A stretch of 64,000 nt of DNA, taken from contig JAPLLR010000046.1 in the NCBI GenBank assembly GCA_026387455.1, forward strand, positions 4,921 to 68,920, written 5' to 3'. Positions within the stretch are counted from its first letter, which is position 1, and each line of letters begins with the position of its first letter. The notes beneath the pieces were generated by a model. It was not told the DNA's origin. It saw nothing but the letters and a program-made list of their open reading frames with translations, and did no database searches. Position numbers and translations under genes: made by a program. Positions 1 through 64,000 of this stretch are shown piece after piece. The DNA is from Candidatus Omnitrophota bacterium (lineage in GTDB: Bacteria; Omnitrophota; Gorgyraeia; Gygaellales; Profunditerraquicolaceae).

Positions 1-1640
1 CTGTTGGTTATAAAGGAAATATTGATAACGAACCGGCTTTACAGAAGGCTGTAAACCAAGATGCCCAGAATAGGCAAGATGCTCAGAAGTATGGCATTAA
101 GTATGACCCTAACAATCAGGCAGGGTTTCAGAAGGCTTTAGAGAAGGCCAAGGCCGCTAATCCAGCTGGTGTTCAAAGCACTTCGGCTCCGGGTAAGGCA
201 GTACAAGATTCCCTTGGAGCAGGAGCATCCCAGAAAGATAAAAAATCCCAGGATGTACCGTCAAGTAAACCATTAGGATTTGGGGAATTTAATTTAACCA
301 TGTCTCCTGAAGATACTTGGAGCCATATGTCAGCAGCAGACGTAAATGGCCTTTCGCCAGAGGAACGCGGGAAAGCTATAGCACATAGAACTAAAATAGC
401 AGAAGAAAAACAAGCAGAAACAAAATTAGTGCAGGACAGTTGGTCAAAATTTGAACAAAGTGACGGCGCTGCTTCTCTGGATGCCTTAGTGAATTTAAAA
501 GAACATAATAGATACTCTAGGGTAGAGGGAGCAGAAGATAAGATTAAAAACTATAACCCTGAGAGATTCTTTAAGGAGCAGTACGAGCAAGATTCAGAAG
601 CATTGGCTGATATTAAAGTACTGGGAAAACTTGCGGAAATGGGCAATACTCAAGCTGAAGAATTGTTGAAAAAAATAGACCCCAAGCAGATCAGTGCTCC
701 GAGTCTTAAGACTATGGAAGCATTGGCAGGGTATAGAAATCCCTTGGCAGTAGCTATGTTTTACAGGGGCGAACTGGGTTCTGCCGAAGAGAGCGCATTC
801 AGAAGTTATCTCTATGGAAATTATGGTGGGCCTAGTAATTCAGAAAATAGAAAAGAACTAATCCAAGATTTGCGTCAGAATCCCCAGACTGAAGAAATAG
901 GAGATTTGCTTGCGCAGACCGAGTCACAGGGCATTACCCAGCCTTTTACCTTTAGTCTACCGGATCTACAAAAGATAGTAGAAAGCAGCGAAAATATAGG
1001 GGATGAAGACACTCGACCTTGGGCTCTTATTATTGCTCCCCAAAGAGACGATAATAAAGCTTTCATGGAAGTTCCGGGAGCACCCGGAAAAGCCACAATC
1101 TCTGAATTAATTGATAATGGATATCGCATAAAATATGTTGAAGCTGGGGGAGGAGATACGACGCCGGGAGAGGAAATCCCTAAGATTATAAAAGACTTTT
1201 CTCAAGAGCCGGCTTCACAAGGCCAAAAGCCGGCAGTAGTTGATATCAGGGGGCATGGTTCTACTGACGGAAGGTCAATGACTTTTGGAGATAAGCCTGA
1301 CTGGGGTAATGGAGTGCCTGATCTTTCAAACAGTTTTTCTGCTTATGACGCTGACAAGAACGCTGAAGATTTGTCACCTTATATAGGCACAAATACGATA
1401 ATACTCGTGGAAAGTTGTTCTTCCGGTAAATGCAGCACTAACCAGGTCCCAACTAAAAATGTCGCGCAATTAATCCGTCAATATTTCCCATCAAGAGGAA
1501 CAATCTATGCGCCGACAGAACCAACTCCCGGAACTACACCGAAATTTGATTCCATAAGCCATCAAGTTACTGATGTTGGGTTTCCAAATTCAGGAACTTA
1601 TACAAATTTTCCAACCGCAGTCGGGACAGATAATAAATAA
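1..1640 (+). CDS. 3' portion of a larger ORF (5' end lies outside the window); hypothetical protein whose C-terminal part has a caspase/CHAT-like (clan CD) Cys-peptidase motif order
   Basis: The frame of track ORF 300..1640 stays open back to nt 3 (VGYKGNIDNEPALQKAVNQDAQ...), so the Met at 300 is probably internal. The C-terminal part shows the ordered pattern PWALIIAP ... VVDIRGHGSTDG ... TIILVESCSSG (strand, His-Gly, then Cys after a hydrophobic strand). The CDS call is solid; the peptidase-fold reading is weak (about 0.3). Confidence 0.6.
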   Translation, partial: VGYKGNIDNEPALQKAVNQDAQNRQDAQKYGIKYDPNNQAGFQKALEKAKAANPAGVQSTSAPGKAVQDSLGAGASQKDKKSQDVPSSKPLGFGEFNLTMSPEDTWSHMSAADVNGLSPEERGKAIAHRTKIAEEKQAETKLVQDSWSKFEQSDGAASLDALVNLKEHNRYSRVEGAEDKIKNYNPERFFKEQYEQDSEALADIKVLGKLAEMGNTQAEELLKKIDPKQISAPSLKTMEALAGYRNPLAVAMFYRGELGSAEESAFRSYLYGNYGGPSNSENRKELIQDLRQNPQTEEIGDLLAQTESQGITQPFTFSLPDLQKIVESSENIGDEDTRPWALIIAPQRDDNKAFMEVPGAPGKATISELIDNGYRIKYVEAGGGDTTPGEEIPKIIKDFSQEPASQGQKPAVVDIRGHGSTDGRSMTFGDKPDWGNGVPDLSNSFSAYDADKNAEDLSPYIGTNTIILVESCSSGKCSTNQVPTKNVAQLIRQYFPSRGTIYAPTEPTPGTTPKFDSISHQVTDVGFPNSGTYTNFPTAVGTDNK

Positions 1641-1734
1641 ATATCTAGTTAATCCAAGCATAACCCTCTGTCATTTCCCAATAAAACTAAAAGAGACTAT
1701 AAATTTCTGTTGCAAGAGCTGATCTGTTTCCGCC

Positions 1735-1763
1735 TTGACAAAAAATTCGTTCGGTAGGATAAT
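1735..1763 (+). promoter_or_regulatory. sigma70-like promoter upstream of the first secretion ATPase
   Basis: TTGACA (1735-1740), 17-nt spacer, GATAAT (1758-1763). A GAGAGG Shine-Dalgarno-like element at 1809-1814 lies 5 nt before ATG 1820. Confidence 0.45.
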
Positions 1764-1819
1764 ACAGTTGCTTCGCATAAAATTAAATTAATTTGTAAGT
1801 ATAAAAAAGAGAGGCTGAT

Positions 1820-2893
1820 ATGGAAAGTAAGAAATTAGATTTAGGCCCGGTTCAGAAACTTATTGATGACCCCTCAATATCCGAGATTATGGTTAATGGC
1901 CCTAAAAAGATATTTGTGGAGAAAAACGGGAAAAAGATGTTAAGTGATAGTGTGTTTTCCGGAGAGGAAGAGCTGCTCAGAACTATAGAAAAGTTTTTTA
2001 GTGCCGTTGGGAAACGCGTTGGTAAGGATATCCCTTATGGAGACGTCTGTCTTGAGGATGGCACACGCGTAAATATAATGATGGCGCCTGTTTCACGTTT
2101 TGGTACAGCAGTAACCTTCAGGAAATTCTCTAAGCAGATAGGCTCACTCCAGGATCTAATTGCTAATGGAACCTTAACCCAGAAAGCAGCCGAATTTCTG
2201 ATAGCCTCCATTAAGGGCAAGATAAATATAATATTTTCCGGGGGTACGGGAACTGGCAAAACTACGCTTTTGCAAATGCTTTCTAATTATTTCGCTCCCC
2301 AGGAAAGAGTAGTTACTATTGAAGATGCCGCAGAACTAAGATTCACGCAGGAGAACTATATTTCTATGGAGACAAGGACGCCTGATGAATTTGGCAAGGG
2401 AGGGGTTAGTCTGAAAGATTTAATTTCCAATGCCTTGCGTATGACTCCCGATCGCATTATCGTAGGCGAGGTGCGCGGAGAAGAGGCGATAAACATGTTT
2501 CAGGCTATGGCTACGGGCCATTCCGGGACCATAGGGGTTGTGCATGGAAATTCACCTAAGGATGTGGTAGCCCGCTTAGAAACTATGGTTTTAATGTCAG
2601 GGATGAATATCCCGATGTTAGAATCAAGAAAAATAATTGCTTCTACTATTAATTTAATTGTTCATTTAGAAAGAGTCCAGGATGGTAGCCGTAAGGTTAC
2701 CTATATCACTGAAGTCAGAGGTTTGGATAATAATGAAATCCTGCTTAATGATTTATTTAGTTTTAGTTTTGAGAAGATGGAAAATGATAAAGTAATAGGA
2801 AGCCTTAAGCCGACAATAAAATATTATCCTTTATTCTTTCAGCGCTTTCAGAAACTAAACTTATTAGCTAATGATATATTCGTTAGTGATTAA
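1820..2893 (+). CDS. cpaF: CpaF/TadA-family (Tad/Flp-pilus type, T2SSE superfamily) secretion ATPase
   Basis: 357 aa. Motifs seen: ISEIMVNGPKKIFVEKNGK; Walker A GGTGTGKTT; VVTIEDAAEL (Asp box); Walker B/Arg finger LRMTPDRIIVGEVRGEEA; His box QAMATGHSGTIGVVHGNS; C-terminal RKVTYITEV. This is the full motif series of CpaF/VirB11-type hexameric ATPases. Confidence 0.85.
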   Translation: MESKKLDLGPVQKLIDDPSISEIMVNGPKKIFVEKNGKKMLSDSVFSGEEELLRTIEKFFSAVGKRVGKDIPYGDVCLEDGTRVNIMMAPVSRFGTAVTFRKFSKQIGSLQDLIANGTLTQKAAEFLIASIKGKINIIFSGGTGTGKTTLLQMLSNYFAPQERVVTIEDAAELRFTQENYISMETRTPDEFGKGGVSLKDLISNALRMTPDRIIVGEVRGEEAINMFQAMATGHSGTIGVVHGNSPKDVVARLETMVLMSGMNIPMLESRKIIASTINLIVHLERVQDGSRKVTYITEVRGLDNNEILLNDLFSFSFEKMENDKVIGSLKPTIKYYPLFFQRFQKLNLLANDIFVSD

Positions 2894-2900
2894 ATGAGCC

Positions 2901-2929
2901 TTTAACGGACGCAATATCCGTGATATAAT
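2901..2929 (+). promoter_or_regulatory. possible extended -10 promoter for the second ATPase
   Basis: TGaTATAAT at 2921-2929 with a weak -35 TTTAAC at 2901-2906 (17-nt spacer). It follows a small hairpin, ACGGA-cgcaata-TCCGT (2905-2921). Confidence 0.3.
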
Positions 2930-2993
2930 ATAAACAATGTGTAACGGCAGGCATAAAGCGAATAGAATTTAAGGGAGAAAGACGGCTAAGCTT

Positions 2994-4322
2994 ATGGAAA
3001 AAGAAAGAATTGCGATAGAAAACGAGATTCTGGACAGGCTGGCAGGCAAGATCTTTCTTTTGCAGGACCGGGCGAATAAGCGCGATATCATTTTTCAGAA
3101 GTTCCTGGAGGTGTATAATTCTATCCCCGGACAGGGGCTGGTGAGCAAGTTAAAAAACACGGACATGGAAGTCCTTTTTAATGATTTTTTTTCTTACGGG
3201 TTGATCGACGAGTTTCTTTCTGACCCAAAAGTAGAAGATATCATGATCAACCATCTTTCTCCTATATACGTGCATAAGACAAACTCCGGGTTGGTTAAGA
3301 CAGATAAGAGGTACACCTCCCGCGAAGAGCTGGATCTGTTGATTAAAAAGCTGGTTATTTTTTCTGGCAGGAAAGAAATCAAGAAGATCAACAATATAGA
3401 GCTTGCTGAGGTTAAAGGAAGAGGCAACATAGTTTATTCTCCTTTCGGGCCGCAGATCACAATCACGCGCGCCAAGGAAAAGCCGCTAAGCATAATTGAG
3501 TTGATTGAGAATGGTACGCTTAACCCTGAGATCGCTGCGCAGTTCTGGTTTTATGTGGAAGGATTAGGGGTTAAGCCCGCAAATATTGTCATATCCGGCG
3601 GGCCCGGGGCGGGAAAATCCACGCTCTTAAACGCGCTTTTTAGTTTTATTCCCGTACATGACCGCATTGTAGTCATTGAAGATACTCTGGAGTTAAATAC
3701 CACCCTTCAGGAGAATTGCTCGCGCCTGGAAAGCGATGAAGATGTATTGCTTATGGATTTGGTGAAGAACTCCCTGCGTATGCGGCCGGACAGGATCATT
3801 GTCGGCGAGGTCCGCGGCCAGGAAGCCCAGGATTTGATGACGGCGATGAACATCGGTAAATACTGCATGGGAACAATGCATGCTTCTACCGCCAGGGAAA
3901 CGATCATCAGGCTTCAGAACGAGCCGATGAATGTTCCGGAAGTATTGGTAAATTTAGTGGATGTATTTGTGATTATGCGGCGTTATAATTTAAACGGCAG
4001 AATTAGCCGCGTGGTCGGCGAGCTGGCAGAGACTGCCGGTATGGCGGATAAGACGATCTTGCTTTCTACGCTATGGACTTATGATTTAGGAACGAATAAT
4101 TTTAAAGAATCTTCCGTAGGCAGCGAATACCGCGATAGGCTTGCGTTAGTGAGCGGTAGGAGCACAGTGGAGATTATGGAAGAATTGAAGTTTCGCTCCG
4201 GTATTATCAGGGCGATGTTGAAAAAAGGCATTAAGGAAATGAAGGATGTAACGGAATTTTTCCAGAGGTATGCCGCTGATCCCCGAGAGGCGGCCGCTTC
4301 ATTAGGCATTAAGAGTAGTTAG
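2994..4322 (+). CDS. second, divergent T2SSE-superfamily (FlaI/VirB11/TadA-like) secretion ATPase
   Basis: 442 aa. Motifs seen: VEDIMINHLSPIYVHK; Walker A GGPGAGKST; IVVIEDTLEL; LRMRPDRIIVGEVRGQEA; His-box-like GTMHAST. It is a paralogue of the preceding gene but clearly diverged, with a longer N-terminal domain. Confidence 0.8.
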   Translation: MEKERIAIENEILDRLAGKIFLLQDRANKRDIIFQKFLEVYNSIPGQGLVSKLKNTDMEVLFNDFFSYGLIDEFLSDPKVEDIMINHLSPIYVHKTNSGLVKTDKRYTSREELDLLIKKLVIFSGRKEIKKINNIELAEVKGRGNIVYSPFGPQITITRAKEKPLSIIELIENGTLNPEIAAQFWFYVEGLGVKPANIVISGGPGAGKSTLLNALFSFIPVHDRIVVIEDTLELNTTLQENCSRLESDEDVLLMDLVKNSLRMRPDRIIVGEVRGQEAQDLMTAMNIGKYCMGTMHASTARETIIRLQNEPMNVPEVLVNLVDVFVIMRRYNLNGRISRVVGELAETAGMADKTILLSTLWTYDLGTNNFKESSVGSEYRDRLALVSGRSTVEIMEELKFRSGIIRAMLKKGIKEMKDVTEFFQRYAADPREAAASLGIKSS

Positions 4323-4335
4323 GGACACTTCCTAC
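4319..4335. repeat. left inverted repeat of the transposase cassette
   Basis: TTAGGGACACTTCCTAC. It contains the TAG stop (4320-4322) of the upstream ATPase gene. Confidence 0.9.
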
Positions 4336-4440
4336 CTTAGTAACATCATTTATATCAAGCACTTAGGATAATCAGGCTAAAATTCCACAAATTTTTCTGT
4401 TAGATTTTGCCACTTCCTTCGTCTATTATAGTGAGGAGGA

Positions 4441-5058
4441 ATGGTTATGTCTAGGACGGCACGCTTCATTCCACGGTATGGCTATCTACACATTATGTCA
4501 CGAGGTAATAATCGCCAACGCATTTTCTCATATGCACGCGACTATCGATTTTATTGCTCATGTTTGAGGAAACTTAAGGCAGAGGAGTCAGTTAAGATTC
4601 ATCACTATTGCTTGATGCCGAACCACCTACACCTTTTGCTTGGTGTAGGGCCGGCAAGCAATGTCGGCCGCTTCATGCAAAGGCTTGGGCTGAAGTATTT
4701 CTACTATTATCGCGCAAGGCGCGATTATATAGGGCATCTATTGCAAGGTAGGTTTAAGAGCAAGATAATTGTTGATGAAAAGTACTTTCTGCAATGCGGA
4801 AAGTATATTGAGTTAAACCCGGTGCGAGCGCAGCTGGTGAGTTTTCCGGAAGAATACGCTTATTCAAGCTATCGGCATTATGCCTTAGGAGGGGAAGATG
4901 AGATCGTCGATGACGACTTTTTCTATCTTAGCCTGCACAACGATGCCACTCGTCGAAAGGAGCTTTATTCAAATATGCTCTTTGATGAGAAAGGGTGTGC
5001 GAAACAATTGCATATTGATTCTTCTAACTTAATGTTTAACAATGAGTTAATAGAGTAG
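4441..5058 (+). CDS. REP-associated tyrosine transposase / IS200-like Y1 transposase (HUH superfamily, COG1943-like)
   Basis: 205 aa with a strong SD (GAGGAGG) before the ATG. HUH motif in HHYCLMPNHLHLLL; GHLLQGRFKSK; C-terminal YIELNPVRAQLV..PEEYAYSSYRHY with the catalytic-Tyr region typical of this family. Confidence 0.8.
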   Translation: MVMSRTARFIPRYGYLHIMSRGNNRQRIFSYARDYRFYCSCLRKLKAEESVKIHHYCLMPNHLHLLLGVGPASNVGRFMQRLGLKYFYYYRARRDYIGHLLQGRFKSKIIVDEKYFLQCGKYIELNPVRAQLVSFPEEYAYSSYRHYALGGEDEIVDDDFFYLSLHNDATRRKELYSNMLFDEKGCAKQLHIDSSNLMFNNELIE

Positions 5059-5072
5059 GAAGTGTCCCTAAT
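5056..5072. repeat. right inverted repeat of the transposase cassette
   Basis: GTAGGAAGTGTCCCTAA. It contains the TAG stop of the transposase (5056-5058) and, on the other strand, the TAG stop (5068-5070) of the convergent TPR gene. Confidence 0.9.
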
Positions 5073-6132
5073 ATCTTTTTTTAGAGCGAATAAACTCGGC
5101 TTTTTCAGATGCCTCTTTGGCTTTATCAGGTTTATTCATCTTTCGATAAAACTTTGCCATATTTTCCAGAACCTTGGCTACGTTTAGATGTTCCTGCCCA
5201 AGATTGCTCATCATTATCTCCAGAGAATCTTCATAAATATTCACTGCTTCTGCATATCGGGTTTCTTTTAAATAAAGCATAGGAAGATTATCTAAAACCC
5301 TGGGTGCATCCGGATGCCAAGGGCCGATATAAAGGTCATTGATATCCATTAGCCGTTTATAAATAGGCTCATTGATTTGTGACCATAGCTTGGCTGCCTC
5401 TGATTTAAGGCGGTTTATTGCCTTGTCAATGCTGGCATCCTCTTGATAAAAACAACTCTTGAACACTCCCCAGGCATACCTGTAATATTGTTCAGCTTCT
5501 GTAAATTTTTGCTGTTTTTCATATAATTTACCCATATCGGATGCCAAACGAATCAGTTTAGGATACTCTTGTCCGGAGTCTGCGATTGCCTGTAGGGAAG
5601 TCTTTAAAATACTTTCCGCCTCGGCGTATTTATGCTGATCCAGATATAAAGAACCTAGGTGGCTACGGACAATAGCAACGGCAGGATCATTGCTGCCTAA
5701 GTTTTTCTCCAGTATGTCTATAGAATTATTGTAAGAACTTTCCGCCTCGTTGAATTTACGCCACGCCTGATAATTCTCTCCCAGGGCATTCCAGACTTTA
5801 GCTGTATAAAGATTATCCAGCCCCAGGGTTAATTCATAGATTCCCAAAGCTTTTTGATAAAGCTCGTCAGCTTGCGCATAGTTGCCTTTAATCTTATAAA
5901 GAGTTGCTAAATTATTAATCATTGCAGCATCGTTAGGATGATCAGGCCCGAATTTTTTTTCAATTACGCCCAGGGCGCTAGTGCCCAGATCTATAGCTTT
6001 TTGATAATCCCCATAGATATAGGCATCGTTATATCCGTCAAGATATTCTTCAACTTGCCAGGATATATCTTCTTCAGCGTAAATTGAGGTAAATACAACA
6101 GCTATAAAAATGGCGATTAGAATCTTGCGCAT
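5068..6132 (-). CDS. secreted/periplasmic tetratricopeptide-repeat (TPR_12, kinesin-light-chain-like) protein
   Basis: 354 aa. N-terminal signal peptide MRKILIAIFIAVVFTSIYA. Repeated units of about 42 aa of the form Y..A..LY..AL.I.EK.LG.DHP..A....NLA.LY. GGAGG SD 7 nt before the ATG. Confidence 0.8.
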   Translation of the reverse strand: MRKILIAIFIAVVFTSIYAEEDISWQVEEYLDGYNDAYIYGDYQKAIDLGTSALGVIEKKFGPDHPNDAAMINNLATLYKIKGNYAQADELYQKALGIYELTLGLDNLYTAKVWNALGENYQAWRKFNEAESSYNNSIDILEKNLGSNDPAVAIVRSHLGSLYLDQHKYAEAESILKTSLQAIADSGQEYPKLIRLASDMGKLYEKQQKFTEAEQYYRYAWGVFKSCFYQEDASIDKAINRLKSEAAKLWSQINEPIYKRLMDINDLYIGPWHPDAPRVLDNLPMLYLKETRYAEAVNIYEDSLEIMMSNLGQEHLNVAKVLENMAKFYRKMNKPDKAKEASEKAEFIRSKKRY

Positions 6133-6170
6133 TCATTCCTCCGATTTAACAACTTTAAGATCTTAATTAT

Positions 6171-6199
6171 ATTATAGTCTATTTCTTTCGATTTTACAA
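6171..6199 (-). promoter_or_regulatory. sigma70-like promoter of the TPR gene
   Basis: Read on the minus strand: TTGTAA (6199-6194), 17-nt spacer, TATAAT (6176-6171), then GGAGG and the ATG at 6132. Confidence 0.55.
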
Positions 6200-6216
6200 A
6201 TACTTTTGTCTCAAGC

Positions 6217-6260
6217 AATGTCCAATCTGTAATAAACTAGGCAAGGAATGTCCATTATTA
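6217..6260 (+). repeat. pair of AATGTCCA-motif sites upstream of the Asn/Ser-rich gene
   Basis: aatgtccaatctgt (6217-6230) and aatgtccattatta (6247-6260). They match the second pair at 7647-7680. The 12-mer tgtccaatctgt is identical at 6219-6230 and 7669-7680. Confidence 0.6.
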
Positions 6261-6392
6261 CCCAGAGACGCTTTTAGCTTTGGCTTGAGGGGTGCTTTTG
6301 TTTCTAGGAGAGAAAACGCTATCAATTAGTTAGTTTTTAGCGTTGATAAAGTTGGTCTGCATGTTACACTTTACCTATACTGGAATAAAACT

Positions 6393-7637
6393 ATGGAAGG
6401 CCTAATGATTGCAAAGCCAGCAAGATTACTTATTTTAGTTTTAATAATTGTTTTGAGCCTATTGTCTTCTAGGGTTGAGGCAGAAGATTATTATAGCGGC
6501 AACCCCTACTCTTCTCCGGAGCCAAGTTCTTCCGACAATCAGGCCCCCAATAATAGTTACAATAATTCCACGGTGATAAGCTCGTTTAATCCGCAGCCCG
6601 GCGGAGTAAATAATATTCCTAATAGTTACAATAATTCCACGGTGATAAGCTCGTTTAATTCGCAACCAAGCGCAGCTTATAAGGCCCTTAATAGTTCCAA
6701 TAATTCTATGGTGATAGGCTCGCTTAATTCGCAGTCCGGCGCAGCTTATAAGGCCCCTAGCAATTACAATAGTTACACGGTGATAAGCCCGTTTAGCTAT
6801 AACACATCTTCGCAGCCCGGCGGAGGATATAATAACTCGGGCAGCATAACAAGCTATCCTAACAGTTACAACAATTCCACGGTGACATATTCGTTTAGTT
6901 ATAACACACCTTCGCAGCCCGGCGGGGGCTATAATAACTCGGGCAGCATGACAAGCTATCCTAGCAGTTACAATAATCCCATGCTGACAAGCCCGTCTAG
7001 TTATACCACGCCTTCGCAGTCCGCAGAAGCTTATGATAACTCAGAAAGTATATACTCCAGCTCTGCTTCGCTATCCAATTACAATAGCGCTACTAATACG
7101 CCGAATTATGATAATACTGTGGCTCAAAGCGCCCCAACAATATATAATGATTTATCAGAAGCTATTTATAACTCTCCGGTAGTAACACAAGCCGAGAAAT
7201 TTGGTTTAAGCGTAGAGAAAATCGGAGGGGGGGTAGGGATTACGCCGTACGATCCTGTGAAAGATGCTGTTGTATCAGCTCTTAACGAAGGTTATGAATC
7301 AGTTGTAGTAACCGGCGAGGGGGTATTGATACCCAATCCGATACAAGGTGACAAGAAAAGCGTAGTTATAGACAATAATAATCCTTCCCTTATCGGGCCG
7401 AATGGTCTTTATAGTACGTACAGGTCTACAGCAGATTTGCTCGGGGATATTTCTTCTCATGATGCTAAAGTGGCTGCGGCAGCATATACCCCAACTTCAG
7501 TAGCGCAACCGACTGGCATGCTTTCTAATTATAGCCCGGCACCTGTAAATTATAAAAGCGATACTCCAACAAGTCAGAATTATCAGTATAATGTAGCGAC
7601 CCCACAGGTTGAAGATCCCCAAATAAAGGTAGAATAA
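6393..7637 (+). CDS. secreted low-complexity Asn/Ser/Tyr/Pro-rich repeat protein with a more ordinary C-terminal domain
   Basis: 414 aa. Signal/anchor KPARLLILVLIIVLSLLSSRVEA. Repeats of NSYNNSTVISSFN.QPG / SYNT.SQPGGGYNNSGS.TSYP. The C-terminal region of about 170 aa (AEKFGLSVEKIGGGVGITPYDPVKDAVV...) is not low-complexity. No function recognised. Confidence 0.7.
   Translation: MEGLMIAKPARLLILVLIIVLSLLSSRVEAEDYYSGNPYSSPEPSSSDNQAPNNSYNNSTVISSFNPQPGGVNNIPNSYNNSTVISSFNSQPSAAYKALNSSNNSMVIGSLNSQSGAAYKAPSNYNSYTVISPFSYNTSSQPGGGYNNSGSITSYPNSYNNSTVTYSFSYNTPSQPGGGYNNSGSMTSYPSSYNNPMLTSPSSYTTPSQSAEAYDNSESIYSSSASLSNYNSATNTPNYDNTVAQSAPTIYNDLSEAIYNSPVVTQAEKFGLSVEKIGGGVGITPYDPVKDAVVSALNEGYESVVVTGEGVLIPNPIQGDKKSVVIDNNNPSLIGPNGLYSTYRSTADLLGDISSHDAKVAAAAYTPTSVAQPTGMLSNYSPAPVNYKSDTPTSQNYQYNVATPQVEDPQIKVE
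6541..7010 (+). repeat. in-frame tandem nucleotide repeats inside the Asn/Ser-rich gene
   Basis: A 39-nt exact repeat, aatagttacaataattccacggtgataagctcgtttaat, occurs at 6552-6590 and 6621-6659 (69-nt period). A second repeat family, ttcgcagcccggcgg...tataataactcgggcagcat, starts at about 6809 and 6911 (102-nt period). Confidence 0.85.
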
Positions 7638-7646
7638 TGACACAGT

Positions 7647-7680
7647 AATGTCCACTCTATAGATTGATTGTCCAATCTGT
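7647..7680 (+). repeat. pair of AATGTCCA-motif sites downstream of the Asn/Ser-rich gene
   Basis: aatgtccactctat (7647-7660) and attgtccaatctgt (7667-7680), in the same orientation as the upstream pair. Confidence 0.6.
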
Positions 7681-7852
7681 TCTGATTTCTTCATAGACGT
7701 GAAAATTGGGTCAGGATTATGTTTTTGCTTCAACTTTAGCTAAATAAATGATTCTCATCACCATTTTTTAGCAGGAAGTAAACTCTTTTAGTTGCAATAA
7801 TTAGCGGATTTTAAAGGAAAGAAAGCGGTATCAAAACAAGTAGATTTTATGC

Positions 7853-7880
7853 TTGACAGCGACGATCTTAATGATATACT
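7853..7880 (+). promoter_or_regulatory. near-consensus sigma70 promoter driving the riboswitch leader of the giant gene
   Basis: -35 TTGACA (7853-7858), 16-nt spacer, extended -10 TGaTATACT (7872-7880). Confidence 0.65.
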
Positions 7881-7889
7881 TTGGGTGTA

Positions 7890-8000
7890 ATGAAACGAAA
7901 GGGCAAACCAGGAGTAATCCTGGGGCGCAAAGCCGCGGATCCTAGAAGTTGGATTAAATAATTTTAAGTTTCTAGTTGTTAGGATAGCCGGGCTGCCGAA
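7890..8000 (+). promoter_or_regulatory. c-di-GMP-I (GEMM-I) riboswitch-like aptamer
   Basis: Conserved GEMM-I blocks occur in the right order. These are ACGAAAGGGCAAACC (7895-7909); a hairpin CCAGGA-GUAA-UCCUGG capped by a GNRA-type loop (7908-7923); GGCGCAAAGCC (7924-7934); a long second stem (AUCCUAGAA 7939-7947 pairing with UUCUA 7970-7974 and GGAU 7982-7985); and a 3' block AGCCGGGCUGCC (7986-7997). Compare the V. cholerae Vc2 aptamer as I remember it: ..ACGCACAGGGCAAACC-hairpin(GAAA)-GGGACGCAAAGCC-stem-GGUAGGUAGCGGGGUUACC. Confidence 0.7.
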
Positions 8001-8044
8001 TACCGACGAAAAAATCAGTATTTGCCAGTTCGGCTTTTATTTTT
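7993..8044 (+). terminator. putative intrinsic terminator / riboswitch expression platform
   Basis: Imperfect hairpin CTGCCGAATACCGA (7993-8006), loop cgaaaaaa, TCAGTATTTGCCAG (8015-8028). An alternative outer pairing is GCCGAA (7995-8000) with TTCGGC (8029-8034). It is followed by TTTTATTTTT (8035-8044). The left arm overlaps the 3' end of the aptamer. Confidence 0.45.
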
Positions 8045-8139
8045 AAGTAGTTAATAAGTAGTTTTAAAAATACTTTATAAACGAGAATATGAAAAACAAG
8101 AGGTTTTACCTCATAGTATTTAAATTAAAAGTATAATAA

Positions 8140-11100
8140 ATGCCTAATCAAAAGCCACGGACAGAAGAAGAGAATTCGCTAGAGCAACCCGAGACCCAGG
8201 TGAAATTTGTTTCCAAGTTCCAGGCCTGGATCCGCGTGGTTGCTTTTATTGTTGTAGCGGTCTTTCTTCCGGAGCAGGTAGCCCAGGCAGCGCAGTATGA
8301 TTGGCGCGTGCTCTGGAACAAGCCCGGCGTGACAACTTTTACCCCCAACTATCTTGCTAATCCTGATTCTCTGCGCAATCTGGATATCCCCCTAACCATA
8401 AAGAAGATCCTCAGTGACATCGCCAATAAGCAAGTCAATGCCATAAAGCTTTCTGACAATCTTACCATTGAGCTGGATAGGCCTCTAGAAATGTCCACTG
8501 TGCGCATTGAAGAGATCTTCAACTGGCTCAAGGGCAGGCCTTGCGGCTCAAAAGCGCTTTATGATTTCTTAAGCTTTAAGGGTATCCAAGCCTCTGAGCA
8601 AGATATCGCAGTAATGGCTTTGACCGTGGATATCTTAAATAACGTGGTTAAGCCTGAAGGAAACCCCGAAATTATTCTCAACTCTCTATATGCTTTGTCT
8701 AAGGCTTCTGAGTTCTTCGGCCTTAAGACTTATCCGGTTAAGCTTGCAATAGGAGAGCCTGTTGCTTCCTTAGCGCCATTCTTGGCCCATGTCAACGGCA
8801 ATCACTATGTCTTAGTTACGCGCATAGCAAATGGCAAAGTATATTTCAGCGATCTGCATAAAGAAGAATTTTTGGCCCTAGATAAATTTGCCGAGAAGTT
8901 TACCGGCAATGCTTTAGTCACTCAGCTGATTGATGGCGTTACTGAGCTTAGCGTTAAAGAAGCGATGCAGGTGATGGGGGCAAATGACGATGATTTTGTT
9001 GGGCCTCCAGCTCCAGCGCCCGCTCCACCTAGCTCAGACTTTGTTGGGCCTCCAGCTCCTGCACCAGCTCCTGCACCTGCATCTGCTCCTGCGGCTCCAA
9101 GCTCGGCTTCGTTAAACTCAGGCTATCAGCCGGGCGGCTATAATGGTAATACTTGGGTTCCTCCTTCTGTTGCTACTGCTGATGGCGGTAGGGTTGCTGT
9201 AGGGCCGGTTAGTTCAGGGATAGCCGAAGCCTATAACGCAGCAAATGCAGCGCCTTCACTATCTGCGCCGGCTCCATATTTAGATCGTTTTCAAAGTTCT
9301 GATCTAGGCACAGCTCCTACACCAAAATATGTGGCTCCTTCAGTATCTGCGCCGGCTCCTGTCGCTCCAGCGGCAATAAAGTCTGCTGATTATGCAAGAC
9401 GGCAACAAGCCGAAAACGCATTTAGCTATAGTCCCGGAGCAGGCACTAGTGATTATTATAAAGTCCCGGTAATAGACCAAGAGACAGGGCAGACCATAAG
9501 AACAGAATTAGTGAACAAGCACATTACAGATAGTGCTGAATCTCGCAGAGTCGCTGAAGGATTATTAAAAGATCAGGGCATACAGGTCCAGGGATCTACC
9601 TTGACAACCCTTAAACCTTTAGAACAGCTTGGCACCGCACCTCTTCTCCCGGATAAAATTTTATTTGCAGGAGATGGTAAAACGCCATTTTTGTCATCAC
9701 TCCCTTCAGCGACTAACGGTATTCCTAATTTGGTGGAGCACCAGATCTTGGTGGTGGCTGAAAAAGGAACTCTTCATTATAATATGTATGTTCCTCAAGC
9801 AAACGCTGATATTGCGCCTATCTATGTAGGAGATCATGCTCAGCTGAAAGGGACTCCAGGTTGTCCGAGTGGAATTTGTATGGATGCTGGCTGGAAAGGT
9901 GATACTGCAGCTCGTAATGATGGTGCAGCTTTTGTAGATATTAAAACATGGACGGGATGGCATACAACTACAGGCGAAGTCGCACCCTATGAGCAATTTA
10001 CTAATGGGGTATTTCATATTGGTAAAACTGCGTCAGAGCCACATTTCTCAGGAAACCCTATTGAGAGAGTAATTTTGCAAGATAACGTTGCAGTAGGCAT
10101 TAGTACGCTAGGCCAAACTTCTGCTTATCAACAGCCGGTTGTACTAACTGATGGTACGAAAGTTTCTGCTGAAGGCTGGAGAAATAATTATACGGTTAAT
10201 GTAGTCAAACCGGTTGTCCAGGTAGGACCGGATTTGAAAAACACAAGATATGATGGTTTCTATGTATCGCATGATCAAGCTGGGAATTCTGTTGGAGTAA
10301 GCCCCCTGATGACTAGAGTGGACATAATGGCAGATGTAAACCAGAGGAAAAGTCAGGGGGAGCTATACACACCAACCATGCCCGGAGATAATGTCATAGT
10401 TTTCGCCGGAGATGTAAATTCTTATATTTCAACCGGGGCTGCGATGACTAAAGTTGAGGCATTTGCAAGAGTTCCTAAGATTACCAATGATTTTTATAAT
10501 TATCAGTGGGGCAATAATTTTTATCAGCCTAAAGAATTAGTTGGTTCAGCAGAAAATTATGCTACCGGGCAGGTAATACCTTTTACTAACCCTCAGGAAT
10601 TTATTGATAATACTCATATTAGAATTGCCGCTCCTTTGCAGGATGGAGTTAGCGCTACCGGAGAAATAACCAGTATGTCCGGCTGGAAACAGGATGGTTT
10701 TATGATCCCGCTTGCTCCTTTTACCTCGGCCGACGGGATGGGTTACACAAAGAACGAGCTCACCGGAAAAGTAAAATCGTTCAAGATAGAGGGGGTTGAT
10801 TTTAAAGTTGATTATGCCGCCAAGCAGCCCGATATATTTAATCAGAAGTTATCGGTATATGGCACCGGAGAAGCATTCGCGGTTTTACCGCCTTATAAAA
10901 CGGCGACTGATGGAGGGGCGAGCATCTATATGACAGGGACTAAGGTTGAATTAGGTGTGGGATATAAGGCGGGAGATTCAATAGCAGTTATTTCAACTCA
11001 AGGTATTCAAGGAGGCCGGATAGAATTTCTCGTGCCGAATTTAGATATTAATAAGAATATTCAAGATCAGATAAAAGATGCTACCCAGCCTATGGTTATA

Positions 11101-14100
11101 CAAGATATAAACTTCAACCCCGGATACCAGGCGCAGTTTGCTAGGGATATAAATAAGGATAATACGATCGCGCTTTCCAAGGATGTGTTAGGCGGTAAGG
11201 TTGAGTTCTGGGGCGGGGGAGTAAAGTCATTGTACAGTGGCGAGATAAAGCCTTTAGGCAACAAGGAAGCTTTCTTTAATACTCACGCTGTCGCCGATAG
11301 GAACTTGGGCTTGGAAACAATATACAAGTTTGATAAGCAGGGCCTGACCTACAGCGGGTTACATGCATGGGAGCTGAATAAGTTCATTACCCCTTCAATA
11401 CAAGATCTAACAGGAATTCAGGAAGAGATGAAGAGTACCTTCATCGGAAAAACCCAGAACTATAATGAGGTATTTATTAATAAGGATCAGACGGTTTTCT
11501 ACAAGCCGGAAATATACAATGTTGGCGGCGCAAAAGCAGGACGCATCGAAAAGCTTTCTGTTGAAAAGCTTGCTGATCCTGCGACGTTTAGGACCAGCGA
11601 GGAAAGCAAACATCTTTACAAATCCACCGCGCTTACTCCGGATGCCAAAGTCGCTATTATTCATGCGCAGATCACCGGGCCTGAGCAGCTTAAGACTGAT
11701 GCTGCTACCTTTAGCCCGATGTTTGCGAATGTGCGGCACCAGTTTGAAGGCGGGATAGAAAAGTTTGTTGCAGCCGTGGAGCTTAATGACGCAGGTAAGA
11801 TAAAAGGCGAGGTAATTGCTATCGCTGATGTAAGAGCCTCTGCTGGTCTGCGGGATATCTTTAAAAATAAAGTTGAGATTAAAGGGGATAAGTATGCTTT
11901 AGAAGGGCTTAAAGGGAAGACGTATGAGCTCAATACAGCGGGTTTTGTGCAAGGGCAATTCATCAAAGGCAAGGGTGGCGCGTTATCCGGATGGAATAAT
12001 ATAGATGTGACAACAGATCAATTCCTTGCAATTACCGGAAGACAGGTAGAGAAAACTGATGGGTATCTTAAGGGTGTTGATCTTTGGATTTCGGATGGCG
12101 GCAGCAGAATCCAGGATGTCGGCTATGATAAGGCGAATGCGGGAAGTGGTTTTTATCGTCCGTTAGCTGCGGATAGGGCAGCAGATTTCAACAAGACTAG
12201 AATATGGAAGAACGAATTTGGCAAGGAATATGTAAAAATAGACACCAAATTAGGCGCACTTCCCGGTGATCAGCGCGATACACCCTACCTCATGGTTACC
12301 GATAAAAAAGCGCAGCCGGTCATGGTTGGCATAGGAGAAACTAACACGCAGATGCTGGAGATGTTCGACCAGCTGCACATGGCACGGGCCAACAACGATA
12401 CAGCGCGCATCGCAGAAATAAACAAGAACATAGAAGCAGAAACAACCAGGATAAAGGCGCAGTCCGCAACTTCCGGCAGTGATGGCTGGGATAAGGTATT
12501 TAGCGAAAAAAGGGCTCTGGATTATTCTAAACAAGGTAAATATATCTATGCTGCCGGAAACCAGGTTGCTACTTTTGCTATTAATGAACTTGTCAGCGGC
12601 AATGTGGCCCTATCAGGAGATTTCCGCGGGACCGCTAATACCGGAAGTGTTCTGAATATGAAAGATGAGATCGCAGGGGTCGCCACCACAGTTTTCTTAA
12701 ACAAAAATCAGGAGGCAGCTTTTACAAAAGGTATTTTTAGCGGCGGCAAAGGATTCGCTGATCCAGCCCATGCGGATCTGGGGCAGGTGCTTATAAACAA
12801 TCAAGGCCAGGTTACCAGCGGATATTTCTATGCCGGCACACCTAATCAGCGCGCTACAGAGATCCAAGAGACTATTGTAGAAGTCAAGACAGCAGATGCG
12901 CAAGCTGCAACCGGAAGAATGTTGCTTAAGGATTATTGGTATGAAGCAAAAGGAGCAGCAGATCCTTCCAAAATAGAGCTTCTTGGCGGCACAGTCAGGC
13001 AGGCGCAGGTAGCAGGCTATAATTTGTTGACCAAGGAAACTTCGCTTATAGATTTCTCAAGAAACGGTAATAAGGATAATACTTTTGTGACCAGGGGAGA
13101 TGCTGCTATTCCGTGGCTGGTGCCTGTGGTGGATGGATTTGTGCCGGCAAAAGGCGGGGAAAACAATCCGGATAATCAGGCGCCCTATGCAATGGCGTAT
13201 GAATATAAAAAGGCAGCTCAGACGGATCCGGTGCACACCCTGATCAGCGGGCCGCAGCATCTGGTCTTCAGTCCCACCAATAAGATCACTTCCGAACAGG
13301 GCAGGGTAACCCGCGATATGCTGGACATGAAGAATATTAAGATCGAAGGGGATTCTGCTAGCAAGCCCATTCCTTTGTCAGCGCAGGTGGACAGAGATTT
13401 TAATGTCAAGGCAAGCAAGGGGTTTGAGTTTGTCGGCTCCGGGCAATTGACCACTGATGAGCGCGGCAATATGCAGTTTAATGGCAAGGAAACTAATGTC
13501 AGAGAATATGCCGGCAGCGAAAAAGCCCCTATTGACAGGATGACCCGTCAGGTGTTTGTCGAGGGATTAACGGAACCGATAGAAATGGAATTCCAGAAAG
13601 GCTGGTATAAGACAGATACATTCGGAAATCCTGCAGACGGAGCAGCTGAGGCGGTAGGACTTCAGGGAAAGATGTTTAAGGGCATGAAGCTGGACGGCAT
13701 GGGTCAATTCACATTTGAGGGAAACCATGTAAATTTAGTCCAGGAAATGAGACGTATTGAGGATGTTGAGAAGATAAACCCCCGTGACGCTCAAACTCAG
13801 GCTGCTCTTGAAGCAAAAGTAAATGACATAGTTGCACAAACAAAACCGGAGTTTTCTAAGCCCATCAGCATAGAAGAGGCGGTTAAGCAGATAGCCCAGG
13901 CTTATCTTGATTATAACGCAGAGGGTGCACATTATCATCCTAATGGTGTAGATCCTCGCGGACAGGATAAGAACTGTTTTGGCTTTGCTGTTGATCTTCA
14001 AAACAGGCTTGAACAGATAGGCGTACACAGTACCGTTATACAGGTGGGTGATGGGGATGATCATGCTGCACTTTTGGTAAGAACAGAGGGCGCCAACGGC

Positions 14101-17100
14101 TATTACATTATTGACCCGGCAATGAATGTAGCCGGCAGAGGGGAAGTCGTTAATAAATGGAGAGATAGCGTAGCCCAGCAAACAGTCAGCATTTTAGGAG
14201 ATAAGTCGTCTACTTCAGTCACCTTTGATGAATTTGCTAATCAATCTACAGCAGTAGGGCTTGCAGAGAAATCCAATCCCCAAGGCTATATAGATAGTGC
14301 TGTAGCAAGGCGCATGGCTCAAAAGCAGACGGATGTTTCTTATAATGCAGATGGAACAGTTTCCGGATACCAGACGCTTAAATTTTCCGCGGACCACAAT
14401 GTTGCCACAGAAGTACAGGGTTTTGTATCCGGCACCACCTATGCTGCCAGATACGGGAATATGAAGCCCGGAGAAAGACATGTGCCGATTGTATATACAA
14501 ATGAAAACGGAGAGTATGACAATGATAGCGGATTCCGGGCGCCTGCATCGCGCACCATTGAAACGGATATTTACGGTACCCTTAAAACTGATCAGGGAAT
14601 TATTTCTGTGGGCCGCCCAGAAAACACCTTCAAGAGTCTGGCGATTGAAGGTAGGGTTCCTGATGGAACAGGTTCGACCAAAGGCGGAGTGATCGCCCAC
14701 GATATTTATTACGAGGCGATGAAAAAAGGCGATGGCTTTGAGTTTGTCGGTGGCACTATGGGTCAGGCGGATTTAGTGAAGATATTAAAAGGTGGAAATA
14801 AAGAGTCTGCCCCCAACATCTTAAATTCTGCGACTACTAATTTGAAAGAAACACAAGGCCTCCTTACAACAAAAAATAATGAACCGTTGCATTTAATGAT
14901 GGCTTCCGGGCAGTTCAATGATATTTCCTTTACTACAGGCGATCAGGACGGCAAACCGCAAAGTAGCACTAATCCAACCGCAGGCACATCCGCAGAAGCA
15001 GATGCCAAAAATAAGAGGCCATTGAATCCTGAATTAGACGCTAACAAGGCGTTTACCGGCAGGGTCACCGGTGAGCAGCACCTTAAATTTATGCCTTCTT
15101 TCAGCGGGGCCGGCGGAAGGGTGGAAGGGGATCTTTCTGACGTGGTAATAAGTACCACAGGGTTTAAACAGGCTGAGGTTAAGGAGCAAAACGGCAAGAC
15201 AGTGCTCAAAGATGCAAGCCAGCAGTTTACCCAGGTGCCTCTATTCTATGACCGCGAGAATCCGCAGGTGACCAAGAGGTTGTTTACCAGCACCCTAACC
15301 CCCGAGAAAAAGGATGGGGGTTTAAAGATTGAATTAAATGCCCAGGGCAATGTTATTACTGATCTGGCAGGCATAGCCGTAGGCGATGCTGCCAAGGAAC
15401 AAAGAGTACGCTCAAGCGAATTTTTGGCTGTGAAAGAAAAGGACCATGCGGGAACTAATCCTGCTGCCGACGGTGAAAAGATACAGGTGCGCCTGAGAGA
15501 TTTCTACACCGGCGGGCTGGTTCAGAAGAATGGTTCTGTGGTTTCTATTTTTGGGGAAACCGGAAAGCCGCTAGAAGAAGTGGACCCGATTGCAAAAGAT
15601 GCGGTAAGTAATTATCCGCTCACTAGGTCTTATATAGAACTGTCAGATCAGGACCTTGGCGAGTATAGCGGCACCCGGATAGCCGGGGGGATCAGGACCG
15701 CAGGTGGTGAGTCGATATTTTTCCATAATATTAGTGATCCGGAGACATTTGCCAGAGCAGAGCAAGCGGTTAAGCCGGTGCAAAAGATGACTGCCGAAGA
15801 AAATAAGGCTCTTGCCGAGAAGGTGGGCTTGGACCCTAAGGAGTTTAATAAGCCCGGCAATCAGCTGACCCCAGAGCAGATAGAAACGTTGGCCGGAAAA
15901 AGAAATATCTATAGCCTTAACCAGCTTTCTGCGGAACAGATAGATAAAGTAAGAGGAGAATTAAGCCGCTTAGGCCAAGACAGTCAGAAAAAAGATGTGC
16001 AAGCCCAAGCCGGAGATTTAGCCAGACAATTACAACAAATCAAGGCAGGCAGTATTACCCCGGAGCAGGCAGTATTCCTCTTTGGCGCGCAGGATTTGTT
16101 AAACCGCAACTTTACGCCATCCCGCCATCTCAATGTTTCTAAGAATGATTCAGGCGCAGTGCATGCCAAAGGAGAGCAGATACTTGATGCGACATTCTCA
16201 TCTAATATGGCTAATGAAGGCGGAACTATGAGCGCCAATATTACTAATATGGGAGTGAGCCTTTCCGAGAATTTGTCTGAAGGGGTCAATACCACTTCAG
16301 TGTTGGCGAACAGGCAGACTATGAAAGAGCTAGCTAAGAATGTTGGTGCTACGTATATAGGAAAGCCGCTGGATCAGATCGACGAAAGAGGAGAGGTGGT
16401 TTACGGAAAAGGATTAAATTCCGGACATTTAGGGCTAAGATTATCTGACAATTTTTATCAGGAAATTGCGGTGAACAAAGAAGGAAATGTGGTGACTGAA
16501 GGCGCAGGGATATTCGCTGGTACAAAAGAAAAGCCAGTATGGTTTTCTTATTTTGAAGGTGCCAAGGCGATCGGAGATAAGAAGGCAGAAGCCACTACGC
16601 TAGAGATGAATAATTTCCGGTATTCAGGTGTTCTTAAAGAAGGAGTAGTGGTGGCAAAGGAGGGATATGTAGATTCTCTCAAAGAAGTAAACGGCGGGAA
16701 GATAGAGCTTGGTAAAGACGGCCATGATCCGAGTAAGGGCCTGCGCACTGCCGGAGGCAAAGAGGTATTCTTTACTTCTTTGTCCACCCCTGAGGCTTTT
16801 GGCGGCGATCCGCAGGCGATGAGGAAGCAGGCGGCTTTAGAGAATGCAAGGAGCTTAAGGGCAGCAGGGAAAAGTGATGCGGAAATCGCCAAGATGCTTA
16901 AGGTTGAGCAGAAGTATAGCAAAGAGGATGCTGAACAGATTATCCGTGAATCAAAGGTAAAGCCTAATGTGGTCGCAGAAATCAAGAAAGAAGACTTAAG
17001 GAAGCTTGAGGTGTCTCCTGATTTCAAGGCAACAGGAGTTCAGGTATTGCTGCCTTCTTTCTCAGCAAACCTAATGCAGGAAGGTGGAAAGATTACCGCA

Positions 17101-20100
17101 GACTTAAGAAAGACCGCCATATCTTTTGATAACCGCATGGTCGGCCAGGGGCTGGCCACCACTTCTGTGATAAAGGATGGTGAAGTTGCTTATGTGAAGG
17201 GTATATATGCGCCATGGAGTATGGGTAAGGTTGATTTCAGGTTAGTAATTGATGACAATGGAAACATGGTTACTAAGGGTGGCGGGGTATTCGCCGGCAC
17301 AGCTGAAAACCCCATAGAATATGCCTATCAGGACGCTTTCCGCGCCAAGGGAGAGAATTTGACTGAAGCCTACCAGCTGCCTGAGCCCATTAAATTAAAT
17401 AATTATTACTATGATGCAATACTCGGCGAGGGCGGTCTAAGTATCCAGAGTGGCAAAGTAGAAAGCATAGAAGTGGCCGGTAAGGAGATAAAGCTTAAAG
17501 GCCATGATCTAGCAAAAGGCATGATTACTGACAGTAGTACTCCTACCTACTTATTCTTGGGCAGGGTTTCCCGCTTTGACAATAAAGGCAGGCCGCAGAA
17601 AGAGGAAAAACAAAGCTCTACCGAAGCATCGCAAACATGGGATTTTTCTGCCGGCAAGGAAGCTCCTGCTTTTGATCTATCCGGATCTTTCGGCGGGACT
17701 TACGGCAACGTACCTTTTATGGACATAGTAAACAAAGGGATTAATGATACCTTAGATAAAGCGGCGCCTCAAGATAGAAAAAAATTCGTAGATGATACGC
17801 TTGCGGCGCAGACTCAGCGCGCAGAGGCAAAGGGAGATGTTCAGGCGATGCTAAAGGCAGAAATGGAAAAGGCAAGCAGAAAAGATAATCTGGGTATTGT
17901 CTTGTCCGGAGATGATTTCAAGGCCAGAGGCTCGCAGAAGCTGGACTTTACACCCACCAGCAACCTCTTTACTGACGGCGGCGGAACGATCTCAAGAGAC
18001 ATTACTTATAACAACTACACCCTGGTTGTAGATAGTAAGCAGCTGGTGCCTATGGTTACTGACGGAAATGACACCAAAGGTATCTTCCAGAATAAGGCAT
18101 CAGGCAGGATTTCTATCGCAGGCGGTAAATTGGGCGGGCAGGTGCTTACTCCTGGCGCAGGCGTATACGCAGGAACTAATGAGCGCAGAATAAATGGCAC
18201 ATACCAGGATGGAATATTAAATTCTATCTATGAAGCCTCTGGCCCGGTTCCAACTCTCTTAAAGAATTATTATTATACAGCAGAGGTCAAGGATAGCGAT
18301 AGTGACGGCATAGGCGATTCCCTGAATCTTTTGGGGGGAAAAGCGCAGAATATAAATTTTGTGGGCAGGGATTTATTGCCTAATGGAGATTATGAGCTCA
18401 ATAAATCCGGGTGGGCTATTTTCGGCGACTCCAAGGGCAAGTTAGCCCGGATCGGCAGTTTTTCACCTTCGCTTACTCTCTTTAGCGAGCGCGGGCAAAT
18501 TAACTTAGATAAAGATACGATTTTAGGTTCTTTATCCAAAGATGACACAACCTTAAAACTCATGACCACTATCGATGTCGCAAAGTATAGGAGCCTGCTT
18601 GCGGCTGAAGGGTACAGAACAGAAATAAAGAGAAATGATCTTTCCGGAATAAATTATATCCTTATTTACGATGAAAAGAATAGGGAGGTTGGCAGCGCAG
18701 CAGTTAGCGATGACGGCCTGAGGGTGAAGGGGGGAGTAATTCCCATCGCCAGAGACACTGAATCAGACACTATTTTCCGCGTGTACATGTATACCGCTGT
18801 TAAAGATGATAAGATTTACTTGAAACATGACGCATGGAATATCGAACAAGGCGTTGATGACGGCAAGACATTCAATCAGCTAGCTCGAGACGATAACGTG
18901 AAATGGGGACACAGGATGTTTTTGAGAAGTGACGAGACTGAGGGCGCGGACATGGCTGTGGCGCGGATGATGTATGCGCATGGTGTTGGTTCAAGGGGCG
19001 TCTGGTTTAATGATTATGATTCAAGGGATAAGCTGCTCAAAAAGTTTGACAGCGGAGAATATAACTGGTTTAAGATGCAGGATAATTTACTTACCCAAGA
19101 AAAATACACAGGTACAGCCGTCAGGAATTTCTACAAGACTTGGGGTTTTGTCCGCAATTTTCTGCCTGCTGCTCCTAGCGTTGAAGCCAGAGCGGACCAG
19201 AGTAATGGCGGGATGGTTTTGGAAGCAGTGGGAGATGCTGCTTTGATTGCCGGGCCGTTACTCAAAGGAATCGGCGTTGGCGCAAAGGGTCTGCAACTTA
19301 TCGGTGGGACAGCAAACGGTTCCTCTAGGGTAATGAGGGTAATCAACGCAGCAGCCAAATTGGAAGGAATGAGCACTCTTACCAAGGGAAGTGTGCAACT
19401 TGCCACCAAAGGATCAGCCAGTTCTTCTAGAATAATAAGCGGCCTAAGCAAGGGACTTCTTTGGGAGGGCAGGATTGGAAAAGCGGCGCAAGTAGCACAA
19501 GGTACCACTCGCGTTGCGAGCGCTGCCCAGAATCTCTCCTGGGGTTCCAGGGCCTTAAGAGGCGGCTGGAATAGCGGAAAATTTCTGGCTGGTCGCGTTG
19601 CGCCGCGCGTCGGCCTTTACGGCACATTAGGCGGTATCAACAGCTACAATTCCATGTCTGCTGAACAGAAGGATTGGTATTCTAGCGGTAGAGCAGCAGA
19701 AGCGTCGAAGGATTCACAGAATCATGCTATTGCTTTAAGGGATACCTTTAGAAGCTGGGCAGCCAACTGGGAAGTGGGGCTGGATGGTGCCATAGGAAAT
19801 AAGGCAGATGCTGATAAGGCAGATAGTGTTTCCAAAGGCCTGCAGCAGAACGCTTCCGTAATAACGCAGAATAATTCCAAAGCGATTAAAGAAGCAGTCC
19901 CGGGCCTAGGGGGAAAAATCCTGGCGATGCCGATGGATGTTGAGCAGACCCTTTTGGGTTTTGCCGGTTTTCCTTCGAATGCCTCCAGGAATATGGGCAA
20001 ATACGGCATAGCACAGGGTTCAGCAATGAGTGGTTGGAGCATGTACAGCTATCTTTCCTCTGTTGCGGAATCAGGAATATATGCATTGACTTCCCTCGAC

Positions 20101-23100
20101 GGCTATTTTAGGAATTCGGTTTCAGACTCCTACTATCAGGGCTCTATCACTGGGGGATGGGAATCTTTATTAGGTGACGGATTCAGCAATTTTGTCAATC
20201 CTGAAAAGAGCAAAGACACCAATCCTATAACCAATCCCGAGCAGTATGCGGGATTGAGTTATTTCGCAACGCAGATGTGGTTATTGGGCGGTTACAAAGA
20301 AGGTGCAGGCCTAAAGAAAGGCGAAGCCAGAGGCACTCCGCTTTTAGATACATATCAAACCCTGACAGCCATAGAGCTTACACCAATGAATCTTATGCTT
20401 TTCCCCGGAAATGAGCTTGGTAGGCAGGTGGGCATGGTAAAAGAAGCGGCGACAGCAGGTAGAACTGAAGGCGATGCTTCTTCTTTCCGCGGCAGGTTAA
20501 ATCAGCTCGGAAACGCAAATGGCGGCCCCGGGCATCAGTTTGTGGAAAATCTTATTTCTGCAGCCCTACCTTTACGTTCTCCGCAAGCAACTCCTTCGAA
20601 TAAAAGTGAAGTTGCTCCTGTGCAATCTTCTACGGAAGCGGGAGGAACAGTAAGGTTAAATGAAAATGATGTAGTAGGCGATAGGGGCAGAAGAGCGGGG
20701 GGTAGCGATGTGAAGGCTCCTGCTTCTCAGCCTGAAATGTCACGTCCTAACTTCTTTCAGCGTTGGAGTCAGCGTAGTTATCTAAAGCAAGAAGGATACT
20801 CTTTTTCAGAAAGAAGAGCGATTGCAGATGGGCGTCTTGCGCCTACAGATAGAAGTGGAAATGTCAGGGCAGACGTAGTAAATCGTTTTAATGAGATTGG
20901 CGCTACTCCGACTTGGGTTGGAAGATCGCTTAATCGGGCAAGAGAAGCCACCACCACTTGGATTAAGAATCAGATAGACGCCAGCCCCACAGTGAACTGG
21001 TTTAAGAACGATGCCTTTGATATGTCTAAGTCTCCTGTGGTCGATGCCGGCAAAAAAGTAGCTGGCGCAGTAGCTGATGCAGGAAGGGCCACCGCAGACT
21101 GGGCTAAGAATGACGCACTGGATATGTCTAAGTCTCAGGTAGTCAACTGGGCCAAAGACACCAGCGTCGGCAAATGGCTGGCTAACGATGCCTTTGATAT
21201 GAATAAATCTCTTGTGGTCAACTGGGCAAAGAATGACGCCGCTCCTTGGGTCAAGAATCAGATAAATACTAGCCCCACAGTGAACTGGTTCAAGAATGAC
21301 GCCTTTGATATGTCTAAGTCTCGGGTTGTCAACTGGGCAAAGAACACTGCTCTTCCCAATATCGCTGCCTCTGCCAATCCTAAGAACTGGACCACCTATA
21401 ATTGGGCTAAGACAGCTGCTATCTGGGCAAGAGACACCGCCACCCCCTGGATTAAGAATCAGATAAATACCAGCCCCACAGTGAACTGGTTCAAGAATGT
21501 TTGGCAGCTTGCTACTTCCTCGCAGTATCGTTTCCTCAATAGACGCGGTATTAAAGATCCAACTACGAGAGCTGCAATCATCAGGGACGGATATTCAGCT
21601 CCGGAATCTCCCAATAAGACCTTATTTTATGAGATGCGCGCTGATCAATATTTAAAAGACAATGGTTTCTTCTTTAGAAGGCAAAGAACAGCGATTAGGC
21701 AAGGGCGTTTAAAATCTAATGATTTGAGTCTTAGCCGTGATTTTAGCGAAATTCGTAAGGGGCGCGTAGTTTATGATGAGGCGGCCCAAAATGATGTTTT
21801 ATCATCCGGCCGCAATGTACATCTGTCGATGGCTGGTGAATGGGCAGCGGATATAGGCGGAAGGAAGAAGGGTGATGGCGGAAGATCGTTAGAAGCCAAG
21901 ATTCTAAGAGTAGAAAAAGGCGAAGACGGCGCGACTCGCATTTGGTTGGATACAGAGGAGATCTTCGGTGGCCGCGGCGCTACCTCAAGGGACGGAAAGA
22001 CCATATACTTCAGCCGCAACGCGCACGATGGGACAGATGTGCATGAAAGCACAGAAGCAGCCTTGCTATCTAAAGGCATATCCCCGTCAGCGTCACATAA
22101 AATAGCGGCAGAGGCTGAGGTAAGGTATTTAGCGCGTACGCTCGGCTATGACTTAAATGATCCCAGCCAAAGAATGCTAGTAGAGGAAATGGCAAGGAGC
22201 CATTCTGATGCCACTAAGGTCGCTAATAAGGAAAGGGCTCCGCCAGCGCCAAAATCGCCTTCCCATGTAGTTGTTGCTCCCGCAGAAGGACCGGGTTTTA
22301 GAGCTGCTGTTGGAGAAGGCGAAAGTATCAGCGATGTTGCCATAAGAGCTGGCCGCAGGCCAGTAGCTATGCTTACCGAAGGCACACCCAGCGATGCCTC
22401 TCGTTCCAGAACCGCAGCCAATCCCGAATCCGAAACCGTATCTAAATCTCAAGAAGCAATTAAACAAGATAAGCTGACCAGAGAGGCCCGGATATCTGAA
22501 TTCAGGCGGCAGCAGGAAGAAAGACAGGAAATTGAAAGAGCCCAAAATATACTTGGGAGTAAGGATCTTAAGCCGCAATTTATCTTTGCCCCTGAGACTG
22601 GCAGGCGCGTATTCATCGCTACCGCTGATGGAAAGGTGGCATTAGTAAAACATGGAGAAGAGGCGCCGGATATATCCCGCAGACCCATTGCCCTTCTTCC
22701 TGCACCTAAACCTGCGATCGAAGTAAAATCTGAATCCAAATCTGCACCCGCGCAATCTAAAGAAGTTGCGGAATCCAAAGCCCAGCCTGATGATAGAGTG
22801 TCTGTGTCTAACGAAGCCAGGCTTAGGAATGAACAGGCCAATCAGGAAAAGAAGGCTGAGTTTAAAGCAAAACAGGAGAAACTTGAAAGAGTAGCAAAGA
22901 TTGTTTCTGAGACGCCTAATACCGATAAAGCCAAGCTAAGAGTGGCTAAGGAAGTAGTTAAAGATAGAAGCTTACCTAAGAGGGAGCGTTTAGCAGAGGC
23001 AGATAAACTTATAGAAGCAGCAAAGCCATATGCACCCAAGAAAGAAGCTGCTAAGCCAGAAGTCAAAGAGCCGGTTTCTCAGTTGGTTGAATTAGGCGAT

Positions 23101-26100
23101 GGTAAAGGCACGATCAAGGTAAAGGTAAATAATCCGGAAGCGCTCGCAGGAGACCAGAAGAAATTAGAGAGATTAAATCGCGCTGTCGCTAGGATAGAAA
23201 AACAGAATTCTCAAGCTCAGGATGAAGCGGTACAGGGCCAGATTCAGGAAGCTGGATTCTGGGCGAGATTAATCGGCAGAAAAGGCCGTTCAGCTTTTGA
23301 AGCCAGTCCTTCATCCAACCCTGCCGAAAGCCCCGCATTAAAAGAATTAAAAGCGCAACGCGATGCCTTAGCCGAGAAGATCACTAAGAATATGTCGCCT
23401 GTCCCTGAAGCTGATTTGGCCAGACAACATCTCCAGCAATTAAGGAAAGCCATAAATATTCTTAAGGAGACTACTGACTCTGACCGGGCTATGGATAGAG
23501 TGGTTAAGGAAGTAGTCAGCAAGGATAAAAAGCAAACCAACAAAGAGCGCCAAACAGAGGCGAAAAGGTTTATAGAAGAAGCCAGGCGCTATCTGCCTGA
23601 ATCGCAAGCCCCTAAGCCTGTTATACCAAAAGGTCCATCCGTCGTATATTTTGGCAACGAAAGCGGGCCAGTACAAAAAATCCATCTTAGCCCCAAAGAA
23701 ACAACGCAAGATGCAGCAGCGACAGCAGCGAAGGTTTTCCGCAAGCCTATTGCGCTTCTACCTGCTCATATATCTGCACCCAAGCCATTCTTTAGCAGAG
23801 TGATAGATGCCATAAAATCGAAGTTCTCTAGATCTGCTAAGTCTTCCGAGCCAGAGTTACTGCCTTCAGCTAGTCAGGAAGCAAAAGAGGCGATTAGAAA
23901 AGAAAGAGTAGCACAGAGAGATCAGCTTAAGAAAGTAGCGGCCATAGTAGCCGAAGCCGAGACTCCTGGTCAAGCTAAAGTAAAAGTAGCGCAGATGCTG
24001 CAGAGCGAGCCGGCTAAGAAAGACCTATCCAAAGAAGAGAGAAAGGTAGCTTTAAAGAGAGCAGAAGAGCTTATAGAAGAGGCAAAACCGTATGCACCTG
24101 AAGTCGAGCAAGGAAAAGAGCATGCCAGCAAGATCGAAAAAGTTACCAAGATCCTTCAGCAAACCACTGATTCTGATCAAGCCAGGGCAAAAGTCGTAAA
24201 AGAAGTAGTTTCAGACGGTAGAAAGCAGACTAAGAGAGAAAGAATTGTTGACCAGCGTAAGGCAGACCAGTTGATTGTAGAAGCCAGGCGCCAACTGTCT
24301 AAATCGCAAACTCCTAAGCCTGCTATGCCAAAGAGCCCATCCGTCATAAACTTTGGTAATGAAAGTGGGCCAGTAGTAAGAATCAACCTTGGCCCCGGAG
24401 AAACTGCGCAAGATGCAGCAGCGAAGGCTTTACGCAAACCTATTGCGTTTCTACCCGCACCTAAATCCCAAGCCAACAGGCAAGAAGTTGCTAAGCCTGC
24501 TCCATCCGAAGATGTTCGGCCGATGTCTGATGAAGCCATAGCTAAGAATCGGCTGGACAATAGGCAAAGGATAACTGAATGGAAAAACCTGAAGAGAATA
24601 GGACAGATACTTTTCGAAACAGCAGATATCCAGCAAGCCAAGGCAAGAGTAGCGCAAGAGGTGCTTGGGGTCGGTAAGGAAAGATCCCAGAGAGAGCAAA
24701 AAGCTGCGCTTAGGAAGGCAGAAGGGCTTATAGCAGAGGCAAGGCAACATGTGCCTAGCGCCACCACCACTACTGTTGCTCCCAAGTCCAAAATGACAGA
24801 GGTGGCTAGGATCGTGCGCGGTGAGAATGGCGAGCCTGCATTTGAGGCACATCCGACTATGAGTTCCTCCAGCGCGCAGTTGAAGGAGTATGTAGCTACA
24901 GAAGAAGCAGCCCATCTGACATTAGGTAACAGAGGCACAGCCGCGGAAGAAATCGCTGCTAATGTATTTACCCTTGAACGCTTAGGCATACGCGATGCTG
25001 AGAAAGTTACTGATCCGCATTTAAGAGCTTTAGCAGAGATATCATTGGACCATGGCGTAGAGAGCCCCATAGTAAGGACTGCCCGTTTTTATAGCGAGAT
25101 AGATGCGCAATTAAGAGACCAGCTTGTAGACAGCCATGGTAATTTGCGCCGGGACGTTTTGGATAACGCTACTAGACAGCTTGCGGGCCTTAGGAAAAGA
25201 AGCAGCGATGTAGAGGCTCGCAGAGACCATTTGAAAGATTTATTATCCTGGTCGCGCATAGCCGTCAGTAAGGAAGGCCAGCCTCAAGAAGTTTTGGCGC
25301 GTTCGCCGTTCAGGATGGCAGACGCTGGTAAAGAAAGCGCGCAGAAGACGCTAAGTGAATTAATTAGTCAAAGTAACTCCTTGTCTACAGAAGAGGCAAA
25401 AGCTCTTGGGGTTGCAATAAAGAATGCAATAAAATCAGGAACGCCAATTGATCAAATACAAGATCCTACCATTAGAAAGGCAGCTCAACTTTGGAAAAAA
25501 GCTTTTGAAAGTCCAGAGCTAAGAAAAGTGATGAGCTTAGAACTTAAGGAAGATCAGATAGCCCAGACTATATTAGAGGCTGTATCGAGGCCGATACTAG
25601 GTAGAGATTTGGGTGCTGGAAAGACAGCAGGTGATATCGCAGCCTTTGCAGTTCGTTTCCAGGTAGCTACGCAAGAAGGTAAAGAATTGAATGAAAGTTC
25701 TTGGAAAATAAAAGATTTCTTAATTGAGCAAGCAATTGATGGCTCTGACCCCATAGCAAGATTTTTTATGGAAGAAATCGCTAAATCCGCAAAGATATTG
25801 AGATGGGTTGTCGTGCCAGATGGAAAAGGCGGCACAGAGTTTAAAGAAGTGCCTATTGATGGTTTTGAAACCCCAGCGGACGCAAAGAGTAAATTTATTT
25901 TTGCTGATAGTGAAACTCTACTAGAAGTTTATCTAGGAGCAAAAGAGAAGAATGGCGAGAAAATGCGCGAAGCATTTAGGCAACTTACAGGAGCTAGCGC
26001 AGACGAAACACAGCTTTTCTTTGCCAATGCAACTTTGATTAAAGCAGAAATAGGGAAAATGTTTAGTCAGTTAAGTAGGGGAAATATTAAAAAAGCAGAG

Positions 26101-29100
26101 CTTATAGCTATTTTATATGAAAAATTAATGAAGTTAAAGGAAACCACGCCGGATTTAATAGATGGTCGATTAATCATAAAAGATGGATTAGGTAAGGAAG
26201 TAGAGGTTCATTCCTCAGCTTGTATAAAGGATGAATATCTACCGACGAAGTTACTTGATTTATATAGAAGCATGCGTAAAGCTAAAGAGTTACCCTTTTC
26301 AATGTCTTTCGAAGAATTTAAATCATATGCCCAGCATTGGGCTAGTTCTATGAATCAAAGAATTGACGCAAACGTCTATGTTGAGCTCGACCATTTCGTA
26401 ATGACGCCAGAAGAGAGGATTAAAGCTAACTCTCATCCTTATAGAGTAGCTCAAGAAGATGGGACGGGTCGTCCGAGTACTATTTTAGGAGATCCAATAG
26501 AGGCAGCTTTCTTAGTTGCTAGAATTACTGATGCTAAGCTGAAGTTAGTCTCCGAACCCTCTTTTGATAAGTATACCCAAGAGGAGCGAATAGCAGATAT
26601 AGCGAATGCTCGGCTTCAGGAGTCAAAGAAAAAAGCAGATTTTGCGGAGTTGATTAGCGGGGAATATGGCATAGGAGCAGATAAATTTACTGGCTTTACT
26701 GCAACCCCTGGTAGGGATATGTTACAGTATTATGGAGTAGGGAAGAAGCAACGCGATATACGCTTACTTGATCCGGAGAAATTAATTAAGGAAACGGATC
26801 GAGATTTTAGAGCGACACTTGACAAAGCTATTGAAGGTCAGATAGATACACATATTGGTAATATTAGAGATAATCCGCGCGCTTTACATTTAGGCATTGG
26901 TAGAGATGCAGCTATTGTAAGAAGAGCCTATGAAACAACAAAAAAAGCGGTAGAAGCTGGAGAATTAGTTAGTTCAGATGGTCGTCCTTACGAAGTTAAA
27001 TTTATTGAAGGGTTTGAACCAAAAACACAACAAGCATTGATGAAGGAGTATAGTAAAGGACGCCTTGAAAAACCGATGATTATATATGTTGTCGGTGATC
27101 CTTCAGGAGGTAATATAGCTGCTTTATCAAGAGGTGTAACATCAGCTGCTACACATCAGCTAACCATGGAAGGTATAACTAATATAACTCAGCATCTAGG
27201 TAGGGCAGGAACAGAAGGTAGGGCCGGAGGTTTACATCCAAAGGATCCAGTGAAATTTTTAACACTATCTTTAGAAGATCAGTGGATTACTCCTAAGCAA
27301 AAGAAAGAATTAGCCGGGTTAACTGGTAGAGACTTGACTAAGAAATTAATAGATATTGGGTATAATATTGATACAGTTATTGGAGAACAAGGTTTTCACC
27401 GTACATTAATTACTTCAGTTTCAAATATACAATATACACAAGCAGAGTTAGCTGCTTTAAAGGCAAATTTACAGGCAAGAAGAGATTCTCAGCGGACACA
27501 AAATAGAGATTTAGGCGTATCTTTGAATGGTACCTTAAATAATGTGCCCGAAGGCGCGCGTAAAGTTATAGAAGCAAAGTTTTCTAATGCTCAACGCGGT
27601 TGGACAATTCCCGCAAGCGATTCTAAAACAGCTCCGCTTAATTTAACTACTGCGGGCAGTCTCGTCTGGCAACAAACCCAGTCACTTATGCATGCTGCGC
27701 AAGACGACCGTAAGTCAATAGCTTCTCTTAATCTTGGTTTGTCTTCAACAACCCAGGCAGCGTTACAGGCAAGAGATTTAACCACGCAGGAAGCTTTTAC
27801 TGCTGTAACTGAGATGGTAGATAATGGCGTTCTGAATTTAGCCCATCCTGAAAGAGGAATTACCTCGTTAGCAGCTATCGGTGGAGCGGTGAGGGCGCTA
27901 AACAGCCAGAATTCGACTCAGCCGCTTAATATAGGTAAGGCTGAAATCGATGATATGTATAATCCTGTTTCCCGCGATTATAGCTTACTGCGTAGTGTGA
28001 CTACACAACTGCAGAATACTAATCCGCAATTAGCCAGAGAGCTGCAAAGTGTTTATAGTGGTACTTATACCACTTCGCAAAGACAAGAATCTATCCGCCA
28101 AGCTGAATTAAAACTTGAGGCTAGGCAGATTCGCTTAGTGAATAACCAAGAAGCAGGATGGGAAAAGACAAAGAGAGGAATTGGTTTTGTTGCTGGCGGC
28201 GCGGTGCTTGGTACGGTGGCCGGCGGTGTCTCCTGGTTCCAGAATAAACAGCGCCCGACAAAAGACGAGATGAAGGATATATACAGGAATACTAGTTTTA
28301 TCTTGTCGAACCTTCCTTTAATAATCAGGGCTAAACCCGAAGCAGGGGTTGCGGTGGCGAAATTATCATTCCTGGCACTGGGAATTGTGCTAGCTCTTAA
28401 ATTAGCGCCCCCAGCTATACCTTTATTAGCTAAATTAGCCGCAAGCACCAGCCTGGCTGGCTTTCTAGCTCCGATAGTGACTTCTTCAACAACTAATCTC
28501 GCGATATTAGCAGGGACAAGTGCTGCCATAGGATTGCCGGCAATGAAAGCTGTGGATGTTGCAGCCAGAAGGCAACAGGTCACAGTAGGCAAGATCACTC
28601 CTTTGGCCCAGGAATTAGGCGTATCCGAGGGGCAGTTAGCTCCATTATTCACTCCGCGCATCCAGCCGCGCGCGCCAAGTGAGATGATTGGCCGTACTTC
28701 TTTCCTGCAGCAGGCTAATCCTAGCAAAGCCGCGAAAATGGATGTTAATAAGTTGGTTCCCGGCCTTAATATGGATGAGGTAAAAGGGTTCGTTAGTATC
28801 TTTAACCGTCCATATCGTAATGCCGTAAATGCCACCACAAAGTTAATAGAAGCCAATTCCTATTTCAGCGCGGACAATCTGCAGGCGCAGGCTTTTAGAT
28901 CGATTAATCTTTCGGCCAAAGCCGAAGAGCAGAGCGAGCGGGAAGCAAACGCAAAGAGGCAGGAGCTAAAGGAGGAAGCAAGGAAGCTTAAGATCCTGAC
29001 TCAGGCTTTATTAGCGCTAGCGGGAAATGAAAGCCGGCCTAATTCTGGTAGAGTAAAATTAAGCCGGGTCAAAGAGAAATTAGAGCGCTCCGGAGAGGAT

Positions 29101-32100
29101 TTGTGGGAGGTAGCAGAGAAGTATCGTCTTATCCAACCGGAAAATGCGGTTACCTTTGATATGGCTGAGCCGGTGGTAGAGAGATTATCCCGCAAGGCAG
29201 GCATCTCTAGAGATGAGGCCAGAGAATTTGTTTATCCGTTGGTAACTCAGAGGACTAACCAGAATATCGCGCAAGACGTGCAGAATGCGCATAATGAGTT
29301 GATGGTAACCATGCCAGTAGCTGCCGATATGATACCTTTACCTACCATCGCCAGTGCGACTAGAGATGGCTCATGGCAGCGCTTTACGGACAGATTAAGA
29401 GAGCGCAATGACGCTGACCTTGCGGAAGCCAAACTTATTGCCGAGGCGGTTAACAATACTCAGGCAAAGGGTTGGAATATTGGCAGAGTTCTTACACATA
29501 TTAGCCCGGAGAATTTAGCAAAGACAAGGCAAGATATTGCTACCGGTAAAACAGATACTAATGTTCCGGAAATTGCCAAGCCTGCTGAGCCGAAAGCTCC
29601 TACTCAGGCAGAGATTCGCTCTAGCCTCGAAACTTTAAGCCAGAAGACAGAACGGGTCACTCTTGCCGGAGGACGCAAGGTAGAGGGAGTCAGGGTAGAG
29701 GCCGGCACAGCGGTTGAGATCAGCAATCACCGTCCGGATGGAAAATTTGTAGCTAAGGATCTAGCCAAGCCTAAGGATACGGCAAAGATTAGCGTAAATA
29801 AGGACGGCTCTGTCTTAATTACTAGCAGAAACGGTTTAGGCGATAAACTTGAGAAATTAATCAAGAAAGAAGTTCCGCAAGCGCCTTATGTAGACGCGGT
29901 AAAGCCGATCTCTAGTATTACGCAGACTGTCACTACGATTGCTGTGTGGGGTTTTAGTGTTGCGATTGTTTTAGCAGCAATGCATACCGGTTGGTTTGAC
30001 CCCGCAGCATTAGCGCATCTTGCCGGCTGGAAGGCGTTCTTAGCCAAGGGAATCATTAACGGATCGGTTATGTTGGCAGCTTTGACTTTGCATGAACTTG
30101 GTCATGCTGCTGTCGCTTTCTTTGCCGGAGACAAGAGCCAGAAGGTCAGGGACAGGTTGACGCTCAATCCGCTTAAGCATTTAAGCGTATGGTCTTTACC
30201 TATATTAGCAGGATTACCGGGCGCGGCAAAGCCGGTAGAAGTCAATTTTGGCAGATTAAATGACAATAAGGTGAGGGCAGTAGCTGCCGCAGGTCCGGCA
30301 GTTAACTTAGTTACTGCTGGCCTGGCGCTAGGAATATTCTTATTGACCGGTAATCCCACGGTTGCCTTGTTCGCAAAGCAGTTTGCAATTATCAGCGCTG
30401 TGCTAGGTACCGTTAACCTTATTCCATTTGCCCTTCCTCAATGGATAAGTAAGTTTATCAATAAAGGCAACAATAAGCCGGTATTATTTGACGGCGCGCG
30501 CGTGATCTTAGGCGCGAAAGAGAAAGTTTCGCCTAAGATGCAAATGGTAGGCGGTGTTGCCCTTATGCTTTATATGTTCGGGCTTGGGCCAATTCTGCAA
30601 GGACTTGGTTTTGGCGCTGGATTAGGCGCAGGCATGGGCGGCGGTGGAGCCGGTGTAGGAGTAGGCGGCGCAGCAGGCACCATCGGCAAAGGTAGTGGTT
30701 CTGGCGGTGGCGCTGGCAGAGGCACAGCTGAGGTTAAGAGAATTGAAGAAGATGCCAAAAAGGTCAAGCAGTGGTTTAATGATGATTTGAAGCAGATAAG
30801 AGAGGCAAGAGAGGCTCTAGACAGACGGCTGAGAGAGTTACGCAGTCTTATACCTAAACCTCCAATATTAAGCGAAGAGCAGAGAATATTTACTGAGAAT
30901 ATCTTCAGCCGCATCTATCCGCGTTTGATGACTGTCGGAACTCGTCTAGTGGATAATTACCAGAGACTAGCTGGTGAATATGGCTTAAAGCCGGGCAATA
31001 TACGTCTTTATGTGGTTGGAGGCACTGCCAAGAATAAACAGTTAATCGGCTTCAACAGTGATATTGATTTAACTTTTGTTGTAGAAAATTCCGCTGGTTC
31101 TTTAGAGGTCCTGCCTAATAGAGAAGAGTTAGTGCAGAGCCTCTTTGCGGACACGATAAGAGATGTCTTCGGCGATGCCACTGATCAGGAGAGGGCAGCC
31201 ATCCGCGGTAAACTAGATATGTTAAGGTTAGGAGGAGCGCTGAATGAGATTAATGGTCCAGCATTGCTCCTGGCTAGCAGCGAATCCAATAAAGCGCAAC
31301 AGTCTTCACCTAAGCCTACTCAGCCTACTGGACAAGGTCAAAATAGGCATCAGGAGACTCCGATTGCCCCGACACCATCCACGACTTTGCCAACTCAGGA
31401 GCAAACCGGAGAAAAATCGCCTCTCAGAGGAGCTGTGGTGGGCATGTTTGGCTCAAGCATTGGCGTAGGCAGCCATCCGATAGACATGCTCGCGCCTTTA
31501 GATACCTTAGGTAATACTGTCAATTCACTACAACATTTACTCAGTATAGGTGCTGCACAACGTGTGCTTAGCCCGGGTATTCCCGGGGCGACTGCGAATG
31601 CGCTTTCGCAGGTCGTCGGTACGACAAGTGCGCACAATATAGTTACAATAGTTGCAGTAGTAGGATTAGTTGTAGTAGTAGTCACAGTTGGCGCAATAGC
31701 TCTGGTTAATAGCTTCAGAGCAGATGCGAAAACTGCAGGTGCAGGAAGTGTAATCAGCGGAGACGCTGAAAAGACCAGTGGTTCCCAGTTTGCGCCCGGT
31801 AAAGATGCCGGAAACAAAGGTTCCAGAGGTGTAACCGAAGGAACTCGTAATGGCACGGGGTTGCCTGTAGGAAACAATACAGGTAATACCGGAAATACTG
31901 GTAATGCAGCTACTGGATCCAATGGAAATAATGCAGGTTCTGGCAAGAGAACCGGTGGTTGGGCGAGTGCGGTCGAATTAGTAAGAAAACTGTCTTCATT
32001 TGTACGTATCAAAGGTCCCGCAAATAGCCTCACTCCCGCGCAAGTTGTGTCGGAAACCTATGGCGCTCGTGGTCCGCCCGCAGCACTAACAATCATTATA

Positions 32101-35100
32101 GCTACTTTCGCCGCTACGGTAATGCTGGGCAACATCTATGCCGCATCAGCGGTAACGGTTGCCGGTTTACTCGGCGGATTAGCCATAACAGCCCTCTCGG
32201 TAATTGCCTCCTTTAGCATTAATCATATATACTCCTCAAGACTTTATCCGCAAGACGGCCAGGCCAGCATTATAACCACAGGCGTCTACCGTTATTCTCG
32301 GCACCCGCAGCATCTTTGTCTGCAGTTATCCATGCTTGGTTTCTTGGCGATGTTCCCCACAGTTTATACCGCCATTACCGTCATCGCCGTTGTTTCATTA
32401 TTCCATCTTGAATCCAGAAAAGAGGAAGCGAAGTTATTAAATGACTCAAAGCTGGGAGCAGATTATGCCGAGTATCTCAAGAATTCCGGCTTGAAGATGC
32501 TCCCCAGAGATATTGCTAAAAAGATTAGGCCGTATACTTCTTCCGTGGCAGGAGTGGTGACGGCTATTGTTGTAATCGGAGGCTTATTAGCGGCCCCCCT
32601 CCAGGGATCGACCCCCGCTAAAGCCTCCGATACAACGTATACTACAACCAATCCAATCAATAATATAAATTTAACCAAGTATGGCGAGCCTTCCGTGGCA
32701 GGAGTTCGTCGTACAAATGTTGTATCAGAGGGCTCCACAGAAGGCCGTCCCTCCAGGACATTGACCCCTTTTGCCGGAGCCCTCTTTACAACTCAAGGAG
32801 GTGTACTATGTGCCCTATTAATATTAACACTATTAGCATTGACCACATCGTTGATTTTGGCAAGGACCGCACCACTTTCGCAGCAGCCCGTGAACCTGAT
32901 ACGCACCACCTTAGGATCTTCCTTATTTATCAGGATACTGGCAACGTCTACACTCGTAACGGCCGGGCTGATAGCTGGGAGGAGCTTATTGGCGGCAGGC
33001 GTGATACCATACTTGAGCGCGTTCTTGATGCTCGTAGGAACGGTGTTCCTACTTATCGACTTAACGGTTCGCACGAATAAAATAGGATTAACGGTTCGCA
33101 CGAATAACAATAACATAGGAGGTGTAAAATGTGCACAGATTATAACGAATTACAATTCAACCACTTCGTCGTTACAGCCGACGGCACAATCTTTGGAAGT
33201 GCTAGACACGAAGGTCACACCTACAACTTTATTCTCCACGGCAACTATGTCCAGGCCCAACACGGTGAACAATGGATCGATCTGGACACGCCTATCGCAG
33301 AAGTTGTCAGGAGAAGGGCTCAATCAGCCTACGCTATCGCTCCCCGGTACAAGGCCAGCAGGTTCATCTTCGATTAGAACTGCCGGAGCAGTGGTAGCTT
33401 TGGTGTTGGGTGTGATTCTTATTGCCGGCGCGCTGGCAGGCATTCCTCATGGAGTGGCCCCTGTCAGCGCCGCCGTTGCATTGGGGATGTGCAGCCAGGA
33501 AGGAGTTGCTACCGAGGAAGATAGCTTTAGGAATTTAAGGTTAACCCCTGATTACATCCGAAGCGTCCGCTTCGATGAGGAAGAAATAAGAGGGGCGGAT
33601 GAAACTGAACGCCGCATCAATCTTCTTATAAAAGGTATGGGGGACTCTAATTCTCCTTCCGAAATTGGAATAGTAAAGATCCCGGGAAGCCTGAAACGGG
33701 ATAGCTGCCGGGTGTTCAGGTTCAGTAATATAGAAATGACATTTTTTGAGGTCACCAGCCGCTTTGATTCGCAGGAAGGAAGATTCTCTTTGCCGGCGTT
33801 GCCTCAACAGCATGCTTTCCTGATTTCATCAAAATCAAATGATGTCATAGGGCACGGAATCATTAATCGGCCTGTCGGTATTAACGATGAAGTATGGTTC
33901 AGGTATGCTATCCACGGCGGACCTCACAGCAAAATTGGAGCTGATTTCCGGAAAAAAGATTATTATGGGACCAAGGCTTTGGTTTTGATTATGGCGATAT
34001 GTGTAAGCAGCGGTATTTTCAAGGGCCCTGTGAATGCGATTACAACATATTTTGAGAGAGATGAACAGCGCGCTGATCCGGAAGCAGTTCCCGCGGGTAA
34101 GAAATTTATATATGCCAGAGGATGTACTCCTGTTAAGGATAATGATTATTCTCTCTGGCAGTTTAGAATGGATGGTAAAGCCATACCTACCGTAGATGTA
34201 GATGAAAAAGAGCTTGCTAAGCTTGATGGTCGGTCAGCGCAGGAAGACGACTTTGTGGAAGTCAAACTCGGTGACCTGGTGTTTGAGAACGGTCAGCTTT
34301 TCTACCGCCCGAAGGCAAAACCTGAGGATTCAAAGGGCTTGTCCGGTTTTGCGCTTAACTTGAGCCTCTGGCAGTCAGGTTTGATTGTCACTGCAGTTAT
34401 CGTTTTAGTCGCAGCTATAGCCGTAGCCGTAATGGCTAATAGCGTCAGGGGAGATATTTCTTACTTGGATAAGGCTAGAGTTATTCTAGCCAGCCGCTAT
34501 CTGGAAGATTATCAGCGCAGGCAGTTGTTTACGAGAATGGCTAAGGGAGAAATCAGGTTTACCCAGGACACTAGGTTCAGCGACGAAGCGGTGTCCATAT
34601 CAGGAAAGTCATTAAAAGATATTGCCCAGGAAGTATTAAAAGTTATTAATTACTATGAAAATTCGACGCCCTCAGTCAAGGCCAAGGGCACCAATATTCT
34701 GGCCAGACTGTTTTCTTCCCTTGGTTTTATAGTGTTTGTTATTGTGGGTATATATGAATTTGTCTATGCCATGTCTGATTATAACGATGGCAGGGGCAAA
34801 AATTACGCTGCTATGAATAATGTGGATGAACTTAGCTATTCCGTTAGAGATCGTATTTGGGCTTCTCAGGAAGAGTTCATCAGATTATTAGGCGAGGATC
34901 CCAGTAAGGCTGTAAAAGCCGACAAAAAAGAGAAAATCGGCAAGGTAGCTCAGATGTTGGATTTCATGAATGTCCATCGCCAGGCCATCCAGAAATATGC
35001 CGATCAGTATGGAATCGATCCGGAGCTACTTGCCGCGATCCTCTTGACTGAAAGACTGGATATGTTTGAAGGAGATTTCCCGTGGGAGGTTAATACTGAC

Positions 35101-38100
35101 AGATGGAGCGTATTAATCGGCCGCGATGCCTCCGTGGGTATCGGTCAGGTGCGCATGAGCACTGCCCGTTCACTCTTAAAGGCTGCCAAGTATCCTGAGT
35201 TTAAAGGCAGGAAAACCAATGTCTCCAACTGGAATCTTTATAAGATGCTCACTAATGAAGATCCGGAGTTTAATATTATGATAGCGGCTATGGCCTTAGC
35301 AGATGTAAGGGACGGTATTGCCAGGGATATTAAGAGCAGCAGGTTGCCGCAGCTTAATGCCGAGCACTTAAGACTGGAAATGGCTTATCGTTACACTTCT
35401 TCCTTGAAAGGCCCGGTGGGTGCGCCGGTAAGCTTCGCAGAGTATAATAAACAGATAGAGAATAAAGATAAGAAGGCGTACAACAGGTCACAGGCAAATG
35501 AGTATGCTTATTGGGTAAGAGCGAATAGGGATTTAATCCGCGGTTTATCCATCTTTACAAATGCTCCCATAGCCAGAAGCTCGCTGCCGGCATTCAGCAT
35601 CTCAGGGGGATTGGATCTGATAGTGGCATTAGTTCTGGCGGTAGTAATTATCGATGCTATCTCGGCGACTTGGAGATATGTTGATCATAAGTTAGGCGAC
35701 CGCCGCGCAAATGAGAGAAAAGACGGATTGTACGCATCTGATAAATATAGAGAGTTTAAGAATAAGGATAGGCAAGAGAAGTTGAACGAGATCAAGGGGC
35801 AGTTTAGGCGCGTAAGAGAAGTAGCGGTATTATGGATAGGGTTGGCAGTCGTGGTGGCTGGGCTGAAGTGGGGCCTGAATAATTGCCGCAAAGACAATGC
35901 TCCGAGCCTGCGTGAAATTGCAGCTGAAGTTTGCGCTGATGCCCAGACCATTAAGGATGAAGGTAATAAATTTATCCAGTGGGGTAAGGAAAGATTCAAT
36001 GATCCGCGCTCTTTCGGGCAGCAGGCTAATTATGCTGCCAGAGAGTTTGGCCGGGATCTTGGCAGTGGTTTGAAACAGAATGAATTGCTTATGCAGGGCG
36101 TAAGCGGAAAAATGGACGGCGAGTTTGCCCTGAAGAAGATAGAGGAAATCAGGGAGGAAAACAGAAAGCAAACCACCAACTCCCTGCCGGCAATCAGCAT
36201 CATCGCGCCAGCAGCGATAATTTCCCTGGTTGCCTTAGCAGTGCTGGTTTATGCGATCTATAGGATTTGCCTGGTTAATAGATATTCCCGCGATAGAGTT
36301 ATAGATATGGTTGCTACAAAGCTGGAAGATAAAATAATTGTTGATACCGAGGAATTAGCCGAGACCAGGATCAGTGGATTAAATGACGCAGAAGAGCGCT
36401 TTGTCCGTGCGATAGTATTGGCAGAAGAGGCGCTTAAGGTCAGGGACCATGAGTTAATGGCTGAGGCAGTAGCTGGACTTTTCGTGGAAACAGAAACCGG
36501 CATAGATATTAAGCTGTTGAAGGATTACTTGGGATTAAGAGAAAAATATGAGAATCCGAAGATGTCTCGTGAAGAAAAAAGAAAGACCCAGCTATCTATA
36601 GCCAGGCATGAGGTGAAGCACGTTATTTCCGGCGTTATGGAAACTCCTAGAAATTCACAGCAGAAGCTGCCTTACTTCGCATATTTTTCTCCCTCCAGCT
36701 TTGGCGGCAGCGTCCAGGTTTCTGTTACTTGCGAGAATACCCGGAAAGCGATCCGTAGGCTCCAAGATATAGAAGCAATCGCCGGCCGAGTCTCAAATCG
36801 TCTCAATAAAGAGGGAGTTATAGATTACCAGGGCCTGGATGCTGAGGCTAATTTTGGCCTGAAGGCAAAAGAGGTGCGTTTTGTCATGGCGATAGTTCAG
36901 GCAGAAAGGGCCATGCGTAAGGCCAAGTCTGATTTAATGGCAGATGCCATCGTAACGCTTTTCACCGCTAAGGAAGTTTCCGCGGATGTATACTTCCTTG
37001 AGAGATACCTGTCCTTAAGAAAAGATTACGAACGCAGAAGGCAGGCTGATGAAGAGGAAGGGCGAGGCAAGGCGCATCATGAAGCCAGGCTGCATATTGT
37101 CAGGTCCGAGCTAAAAGATGTCCTTTCTGCCGTAATCAATATTCGCAAAGAGCAAGGTATTCAGCTGCCCGGATTTGCATACTTCTCACCGGCAGCCTTT
37201 GGCGGCGGAGTTGCAGTTTCCGTCAGCAGCGCAAAAGTAGAACCCATTATCCGTAGAGAGGTTGGCAGCAGGTTTAAAATCGGTGGTACTGAATATAATG
37301 AGGCGGATTCCAGTCGCGGGCATCGCATCGCCGGAGGAAAGGCTTGGAATATTCTGGCGGATTGGGATGTAAACACTGAAGGCGTTTATTTCGAAATGTT
37401 GAAAAGGTTAAGCAGCAAGGGTGTTGATTTAGCGTCCGTCTCAGCTGATGGCCGGGCTGATGTCTTAAGGGAAGTCTTTGATACTATCTTGAATCTTGTC
37501 CCCTTCAATGCAAATTTTGAAGGCCTCAGCAAAATCGGTAAAGTATTCGAGCAAGGCGGAGTCTGCAAGCATCATGGCGTATTAATTGCCATGTTTGTGG
37601 AGCGCATACTTAACAATTATAGCTCTAAATGGAAAGGCGCAATTTACTTTGTTTACGGCCCCAGCCATAATCCCACCCATGCCTGGGCCCTTTATGTGAC
37701 CAGGGCTGGAGATTATTGCGTTTTTGACGTAACACAGAGAAAGATCGTTGGTCTGGATGGGCAATTTAGTTGTAACGATCAAGGCACAAAGGTTCCTTAT
37801 TCTGATGGTGTAGGTATGAATGATATCATCGCACGCACCAACGCAAGATTACGGGAGAGCAAAGAAGAATCAGATAACTATAGCGTTACCGGCTTGCCTA
37901 CATTTGGAGAAGCGATTCGCAGGGATCCCCAGAATCGCAGACCGCCCTCTACTGATGATAGAGAGTTGCCGGCACTTGTCTTCGTAGATACGCAGACATT
38001 AGTTGTAGTAGCTGCGGTGGCGGCAGTGATTATCGGCGCAGCTTACCTTGTTTACCGGGTCTATAACGGTTATATGAATCACAAAGTAGCAGTGGCAAGC

Positions 38101-41100
38101 ATAAATGAGATGGCCAGGCAAGCTAGCCGCGCGCCGAATAATATGTTTAACCGCGCCAATATTGTACGCATATCCGTATTACTTGCCGCAGTTATTCTGT
38201 TAATCTCCGTAGGATTATTCCATTTCGTAATTCTGGCAGCAACCACAGTAGAAGCAGATATCGAAGAAACAAAGTCTAGGATCAAGGCTGAAATATTAAG
38301 GCTTAGCGGTTCTGTATATGACAATGAGAGGTCTAAAGTAATAGCCGAATTCTTTAAAGGTTTGCCGGAGCAAGACCTTGCTCTGGCAGTGGATGTACTT
38401 TTGGAATTATCCGATGATCCTAGTATTGGACAATGCTGCATAAATCACTCTATGACCCTTTCTCTTGCAGAGAGCTGCCGCGTCAGGCCGGAGCTTATGG
38501 AGATAGTGGCTTCGAGAATTGCGAATTTAATAAGTCAGGGCATAGGCAGGAAGGCTATGCTGGTAGAGATCATCAATTTATTTAGTCTGGTATCTTATGA
38601 GAACCGCGTCTTAGGAAAATCAGATTTCTCAGCGATGCTCTTGTGGAAGATGCAGGAATTAGGCATACCTATGCCGAGAATTATGGAATTGTTGGGTGGG
38701 TGTTTCAAGACCTGGCGTGAAGATTTGGAATATGATTATACATGGCCTGAACAATCTCTCGGAGAGAGCATTGGTTTAAATTGCAATGGCGGAGCGGTAA
38801 TATTGAAGTCCATTGATAAGAGCTGGTATTATATTTTTAACACAGACAATGTTTGTATAGGCAGCGCGCTGATTAGCTGCGCTATGCAAAGGAATGCAGC
38901 TTACCTTTATATTAATATATGGACTGGAGCAGGCAAGGGCATAGGGACTGAGATTATGCGCTTTGTCGCCGAAAAGATAAGCAGAGTTGATGGGCCCAGC
39001 GTTATAGGGGTATTTGTCCCGGCGGACAAGGATTATGTAAGATTCTTGCTGCGCTGCGCAAAGCTGGGAGTTATCAATAGAGTTGAGCTTAAAGTCGAAG
39101 ATAGCGCTAAGTATATCAATAGCGTAGGCATGGGCAATTGGAATATGCCGGAACAGTCTTCGGGTTGGCAGGTAATTACGAATGAAGCAGAGATGGATAA
39201 TTTTGGCAAAGGCAGAATATTTGCCAGATGCATTGTAGATGCAAACCAGCCGCAGACTCCTTCCGTGGCAGGAAAGAATGCGGCTACTGACAATAAGGGC
39301 ACGGAGGAACAGAGAAAGGTAAGCTCTTCCGTAGCCCTTGTTACAGACAAGCTTGGGGTGCTGGTAGCGATAGTTGGAGCATCAATTCTATTAGCGTTGT
39401 CAGCGAAATTCTTAGGGCTGGCTTTATTAATCGGCGTTGCAGCGGTAAACAATGATGATGCGAAATACGTGTTGAATATCGAACTCCTCAAGGCAGAGCT
39501 TGTCAATAAGGGGATTCTTCGCGATAAAGATCAACCGCTTAATATTAATCCTGCAGTATTAATTGCTGTTAGCGATTTCTGCTATACCGATGGAGAGTAT
39601 TTGGTAGGAAGAGAATTCCGTAGGCTTGCCAAGGCATTAGGGCTTGTGATGAGGGAGCTGGAGAGAAGAACCGGTAAACCGGCTGCAGAGATCAGTCTTA
39701 GCCAGAGCAGCCTTACCAAAGAAGAAATCGCAAACATCTTAAATGCGGCTAAGGAAGAAGATTATGCGCAAAGAGAGGTAAGCGCGTTCTCCAGAAAGAT
39801 AGAGCTTGGCCAGAGGTTGCTTAAGGGCGGCACTTCTGCCGAGACCATCCTGCAATTCTTAACTGGTAGATTCTTTGGGGCAACCTCAGGGTCCACTAGG
39901 TCTATCAGCGCTACTGAACATAAAGTGAAAGATTTACTCTTTGATATAGATCATACCCAGGAAGGCAAGTCTTTGCGTAAGAAAGAAGAGACAGCCAGAT
40001 TACTGAAAGAGCTTCTCGGCCAGGTGGTGATCGACAATGTCAATATTCCCAAGTTTTTCGCCTTTGATATCGATGACACCTTAACCAAAGCAGACATTAA
40101 ATCCTTTAACGCTATGGTTGAAGTCTTAAAAGAAGACCCATCTGCATTTGTAGGAATAATTACCGGAACAGGCGCTTTTGACCTGAATTATGATTCAGAA
40201 GAAGAGCGCATTGCTGAGAAAGACGCAATATATGACACCAAGATTAAGCCGGCTCTGGTTAAACTTGGCCTGAACCCGGATCGCCTAGATTTTGTTATCT
40301 CTGTTGTTTCTACTCCAAAGCCGAGAAAGCAATGGACTGAGTCGCCTATGGTTAATCCTTGGGTTAGCATTAATGCATACTGGTGTGTAAAGATTAATGA
40401 CGGAAACGGTGGTTTTATCAAACAGTATCCGACAGAAAGCAACTTTAGAGGTATAAATAAGCTCACCGGAGCCAGCAAATTATTCGAATATTTTGCCCAT
40501 AAATTCTCTAACAACGCAACAGTTTCTTGGGAAAGGGCAGCTCAGTTGGCTACTCAGTTCCTGCATAGGTCAGTATTGGTTATGGCGGATGATGATCTTG
40601 AGCATGCGCGTATTCCTGTGATTTGCAAGCCTACCAATAGCAAGGAAAAAGGTATGTTGCAGCAGCTTGGCGCTCATTCGCGCGAAAACGAGATACAGGA
40701 GCCTTTCGGAGTAGGCAGGATTTATATTAATACTAACGTTATCAAGTGCCCCTGGTTAACCATCGAAAAAGCTCCTGAAGAGTTTGTTTTTGATTTTGAA
40801 ATTGATGTCATCCTGGGTCTGACTACATTGCTTGAGCATATGAATGACCCTAAGCGTAACGCGCGTATCTTTAACGTGGAAATCGAAGCCCATCGCGTTA
40901 AACCGGTTAACGGTACTGCTAACGGTAATTCCACAGATCCTCAGGTCGCGACTTACCGCGCTCCCGGCTCAAGGGATAGGGGCGCGCGCAAGGGCTTGCC
41001 CAAGGAGATCAGAAACGCCGAAGAAAAAGATTCCGCGAACATCAGGCAATACTTGCTTGACGATGACGGCGAGGTAGCTAAGCTCATCGCAGGGCGCAAT

Positions 41101-44100
41101 AGCAGCGAATTAACATATTACGGATTCTATAAGAAGCTGGCAGAAGAGATCCTGCCTCAGGGCAAGGTTATCTTTAAGGTTATACCTTCCCAGAATATGG
41201 GCTTCAGGAGAGACGACGGCGATAAGACCTATATCTATGCCGTCGGCACAAAAGGCGATATTACCTATATCTATGTCACTTCTGCTTTATATGAAAAGAT
41301 CAGGGCAAGCACATATTTCAAAGCTGCCCTTTGCGTCCATGAGGTAGGCGAGACTAGAGACGTGTTCAATCACCTGACTGCCATGAAAGAAGAGATCCGC
41401 TTTTCCAGCGATCCGAAAAGCAACTTAAGCGACATGCAGCGTCTTGTATTTGATTCCGAGAATGATAAAGGAAACATGGCTTACCTATTAAGCATTATCC
41501 CGGATCGCCTTGTCCAGAAGGCATATTCTGATATCACCAGCGAGATGATCAGCTATGTAAGCCTGCTTATCGCCAAGCAGGTGCACGAAAGGCCGGTAGA
41601 CGCAGCTGTCATAGAGGAGGATGCTAATATCGCTGATTCTTTGCGTCATAGGCTATTCGATTCCATAAATAAGGCTACCCAGAATATTAGCATCCTTGGG
41701 CAGGGAGGCATATTATCAGAAGAGGTAAGGGGCGCCCTGAAAACTACCGAAGAATCAATCAACATCATTCTTACTTCCATAGAGGATGGAAAATTGAACC
41801 CCATAGCCAAAGACGCAGCGATCAAATTGCTTAAGAAACAGGCCAGGATCCTTAGGGAATTAACAGAAAATATGGCTTATTTGGAAAGATTCGAATCTTT
41901 TAATTCTCTTAAGAAGGATATCGATGAGTTCTACAAGAGGGTAGTTGAGGGGACACCTACGGTGGTAAAGGACCAGGAGCTGATTGACCTGGCTGATTTT
42001 ATGCAAGCCATCCACACTGAGCATTATGGGTATGGCTTTAGGCCGGTTGTTTCTGACCCTGGAATGCCTTTACCTATATTAATTAATGCGCATGACCTGA
42101 TGAGGATCTTTGAAGATCTATTACAGGCAATAGCTAGGAGAGCACATAAATCTAACACGGCAGTAGTATTTGTCACTGAACCCGGATTAATTAAAGTGAT
42201 TTTTAAGAACACCGATGCAGACGTAGTTGCTGTTCAGGCACTGCTGGAGAAGTGGCATGGCAGGGCATATCGTACACAGATAATCGGCACTTTAGGTGAT
42301 ATCGTCTTAGAGTTCCCTAAGGCTTTCAAGCTCTATCAGACTATTTCAAATGAAGTATTGGCTCAACTTGCAAATACAGATTGGGTTGTTTCTGTCTGTC
42401 AGCATAAAGAAAACCATGAGAATTTTATTGTTGATGAAAAGGTAAGTAGGATGACCGTTTACGGCCAGTATCTTTCACATGGCATGTGTCCGCAGTGCGA
42501 AAAGAAGAATCGTCCTGTTGAGTCAGAAGCTCAGGCAGCCGCAGCGAAGGTTCCGTCTGCGCCAACCAAGATCAGAGTTTTGTTTGTGGATGACGAAAAA
42601 GCAATTAGGGATATGATGGCGGGAAGAAATAATATGCCAGGATACCTGGCGATGATAGCTAAAGATAAGACAGTGAATCTTTCTTTTGAAGTGGTGATCG
42701 CGGAAAACGCCCAGAAGGCGCTTAACGCGTTTGTAGATGCCCAAAAGAAAGGACAACCTTTTGACTTAGTGGTCACCGATATGTCCATGCCGAAAAATCC
42801 TGATGAAGAGATCGAAGGCGGACGTGAATTAGCCCAGGCGATTAAGAAGATTGCACCCCAGACTTATATTATTATGGTCAGCGGTCATCACAGCCAGATG
42901 ACAGAGGTGGCCCAAGCTATCAAGGAAAATGTAATCAATAGTTTCTACACCAAGCCATTTATCGGAGAGGCAGTTAAGGAAGCGCTGCTAGGGTTTAAGA
43001 CCGCGCCCAACCTACAGGAAAAAGCACCTGTTAAGCAGGATGTTAGTATACTTGGTTCTGCGGCTGCCAGTGCCACAGCAGCGGCTACAGCAGCGCTGGC
43101 TTTCTACGCAGCAAAGGCAGTGATTATTTCCAGCTTTCATCCTTTCGCCATAGCGTTATTCGGAGTTTTAGCAGCAGTGTGTTTTGTCTCTGCGGCATGG
43201 GCTTATCTTTTTGGTTCGCAGGCTATCAGGCTATGGTTAACCAGGGCCAAGCCTGTACGCGCGCCTCCTGAGGCAAGAGCCAGGTTAGAAGCACAGCTGC
43301 AGGATTTCTTCGGGCCTGATGTCAAGGTGGTTCTGGAATCCGACTGTAAGACTATTGCCTCAAGCGATAAAGATAATAAGACAGTATTTGTTGATATCGA
43401 TTGGCTTTATAGGGTAGCTCCCCGCGCAACTGAACTTACCTCGTTCCAGAAATCTCTCCTCACCCATGAAAAAGCCCACTTAAACGGTGCCACAGAATCA
43501 GAAGCTTATATTGCCCAGGTTCTCGCTTCCCTTGTCCAGGATATTAATAATGCTAAGGGCGTTAAATTATGGGCGCTGTTCCTGGGTGTAGTTACATTAT
43601 GCCTAAGTTATAATAAACTTATTGCCGCATTTCCGATTTTAGCCACAGGCTGGATCGGAGTCCTTCTTATTGGCACAGCACTGGTGTTGTTGGGTGTTAA
43701 CTTTGTGCTTGCAAAATTCACCAAGAGAGGGGCTTCAGCTTTCTTTACCACAGTTGCATTGACTTTCTTCTTTGTCGGTCTTCTATTGGCGGTGGATGTG
43801 TTTAACCCGCTTTACGGAAATATCCTGAAGAGCTGGTTTCCGCAGACATGGTTGGCTTACATTGCTGACATGCGCGGAGCGGCAATAGCGATAGTAGCTT
43901 TTATTTCTCTGATCGTTCTGCCGGCTTTGATCAGGGAATATCAGGATAAGTTGGCCAAAGAGGATATCTATAAATACGATATCAAGGCTTTAAAAGATAA
44001 TCTTCTCAGGTTTATTAACGACGACATCAAGGATGAAAAGGTCAGGCAAAACTATATTGATCAGGTGGAAAGAATTGCTGTAAATAATTCTCGGGCAAAT

Positions 44101-47100
44101 AGAAGATACCTGCGCGATGTGCTTATGGTGCTGGAATGGGAGTTGTCAAAACAGAATGCTATCAAGGACCGCGCCTCATTGTTCCCGACTGCCCAGGAGC
44201 GTAAAGACGAAGCTGCAAGCGTTGATACGCAGAAAGCTCAAGACGCCCAGAAGGCCGGAATTGGGGCGATAGCTAAGGTTTCTTGGTTAGGCGTACTTTG
44301 TTCTTTTATCGGTCACAGCATCCAGGAGAGGGAAAAGAGGTTCTGGGACAGGGTTGCGGATTATTCCGGAGCTAGGAAGGTCTTTTACTTTGTCTTCGCT
44401 TTAGTTGCATTCATTCCTAGTTCAGCATTGGGGATAGCATTGCATTTTGGCAAGGCAGCCAGAGATTTCTTTATCCGTCATCAGGATAGGAACAACGAGG
44501 AAGCTTTTAGAATGCATGGCATGATGGCTGGTAAAGAGCTTTTGAAATTAGCCGACGCAGAAGAGCATGTAAGGGCTGCGTTTATGATGGCGGATAGGAT
44601 CAGCTTGAGCGGTAAACCTTCCGCCAATGTTTCGAATAGTATCAGGTTAAGCAAGAGGGGAATCTTCTGCCGGGAATGGTGGCGCTATCACTGGTTTGCC
44701 GCCAGAATGCGTTGGCCTAATGTCACCGGTGCCCTCTCATTTGTTAAGAGCAGGGTGGTCTTATTGATTTGCGGTTCCATCATCAGCTGGCCGATTGTCT
44801 ACGTTCTTTGCATACACTGCCCATGGTTGGCTAATGCTGTTCCGTTAATCAAGCCGCTCTTAGATGGCTGGGCTGTCAAGCAGGGCTTCCCGATTACCTG
44901 GGCCGAAATCTTGAAGATATTCTTCCTAGAGCTCTTCCTTACCTTCTTCCAGAACCCTGGTCTTCTTAGGGATGAATTATTGCGTTTTAATGGAGCGCAG
45001 AGCATTATTCAGGTCGAGCCCGGAAAGGCCAGCGCAAATATTGATAGGGGCATTATAAAAGGATTAAATGAGAATAATATGAGCACCAGGAAATTATATA
45101 ATGCCGGCTATGTTATCTTTACCGGAGCCCCGCATCTGAAGCTATTATTTGAGGAGAAGTGGGGAGCCTCCCGCGATAGCCATCCTTTGATTACCCTGAA
45201 AGCTTTCGCAAGCAATATCCTTAACGTAGCTACTTTAATGGTCCCGCTAGTAGTTATTCCCACGATGCTTTATACCTTATCTAGCTGGCATGTAGCATCA
45301 GCGGTCCTTATCTTATCGCTTTCTTTAGTGGCCTTCTTGGCTCCCAGACAATTCTATGTGTATATAGCGTTTAAACTCTCTCCGCCAAAAGACAAAGAAG
45401 CGCAGGATAGGTTGAAAAGAAGAATAGTGTTCGCCGCGGCATTGGATAAGCAGAAAACTGATTTCTTAAAGGGCGCGTGGGGGCTATCCATCATCGGAAT
45501 TGAAATCGGCGCCATCCGTGAATTAGGTCACCTGATACAGGGCCCGATAGGCACCATCGCTGATATTTTTGAAGGGCCGGAAGGCGCCCTGTCTCTCGGC
45601 GGACGCTTCTTCTCTTACTACGAAAGCCAGATCTGCGAGCATGTCTTTGGAATGCAGATTGACCAGCAGGATGAGCAGGATAAGAAAGAAATAGTTAGCC
45701 AGTTCCTTTATAATTACTTCGGCGGTAAGGGCCCGATGGAAGCAGCGTTTGCCTATGCCAGCTATCGCAATCGCGAATATTCCAAGGCCGCGCAGCTTAT
45801 GTCTGGCATCGTGAGTAGGTATGATTTAGATCAAGAAGGCCGTAACTTGACTGACAATGTCATGAAGGCTAGCGGTGAAGGCCTATCAGATAACCTTGGA
45901 AAGGCGATGAGGGAAAACGCCGAGGCCAGGGAAAGGCTTGCCAAGAATCGCGATAGATGGATAGCAGATATGGCGGACAGTCCTTATTTAAGCCAGGAAG
46001 CGTTTCTGGGTATGTTTGGCGTTGACGGATTCGAGCACTATTATAACGCTGTTGGTGACAATAAGAATAAGCTGGATCAGACTTTGCCTAATTCAGTCAA
46101 AGAAGTAAGAAATAATCTGATTCAGACAGCTCAAGTTGCTTTTGAGAAATGGCTCGTCAAAGGCGGGTTAGCAGAAGATTCCTTGCCTGTCGAGTTGATA
46201 GTAGCCAGGCAGTCTGATGTGGCTGAACCGGTTTCTGGCCAGCAGCAGGTGGCGGTATTAAGAATAAACCCTTTAACCAAGGAAGCCAGGATTTACTACT
46301 GGACCTCAGATGGGGAAACGGCTAAAACAGAAGTTTCTTGGGCCAATATTAGCGGAATAGTGATACCTGAAGGATTAAAGCAGTCTGTCATTGTTCTGAC
46401 CTCTCAGGAGCTCTTGACTGGCGAAGGTAAGGATGCCGGGTTCATCGTGCAGGCAAAAGGCCTGATCGAGGCGGTGTTAATTGATATCAAAAAGACCAAG
46501 ATTACCCTTGCAGAAAAGGACATTGATACCAGGGTGCTGGAGGAGCGTAAGGCAGAAGCGCTCAGGATAAAGGGCGTAAGCCGCCAGACTGAAGCCATCC
46601 ATATCAACGGAAACGGTAACGGCGAAGACACCCAGAGCATTATGGATAAGTTGATCAAGTTGGGCCCCAAGACCTGGCGCCAGCTTTTGAGAGGAGAGAA
46701 TCAGCAGGATTTTGTGAGCGTGATTAAGGCCATGGAAAGGGCTGGCTATCTGGATGACTGGAGCGAGGATGGTTTAACCGCAGCCATGGAGGCCTTCTGC
46801 AGGAGCAAGGGAGATTTAGATTTTAGGAAAGATTTCGCGAAGGTAAAAGATGCCGTCGTCAAAGAGCTGAGGGAGAGGGTCGGAATAGAAAAGGAAATAG
46901 AGAAGATCAAGGTAGAGATCAAGAAGGTTGATCCTTTAGAAGAGGGCAAGAAGAAAGAGCTCAAGATTAAAGAAGTAATGCTTGAGATAGAATTAGCCCA
47001 GATGGCTAGCAAAGTAAAGGATGCAGTCAGGGAGACCAAGGAAGATAAGGCAAGCGTAGCCACCAAGATAGGTAATTGGATTGGTCGCCAGAAGACAGAG

Positions 47101-50100
47101 GTGATGTCGCCTGAGAAATCAAAGATCAAGTCCTTGTCCGAGGAAAAAGATGCCTTAAGAGAGAATGTGGCTTACCTGAAGAAGATAGCTATTGTTACCG
47201 GAGATAAGGAGCTGGAGCAGCTGGCAAGGCAAATGAGTGCTTTGCAAGAGATGCTAGACTTCTCCATTGCCGCCTTAAGAAATTCTGGTAACTATGATGA
47301 CGAGAGATTACGCGCCATGGACCAGAAGGCGCAGGAGCTGGCGATGTCAATCGCTAAGCTTAAGATCGGCAAGCTGAATTTTGCGGAGATAAAGAAGAAG
47401 CTTGGAAATATACAGTTAACAACCAGCCAGGTACCCATGCCTGATATCAACAGCCTGCTGCAGGAAATAACATTCGGCAGGTTCTTTGAATTCGGCACAG
47501 ACTTATCCGCATATTTCGGCCAGGTGAAGAAATTCTACGTAAACTATACTTCTGAGGCGGCAAAGGCAGAAAGGCAGCGCCAGCAGAATGTGCTTTCTAG
47601 GATTAACTCTTCCTTAGAGAATATATTAAGGACGGATTCAGGGGCTTACGAGGTTTATTCTAGGTTCGAGGCTGATCCCAAGGCTGTTGAGATAGAGCTC
47701 CAGGCTTATCAGGATATGGTGGCAAGCCTCAAGCAGACATACCTTAGCGGCATAAAGTATCCTGTGCGCGATAATCTGGGCAGGGTGGTTTTTGAGTTTG
47801 ATTTTGAGGCGAGGCTTGCGGCATTGAAGGTTTTGTATAAAGATGCGATCCTGGCCAGAGTAGTCAACGAGAATATGGAGAAATTGTTCCTGGGTAATGC
47901 TGAAGTCTCCACAGAATCGCTGCGCAGGCAGTTAGAGGAGTTAGCCAACAATGAATCAGAGATCGATGCTATGATCCGGGGAGAGCAAACATCTAAATAC
48001 TGGGATACGCTGGTAGAGGCATTGCTCAAGGTTAATGGAAAAGAGATGACTAAGCAAGCGCAGGAAGAGTGGTTAAGGGGCTACGTTGATTCTATCAATC
48101 TTTACCAGGATCCTAAGGTAGTATTGAAGAATATGATTGATGAGCTAAGCGCTATGATAGTCCTTAAGGAAGCTAACCGGGACACCAAGGAAGCATCGGC
48201 AAAAGATGTCAGAACAAAGCTTGAGCAGATGAGGGACCTGATCTTTGCCTTAAAGCCTGCGCTCGTGATACGCTATGAAGACAGGACTGACTTACCTATA
48301 AGTAAAGAGCTGATTGACCTGGTGATCCGTTTCTTCGCTGATGTAAGGACCCTGGCTGATTTGGAAGCAAAAGCAGGCACACCTGAATATATCAAGCTTA
48401 ATAAATTATTGCATAAACTTGAAGAGCGAGCCCCAGATGATATCGTGGCTGTTTCTGAAAATGCAACCCAGGAGTTAGAAGATGCGCGTGGATATATTGA
48501 AGAAGGTAAGAAGAATATTCCTGAGAGCAAGAAAGAGGAATTAGCCAAGCTAGAAGAGCAGAAAGCAGCGGCCCAGAAGAATATCCAGAAATTGGAGCAG
48601 AACAAGAACTGGCTGAATAGGGCTATCAAATGGCTGGGCTTTGATTCAAAAGATGTCGAAGACCTTTCCGCCGAGAGCACCAGCCTGGATAGGAAAATTC
48701 AAAAGGCGACAGCGCAGCAAAAAATTGACCATAAGGCAAGGCTCGAGGCATATGAAAGGTCTATACAGGTCTTAAATAGTATCTTCCCGCAGAAAGAAGA
48801 AGATCAGGCTAAATTAATTGCTGATCCGGATAAGGCGCTAGAAGGAATAAAGAACGTTAAAGATGTATTAGCTGAGGTCTTAAGCGGAATAGAGGCCAAA
48901 ATCAAAGAAAAGATGGATTCTGCCAGAAAAGATGGCCAGGCTAAGAATGATAACGCCTGGTTTGACAAGTACCTGGTAGAGACGCTTGAATTAAGGGCCA
49001 AGAGGGATAGGATTAAGGATTTATTATCGAGGATAGAAATACAGAAGGTGCTTATCGAAGATGCGCAAAAGCTTTATGCCAGATGGAAGGCGTTTATCAT
49101 TCGCTGCGCGCTTGAAGGCTACTCTGCTCTGGCGGAGTATGAACTGATCCATAAGATGGATGAACTTAAGCTAAGCCTTAGCCTCAGCACCTTTGATGTT
49201 TTGGATAGAGCATATTTTAAGATGCTGGCAGAGGATATGGGCATTGAAAAGAAAAACGTGGTCAATGTCATCAAGTCAAGGCTAGACAGCGATGAGAAGA
49301 AAATAGCCAACTTTATTTCTCGCCTCCAGGAGAGGCTGAATTCTGCTGGTGGATACTTTGTAGGGTCTGAGGTGTTAGCGATACTCAACAGCTTAGTTCT
49401 GGAAGAAGCTAGGATGACTCCTCAGGTAAATGATGCTCTCAGAATTGCAGAATTCTCAAGGCGCGTATCTTTGGCCAATAGCTTTGTAGAGAGCTTCCAG
49501 AAAATCCTGGCTTTCAGAATCGGCAAGATCAGCACAGAGCGCATTATTAATTTGGCGGATGAGACCGCTAAGACCCTGGTAAGAGAAAGGTTTGTCGCGG
49601 AGCTGCAGTCAAGGCACAAAGAATTGAATGCCGAACAGATAAGTCGCTTTAGCGCGATAGTTGAGAAGATTGGCCAGATGCGCGTACTCGAGGGATTAAG
49701 GGTAAACAGAGTCACGATACTTAGAGCCGCAGAGGAATTAGGCAAATTAAACGAAAGAGAGCTCTCCCGGGCATATGAGACGGTAATCGAAGGCAGGGGC
49801 ATTGGCGTAGCCACCAAAGAACTGGAAAAATCTATTGAGGGGGTAAGAGAGGATATCGCAGAAGCAAAGGCTAGAAAGGAAAAGGATAAGAAGGCTATCG
49901 AGGAACTGCAGCAGAAACTGATAAGCTTAAACAAGGCATTTTACATATTAAAAGAAACCAATTCTGAAATAGCCGCAATAATCAAAGAAGTCGCCGGCTC
50001 CTTCAATTCTGATGAAGTAGTGGATCTTGCCCTGAAGGCCTTTGGCAGGTTAGAGGCTAGGCTGGCTGCTAGAGCCGCTGCGGAAAAAGATGAGTTCGTG

Positions 50101-53100
50101 CGTAAGCAATTAGAATCCAGTCTGGAAGCTTTAAAGACAGATATCAAGGCACTGATTTATATCCTTAAGGTCGTAGCGCCTTCCATGAGAAGCAGGATTA
50201 ATGCGACAGCTTTAGGTTTGAAGAGCCGGATTCAGGAGCTCCTGCCAGTTGCTGCGGTTGAGCAGATCAATCCCGAGGCGATTAGGTTAAGAGAGGTGTT
50301 TGATCAATTGGCTCAGGATAGATCAGCAAAAGACATAACTAAGGAGCAGGTAGATGTTTTAAGCGTTATAGCAAGCATCCTCGGGGAGAGCATAAATCAA
50401 TCACTTTATGTCAAGGATGCTGAAAAGCATGATATCGCAGGGCTTAGGATTCAGTTAGGATTGTTGCAGCTTGCTGAAAACGCGGATAGTGACACCGGCT
50501 TCATTAATGGTTTGAATCCCGCGCAATACTGGACAGATTCACTAGAGAAGGGTTATCAGGAGGCAAGGGATCATGTGCGTTTAGGTGATAATCCTTTCTA
50601 TGAAGATATGTACAGAAGCGAACTTGAGGCCAGGGAAAGCAGACTTCAGACGCAGAAGGTTCATAAGCAGGTTGAGGCGTTGGTTAAGGATGTCACTGAT
50701 ACCAAGGCTAGGCTCGATCGGTTTACGGCGAATAAGGCTGCATATTCCGATGCCCAGGCTCGCATCAATAAAGAGAAGGAAAGATTAGATAATCTTTACA
50801 AAGAGCTGAATAAGGTAAGCAATGATGAGGATAAGCTTGTTGAGAGCGCGGTATACTTAAGGCATCTGGCTGAGGCGACTAAAGAGCTGTGCTTACGCAT
50901 TATCGAGTTGAGGAAGGTGGATAGAGAGCTCAATGATATCGAGGGCAGAAAAGGTGCCGCAGAAACGATGAAGAACTGGATGCTGTGGCAGGTAAAAGCT
51001 GGTCTGTCGCGGGATTGGGATATGTATCTGATCTGCATGGATCTGGGGAATAAGTTAGCTGTTAAGCTGGATGAGTTTGATAAGACTCGGGAAGCTTTAG
51101 CAGCCTTGGAGAAGGAAAGAGAAGAATTATCCAAAAAACGTGATGAGTTGAACGCAGAGCAAAAGCTTAGGGATGTTAAGGGGCTCCAGGAGCAGGAGGA
51201 TTTCATCATCAGCAGCCTGGAAAAAGAGAGAGCTGCATTCTTAGCTAAGGTTGAAGAGTTATATCAATTAGGTCTGCAGGCAGCAGATTTAAGGACACAG
51301 ATCAGCCGTGCGAACGCTTCCATTACTCGTTTTGCCTCTAAGATGCAGGCCCAGGCGAGTCCGGAAGATATTAAGCAGCAGCAGGAAGAGCTGAAATCCC
51401 TGCAGGATAAGCGTAAGCTCCTTGAGGATAAGTTAGTTGAATTGGAAAAGCAGATGGCAGCGCGTAATCAAGAGCTAAGGAATACCGTGGAGATGCTTAA
51501 GATCGCAAAGGCTATTGAGGGTTATAGCGCAGCCTTAATTAAAATGAAACAAGCCTTGGATGCCACAACTGACAAAAAAGAAAAGCGTGAAGAAGAAAAG
51601 AGGATTAATAAATTAAGCTTGAATATCCAGGCCCTGGTCAAGGCTAAAGATGATACTACTAAGACACTGTTTGAAAGGATAACTGTCTGTCAGAAGATAC
51701 AGAATAGTATTGAAGTAAATCTCAAGCAGAATGATGAAGGTGCTGAGCTTGAGAAGCAGTTACGCAAGGTAAATATAAGGCTTGAAGAATTAAGGAAGAG
51801 TATCGCTGTCAAGGAGCAGGAGGTCAGGAATGCGCTAGATAAGATAGAGTTGATCACAGGCGCTGATGCCGTAAGGACGCTGTACAGCCAGGAGAATACA
51901 TTAAGAGAAGAGCTGAATGAGCGCTTAAGCGCCTTGAAAGAATTAAAGGATAAAGATAGCGCTAAGAGAGGCCTAAGGCAGGATAAAGATGATATCTTAG
52001 GCAGGAAGACAGCCTCTAACTATAGCGATGACCTGATCGGCCAGATCCATACTTTGAAGATGACTGATCTTACTGATGAAGAGAAGGCTGTCTTGGAAGA
52101 TATCGAGGCTTGGCAGAGGGAAAATCAACAGGGGGTATTCATGGTTTCAGTCTTGGATAATTTGATTGCTTCTTCTGAGGCGCTTAAGGAAGAAGTGGAT
52201 ACCGATACCTTCAGGAATAATATCATCGAGAGATTGACCGGATGCGAAGCAGAGTGGTTGATTTACCTGAATGCCCAGGTAAAAGAACTGCTTAAGAAAG
52301 AAGCTCCGTTATTAGCATTTGGAGATAAGAAGGCATTCTATAGCTGGCTGAAGAGCGAATTCCCGAGGGTGCATGACAAGTATGACCTCAAAGACACTTC
52401 TCTTTATAAAAAGATACTTTATATAGTGGGTGAGCTTTTTGAGATAAATCATCGCGATATCGGTGATCCGATAGCCGGCAAGGAGAGTTCCGACATACAG
52501 GCCGCGGCTGAATCCAGGGTTAATGCCGAAAAAGATAAGACAAATTTAAGCGGCACATTAGCCAGCGTGAACAAGGATGCCCTGACCTTAAGCGTTTACG
52601 CATCCTTACGTACGACTAAGGATGATAGCGCAGAGAAATCCGTATTAAAGACAGGCGTAAGATTAGGGGCTAATCTCGGTAAACTTATAGAGAATGATGA
52701 GTATATAAATAATTCAGACTTGGAGAAGATATTCACCGGTATTTACCGTGCCTATGAACAGATATCCGCCAGCGCGCAGAATATCATGGTTACCTACGAA
52801 AGAGTGTATACCTTAAAACAAAAGCTTAATGATTTGGGTGGCAACGTGGATGTAGAATACTTACGTATAAAAGCTGATTTAAGGCAGGCGCAGAGGGATT
52901 TAGCCAGGGCATTGGAACTTGAAGGCCGCGTAGACATCAGCTTAGAGGCTAGCCCGGAGAAATTGCAGCAGGTAGTGTTGGATAAAGTTGAGGCTGCTAT
53001 ACACGAAGCGATCAAAACCCAGCTAGCGGATATTGAAGGCGTTGACCCGGGAATGCTGGCTAGACTGTTAGAGAGAGTTTCAGTGTATGTGACAATAGGT

Positions 53101-56100
53101 TATGAAGCTACTAGCCTTAAGGAGACCGGAGCTGAAACCCAGAAGAGCAATAAATATCCCTTAAGCTTCATGCTGCATTTGGTTATCTGGGATGGCGCAA
53201 GCGGAGTGAATAAGGAGATTAAAGAGACGCAGAAAAAGCTTTATGAGTATAAGAAGGCGATGATCCTGGATGACTTAGAGGATAGAATCAAAAATGCGGA
53301 TAGCGTCTGGGAGATGGCTAGAAATATGCGCTATAAAGAGATGGTCACCAGGAAGTCTGGTAACATTGAGCAGGCCATATTCGGCGAAAGGATGAAGAAA
53401 CAAGCAAAGGCCGAAGAGAAGAAGGCTGAGCCCGCGTTTGAATTTGAGACGGAAAATGTTTATCCGGGCATAGATGAGCCGGTTGCCGAAGTAAGCAGCC
53501 AGATTGATAGCCAGCCGCTTGATGTAAATATCCATATGCCTTTCGGCCAGATTCAGGAGACGGCTAGCTTAGTCAGGCCCGAAGACAGGGATGAGGCATT
53601 CAATAAAGCGTTATGTGAGGCCATACTTTATAACGAAATCACCTACGGCAATAAGGAATTATATATTAATGCCTATGTGTATTTGATGCGTAATGTGCAC
53701 ATCTGGCCGGAAGATTTGACTACAGAAAAAGTCCTATGCATGATGGATTCTAGGCTCAGGGTTAGGTTCGAGAAATATCTCCCGGAGATCATGGAGAATT
53801 TAAGGAAGGCGCGTAATGAGCATAGCAGTAATCTTTTGAAGTGCCTCATTGATGAAGAAGATAGCATTATGATAGAGCTGGGTAAGCATCCGCAGCCGCA
53901 ATTGCGCAAGACTTTAGAGCAGAAATTGGCCAGGGTCAGGGAAGAGAATAAGCTCGTCATCGAAAGAGAGGAAGTTTCTGCGGATAGCTTAAATGGCGCT
54001 ATAGAGGAAAGATTAAAAGAGATCTATGATGGCCAGGAAGGAGAACTTTTCATCAAGTTAAATGAAGATTACCTGGCTAGCGAGTTGGAAAAGAAAAGTA
54101 GGAATGTTTCAGCGGATAGCCTGATTGATGCTGCGCGCAGACAGGAGGCAGAATATTTATCCATGCTGATCGAGGCCAGGATTGAATCTCAACCTCGTAT
54201 CCGTCTGGTCGAGCTGTTGGACAAGAGCCAAGAGCTGCACGCCAAGACAACTGCCTTAATAGCTGCAATCAAAGAAAAGCAAAGAGTACCTTCCGCAGTG
54301 CTTCCTGAAGCGACAAAGTCAGGTTTTGAAGTGGCTACGCAAGAAGATGGAAAAGCAGAAAAGGCCCTGAATAAGCTGGTCGAGAAATTGAATGACCAGG
54401 ATTGGAGCGTCTTATTAGAAGATCAGATCTTAGGCAGCGTGCTTAAGGATATACGCGTACATGAACCCAGATTCCTAGGTTTTCTCCCATTTTGGGACAG
54501 CGATTTCAAGAACGCCGTGCAGGATGCCATTTCTAAGGTTAAGGACGCCAAGGTCAGCGAAGAAGAGATCCTGGATAAATTGGCAGAGGGAATGCGCGCG
54601 TATATCCAGAAGAAAGACGCAGACGGCACTCTTGGAGAACTTATCGTTAGAAGTGCAGACTTGAAGGGATTAAAGATAGACGGCCTTGCTGCCGAGGAAT
54701 TAAGCGAGATGATCGATGCAATCTTCTCCGGAAAATCCGATTCCATGTACGCTTCCAGCTTTGTCAGCGCCATGGAAGAGCAGTTGGAGAAGGCCAAACA
54801 TTCCAAAGATCAGGTGGTTGCTAACTTGAAAAAAGCGATCATCTCCTTCCAGCTCGACGAACTTATCAGTAAGATAAGGGAAGAGCTACCCATAGCCATA
54901 GCAACCAAGAAAGCCGCTTTGGAGGTTCTGAATTGGCTGAAAGATAAAGAAGCTAAAGGTTTGCCTGAATATCTTACGGCAAATAGAAGATATCTGGATA
55001 CTGTAGAGTATAATCAGTTCCAGGCGACATTAAACACTTTTAAGACATGGTACGTAAACAAGGAAAAATTAAGCCAGGCTTTTGACAATGCCGCTTCAGG
55101 CTCTGGTACTCCGCCGCCGCCTCCTGAGTTGGAAGGCGCAGTAAGATCATTTATCGAAGGCACCTATGATACGAAGGCTGGAGAGTTTAACGGTGGAGAG
55201 TATAGCCTTTATCTTAATTACGCCCGTACAGAGAATAAATTATCGGAATTAGAGATAAGGCGTAGTGAACTGGAAAGAGCCGGTATTGATTTATCTTTGA
55301 TCAACCTGGTTTTAGCCACTTCCAAGATGACCTTCTGGACCGCCGAAGAGAGGTCCGATTACTTCCAGAATTACAAGGCTAAGGCCAAAGAAGTAAGTGA
55401 AGACAGCATTGAATTATTGAAGACCCAGCTTTACTTAAAGGCCCTGCGCCAGGCTCTGGTTTATAAGGCAGACGAGATCAGCAGCGATGACCAGAAAGAG
55501 TATTTTCTGGGAGATAGCTTAAGCAAATATTCCAGGGATGGAGCTGGCAAGTCATTAAAAACTTTGCGTGAAAGTATAGACGGACTAAAAGATGCCGATG
55601 ATATTAAGGCCGCGATCAAGTATTATCAGGAGAAGAGCGTTTCTCTTAACAGGAAGGCGATATTGGATGCCTTAGATACCTACAGGGCATACGTACAGTT
55701 CCTGCGCGAAAACAAGCAGGATATCTCTATAAACCTGGCCACCAATTATATCGTAATGGGGGTTATGAACGCCATTTACTTGATACAGGTATTGACCAGC
55801 GATCTTGGGTCCCCCAACGCTACCAAGATCGATGCGATGCGCAAGAAGATGCTTCCTGAGTTCAAGCTCTTAGGTGCGCAGCTTTACGGCCAGTCTGCTA
55901 TGCAGATCAACGGAAAGTCCGTGAACATCGCCAGGCAGAATTATTATGTGAACCCGAGGAATGCATTCATCTTCCACGAGGTTGCGGATTACACCGGGAA
56001 CCATTACATCGAACAATTAAAACGCAATATCGTATTCCGCGAACAGACTGATAATAGCTCTACATGGATGGAGGTCAGGTATACTGACCTGGATCTATCT

Positions 56101-59100
56101 ACCAGCCAGCGGACCACTAGCTCTACCTCGACTAGCCAGCAGACCTCTCTGGACCAGGAGAATAATGATCTTCTCCAGCAGCAGGATAATCAGCAGTATG
56201 TATTAAATAGCAGCAAGCTGATTTCTATGGGTAATCTTGGGAAGCTGCGCGCGGATTACAGCGTCCTGATCAATTCCGATAGGACTGGCAGCGGCACAGG
56301 CACTGAGGATACCTCTACCTCAACTACGGCTAGCTCCTCTAGCCAGCAGGAAGCCGAGCAAAGGCGCCGCGCCAACGAGCATCGCATCGGTTTGGAATAC
56401 GAAAGAGGCACGGATGTGAAATTCAAGGCAGGAGTTAACTTCTATATTAATTACGATAATGTAGATGCCTCTAGCGATACTACTACCACTACTGGCACAA
56501 CCACAGAGGATAATGCCAGCCCATATCGCTATGTGATATATCTGGACGCGGATACTGACTCTACCAACGGCCGCATCGGAGTGGAGGTCAAAGAAGACGG
56601 TGAGCTTTCTGTCTTCTCCAGCTACCGCCATCTCTTTGACTTAAACGGTAACCGCGGAAGGCTGGAGTTGAGCTATCAGGATCAGACCATTTACGGAAAA
56701 TATAATCAGAGAGCCGGAGCCTGGGTCTTTGAAGGATTATTCCAGCAGGACGATACCGCGCTGATTATCGATGTCCGCGCCGGACGCGATATCGGCAATA
56801 GCGGCTGGAGATGGGGTGTGGGAGACAGATATCAGGCCAATGATGATAATTCAGATACACAGGATAGTTCTACTTCTACTTCTACTTCTACCACAGATAG
56901 CTCTTCCAACAATAAGAGTAATGTGCCGTATCTTATCCTCGCCAAGAAATCTGGTAGCGTAGAAGTCTTTAACTTAAAAGCGGGTTGGGATACTGAGACC
57001 AATAATCCGGATGGAAAAGTTAAGGGACAGTATATGACGACCGCCAACAATACGTTATATTTAAGCGCGGAGACTAAGGCTGAAAACACGCAGGCTGAGC
57101 TGGGCAATATCTATTGGACCGGAAACACCGGAAAGCTGACCACTGCGGTGAACTGGACGACAGATGAAGGATTGGGAGCACTATTGAAGTGGTCCGGCCG
57201 CCGCAGCTCTTTAAGCGTATCCGGGACAGAATCCGGCCTAAACGCTACCGCCGAATATTATCTTTTGGGCGAAAATAGCTCTGCCAGCTCCAGGTCACAG
57301 ATAGATAACTCCAACATCCTTAATCTGAGGACGCCGGTAGGCAATATCCGCTATGATTCCAGCTACGCTGAGATAGTGAAAGGTTTACGGGAGAACCTCA
57401 GGAAGGCTGGCACGGATACCAGCAGTGTCTCCAGCGATACCGATATTGAAAGATTGGTAAAGAAGGTAGTGGGCGATAAGGTAGAAAGTAAGAGTATCGA
57501 GTTATTTGAGCGCCTTGGCAAATACATGAAGACTGACGACCTACTTAACCTTCTGGAAGATTATAATGCTCTGCGTAAGAACAGCAGCCTGCCGGAATAT
57601 TTAGGCGTGGATAGCGAAAGCATTGATCTGATGAACCCGTTGCATTTCTGGGAATTCAATTACTGGAGAGAAAAGTACAGGCAGGACAGGCATCAGGCCA
57701 TAGAGTCTATCAACAATCTTAACCAGCTTAAAGATGAAGTCGCTGTACTTATGGGCGAGAGGGCATTTAATTCCGGTAACAGCAAGGAAGTCGGGCTGGT
57801 GCGTCATTTTGCAAGTTTAGTTAATTCAGAGATGCCGGTAGAAAATGTGGAAAGCTATTTGAACAACGCTATCCAGGTCAAGGCCTATTTGACCGCAAGC
57901 AACCGCGCCTTGCCTTATCCGATCATGCCTAAGCTGGACGTCACTGATCCGGAAGCGCTTAATTTCTTATTCCAGTGGACTAATAAATATATAGCCTGGC
58001 GCAATGATAGCATTACTGACCCGCAAGTCTCCAGGCTTATGGCTTACACCGCTGTTTTCTTGAAGGACGAACAGGTGGCCTTCAATACTCAGGCGCGCGC
58101 ACCTCCGCAGATCGCCCAGACCATCGAGCTTGCTGAGAAGCTGCTTAAGGAAGACTCTCAGATGAACGCGGCACAGTTAATCCGCTTCAGCGAACTTTAC
58201 CATACCACCTTAGACAGATTAGGCACCGAATTCAGCCCCGATTTAAAGTTCTACACTGCTTTGCAATTTAGCCCTCTATCCGCGATCGACCCGCAGCGTG
58301 TCAAAGAAGCCAAAGATGCTATTACCCAGGCTGTCTCCGAAGTTGCCTGCGCCTCAGAAGACATCTCGCTTTGTGAGGACAGGGTAGTTGCCCGCCTGAC
58401 TTATCTAGAATATCAGTATCGTGATGTAGCCGTACGCCTTGAGAAGATGATGGAGATGAGGAGTTTCTTTGAAGAGCTGGTCTCTGGGTTAGAGATCTCT
58501 GACTTAAGCCGCCAGGCCATTGATTTGTATTATTGGGTCAAGGCGGAAGAAAGGGACAGCAACGTCAGGAGAGACTTCCTTACTCTCAAGAGGATACATA
58601 CAGATGCGGTCTTTAACGGCGCGCCTTACAGCTTAAGATTGGAAGACCTGAGGAAGCGCCTTGGAGAGCAGCAGGAGATGAACAAGAATTTAAAGAATGA
58701 TTTAGTTCTTGTGGATGAGTTCTTAAAGGCGGTCAAATATTACAGGGCTTGGATGGGCACTTCTAAAGAGCCGCGCATAGAAGTTGAGCGAGCGGGCATA
58801 AACAGCTCGATATTAAAACCGCTATTCCACATAGATCTATCCAACGGATTAGACGAAATGGATAGGCCTGGATTAAAGAAGATGCTTGCATCACCTAGCA
58901 GTAATTTTGATCAGATAAAGGTCAGATCAGTAAGGGCGGATGCGCAGACCGGATTCATTGCTACTGTTAGCGACGCAGGGATATTGATCAACAGGGAGAT
59001 CCTGAATAATGATTCTGTCAAGGCAGGCGAATTCATCGAGCAGGTATTAGAAAGAGCAAATCTTGATAAAGAAGAGAGGGCGCATATAGAAGCGCTGCGC

Positions 59101-62100
59101 GGCCTTGAAAGAGGAAAGATGATCCAGCTCATCCTGGTCCATGAATTAGGCGCGCGTTTCGGATTTGCCCACGAATCCAACATCAGCCTTGAGGAGATCT
59201 ACAAAGGTTATATGGGCTGGGGCTCTGAACAGGCTAAGGCCGGCGAGGAATTGCTGAACAGATTAGACAATTTATTCCAGAAGACCCACACTATCGTAGA
59301 TTACAATTATGACGGTGATGGTACAGACCTTGCAGCCGCTGATGCTGCAGGCGACGCAGAGCCGTTGGCTCTGGATCCGTTTGCTCCCGGGACTACCGAA
59401 TACGAGTTGGTGCACGAGAGCGCGTTCCTGAGTCTTTTTGGCGTGAGCAGCTATGATGACTGGGTTGCATCTTTTGGAGAGGATTCCGCTGCCCTTGACT
59501 GGGTAGGCGGCAGGGCTCAGGAAGTAAGCAGTAATTATGGAGGCAGCGTCAGCGCTTATATTAATGATCTTACGGTCGTGCAGTCGTTATCTACGGCTTT
59601 AGGTAGCGCTTCTATGGGAGCAAAGACGATTTTCGAAGGCGCTTATCAGGTGAGCATTACTCAGCTTACTTGGCATACTACTGCATATATGACCGAATTG
59701 TTTAGTGTTGTGGGCAGTTCTGATTGGGAAGGGGTAACACAGTTCATTGATTTCTTAGAGAAAGTCGCTAACTTTGACGCAGCTCTTAAGTCAAGCTCCT
59801 ATAGCACTCAGATAGATGCCGATATCTTATACAGCGCTTTTGGCGTGCGTTTCTTAGATGGCATCAGTAAGGCAGAGCTTGGCATAATCGGAGACGAACA
59901 GTACGGTATACTTTATGACGAGCAGGGTAATGTCAGGGATGCCAGCGACGCTATTAGTTTCTATGAGTCGGTGTATCTGTTCTACGCCGCTTGGCAGTCC
60001 AGTTCTGTCTCAAGCCAGCTTAACTCTACCATATTTGTACCTGCTTTCGGTCTGGATATTTCTAACGGCATACAGGCCGCTGACCTGGTCATCTTCGGCA
60101 ACCAACATTACGGGCTGCTTTACGATGAGTCCGGCAACGCTAGAGACGCCAATCAAGCCATAGATTTCTATACCAAGGTATATCAGTTCTACGCCGCCTG
60201 GCAGTCCAGTTCTGTCTCAAGCCAGATTAATTCCACGATTTTTATCTCGGCCTTTGGCCTGGATCTTTCTAACGGCATACAGATAGCGGATTTGTTAGTG
60301 TTCGGTAACCAGCAATACGGATTACTGTATGATGAGTCCAACAACGTTAGAGACGCCAATCAAGCTATAGATTTCTATACCAAGGTGTATCAGTTCTACG
60401 CCGCCTGGCAGTCAAGCTCTGTCTCAAGCCAGATTAATTCCACGATCTTTATCCCAGCTTTCAGCCTGGATCTTTCCAATGGTATACAGATAGCGGACCT
60501 GCTGGCATTCGGTAATCAGCAGCAGGGTTTACTCTATGACGAGCAAGGTAATTCTAGAAGCGCTAGTTCCGCTATTGAATTCTATGGGGCAGTATATCAG
60601 TTCTACGCCGCCTGGCAGTCCAGCTCTATGGCTAGTCAGGTCAACGCTACTTTATTCATTCCTGCTTTCGGTCTGGATCTTTCTAACGGAATCCAGGTTT
60701 CAGATTTGCTCGCGTTCGGCAACACGCAGTATGGCTTGCTTTATGATGAACAGGGCCACGTCAGAAGCGCAGATGCGGCTTTAGATTTCTATATTTCCGT
60801 TTATCAGTTCTACGCCGCATGGCAGTCTAACTCCTTTGCCAGCCAGATAAACTCCAGCATATTCATCTCTGTCTTCGGCCTGGATCTTTCTAACGGTATC
60901 CAGGAAGCTGATTTAATCATATTCGGCAACACGAATTATGGATTGCTCTTTGATGAGCAGGGCAATTCCAGGAATCCCAACGACGCCATAGATTTCTATG
61001 AGGCGGTGTATCAGTTCTACGTCGCTTGGCAGTCTAGCACTTACGCCGTAGCCATCAATACCCTGATCTTTAACTCCGCTTTTGCTGGGCTGGATCTCTC
61101 AGATGGTATTCAGATGGCGGACCTTTCGGCATTTGGTAACAGGAATTACGGCATACTGTATGATCAGGCAGGAAATTTAAAAGACCCTAATGCCGCGATC
61201 GATTTCTACGAGGCAGTAGTAGAGTTCTACAACGCCTGGAATGCCTCTAGCCTGAAGAATGACATCAACAGCATCATCCTCGGCCCTGTCTACGGCATCA
61301 ACTTAAGCGACGGTATCAGCGAGGCAGAGCTTGCCGCCTTCGGACGCAACGACCAGACGACCGGACATTACAATCCGCTTTATGACGATCAGGGCAATCT
61401 CAGGGATCCGCAGGACACCCTGGACTTCTTCGCGGCAGTGGTCAGCTTCTACAACGCCTGGAACGCCTCTAGCCTGAAGAACGACATCAACAATATTATT
61501 TTTATTCCTGCATACGGTTTGAATCTGGCAGATGGGTTAAGCGAAAGTGAGCTGAGCATAATGGGCGATGGAACTTTAGGCATACTTTATGAAACCGCCG
61601 ACCACTTAAGGGATGTAGATAGGGCCATGGAGTTCTATGAGGCCATAATCGTCTTCTATCAGGCCTGGAACGCTTCGCCTTTAAGGAATGAGATCAATAC
61701 ATTGATCCTGATCAACGCCTATGGTATCGACTTATCTGACGGCGCTATACAGTTAAGCGAATTGAGGGCTTTGGGTATCTACGAGTCTATTCCCAACGCT
61801 CCGCTTCTATATGACGAGAACGGGCAATTAAGGGACGCCGCTGACACAATGGATTTCTTTGAGGCGGTCGTGGGCTTCTATCAGGCTTGGAATACTTCGT
61901 CTTTAAGGAATGAGATAAATTCCCTCATCTTAATATCCGTCTACGGCATAGACTTATCCGACGGCATTAATATTTCCGATATAAACGCCTTCGGCAATAA
62001 AGACCCGAATAAGCCGTATATGTTATATGACCAGGACGGCAACCTGAATAACGCATCTGACATCATCGATTTCTTTGAACTGGTGGTTGAGTTCTATCAG

Positions 62101-64000: not shown

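Follow-up and report, generated by a model that had tools for sequence, protein, structure and literature searches.

Do the two wall-active-looking domains encoded near the middle of this stretch of Omnitrophota DNA (64,000 nucleotides, the window) act together on a cell envelope? They had been described in a preliminary description as two tiles, an SLT-like lytic transglycosylase and a transglutaminase-like cysteine protease, forming an envelope-attacking pair. Our analyses showed that both lie in one uninterrupted 55.9-kb open reading frame. They are two among many modules of a single giant membrane protein, not the products of two genes. Moreover, the two domains co-occurred in none of 25 homologous proteins and at none of eight related loci; they make up no conserved functional pair and probably are independent modules. 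We consider it probable that they are catalytic-looking units, each in its own right, in the membrane-embedded middle of a giant Omnitrophota envelope protein, for which we infer activities, substrates and membrane side as discussed below.

The giant reading frame runs without a stop, compared with 725–1,815 stops in each of the five remaining frames. The visible gene spans at least 55,861 nt, and its full length is larger because the frame continues past position 64000. A signal-peptide-like segment (residues 23–51) lies at the N terminus together with a peptidase C39-like domain that has its Cys135 within RPCGSKAL and its His within NGNHYVLV, and roughly 30 hydrophobic helices are spread over residues 6680–12400. 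An M50-like HELGH segment is also present in the protein. For the C39 N-terminal region we found 48 homologues of 35–65% identity (most 51–65%), mostly named Candidatus Omnitrophica/Omnitrophota. Two T2SSE ATPase genes precede the frame, T2SSF genes are syntenic at the related loci L009 and L010, and a transposase gene lies in the flank.

Giant membrane proteins of the "Archaeovorin" type have been reported from Omnitrophota (West-Roberts et al. 2023, bioRxiv 10.1101/2023.11.21.568195), and a C39 architecture group is found among them (bioRxiv 10.64898/2026.06.07.730766); features described for these giants are an N-terminal C39 domain, many transmembrane helices, type II secretion (T2SS) neighbours and, occasionally, an SLT domain. 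From its N-terminal homologues, the flanking T2SS genes and this literature it follows that our protein belongs with these giants. It shares with the class of West-Roberts et al. the Omnitrophota origin, the C39 domain beside a signal-peptide-like segment, dozens of transmembrane helices and T2SS/pilus neighbours and, with the giants in general, a flanking transposase gene, an SLT-type domain and the very divergent domains noted in the literature. Further traits of the class are a gene of more than 90,000 bp, of which the window shows at least 55,861 nt, and a SecA DEAD-like domain, which like glycosyltransferase, HEAT and dockerin domains was undetected in the visible 18,620 residues. In contrast, neither paper mentions a transglutaminase-fold domain or a riboswitch upstream of the gene. 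The Omnitrophota giants rank with the largest proteins so far predicted, and the greater part of their sequence lacks annotation; the present analysis sharpens the current picture of them and overturns none of it.

Table 1. Features of the giant gene and its upstream region (window positions; residues of the giant protein)
Feature	Position	Residues	Strand	Basis or remark
Promoter-like site, TTGACA-16-TATACT, TG before -10	7853..7880		+	11/12 consensus matches; consensus match only
GEMM-I type cyclic-dinucleotide riboswitch aptamer (predicted)	7893..8001		+	best model c-di-GMP-I-GGC (RF03167)
Terminator hairpin and U-tract (predicted expression platform)	7986..8045		+	-24.1 kcal/mol, z -4.3
Giant ORF	8140..64000	>18,620 aa	+	ATG 8140, no stop up to window end
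Peptidase C39-like domain	8512..8934		+	PF03412, E 2e-7, 31.3 bits vs cut-off 22
TM helix A, before lysozyme-like domain	34696..34773	8853-8878	+	
Tse3-like GH23 lysozyme-fold domain (module 1)	34897..35565	8920-9142	+	sub-threshold Pfam, family profile, Foldseek
Candidate catalytic Glu8971	35050-35052	8971	+	
S-x-G-x-G-Q motif of lysozyme-like domain	35131-35148		+	
TM helix B	35611..35673	9158-9178	+	followed by loop with 32% K+R
Hydrophobic helix C, marginal TM	35815..35877	9226-9246	+	Kyte-Doolittle 2.06; summed insertion free energy +1.5
TM helix D	36193..36261	9352-9374	+	
Duplicated module, copy 1	36310..36759	9391-9540	+	
Duplicated module, copy 2	36790..37257	9551-9706	+	38% identity to copy 1, E 3e-27
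Transglutaminase-fold Cys-His-Asp domain, unannotated family (module 2)	37225..37881	9696-9914	+	homologue alignment, AF2 model
Triad Cys9809, His9847, Asp9863	37564 (TGC), 37678 (CAT), 37726 (GAC)	9809, 9847, 9863	+	
TM helix E	37996..38058	9953-9973	+	
TM helix F	38176..38244	10013-10035	+	
Response-regulator receiver domain	42682..42984	about 11515-11615	+	PF00072, E 1.9e-8

The sequence motifs on which the SLT-like call was founded (LLTERLD, GIGQV and NEDPEFNIM) are all found in the translation of 34930–37760 in the frame of ATG 8140. With the window sequence, Pfam gave three lysozyme-clan matches, all sub-threshold (SLT 15.1 versus 21.3 bits, SLT_2 15.3 versus 24.3, Tse3_cat 13.2 versus 27). 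However, the homologue P0001 exceeds the cut-off of PF22115 Tse3_cat (28.8 versus 27 bits), and a search with the profile of the family recovers six Tse3 entries of the PDB with an E value of 5.6e-9. The earlier call is thus upheld for the lysozyme superfamily but not at the Pfam SLT threshold. Foldseek searches with the structural model (pLDDT 76.6) were weak, with a best E value of 0.01 and a TM score of about 0.5, and the best 50 PDB matches were all Tse3, MltE/C/F, Slt or goose lysozymes. Judged by profile and predicted fold, module 1 is a GH23 lysozyme-fold domain with Tse3 as its nearest characterised relative. All 12 sequences aligned, the query and 11 homologues, keep the candidate catalytic Glu; E51, S78, G80 and Q83 are invariant, and conserved T-D and Y-T-S motifs are specific to the family.

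[quoted passage not shown] Ile246, Glu250 and Gln280 align with the I of AAILLTE, E51 and Q83 of module 1, and Ser275 with S78. Among the ligand equivalents, those of Asp253, Ser275 and Gln280 are conserved and Gln254 is replaced by Met; Glu258 reads as Asp and Asp262 as Glu in a loop of uncertain alignment. Module 1 is internal to a polytopic giant, whereas Tse3 is a free T6SS effector, and the window showed neither T6SS genes nor a Tsi3-like immunity context. Family 1 lytic transglycosylases (Slt70, MltC/E/F; PF01464) are marked by a catalytic Glu in E-S, by GLMQ and by AYNxG. Module 1 shares their fold, its Glu likewise sits at a helix end, and its G-x-G-Q resembles GLMQ; in contrast, Glu is followed by Arg/Gln and not Ser, a conserved YTS stands in place of AYNxG, and the SLT score stays below threshold. 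The SLT domain reported for Omnitrophota giants is hence, in this protein, specifically Tse3-like, and the retained equivalents of the Tse3 catalytic Glu and of several of its unusual Ca-site ligands point to a concrete enzyme assay and point mutant.

The codons of the proposed transglutaminase-type triad indeed read Cys, His and Asp (Table 1), and the domain around them reaches beyond the end originally given (37760) to about 37881. In the family alignment, the triad (C119, H157, D173) is invariant in 15 of 15 sequences, and so is H121. Substitution of the candidate catalytic residues had been named as a sign against both calls; the Glu of module 1 is kept in 11 homologues and the Cys of module 2 in 14. 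Searches with Transglut_core gave no match at E≤10 for nucleotides 37300–38100 and none in 10 homologues, and at the sequence level module 2 had no match in Pfam, NCBIfam or the PDB. The transglutaminase-like assignment hence stands by fold and invariant triad but not by the profile search. In the AF2 model (pLDDT 74, core 85–95), Cys is located at a helix N terminus (helix start at 119), and His and Asp on consecutive strands (158–163 and 169–173). This is the ordered arrangement of the transglutaminase-like superfamily (PF01841; LapG/BTLCP; TglA 9CRN; PeiW; TgpA), although Foldseek matches were weak (E 0.06 or worse).

Module 2 differs from this superfamily by the lack of a sequence-level match, by a conserved N-terminal extension of its own (F-E-I-G...G-H-x-I-x-G-G...R-E-x-I-x-V-D-W) and by its occurrence, so far, only in Omnitrophota and Elusimicrobiota. 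Its homologues fall into 14 clusters and carry cleavable-looking signal peptides; short or fragmentary entries aside, the family was seen only in large proteins, from 930 to >18,620 residues. Fold and triad are common to proteases, isopeptidases, transglutaminases and acyltransferases; module 2 most likely is a putative cysteine protease or isopeptidase. It represents a transglutaminase-fold family missed by current HMM libraries and recurrent in large proteins of two phyla, and is a candidate processing protease.

Between the candidate Glu (35050) and the Cys (37564) lie 2.5 kb, and 1.7 kb between the domain edges, in keeping with the spacing of about 2 kb stated before. The intervening transmembrane helices and duplicated module were likewise borne out, as three hydrophobic helices (B, C and D) and two recognisable copies; a homologue of the duplicated module outside the giant protein was not found. 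Because the loop after helix B is rich in Lys and Arg, module 1 is predicted to lie outside, most likely on the periplasmic face. The position of module 2 relative to it is ambiguous in the predicted topology and is decided by the marginal helix C, whose insertion free energy is the weakest of the helix set. If B, C and D are all counted, the modules come to lie on opposite faces, and with helix C spanning the membrane module 2 would be cytoplasmic, against the signal peptides of its homologues. If helix C is dropped, both modules are outside. The view that both domains face outward therefore holds for only one of the two topologies.

Transmembrane helices on both sides of each domain would tether it to the membrane of the producer. 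For module 1 the most direct substrate thus would be the producer's own wall, where Glu8971 might cleave the MurNAc-GlcNAc backbone of peptidoglycan at the periplasmic face. Local opening of the wall could, for example, give passage to the huge exported N-terminal part of the protein and to the neighbouring type II secretion/pilus machinery. Such a role in remodelling the own wall would follow solely from the tethering between transmembrane helices. A prey wall would come within reach of module 1 only after release, possibly proteolytic, or where the two cells touch very closely. Module 2, as a member of a previously unannotated family, most likely acts as a cysteine protease or isopeptidase.

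Alternatively, both domains might face outward as a joint unit that breaches the wall of another cell, with the glycosidase cutting glycan and the transglutaminase-like enzyme cutting or cross-linking peptide. Standalone homologues of both families begin with signal-peptide-like sequences and thus normally are exported; without helix C as a membrane span, both domains would be outside and the receiver domain, our cytoplasmic marker, inside, an arrangement in keeping with the short B-C and E-F loops, which are rich in K/R; and degradation of prey walls has been proposed in the literature on these giants. We nevertheless regard such a unit as unlikely, in view of the missing co-occurrence, of the helices that bracket each domain and hold both at the producer's membrane, and of the opposite faces obtained with all three helices. 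Furthermore, relatives of the transglutaminase-like domain have FHA, GNAT and Metallophos domains as fusion partners, not wall-binding domains.

The riboswitch aptamer before the giant gene scored 64.7 bits with RF03167 (gathering score 59, E 5e-13), and a member of the same riboswitch family precedes the start of the homologous gene in L009, L010 and L011. None of 200 shuffled sequences was equally stable as the terminator hairpin, which has a 5' arm that overlaps the aptamer's 3' strand, and equivalent overlapping hairpins with U-tracts are present at the same three loci. A predicted cyclic-di-GMP-type riboswitch with overlapping terminator is hence conserved before these genes at four independent loci, and it offers a testable handle on when the cell commits to a transcript of more than 50 kb.

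In a further reading, module 2 is a cis-acting processing protease that cuts the giant, or a partner giant, and so releases or activates pieces of it, possibly the muramidase. Cutting of this kind is performed by LapG on the adhesin LapA and by the cysteine protease domain of MARTX toxins; LapG is periplasmic and Ca2+-dependent and acts on a substrate with a TAAG di-alanine site, and the Lap system likewise is under c-di-GMP control. The restriction of the family to large proteins and the riboswitch before the gene would agree with such a protease, and C39/S8 domains have been suggested in the literature to cut Omnitrophota giants into pieces. However, TAAG is absent from the visible 18,620 residues, and the protein holds other candidate processors, the C39 domain and the M50-like segment, so that we find this function doubtful. 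Rather speculative, and still less to be counted on, is its extension, in which module 2 founds a new cysteine-protease family that is dedicated to exported proteins of very large size in Omnitrophota and Elusimicrobiota, auto-processes these giants and releases, for example, the Tse3-like muramidase, with the gene switched on via the cyclic dinucleotide riboswitch. If so, LapG/LapA-like or MARTX-like logic would be built within a single gene.

It is very improbable that either domain, or both, has degenerated into a non-catalytic remnant with a binding or structural role in a giant protein that evolves rapidly: both score below Pfam thresholds, highly divergent domains are reported for these giants, and the non-enzymatic transglutaminase-fold proteins menin and protein 4.2 are among the structural neighbours of module 2, but with overall identity down at 24–39%, it is precisely the positions required for catalysis that do not vary. 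For module 1 these are Glu, the Asp after it and S-x-G-x-G-Q; for module 2 they are G-G-x-C-[KR]-H, His and Asp.

Both domains of the preliminary description, one SLT-like (lysozyme-type) and one transglutaminase-like (TG-like), belong to a single giant protein. Stop-codon mapping of the window found plus-strand frame 1 free of stops from nt 8137 to the window end (55,863 nt), and 725 to 1,815 stops in each of the other five frames. Translation from the ATG at 8140 yields 18,620 residues without a stop and runs out of the window (8140-64000, plus strand). From the open frame it follows that the whole finding lies inside one giant gene, at residues ~8930-9873. The bacterial code ORF list contains no ordinary plus-strand ORF over 34930-37760 because ORFs running off the source are omitted from it. 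The motifs previously quoted for this region (LLTERLD, GIGQV and NEDPEFNIM) all occur in the translated giant frame, and the triad codons had been read correctly (TGC 37564, CAT 37678, GAC 37726). We regard the original observation as confirmed and its interpretation, a pair of enzymes attacking the cell envelope, as partly supported. The "tiles" treated as separate units had split parts of one uninterrupted ORF of more than 18,620 codons. Two separate genes were rejected, as one ORF spans both domains; so were the minus-strand ORFs of the region, all of at most 113 aa and within the giant ORF, and an alternative genetic code, which is unneeded because the plus frame is open under table 11. 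In two related loci, L010 (TAA) and L012 (TAG), a lone in-frame stop separates two long ORFs of the same frame. Candidate explanations are sequencing error, pseudogenisation, read-through and a true split of the gene; a comparable stop is absent from the window's ORF.

Taken alone, the SLT-like tile scored below threshold with three lysozyme-clan models of Pfam (SLT_2, E 0.012; SLT, E 0.018; T6SS_Tse3_cat, E 0.086), and its best PDB sequence match was Tse3 (E 0.26). An exhaustive phmmer search of 1.84 billion representatives retrieved 11 homologues of this part (E 3e-27 to 4e-4), one of which exceeds the Tse3_cat gathering score, and a profile of 12 sequences matches six Tse3 PDB sequences at E 5.6e-9. 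With the AlphaFold model of the domain (pLDDT 76.6), the best 50 Foldseek hits were all GH23-type enzymes, Tse3 first. Invariant family columns are E51 (Glu8971, nt 35050), D67, S78, G80 and Q83; a substitution of the candidate catalytic Glu in homologues, named beforehand as an argument against the assignment, was not seen. The invariant columns align to Tse3 Glu250, Ser275 and Gln280; relative to the Glu, the Ile at -4 aligns to Ile246 and the Asp at +3 to Asp253. In Tse3, Glu250 is catalytic, Ile246, Gln280 and Tyr376 are conserved groove residues, and the active site holds two calcium ions with the ligands Asp253, Gln254, Glu258, Asp262, Ser275 and Gln280 (PMC3792639). The domain thus belongs to the lysozyme-like superfamily as a divergent relative of Tse3 type, and does not qualify as a typical family 1 lytic transglycosylase.

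The SLT-like family has profile support, its profile reaching Tse3, but the SLT-like tile by itself has none above threshold; the TG-like tile, its homologues and its family profile gave no Pfam, NCBIfam or PDB sequence match. The exhaustive search yielded 14 clusters of TG-like homologues; word-indexed searches with the 1,067-aa region and the TG-like profile added nothing new. In the 15-sequence alignment G117, C119, H121, A127, E131, G143, G150, H157, Y162, G167 and D173 are invariant, and the triad C119/H157/D173 among them corresponds to the Cys, His and Asp proposed from the sequence. The TG-like model (pLDDT 74, core blocks 85-95) has the Cys at the beginning of helix 119-136, with His and Asp at strands 158-163 and 169-173, the classical papain/transglutaminase arrangement. 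Foldseek matches were weak (best E 0.06), and the top three, menin, LapG and PNGase, are all of the transglutaminase-type fold. From alignment, model and these three hits, a predicted transglutaminase-type fold with intact triad is supported. Membership in the Pfam transglutaminase family is not supported. Candidate chemistries are those of a protease, isopeptidase, transglutaminase or acyltransferase, the likeliest role being that of a cysteine protease or isopeptidase. Self-processing of the giant protein by this domain would be an attractive, putative variant. A search of the 18,620 visible residues for a TAAG site of the LapG type was negative.

Genome scans for related loci, run with reduced alignments, located TG-like relatives in MAGs of Omnitrophota (three) and Elusimicrobiota (two), each time in a large ORF (1,173 to >4,013 aa). 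FHA, GNAT, Metallophos or TPR domains occur as fusion partners of TG-like relatives. Many TG-like relatives begin with cleavable-looking signal peptides ending A-x-A/Q. The two domains do not hold up as a pair, their juxtaposition being conserved in no retrieved homologue or locus: they occur together in 0 of 25 homologous proteins, and in none of the five TG-like loci, the two SLT-like metagenome loci or L012, part of a related giant gene that encodes TM helices and the SLT-like domain, with a receiver domain downstream. The intervening features described earlier are real, namely TM helices, of which three hydrophobic ones were found, and a duplicated module (aa 9391-9540 versus 9551-9706, 38% identity, E 3e-27). 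The module has no detectable relatives by exhaustive phmmer or among Pfam, NCBIfam and PDB sequences; a match to Lyx_isomer below threshold (19.3 bits, cut-off 20.8) was discounted as spurious.

Lys and Arg make up 32% of the loop that follows helix B, which would place the SLT-like domain outside. For the remainder, hydropathy, the positive-inside rule and the receiver domain as anchor gave two self-consistent but opposite topologies. If each of helices B, C and D crosses the membrane, the duplicated modules and the TG-like domain would be cytoplasmic. Helix C is the weakest, with a summed insertion free energy of +1.5 versus -2.8 to +0.3 for the others, on a scale whose values are reportedly those of Hessa et al. 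2005. If C does not span, both domains would lie outside and the Lys/Arg-rich E-F loop and the receiver domain inside, which also agrees with the exported nature of the TG-like relatives. We consider both domains outside and domains on opposite faces about equally probable. Inconsistent TM predictions have likewise been reported for giant Omnitrophota proteins in published work.

The Tse3-like domain would act as a Glu-dependent peptidoglycan glycosidase, probably anchored by its flanking helices to the outer side of the cytoplasmic membrane. The substrate closest to it would be the producer's own sacculus; according to the literature, peptidoglycan synthesis is complete in Omnitrophota. The simplest reading would be that it opens the wall locally, so that the exported part and the adjacent secretion/pilus machinery can be assembled. 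Such a role would parallel that of the specialised lytic enzymes that serve secretion systems and flagella. Action on prey would require release or tight contact. Large signal-peptide relatives of both families carry intracellular-type domains (Fic, FHA, GNAT, calcineurin-like phosphoesterase), a fusion pattern that resembles multi-effector toxins and may, by this analogy, hint at delivery into another cell.

A Peptidase_C39 domain (PF03412, E 2e-7) and a signal-peptide-like segment lie within the first 300 residues. This stretch has 48 homologues, most at 51-65% identity and most of the named ones from Candidatus Omnitrophica/Omnitrophota. The upstream flank has two genes for T2SSE ATPases, one for an IS200-type Y1 transposase and one TPR gene. 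In the related loci L009 and L010, T2SSF genes and a Y1_Tnp gene precede the C39 start, and very long genes follow (one of 14,858 aa). By hydropathy, the stretch from residue 6680 to 12400 holds ~30 TM helices. Published giant Omnitrophota proteins feature a C39 domain at the N-terminus close to a signal peptide, numerous TM helices, and T2SS and transposase genes nearby; an SLT domain is less common among them. The window's gene matches this known kind of envelope protein, as a variant with a muramidase-type domain resembling Tse3 and a transglutaminase-fold domain from a family not annotated before. The Y1 transposase gene sits between secretion genes and giant gene in three loci; it may represent a conserved or domesticated neighbour, not a chance insertion. 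Two ORFs without a Pfam match flank the secretion ATPase genes in the window. The exported N-terminal 6,700 residues (window 8140-28240) contain only five cysteines, including the C39 active-site Cys135, and no TM-like hydrophobic window at the cut-off used for TM helices.

Features of the giant gene, its surroundings and related sequences (L, related loci; P, homologous proteins)
Feature	Window (nt)	Residues (aa)	Related sequences	Remark
SLT-like domain	34897-35565	8920-9142		
TG-like domain	37225-37881	9696-9914		
M50-like segment	30034-30342			Pfam match; HELGH in hydrophobic stretch
ICMT-like membrane methyltransferase	32188-32436			Pfam, E 9e-7
Response-regulator receiver domain	42682-42984	~11515-11615		Pfam, E 2e-8
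Tandem array	59716-63147	17193-18336		period ~70 aa, copies up to 73% identical; near visible C-terminal part
Three more internal repeat regions		2396-3412, 4264-4453, 4700-5555		exported N-terminal part
c-di-GMP-I-GGC aptamer and overlapping terminator	7853-8045		L009 9715-9831; L010 9746-9837; L011 9732-9831	
IS200-type Y1 transposase gene	4441-5058		L009 6637-7362; L010 8574-9278	
ORF, 446 aa	300-1640		L009, 446-aa gene in similar position	faint AF_1845 match (L009)
ORF, 414 aa	6393-7637			
Lone in-frame stop			L010 11441-11443; L012 4884-4886	
Relatives with intracellular-type fusions			P0002, P0010, P0012, P0017, P0025; L005, L006	

Upstream of the giant gene lies an aptamer of the c-di-GMP-I clan (7893-8001; best model c-di-GMP-I-GGC, 64.7 bits, E 5e-13), preceded by a promoter-like site close to consensus (7853-7880) and followed by the start codon. 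The aptamer's 3' strand can alternatively form part of a -24 kcal/mol hairpin with a U-tract behind it, which implies ligand-dependent antitermination. L009, L010 and L011 carry the same Rfam family at 170-290 nt before the homologous C39 start, all three with an equivalent overlapping hairpin and U-tract. Retention of riboswitch and terminator in four independent Omnitrophota loci suggests ON control by a cyclic dinucleotide. Of the giant-gene papers bioRxiv 10.1101/2023.11.21.568195 (West-Roberts et al. 2023) and bioRxiv 10.64898/2026.06.07.730766, one notes PilZ neighbours and GGDEF domains; the riboswitch is unmentioned in both. A second riboswitch, of the classic c-di-GMP-I type (37.5 bits), occurs in L011 at 2334-2415, ahead of another C39-like gene (2601-3497).

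Follow-up and report, generated by a model that had tools for sequence, protein, structure and literature searches.

An intact CheY-like receiver domain in a giant membrane protein of an Omnitrophota bacterium

Does a receiver domain of the two-component type, lying deep inside a membrane protein of at least 18,620 residues, place that protein under the control of a histidine kinase? The question is raised by a stretch of 64,000 nucleotides from a Candidatus Omnitrophota bacterium (hereafter the window), in which an earlier note had pointed to a CheY-like receiver within a giant reading frame, a Cys/His cluster and a faintly kinase-like segment just upstream of it, and a c-di-GMP leader in front of the gene.

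The giant reading frame and its leader

All strings quoted in the earlier note were recovered in the frame of a single stop-free ORF (Table 1). According to hydropathy, the encoded protein has a TM anchor at its N-terminus (aa 23-51) followed by about 6,700 aa devoid of TM segments, then a region with roughly 35-40 hydrophobic segments (aa 6735-12401), and is TM-free from there to the window end. Its only Pfam matches are Peptidase_C39 (aa 182-261), an M50-like domain, ICMT/PEMT, Response_reg and a Glyoxalase fragment; SecA has no Pfam match in the visible 18,620 aa of the protein, which continues past the window, and a SecA_DEAD-like domain has been reported for most full-length giant genes. 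Its product, which is longer than 10,000 aa, rich in TM segments and encoded in an Omnitrophota genome, belongs to the Omnitrophota giant membrane proteins. It shares with those catalogued from the same phylum the PF00072 domain and the N-terminal Peptidase_C39; in the 2026 catalogue (10.64898/2026.06.07.730766), this peptidase domain defines the largest architecture cluster. CheY-like receivers are named among the domains of giant proteins, and of 916 long Omnitrophota proteins 105 contain PF00072 (10.1101/2023.11.21.568195; 10.64898/2026.06.07.730766); both preprints list the domain, leaving its residues, neighbours and partners unanalysed.

The PilT-like ATPase flanking the giant ORF is 89% identical to ATPases of the Omnitrophota MAGs JAGVER01, CAZSQC01 and JBAZGV01, and no giant gene is present in these related MAGs within 10 kb after the ATPase. 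A single 5-kb Logan contig was found for the ATPase, and it stops short of the giant gene; for the gene that precedes the giant ORF, a search for encoding contigs returned no record. The c-di-GMP leader was borne out by cmscan, which places an RF03167 aptamer upstream of the ORF start, its 3' end 139 nt before the ATG. Neither preprint (10.1101/2023.11.21.568195; 10.64898/2026.06.07.730766) reports a riboswitch in front of a giant gene.

Table 1. Features of the giant ORF and its leader discussed in the text (nucleotide positions of the window; residue numbers of the giant protein).
Feature	Position (nt)	Strand	Remarks
c-di-GMP-I-GGC riboswitch aptamer (RF03167)	7893..8001	+	cmscan 64.7 bits, gathering score 59, E 5.2e-13
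Giant ORF	8140..63999	+	stop-free frame from ATG 8140, past the 3' end of the window; at least 18,620 aa
HAD-superfamily-like domain	40042..40629	+	same 1,220-aa loop as the receiver; motif I FDIDDTLT at 40063-40086
Orphan segment with alleged GHKL-like stretch (DLMRIFEDLLQAIARRA ... VIFKNTD)	41677..42396	+	aa 11180-11419
DLMRIFEDLL	42094-42123	+	giant ORF frame
VIFKNTD	42196-42216	+	giant ORF frame
Cys/His cluster and tail	42397..42543	+	C11420, H11422, H11426, H11447, C11450, C11453
CQHKENH	42397-42417	+	giant ORF frame
SHGMCPQC	42475-42498	+	giant ORF frame
Ala/Pro-rich linker (EKKNRPVESEAQAAAAKVPSAPTK)	42499..42567	+	from Cys cluster to beta1 of the receiver; low pLDDT
CheY-like receiver (REC) domain	42568..43002	+	aa 11477-11621; Pfam, PDB phmmer, AF2, Foldseek
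VLFVDDEK	42577-42600	+	aa 11480-11487, giant ORF frame
Acid pocket D11484/D11485	42589-42594	+	receiver
VVTDMSMP	42769-42792	+	aa 11544-11551, giant ORF frame
Phospho-acceptor D11547	42778-42780	+	receiver
MVSGHH	42874-42891	+	giant ORF frame
S11581	42880-42882	+	receiver, Thr87 position
YTKPF	42946-42960	+	giant ORF frame
K11605, then P11606	42952-42957	+	receiver
Hydrophobic segments	43042..43227	+	aa 11635-11658 and 11660-11696; hydropathy, flanking-charge counts
HExxH motif HEKAH	43465..43479	+	aa 11776-11780, in a 113-aa loop past the putative hairpin

A complete CheY-type receiver

The stretch at nt 42568-43002 is a genuine CheY-type receiver with a chemically intact pocket, as its landmark motifs at about 42565-42990 had suggested. 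It matches the Pfam profile Response_reg (PF00072) at 41.2-44.1 bits, above the cut-off of 30.2 (E 2e-10 to 3e-11); the excised segment scores 44.1 bits (E 2.6e-11), and the domain is still matched when it is embedded in a 5000-aa chunk of the protein (33.4 bits, E 5.4e-8). Fourteen solved receivers match it by sequence in a phmmer search of the PDB, and in these alignments its acceptor Asp, Ser/Thr and Lys fall in register. AF2 predicts strands and helices in the beta-alpha order, five times repeated, at pLDDT 85-97, and a Foldseek search with this model returned 272 PDB matches at E <= 0.001, the best being 3jte (E 1.4e-8, TM 0.88), with BeF3-activated receivers near the top.

The catalytic quintet is complete (D11484, D11485, D11547, S11581 and K11605), and the aromatic switch residue is F11602. 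In an alignment of 35 sequences, comprising the giant protein and 34 non-orthologous receiver relatives, position D267, which corresponds to D11547, is invariant, and D205 of the acid pocket and the Lys, K325, are conserved in at least 90% of the sequences; all of these residues are kept in the giant protein. Fold, DD pocket, acceptor Asp, Ser/Thr, aromatic residue and Lys-Pro are thus common to this domain and the CheY-like receivers (PF00072; closest solved structures 3jte, 3kcn and 8pdc). It differs from them in its location between hydrophobic segments, some 11,500 residues from the start of a polypeptide that is at least 18,620 aa long, with neither an identifiable output domain nor a cognate kinase nearby. 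It also carries two insertions relative to canonical receivers, one of about 14 residues in the alpha1-beta2 connection and one of about 5 residues following beta3, which could alter partner recognition.

Judging from these residues, the receiver is most likely phosphorylatable. It might instead work independently of phosphorylation, with a role in structure or dimerisation or as a phosphate sink, so that the phosphorylation state would exert no control over the giant protein. This is in line with the unusual insertions, with the window itself, in which neither the other genes nor the visible part of the giant protein (18,620 aa) show a kinase, HisKA, HATPase_c or Hpt domain, and with the scatter of receivers across 105 long proteins according to a logic that is undescribed; moreover, the domain looks like an isolated shuffled unit, as P0009, a long protein (6,364 aa) whose receiver is 44% identical to this one, has nothing else in common with the giant protein. 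Pseudo-receivers, however, usually lack some of the catalytic residues, and here the five catalytic positions, the aromatic switch and the Lys-Pro are all intact, and we therefore regard a phosphorylation-independent role as unlikely.

Relatives of the receiver region

No orthologue of aa 11180-11700 was detected among 5.8 billion clustered proteins by word-index search, among 1.84 billion representatives by exhaustive phmmer search, which returned only generic receivers and proteins related to the loop outside this region, or in the JGI metagenome contigs, where the scan gave one receiver, 25% identical and located at the C-terminus of a 598-aa protein. In this respect the receiver region, having no detectable orthologue in the collections searched, stands apart from the catalogued giant proteins. 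The exhaustive search yielded about 95 receiver matches, and since 50 of the 102 matching proteins harbor a kinase core elsewhere in their sequence, we consider the domain to be of the ordinary two-component type. A second receiver or internal paralogue was also sought with phmmer in the remainder of the giant protein, and none was found.

The segment upstream of the receiver

Because hybrid histidine kinases have the order HisKA-HATPase_c-REC, and the relatives of our receiver, half of which come with a kinase core, are often the C-terminal receivers of such proteins, the sizeable segment directly upstream of the receiver could be read as a hybrid-kinase arrangement too. On this reading the giant protein would have absorbed a dead hybrid kinase whose tail is the receiver, and aa ~11206-11446 would be a remnant of DHp and GHKL domains that has lost the H, N, G1, F and G2 boxes and serves as a docking or pseudo-kinase unit. 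The earlier note had likewise seen GHKL/HATPase-like character at about 42.0-42.5 kb. Indeed, PLPILINAHDLMRIFEDLLQAIARRA resembles an N-box helix by eye, the AF2 joint model contains a helix-strand-strand-helix unit in the orphan segment (pLDDT 58-71), and hhalign aligns the upstream region collinearly with the kinase core over 192 columns at a score of 15.7.

However, the kinase-like character failed each sequence test. The hhalign score was equalled by 34 of the 115 other windows of the giant protein (30%) and by 27 of 100 shuffles (27%), hence it is at noise level, and in the best register each box residue is replaced. An HMM that we built from 52 kinase cores ranked the region below unrelated windows. 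Neither HATPase_c nor HisKA has a Pfam match at E <= 1 across 41500-43150, and the orphan segment has no NCBIfam match and no phmmer match in the PDB at E <= 10. None of the boxes is present in aa 11161-11470, including an H box with a phospho-accepting His, so that the conserved upstream His for which one would look in a kinase is not identifiable. When folded alone (single-sequence AF2), the orphan segment gave a model too poor, at a mean pLDDT of 39, to judge a Bergerat ATP-binding fold, and its best Foldseek match has E 0.19, with no GHKL protein among the matches. Several proteins of the nucleotidyltransferase fold are among these weak matches, and Pfam gives a faint match to PAP_NTPase (E 0.27), a hint that is not interpretable with a model of this quality. 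An exhaustive phmmer search found no homologue of aa 11180-11419 except P0033, whose match, from aa 11348 on, enters the 3' end of the segment, and the stretch just before the receiver matches another module altogether (next section). Since the upstream segment has no recognisable DHp/GHKL core, the receiver is seemingly not the tail of a hybrid kinase, and we consider the dead-kinase origin very unlikely.

A 4-Cys module before the receiver

The Cys/His cluster that had been noted between this segment and the receiver, by contrast with the kinase-like character, exceeds chance. Cys accounts for only 0.31% of all residues in the giant protein, and the cluster has three of them within a span of 34. 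Its second half (LSHGMCPQCEKK; aa 11445-11468, LSHGMCPQCEKKNRP...) matches at 11.9-14.8 bits an HMM that we built from 120 members of an unnamed but widespread family with a 4-Cys module, while elsewhere in the giant protein the best window reaches 2.8 bits and none of the shuffle controls (2000 segment shuffles and 30 whole-protein shuffles) exceeds 6.6 bits. The module, with the consensus sequence LPICAxCKKIRDDKGYWxQIEAYIxDHSEAEFSHGICPECAKKLYP, has no Pfam or NCBIfam model, and our literature search found no paper containing 'CKKIRD' or 'KIRDD'.

Of the two halves of this consensus, the C-terminal FSHGxCPxC is present in the giant protein as LSHGMCPQC, whereas in the N-terminal half, PICxxCKKIRDDxGxW, the first Cys alone aligns (VVSVCQ; mafft --add), and the giant protein lacks the second Cys together with the KKIRDDKG loop; the His of CQH may substitute for the missing Cys. 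The cluster thus looks like a degenerate copy of the 4-Cys module. The same order of module, linker and receiver is found in P0033, annotated as 'CheY-like chemotaxis protein', with a linker of similar length, and what the giant protein has in common with this coiled-coil plus 4-Cys architecture (CxxCKKIRDDxGxW...FSHGxCPxC) is the FSHGxCPxCxKK half, the linker and the downstream receiver.

Membrane context of the receiver loop

The receiver is borne by a loop of 1,220 aa between hydrophobic segments. We read the two hydrophobic segments that follow it as a TM hairpin, which would start about 14 residues past alpha5, and directly after them comes an Arg/Lys-rich stretch, RLWLTRAKPVRAPPEARAR. 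The loop is therefore probably cytoplasmic, the one ground for this placement being the positive-inside rule. The start of the loop after the TM segment at aa 10405-10436, NNDDAKY, is acidic, which disfavours the cytoplasmic side, and topology predictions for Omnitrophota giant proteins are unreliable (West-Roberts et al. 2023, bioRxiv 10.1101/2023.11.21.568195).

The same loop carries a HAD-superfamily-like domain, in which FDIDDTLT is followed by the further motifs GIIT, GINK and ADDD. The assignment was made from these motifs only, since Pfam gives no match. Its relatives found by exhaustive search are P0001, P0002, P0004 and P0005; among those covering the motifs, P0001 and P0002 keep all four and P0004 the first three.

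Past the putative hairpin, the HExxH region is the nearest candidate output element of the receiver, although the TM/HExxH region has no Pfam match at E <= 1 and no homologue. By eye, this region shows a possible resemblance to the loops of M48/M56 peptidases. One could imagine that a transmitter-like cassette was captured as a whole (helix, 4-Cys metal-binding module, linker and receiver), with the 4-Cys module in the place of a kinase core and communicating with the receiver, e.g. by metal or redox gating of phosphotransfer, and that it controls the HExxH module, which might be a protease acting in the processing of the giant polypeptide; we hold this elaboration to be improbable.

Another proposal is that the giant polypeptide is cleaved, e.g. 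by its own C39-type peptidase, so that the receiver would work in a much smaller fragment, for instance one that it shares with the following membrane module; it would then be a membrane-bound response regulator of the ordinary kind and not a switch of the giant protein as a whole. The protein does contain Peptidase_C39, low-complexity linkers occur on the flanks of the receiver, and self-cleavage has been raised as a possibility (West-Roberts et al. 2023, 10.1101/2023.11.21.568195). However, there is no evidence for cleavage sites, and C39 substrates need a double-Gly leader. We give this proposal little credence, though it is compatible with the interpretation that we prefer and does not exclude it.

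Proposed mechanism and significance

Our preferred interpretation, to which we assign a probability of about 0.6, is that the receiver is bona fide, most likely phosphorylatable and cassette-derived, and lies in a probably cytoplasmic loop of a giant multi-pass protein. It seems to have arrived with a small signalling cassette consisting of a short helix, the degenerate 4-Cys module, the Ala-rich linker and the receiver. A histidine kinase or an Hpt protein encoded elsewhere would transfer a phosphoryl group to D11547; this donor might have a gene of its own or be contained in the portion of the giant protein that lies past the window. According to the preprint literature, HATPase_c occurs in 136 of the 916 long Omnitrophota proteins, therefore kinase donors inside giant proteins are plausible. 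The rearrangement usual in receivers, here of S11581, F11602 and K11605, would then change the alpha4-beta5-alpha5 face. This would affect either the TM hairpin, which begins about 14 residues further on, and the HExxH membrane module that goes with it, or a partner protein. Phosphorylation, donor and output of the receiver are what we infer; with orphan modules for neighbours, its output is conjectural.

The idea of a receiver within a giant protein is less novel than the earlier note implied. Since receivers in Omnitrophota giant proteins have already been catalogued, the gain is detail for one case rather than a new principle: the receiver has kept its residues, no kinase core is recognisable next to it, and what is left of a 4-Cys module precedes it. 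Nevertheless, an intact-looking receiver in a loop of such a protein offers a concrete handle on the function and regulation of this protein class. Because the domain looks fully phosphorylation-competent, the giant protein may be a direct target of two-component signalling, over and above the c-di-GMP-type aptamer in front of its gene.

The receiver domain

The CheY-like receiver and the adjoining Cys/His cluster that an earlier note had proposed within the giant protein were both confirmed by our analysis. The sequence strings quoted in that note all occur in the frame of the giant ORF where it had placed them, and the excised segment 42565-42990 matched the Response_reg profile PF00072 with 44.1 bits (E 2.6e-11; curated cut-off 30.2 bits). 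Fourteen solved receiver domains match by sequence; in their alignments VVTDMSMP stands at the acceptor-Asp motif, MVSGH at the Thr/Ser motif and TKPF at the Lys-Pro motif. The catalytic set is whole (D11484, D11485, D11547, S11581, the aromatic F11602 and K11605-P11606); when the domain is aligned with 34 relatives recovered by an exhaustive search, the acceptor D11547 is invariant, and the acid-pocket D11485 and K11605 are kept in at least 90%. Using this alignment as input, AlphaFold2 modelled aa 11477-11621 as five beta-alpha units (pLDDT 85-97), and a Foldseek search of the PDB with this model returned receivers exclusively, with 3jte at the top (E 1.4e-8, TM 0.88 on target) and BeF3-activated receivers among the top matches. 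The domain is longer than canonical receivers by about 14 residues between alpha1 and beta2 and by about five following beta3. By all tests the receiver is real, a PF00072 member with every testable defining feature, and it is of the ordinary two-component type. Pfam found no kinases among the upstream genes of the window, as might fit a receiver that works independently of phosphorylation, as a structural element or a phosphate sink; set beside the complete catalytic site, such a role seems unlikely to us.

A word-index search of 5.8 billion clusters found no orthologue of the receiver region, and the exhaustive search (1.84 billion representatives) recovered only generic receivers for the receiver part. 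A scan of JGI metagenomes gave one receiver (25% identity), which terminates a protein of 598 aa. Among long proteins, the closest receiver (44% identity) belongs to P0009, a database protein of 6,364 aa with tandem receivers, which has nothing in common with the giant protein besides the receiver. The missing orthologues are consistent with a 2026 complete-genome preprint (10.64898/2026.06.07.730766), in which 80% of the sequence clusters formed by Omnitrophota proteins of 10,000 aa or more have a single member.

The segment upstream of the receiver

The same note had seen a faintly GHKL/HATPase-like segment just upstream of the receiver. Pfam HATPase_c and HisKA profiles had no match in 41500-43150 at E <= 1, no H-box-like histidine could be identified as phospho-acceptor upstream of the receiver, NCBIfam matches over the region were confined to the linker and the receiver, and a phmmer search of the PDB (E <= 10) with the upstream segment returned nothing relevant. 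Since hybrid kinases make up half of the relatives of the receiver, we built a kinase-core HMM from 52 DHp+CA cores of these relatives; the region upstream of the receiver was not among the best-ranked windows of the giant protein. Hhalign aligned aa 11161-11470 collinearly with the kinase-core profile over 192 columns, but with P = 0.14; of 115 other windows taken from the giant protein 34 reached the score of this alignment, as did 27 of 100 shuffles. Modelled alone, the segment had a mean pLDDT of 39 and a best Foldseek E of 0.19, with no GHKL proteins; in the joint AlphaFold2 model aa 11317-11376 formed a helix-strand-strand-helix unit (pLDDT 58-71). By eye, PLPILINAHDLMRIFEDLLQAIARRA resembles an N-box helix, which may serve as a lead. 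A GHKL-like domain is not supported, as the Pfam, NCBIfam, PDB and kinase-core searches were negative and the hhalign score was at control level; and because the sequence features that define a hybrid kinase were looked for and not found, we rejected this identity for the region. A dead hybrid kinase, to which the kinase relatives and the collinear alignment might point, is improbable given these controls, and if the segment were a kinase remnant, it would have lost all catalytic boxes.

The Cys/His cluster

The cluster (three Cys and three His within aa 11420-11453) stands out because Cys makes up so little of the giant protein (57 of 18,620 residues, 0.31%). When giant aa 10445-11644 were searched by phmmer against the 1.84 billion representatives, the sole protein whose match starts upstream of the receiver was P0033, a 265-aa protein annotated as 'CheY-like chemotaxis protein', with the order partial receiver, coiled coil, ICANCKKIRDDKGYWTQVEVYISDHSETEFSHGLCPEC, linker and receiver; its 4-Cys module sits between two receiver domains. 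In a BLASTP alignment with P0033 the giant protein matches over LSHGMCPQCEKK, its linker and its receiver, and the module-linker-receiver order is common to both. The module of P0033 (aa 70-141), used as a query, retrieved 282 proteins at E <= 0.01 (P0103-P0222 among them), with the consensus LPICAxCKKIRDDKGYWxQIEAYIxDHSEAEFSHGICPECAKKLYP. An HMM of 120 members scored giant aa 11445-11468 at 11.9-14.8 bits, against 2.8 bits for the next best giant window, and none of 2000 segment shuffles or 30 whole-protein shuffles exceeded 6.6 bits. In the giant protein the module can be recognised only by its second half: the first Cys aligns, but the second Cys and the KKIRDDKG loop have no counterpart. 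We read the cluster, from these alignments, as a putative degenerate copy of the module, which may still bind metal. No Pfam or NCBIfam model covers the coiled coil plus 4-Cys module, and a literature search for its motif found no paper containing it; this widespread module could represent a signalling or metal-binding domain not yet described.

Setting of the receiver in the giant protein and its locus

Features of the giant gene and its surroundings (window positions)
Feature	Position (nt)	Strand	Remarks
IS200-like (Y1_Tnp) transposase	4441-5058	+	between PilT-like ATPases and giant gene
c-di-GMP-I-GGC variant aptamer	7893-8001	+	RF03167, 64.7 bits; ends 139 nt upstream of the ATG of the giant ORF
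Pfam islands besides Response_reg	8683-8922, 30070-30345, 32179-32436	+	Peptidase_C39 (30.3 bits) near N-terminus; Peptidase_M50-like (below cut-off); ICMT/PEMT-like membrane methyltransferase segments in TM-rich region
HAD-superfamily-like motifs FDIDDTLT, GIIT, GINK, ADDD	40042-40629 (aa 10635-10830)	+	kept in relatives covering them: all four in P0001 and P0002, first three in P0004
P0003-shared region	40948-41676 (aa 10937-11179)	+	34% identity to C-terminal part of P0003
Cys/His cluster (putative 4-Cys module remnant)	42397-42543	+	module HMM match and P0033 alignment
HExxH motif HEKAH	43465-43479 (aa 11776-11780)	+	loop between post-receiver TM hairpin and next TM cluster

The receiver comes last in a loop of 1,220 aa (aa about 10440-11634) that is devoid of hydrophobic segments. 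Within it, aa 10469-10932 are conserved in four database proteins and contain the HAD-type motifs; Pfam did not recognise this region, which could be a second, HAD-like domain of the aspartyl-phosphate type. There follow the region shared with P0003 (a 609-aa metagenome protein with ALTTAQ repeats at its start, with HEIGEH in place of the HEVGET of the giant protein), an orphan stretch (aa 11180-11444), the Cys cluster, an Ala-rich linker and the receiver. Helix alpha5 is followed, after about 14 residues, by a pair of hydrophobic segments (aa 11635-11658 and 11660-11696), and these by RLWLTRAKPVRAPPEARAR, the HExxH-bearing loop and more TM segments. By eye, IASSDKDNKTVFVDIDWL...LLTHEKAHLNG looks like the loop of an M48/M56-type membrane peptidase; the downstream module bearing it had no Pfam match and no homologue. 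The positive-inside rule, applied to the TM hairpin, would place the receiver in the cytoplasm, the hydropathy topology of such proteins being admittedly unreliable; however, the loop starts with an acidic stretch, which lends this placement no support.

The frame is stop-free from the ATG at 8140 to the window end at 63999 (at least 18,620 codons). A hydropathy scan indicated an N-terminal anchor (aa 23-51), about 6,700 residues without a hydrophobic segment, some 35-40 hydrophobic segments at aa 6735-12401 and none thereafter to the window end. Pfam matches in the visible protein are restricted to Peptidase_C39 (aa 182-261), M50-like, ICMT/PEMT, Response_reg and a Glyoxalase fragment, and SecA_DEAD was not found there. 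The N-terminal Peptidase_C39 agrees with the largest architecture cluster of long Omnitrophota proteins in the 2026 preprint (10.64898/2026.06.07.730766), the Peptidase_C39 group. The C39-type peptidase in the same chain might suggest a receiver acting in a cleaved fragment, a reading that we hold to be improbable.

Upstream of the giant gene lie two T2SSE/PilT-like ATPases, the transposase, a TPR protein and two Pfam-less proteins. The first ATPase shares 89% identity with proteins from several MAGs of Candidatus Omnitrophota, which places the organism in that phylum. At loci L002-L007 of related Omnitrophota MAGs, whose ATPases are 66-89% identical, other genes and a 6S RNA come after the ATPase and a giant gene is absent from the next 10 kb; the neighbourhood has therefore been rearranged. 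A Logan contig assembled from a public run (L011, SRR20698647, 5,032 nt) carries an identical first ATPase and the gene-type order ATPase, ATPase, Y1_Tnp, TPR of window 1820-6132; it stops before the giant gene, and indicates the sample type where the source organism lives. No c-di-GMP-I-GGC aptamer was found above threshold in seven related loci scanned.

Implications for giant proteins of Omnitrophota

Receivers in Omnitrophota giant proteins are a phenomenon already recorded: West-Roberts et al. 2023 (10.1101/2023.11.21.568195) named CheY-like receivers among the domains of giant proteins in Omnitrophota and Actinobacteria, with HATPase_c, GGDEF and HAD as some of the commonest, and the 2026 preprint (10.64898/2026.06.07.730766) counted PF00072 in 105 of the 916 long proteins from Omnitrophota. 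The word 'riboswitch' is absent from both preprints, one of which remarked on PilZ genes and GGDEF domains in the vicinity of giant genes. What is new in detail is the combination of a receiver with a c-di-GMP-type leader aptamer, which is in neither preprint, together with the intact catalytic residues, the lack of a kinase core adjoining the receiver, and the 4-Cys remnant in the module-linker-receiver order of P0033.

A complete phospho-acceptor site thus lies in a loop of a giant membrane protein, with the 4-Cys remnant before it and a TM hairpin and HExxH membrane module closely after it, and a phospho-switch is a reasonable reading of this arrangement. The receiver would lie on the cytoplasmic side, where a kinase or an Hpt encoded elsewhere would phosphorylate D11547. 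Since HATPase_c occurs in 136 of 916 long Omnitrophota proteins (10.64898/2026.06.07.730766), the donor could belong to the unseen C-terminal part or to another giant protein. Phosphorylation would change the alpha4-beta5-alpha5 face, and through it affect the neighbouring membrane module or a partner.

Follow-up and report, generated by a model that had tools for sequence, protein, structure and literature searches.

A candidate all-α tandem repeat family in the tail of an Archaeovorin-like giant protein of Omnitrophota

The window, by which we mean the whole 64,000-nucleotide stretch of DNA analyzed, carries a tandem array of coding repeats inside a giant open reading frame, and two genes for secretion ATPases lie upstream of that frame (Table 1). 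The giant protein has a basic N-terminus followed by a hydrophobic segment at aa 23–43, and Pfam detects a Peptidase_C39 domain (PF03412, aa 182–261), which scores 30.3 bits where 22 is the cutoff, together with M50, ICMT/PEMT, and Response_reg domains, the last of these a receiver domain at aa ~11515–11615. A further ~30 hydrophobic segments fall within aa 6735–12401, and none occurs later. Dockerin or TSP3 arrays are absent from the visible part of the protein according to Pfam.

In their original definition, Archaeovorins are Omnitrophota proteins no shorter than 30,000 aa. A type II secretion-like locus, comprising over 10 genes, has been described upstream of such giant genes (West-Roberts et al. 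2023, 10.1101/2023.11.21.568195). The C39, M50, ICMT, and receiver domains, the ~30 hydrophobic segments, and the upstream T2SSE ATPases match the published description, and on this basis the host gene looks like an Archaeovorin-type giant gene of Omnitrophota. Its placement in this phylum draws on tail relatives labeled Omnitrophota. The likeness extends to the position of the C39 domain near an N-terminal signal or transmembrane segment, the many membrane segments, the scattered enzyme domains, and the upstream secretion-like locus, of which only a part, the two T2SSE ATPase genes, lies inside the window. Unlike the described Archaeovorins, however, the protein shows no glycosyl transferases, NUDIX, or SecA-like domains in the 18,620 aa that are visible before the window cuts the reading frame.

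Table 1. Features of the repeat array and its surroundings in the window (nucleotide positions)
Feature	Position	Strand	Basis and remarks
T2SSE/PilT-type secretion ATPase genes (n = 2), upstream of the giant gene	1820–2893, 2994–4322	+	Pfam PF00437, E = 1.8e-47 and 1.9e-31
Giant ORF holding the array	8140–63999	+	Frame scan; ATG at 8140; at least 18,620 codons; runs past the 3′ end of the window
Orphan partial unit, …FLKAVKYYRAWMG…INSSILKPLFHIDLSNGLDEMD	58711–58863	+	~330 aa upstream of the array; self-BLAST
Conserved pre-array module, ~240 aa, contains HELGARFGFAHE	59116–59829	+	BLASTP to relatives
U0, leading partial unit	59713–59838	+	Equivalents of the long and third helices only; profile match from aa 17192, alignment
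U1–U6, proximal block, 69 aa (207 nt) each	59839–61080	+	Motif anchoring, alignment
U7–U11, heterogeneous central block, 70/74/69/74/71 aa	61081–62154	+	Insertions of 1–5 residues in the loop preceding the LYD motif
U12–U14, distal block, 71 aa each, YGIDLSNGIQ..APNYNPLYD type	62155–62793	+	TRF, motif anchoring, alignment
U15	62794–63000	+	Canonical first half, degenerate second half; 27–41% identity to other units
U16, trailing degenerate unit, barely recognizable	63001–63213	+	Alignment, 13–28% identity; BLASTP against P0001 units
Conserved post-array region, cut by the window end	63079–63993	+	33% identity to P0029 aa 3958–4266, E = 4e-47

Motif anchoring resolves 15 clear units between nt 59839 and 63000, with degenerate units on either flank, all in one open frame. 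The units start at nt 59839, 60046, 60253, 60460, 60667, 60874, 61081, 61291, 61513, 61720, 61942, 62155, 62368, 62581, and 62794. Their periods are 69 aa six times, then 70, 74, 69, and 74 aa, and finally 71 aa four times, corresponding to 207 nt for six periods and 207–222 nt thereafter, exactly as the original prediction had read them. TRF independently reports a 207-nt array at 59970–61038 and a 213-nt array at 62155–62772, and a profile of the unit searched against the whole 18,620-aa protein gives 16 matches, all within aa 17192–18290, and zero outside. The earlier estimate of about 16 units of 67–74 aa holds for the presence of a tandem coding array and for its 15–16 units, but not for the lower bound of 67 aa, the range being 69–74 aa; the consensus proposed with it proves essentially right in the unit alignment. 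The array has a net charge of −102, a pI of 4.05, and zero cysteines. This acidity is not universal, since the array at L008 has a net charge of −1. (Here and below, P-numbers denote related proteins, and L006 and L008 denote array loci in metagenomes.)

The array goes back to old tandem duplications that took place in blocks, and purifying selection kept every unit. U1–U6 share 52–88% protein identity among themselves and 44–52% with any unit elsewhere, in other proteins; U12–U14 share 69–80% protein identity and 71–76% DNA identity; and several units of U7–U11 are as close to units of the fragment P0005 (up to 60–66%) as to their own neighbors. Units that lie close together resemble each other more than units far apart (Spearman 0.62, a value that 0 of 2000 permutations reach). 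The divergence gradient that had been described is real insofar as similarity falls with distance, but it is not a simple gradient. The array is organized in the blocks U1–U6, U7–U11, and U12–U14, with degenerate units at its ends.

DNA identity is 85% for the best pair of units (60046 vs 60253), 67–76% for the next, and 46–63% for most, well below the ~95% once ascribed to copies 2–4. Synonymous differences per site (pS) amount to 0.47 in the best pair and 0.52–1.0 in all other pairs, with non-synonymous differences (pN) of 0.07–0.54. Synonymous sites near saturation indicate that the duplications are old and that the units were kept by purifying selection; they also speak against the ongoing expansion, gene conversion, or recent homogenization suggested previously, as even the closest pair differs at 47%. 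The regular period, 207 nt six times over, and the one neighboring pair at 85% identity could reflect an array that was inflated, collapsed, or recently homogenized, through either an assembly artifact or ongoing gene conversion. We find this barely credible. The longest exact repeat within 59601–63300 is 32 nt, which makes assembly collapse unlikely and leaves little of the original concern about it; pS is at least 0.47 in every pair; the frame is open throughout the array; and similar arrays of like size occur on independent contigs (16 units at L008 and at least 12 at L006). For genome quality, this means that the array is not an assembly hazard.

A search of 1.84 billion representatives with the unit profile returned 49 proteins at E ≤ 1e-3, 24 of them at E ≤ 1e-10, and the family comprises ~35–45 sequence clusters among these representatives. 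Most matches are fragments of giant ORFs labeled Omnitrophota. Seven of the 10 named relatives carry the Omnitrophota label, and all 10 are partial ORFs filling short contigs. Locus searches with single proteins as queries gave no relative among genome or metagenome contigs. Scanning metagenomes with a degenerate DNA motif yielded 12 loci, and a true array is present at just two of them, L006 and L008; in this L008/L006 subfamily, DL[DN]KP stands in place of the DLS[ND]G loop. As far as sequence searches can tell, the unit family is real but rare. Copy number, which the original prediction had proposed comparing across relatives, varies from 4 to 16 in collinear or related tails: 15–16 units in the window, 7 in P0006, 4 in P0029, at least 10 in P0001, 16 in L008/P0050, and at least 12 in L006.

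The ~2,700 aa preceding the array are non-repetitive and collinear with P0006, and they offer no evidence for the "rod" that had been placed upstream. An orphan unit at aa 16858–16908 matches the units at 17410 and 17548 with E values of 1e-5 to 5e-5 in a self-BLAST of 300-aa chunks. The conserved pre-array module recurs in P0014 (BLASTP, 40% identity, E = 6e-45), P0003 (E = 9e-44), P0021, and P0040, and it directly precedes the array in several relatives; neither a PDB sequence search nor Pfam gives a match to it. For the post-array region, a PDB sequence search is likewise empty. By eye, this region has a YD/RHS-like look in both the window and P0029, which lacks Pfam support and which we do not claim. 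Pfam detects nothing in the 2,233 aa preceding the array, in P0006, P0001, P0002, P0011, P0016, or P0020, or in the P0029 tail or the ORF after P0001. The original prediction suggested that the array is the end with which the protein binds or adheres, but it is not terminal: the frame passes the end of the window, and collinear relatives run on past their arrays for ~740 aa (P0001) to ~2,490 aa (P0029), membrane helix included.

Structure prediction on consecutive units, an approach put forward in the original prediction, yields a confident helical fold. AlphaFold2 modeled four units with a pLDDT of 91.3 and a pTM of 0.85, and two units with a pLDDT of 93.6 and a pTM of 0.84; the input alignments were made from the repeat units themselves, which may inflate the confidence of inter-unit packing. 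The predicted helix pattern is the same in every unit. It opens with a short, capped helix (…[ND]G-I-Q-x-x-[DE]-L…), which leads into an extended loop resembling a hairpin (G-[IL]-L-Y-D-E-x-G-x-x-R-D); next come a helix of 20 residues (…A-I-D-F-[YF]-x-x-V-x-x-F-Y-x-A-W) and one of 13 residues that continues into the next unit. The most conserved positions are aromatic or aliphatic core residues (F1, L5, L14, F17, L25, Y26, F41, F48, I61, and I65) and turn glycines (G8, G18, G23, and G30), and conserved polar positions resemble helix caps (S/T/Q at 10 with D/E at 13, and D/N at 34 with P at 35 and D at 37). This pattern of core hydrophobics, turn glycines, and cap-like polar residues fits a structural role.

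Neither Pfam nor NCBIfam matches the array, and a fold search of the PDB finds no match to the unit. Sub-threshold matches of the array to Pfam "Glyoxalase" and to NCBIfam "glyox_marine" and prfB were rejected. The repeats listed for giant proteins are HEAT, TPR, NHL, WD, TSP3, dockerin, and a beta-helical tubule, and a 69-aa helical repeat is not described in this Omnitrophota giant-gene literature (10.1101/2023.11.21.568195; 10.64898/2026.06.07.730766). The unit thus lies outside known repeat families, as first suspected, and judged by these comparisons, the 69–74-residue unit is a previously undescribed repeat, predicted to be helical.

An alternative would be that the unit is a divergent Sel1-like/TPR repeat, and so belongs to an established family, and that the array forms an ordinary TPR-type superhelix. 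Sel1-like repeats (PF08238, TPR clan) span 36–44 residues and fold into two antiparallel helices. Like the unit, they are tandem helical repeats of secreted or envelope proteins, and a local sequence resemblance of ~28 residues relates …G-[IL]-L-Y-D-E-x-G-x-x-R-D-x-x-x-A-I-x-F-Y-x-x-V in the unit to …LG-x-x-Y-x-x-G-x-G-V-x-x-D-x-x-K-A-x-x-W-Y-x-K-A in Sel1. A 53-unit profile reaches a summed E of 3.5e-8 against Helicobacter HcpC (1ouv_A), all seven of whose Sel1-like repeats align in phase with unit positions 21–49, although every single HcpC stretch is non-significant (per-stretch E ≥ 30). Weaker matches to 6ork, 1klx, and 6deh point the same way, as do the weakest matches of the 1.84-billion search, which are cross-matches to TPR_12, TPR_10, and Sel1 proteins. 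By contrast, an hhalign comparison with the Sel1 protein P0048 covers 28 of 69 columns at a probability of 24%, and the Pfam Sel1 model picks up a single one of the 53 units (E = 0.084) and nothing in the whole array at E ≤ 0.01. The unit, at 69–74 aa with three helices, also exceeds the two-helix Sel1 repeat; the counterpart of Sel1 helix A is predicted to be an extended hairpin; and the unit fold does not superpose on SLR/TPR superhelices. Membership in the Sel1/TPR family is, in our judgment, improbable.

We also weighed whether the units are Ca2+-binding loop–helix motifs of the EF-hand or dockerin kind, in which case the acidic array would be a Ca2+-stabilized rod. From the familiar form of these motifs, we take D-L-S-[ND]-G-I-x-x-x-[DE]-L and the helix that follows to resemble a shortened EF or dockerin loop. 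The net charge of −102 would suit such a rod, and dockerin-type giant proteins are known in the same phylum. The canonical EF loop, however, has 12 residues, D-x-[DN]-x-[DN]-G-x-[ILV]-x-x-x-[DE]; the loop in the unit is 1–2 residues short of this, and its hydrophobic residues and glycines do not line up with the EF pattern. We rejected the EF-hand/dockerin assignment on loop length and register. EF-hand and Dockerin Pfam matches are absent from the array, positions 10 and 13 fit an ordinary helix capping box, and the L008/L006 subfamily has no such loop and is not acidic. Calcium binding by the units is therefore very unlikely.

On which side of the membrane the tail lies bears on its possible roles. 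In P0001, P0020, and P0029, the membrane helix that comes first after the array is strongly basic on its C-flank, and P0050 carries an SLT lytic transglycosylase within the same helix-free stretch as its array; L006 has an SLT lytic transglycosylase too, although there a hydrophobic segment intervenes. A basic flank follows the last membrane hairpin of the window protein (aa 12355–12401), which by the positive-inside rule would leave the tail cytoplasmic, in conflict with the evidence from relatives. Overall, a non-cytoplasmic location of the array appears more likely.

From the predicted shape, the conservation, and the neighbors of the array, we infer a possible scaffold function. Consecutive units in the predicted models would pack into one continuous, stiff, very acidic helical scaffold, whose length would be set by copy number, 4 to 16 among relatives. 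Such a scaffold would space and present the conserved modules flanking the array, and it may offer a repeated interaction surface. An analogue in the way they work would be the F/FG (FIVAR-GA) repeats of Embp/Ebh, staphylococcal surface proteins of 1 MDa, with tens of tandem all-α units in a giant envelope protein; the unit matches neither the FIVAR/GA Pfam models nor solved three-helix-bundle structures. Embp/Ebh repeats adopt a rigid elongated form and bind a ligand multivalently (PMC7587433; see also PMC9302970). We give roughly even chances to the array being a new all-α repeat family that forms a stiff, very acidic scaffold in the helix-free C-terminal tail of an Archaeovorin-type giant membrane protein.

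The array might instead bind, in a multivalent manner, a periodic prey or host envelope polymer, such as peptidoglycan, pseudomurein, or an S-layer glycan, with one site per unit and copy number tuning avidity. P0050 and L006 join a 12–16-unit array and an SLT domain in one ORF (PF01464, E = 4e-20 and 8e-16), but these two are close relatives and hence amount to one independent array–SLT association, and the window protein has no SLT domain in its visible 18,620 residues according to Pfam. Units of P0002 flank a region weakly matching GH76 α-1,6-mannanase (E = 0.0028), the published view of the giant proteins is one of adhesion and cell-wall digestion (10.1101/2023.11.21.568195), and both the purifying selection on every unit and the weak local likeness to Sel1/TPR repeats would be consistent with binding. 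Against this, helix caps and turns account for most of the conserved polar residues, and the most conspicuous loop, DLS[ND]G, is replaced in the very subfamily with SLT domains. Polymer binding is on this evidence a doubtful reading, though a more probable one than a Sel1/TPR or Ca2+-binding array. A fuller version, in which a new α-repeat fold specific to Omnitrophota giant envelope proteins provides a copy-number-tunable multivalent grip on a prey or host wall polymer beside lytic domains such as SLT, seems slightly less probable still.

As a candidate scaffold, the array marks a conserved tail architecture that runs from the pre-array HE…H module through the array to the conserved post-array region. 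Most Omnitrophota giant-protein sequence, tens of thousands of residues, is without annotation, and the repeat family could become a Pfam-style model. A fragment of 2–4 units is small enough for expression and structure determination and would provide a tractable entry to the question of rigid projection versus cell-wall-polymer binding. If the multivalent grip were true, the array would be a lineage-specific part of a predatory or episymbiotic attachment apparatus.

A frame scan of the window identifies a single stop-free frame of 18,620 codons that opens with an ATG at 8140 and continues to the 3' end of the window, and the repeat array falls within this giant gene. Anchoring on the motif [FY]G[LIV][DN]LS[ND]G delimits 15 units (U1-U15), with periods of 69 (six times), 70, 74, 69, 74, and 71 aa (four times). 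The unit profile gives 16 matches in the giant protein, all within aa 17192-18290 and none outside this interval. Independently of the anchoring, TRF reports 207-nt and 213-nt arrays. The array is thus real and lies where the original prediction placed it, and the predicted count of about 16, phase, and consensus are essentially correct. An unsupported antisense ORF inside the array (62842-63192, minus strand, 116 aa, GTG start) is probably a chance ORF.

Features of the repeat array, the host protein, and the upstream genes (window nt unless marked aa)
Feature	Position	Strand	Basis or remark
Unit starts, U1-U15	59839, 60046, 60253, 60460, 60667, 60874, 61081, 61291, 61513, 61720, 61942, 62155, 62368, 62581, 62794	+	Motif anchoring
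Leading half-unit	59713-59838	+	16th (extra) profile match
Trailing unit, barely recognisable	63001-63213	+	Follows U15
Orphan partial unit	58711-58863	+	Upstream of array
Peptidase_C39	aa 182-261 of giant protein	+	Pfam
Two T2SSE/PilT-type ATPase genes	1820-2893, 2994-4322		Pfam; upstream of giant gene
IS200-like Y1 transposase	4441-5058		Pfam; upstream of giant gene
TPR_12 protein	5068-6132	-	Pfam
Two ORFs without Pfam match	300-1640, 6393-7637		Upstream of giant gene

Pfam further identifies an M50 peptidase, an ICMT/PEMT methyltransferase, and a response-regulator receiver domain in the giant protein. A hydropathy scan detects a hydrophobic segment at the N-terminus and approximately 30 others at aa 6735-12401; since none follows aa 12401 in the part visible in the window, the array sits in a membrane-helix-free tail more than 6,200 aa long. 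Archaeovorins, giant proteins of Omnitrophota, have a C39 domain close to the N-terminus, numerous membrane regions, and an upstream type II secretion-like locus (10.1101/2023.11.21.568195), and the host gene resembles this class in its N-terminal C39 domain, its approximately 30 membrane segments, and its upstream T2SSE-type ATPases. The protein also contains other, weaker repeats at aa 2402-3412, 4717-5555, and 9441-9706 (window ~15343-18375, ~22288-24804, and ~36460-37257), with 32-42% identity and E 1e-5 to 1e-20. Downstream of the receiver domain, a hydrophilic loop flanked by hydrophobic segments contains an HExxH motif (THEKAHLNG, aa ~11785, window ~43480-43500).

The array matches no Pfam model, and searches with single units gave no recurrent family; NCBIfam matches were sub-threshold and spurious. 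The repeat is also not described in either paper on Omnitrophota giant genes, and the earlier view that the unit belongs to no recognised family is upheld. A profile of 53 diverse units matches the Sel1-like-repeat protein HcpC (1ouv_A) with a summed E of 3.5e-8, with no single stretch significant and all seven HcpC repeats in phase with unit positions 21-49; hhalign of the unit against a Sel1 protein returns 24% probability over 28 columns. AlphaFold2, supplied with alignments of non-overlapping unit blocks, confidently models two units with pLDDT 93.6 and pTM 0.84 and four units with pLDDT 91.3 and pTM 0.85. Each unit is predicted to form a 7-8-residue helix, an extended loop comprising the LYD…R segment with two bridge residues, a 20-residue helix, and a 13-residue helix. 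Given the missing family match, the sub-threshold Sel1 likeness, and the predicted helical fold, the unit is best described as a new family of helical repeats that resembles the TPR clan locally and below threshold. The array is then a tandem helical repeat carried by a giant envelope protein.

The units are far more diverged than the 95% DNA identity originally reported for copies 2-4. The best inter-unit DNA identity is 85% (60046 vs 60253), the remaining close pairs reach 67-76%, and the majority fall at 46-63%. By Nei-Gojobori counting, the closest pair has pS 0.47 and pN 0.07, and every other pair has pS 0.52-1.0 and pN 0.12-0.54. These values refute recent homogenisation and indicate that the duplications are old, with every unit kept by purifying selection. 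The longest exact repeat within 59601-63300 is just 32 nt, so ordinary assemblies resolve the array and collapse or expansion is unlikely. Units that lie farther apart in the array are indeed less alike (Spearman 0.62; reached by 0 of 2000 permutations), but the pattern is one of blocks (U1-U6, U7-U11, and U12-U14, with degenerate ends) and not a gradient. Units U1-U6 share 65-88% protein identity with their nearest unit and only 44-52% with any unit of other proteins, which makes this proximal block look like a lineage-specific, non-recent amplification. Several U7-U11 units are equally close to units of the fragment P0005 and to their own neighbours.

With the whole array as query, a word-indexed search recovered three proteins, each of them partial and carrying an Omnitrophota label. 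When the 15-unit profile was searched exhaustively with HMMER against 1.84 billion cluster representatives, 49 proteins matched at E<=1e-3, 24 of them at E<=1e-10. Weak matches that we scanned include four TPR/Sel1 proteins and one unrelated Listeria-Bacteroides repeat protein, which are cross-matches, and the true family thus comprises roughly 35-45 clusters. Named members are mainly Omnitrophota MAG fragments; three are binned to Bathyarchaeia, Deltaproteobacteria, and Elusimicrobiota, each on a 3-11 kb contig that is largely or wholly a partial ORF, and may reflect mis-binning. A degenerate DNA motif scan of metagenomes yielded two further real arrays: L008 (WNFI01154014.1), which corresponds to P0050, a complete 4,472-aa ORF with 16 units of 70-77 aa, and L006 (Ga0155753_153), with at least 12 units. 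Their units resemble those of the window array, with DNA identities of mostly 55-70% and at most 85-89%. The nearly identical units of fragments P0007 and P0008 show that other members of the family do undergo recent expansion.

The window tail is collinear with the related protein P0006 over ~3,300 aa (giant aa 14538-17822 vs P0006 aa 411-3687; 27% identity, E = 0) and, in separate pieces that include the post-array region, with P0029 (E 4e-44 to 4e-47). Copy number in related tails is 15-16 in the window, 7 in P0006, 4 in P0029, and at least 10 in P0001. The array was proposed to be the binding or adhesive end of the protein, but it is not the end: P0001 and P0029 run on for ~740 and ~2,490 aa past their arrays, each with a membrane helix near its end. 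A pre-array module of ~240 aa (59116-59829) containing the motif HELGARFGFAHE (59140-59175) lies directly upstream of the array in the window, P0003, P0014, P0021, and P0040; it may hold a metal-binding or peptidase-like site, but neither Pfam nor the PDB gave a match. The post-array region (window 63700-63999; P0029 aa ~4200-5900) has many short Y-x-Y/YD-like beta-strand motifs and no RHS/YD match in Pfam; it is a possible counterpart of the beta-helical "tubule" that has been reported in Omnitrophota giant proteins.

In P0001, P0020, and P0029, the C-flank of the first membrane helix past the array is strongly basic. An SLT lytic transglycosylase domain lies ~1,300 aa after the array in both P0050 and L006, sharing a helix-free stretch with the array in the former and separated from it by a hydrophobic segment in the latter. 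The basic flanks and the P0050 arrangement point to a non-cytoplasmic array. P0050 lacks an N-terminal signal peptide, but a segment resembling one occurs at aa 4031. Contrary to the topology inferred from the relatives, the basic flank KLSPPKDKEAQDRLKRR after the last membrane hairpin before the tail of the window protein (aa 12355-12440, 45200-45450) suggests a cytoplasmic start of the tail. With this conflict, we lean toward an array outside the cytoplasm.

The window array is strongly acidic, with a net charge of -102 and a pI of 4.05, and has no Cys and 14% aromatic residues. Conserved positions are mainly core hydrophobic or aromatic residues, turn glycines, and helix-cap-like residues, a pattern that fits a structural role as a scaffold better than it fits a ligand pocket. 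Alternatively, the array may bind envelope polymers, as its combination with the SLT domain in P0050 and L006 would allow, along with a weak GH76 alpha-1,6-mannanase match (6u4z_A, E 0.0028) between units of the Omnitrophota fragment P0002 (aa ~290-660); these associations, however, are few and weak. In the scaffold reading, the units would stack into one continuous, stiff structure, made longer or shorter by copy number, that would space or present the flanking modules. Staphylococcal Embp has rigid, elongated helical F/FG repeats (PMC7587433), which the array would resemble in function, not ancestry. The repeat array offers a tractable way into the giant proteins of Omnitrophota, which otherwise lack annotation.
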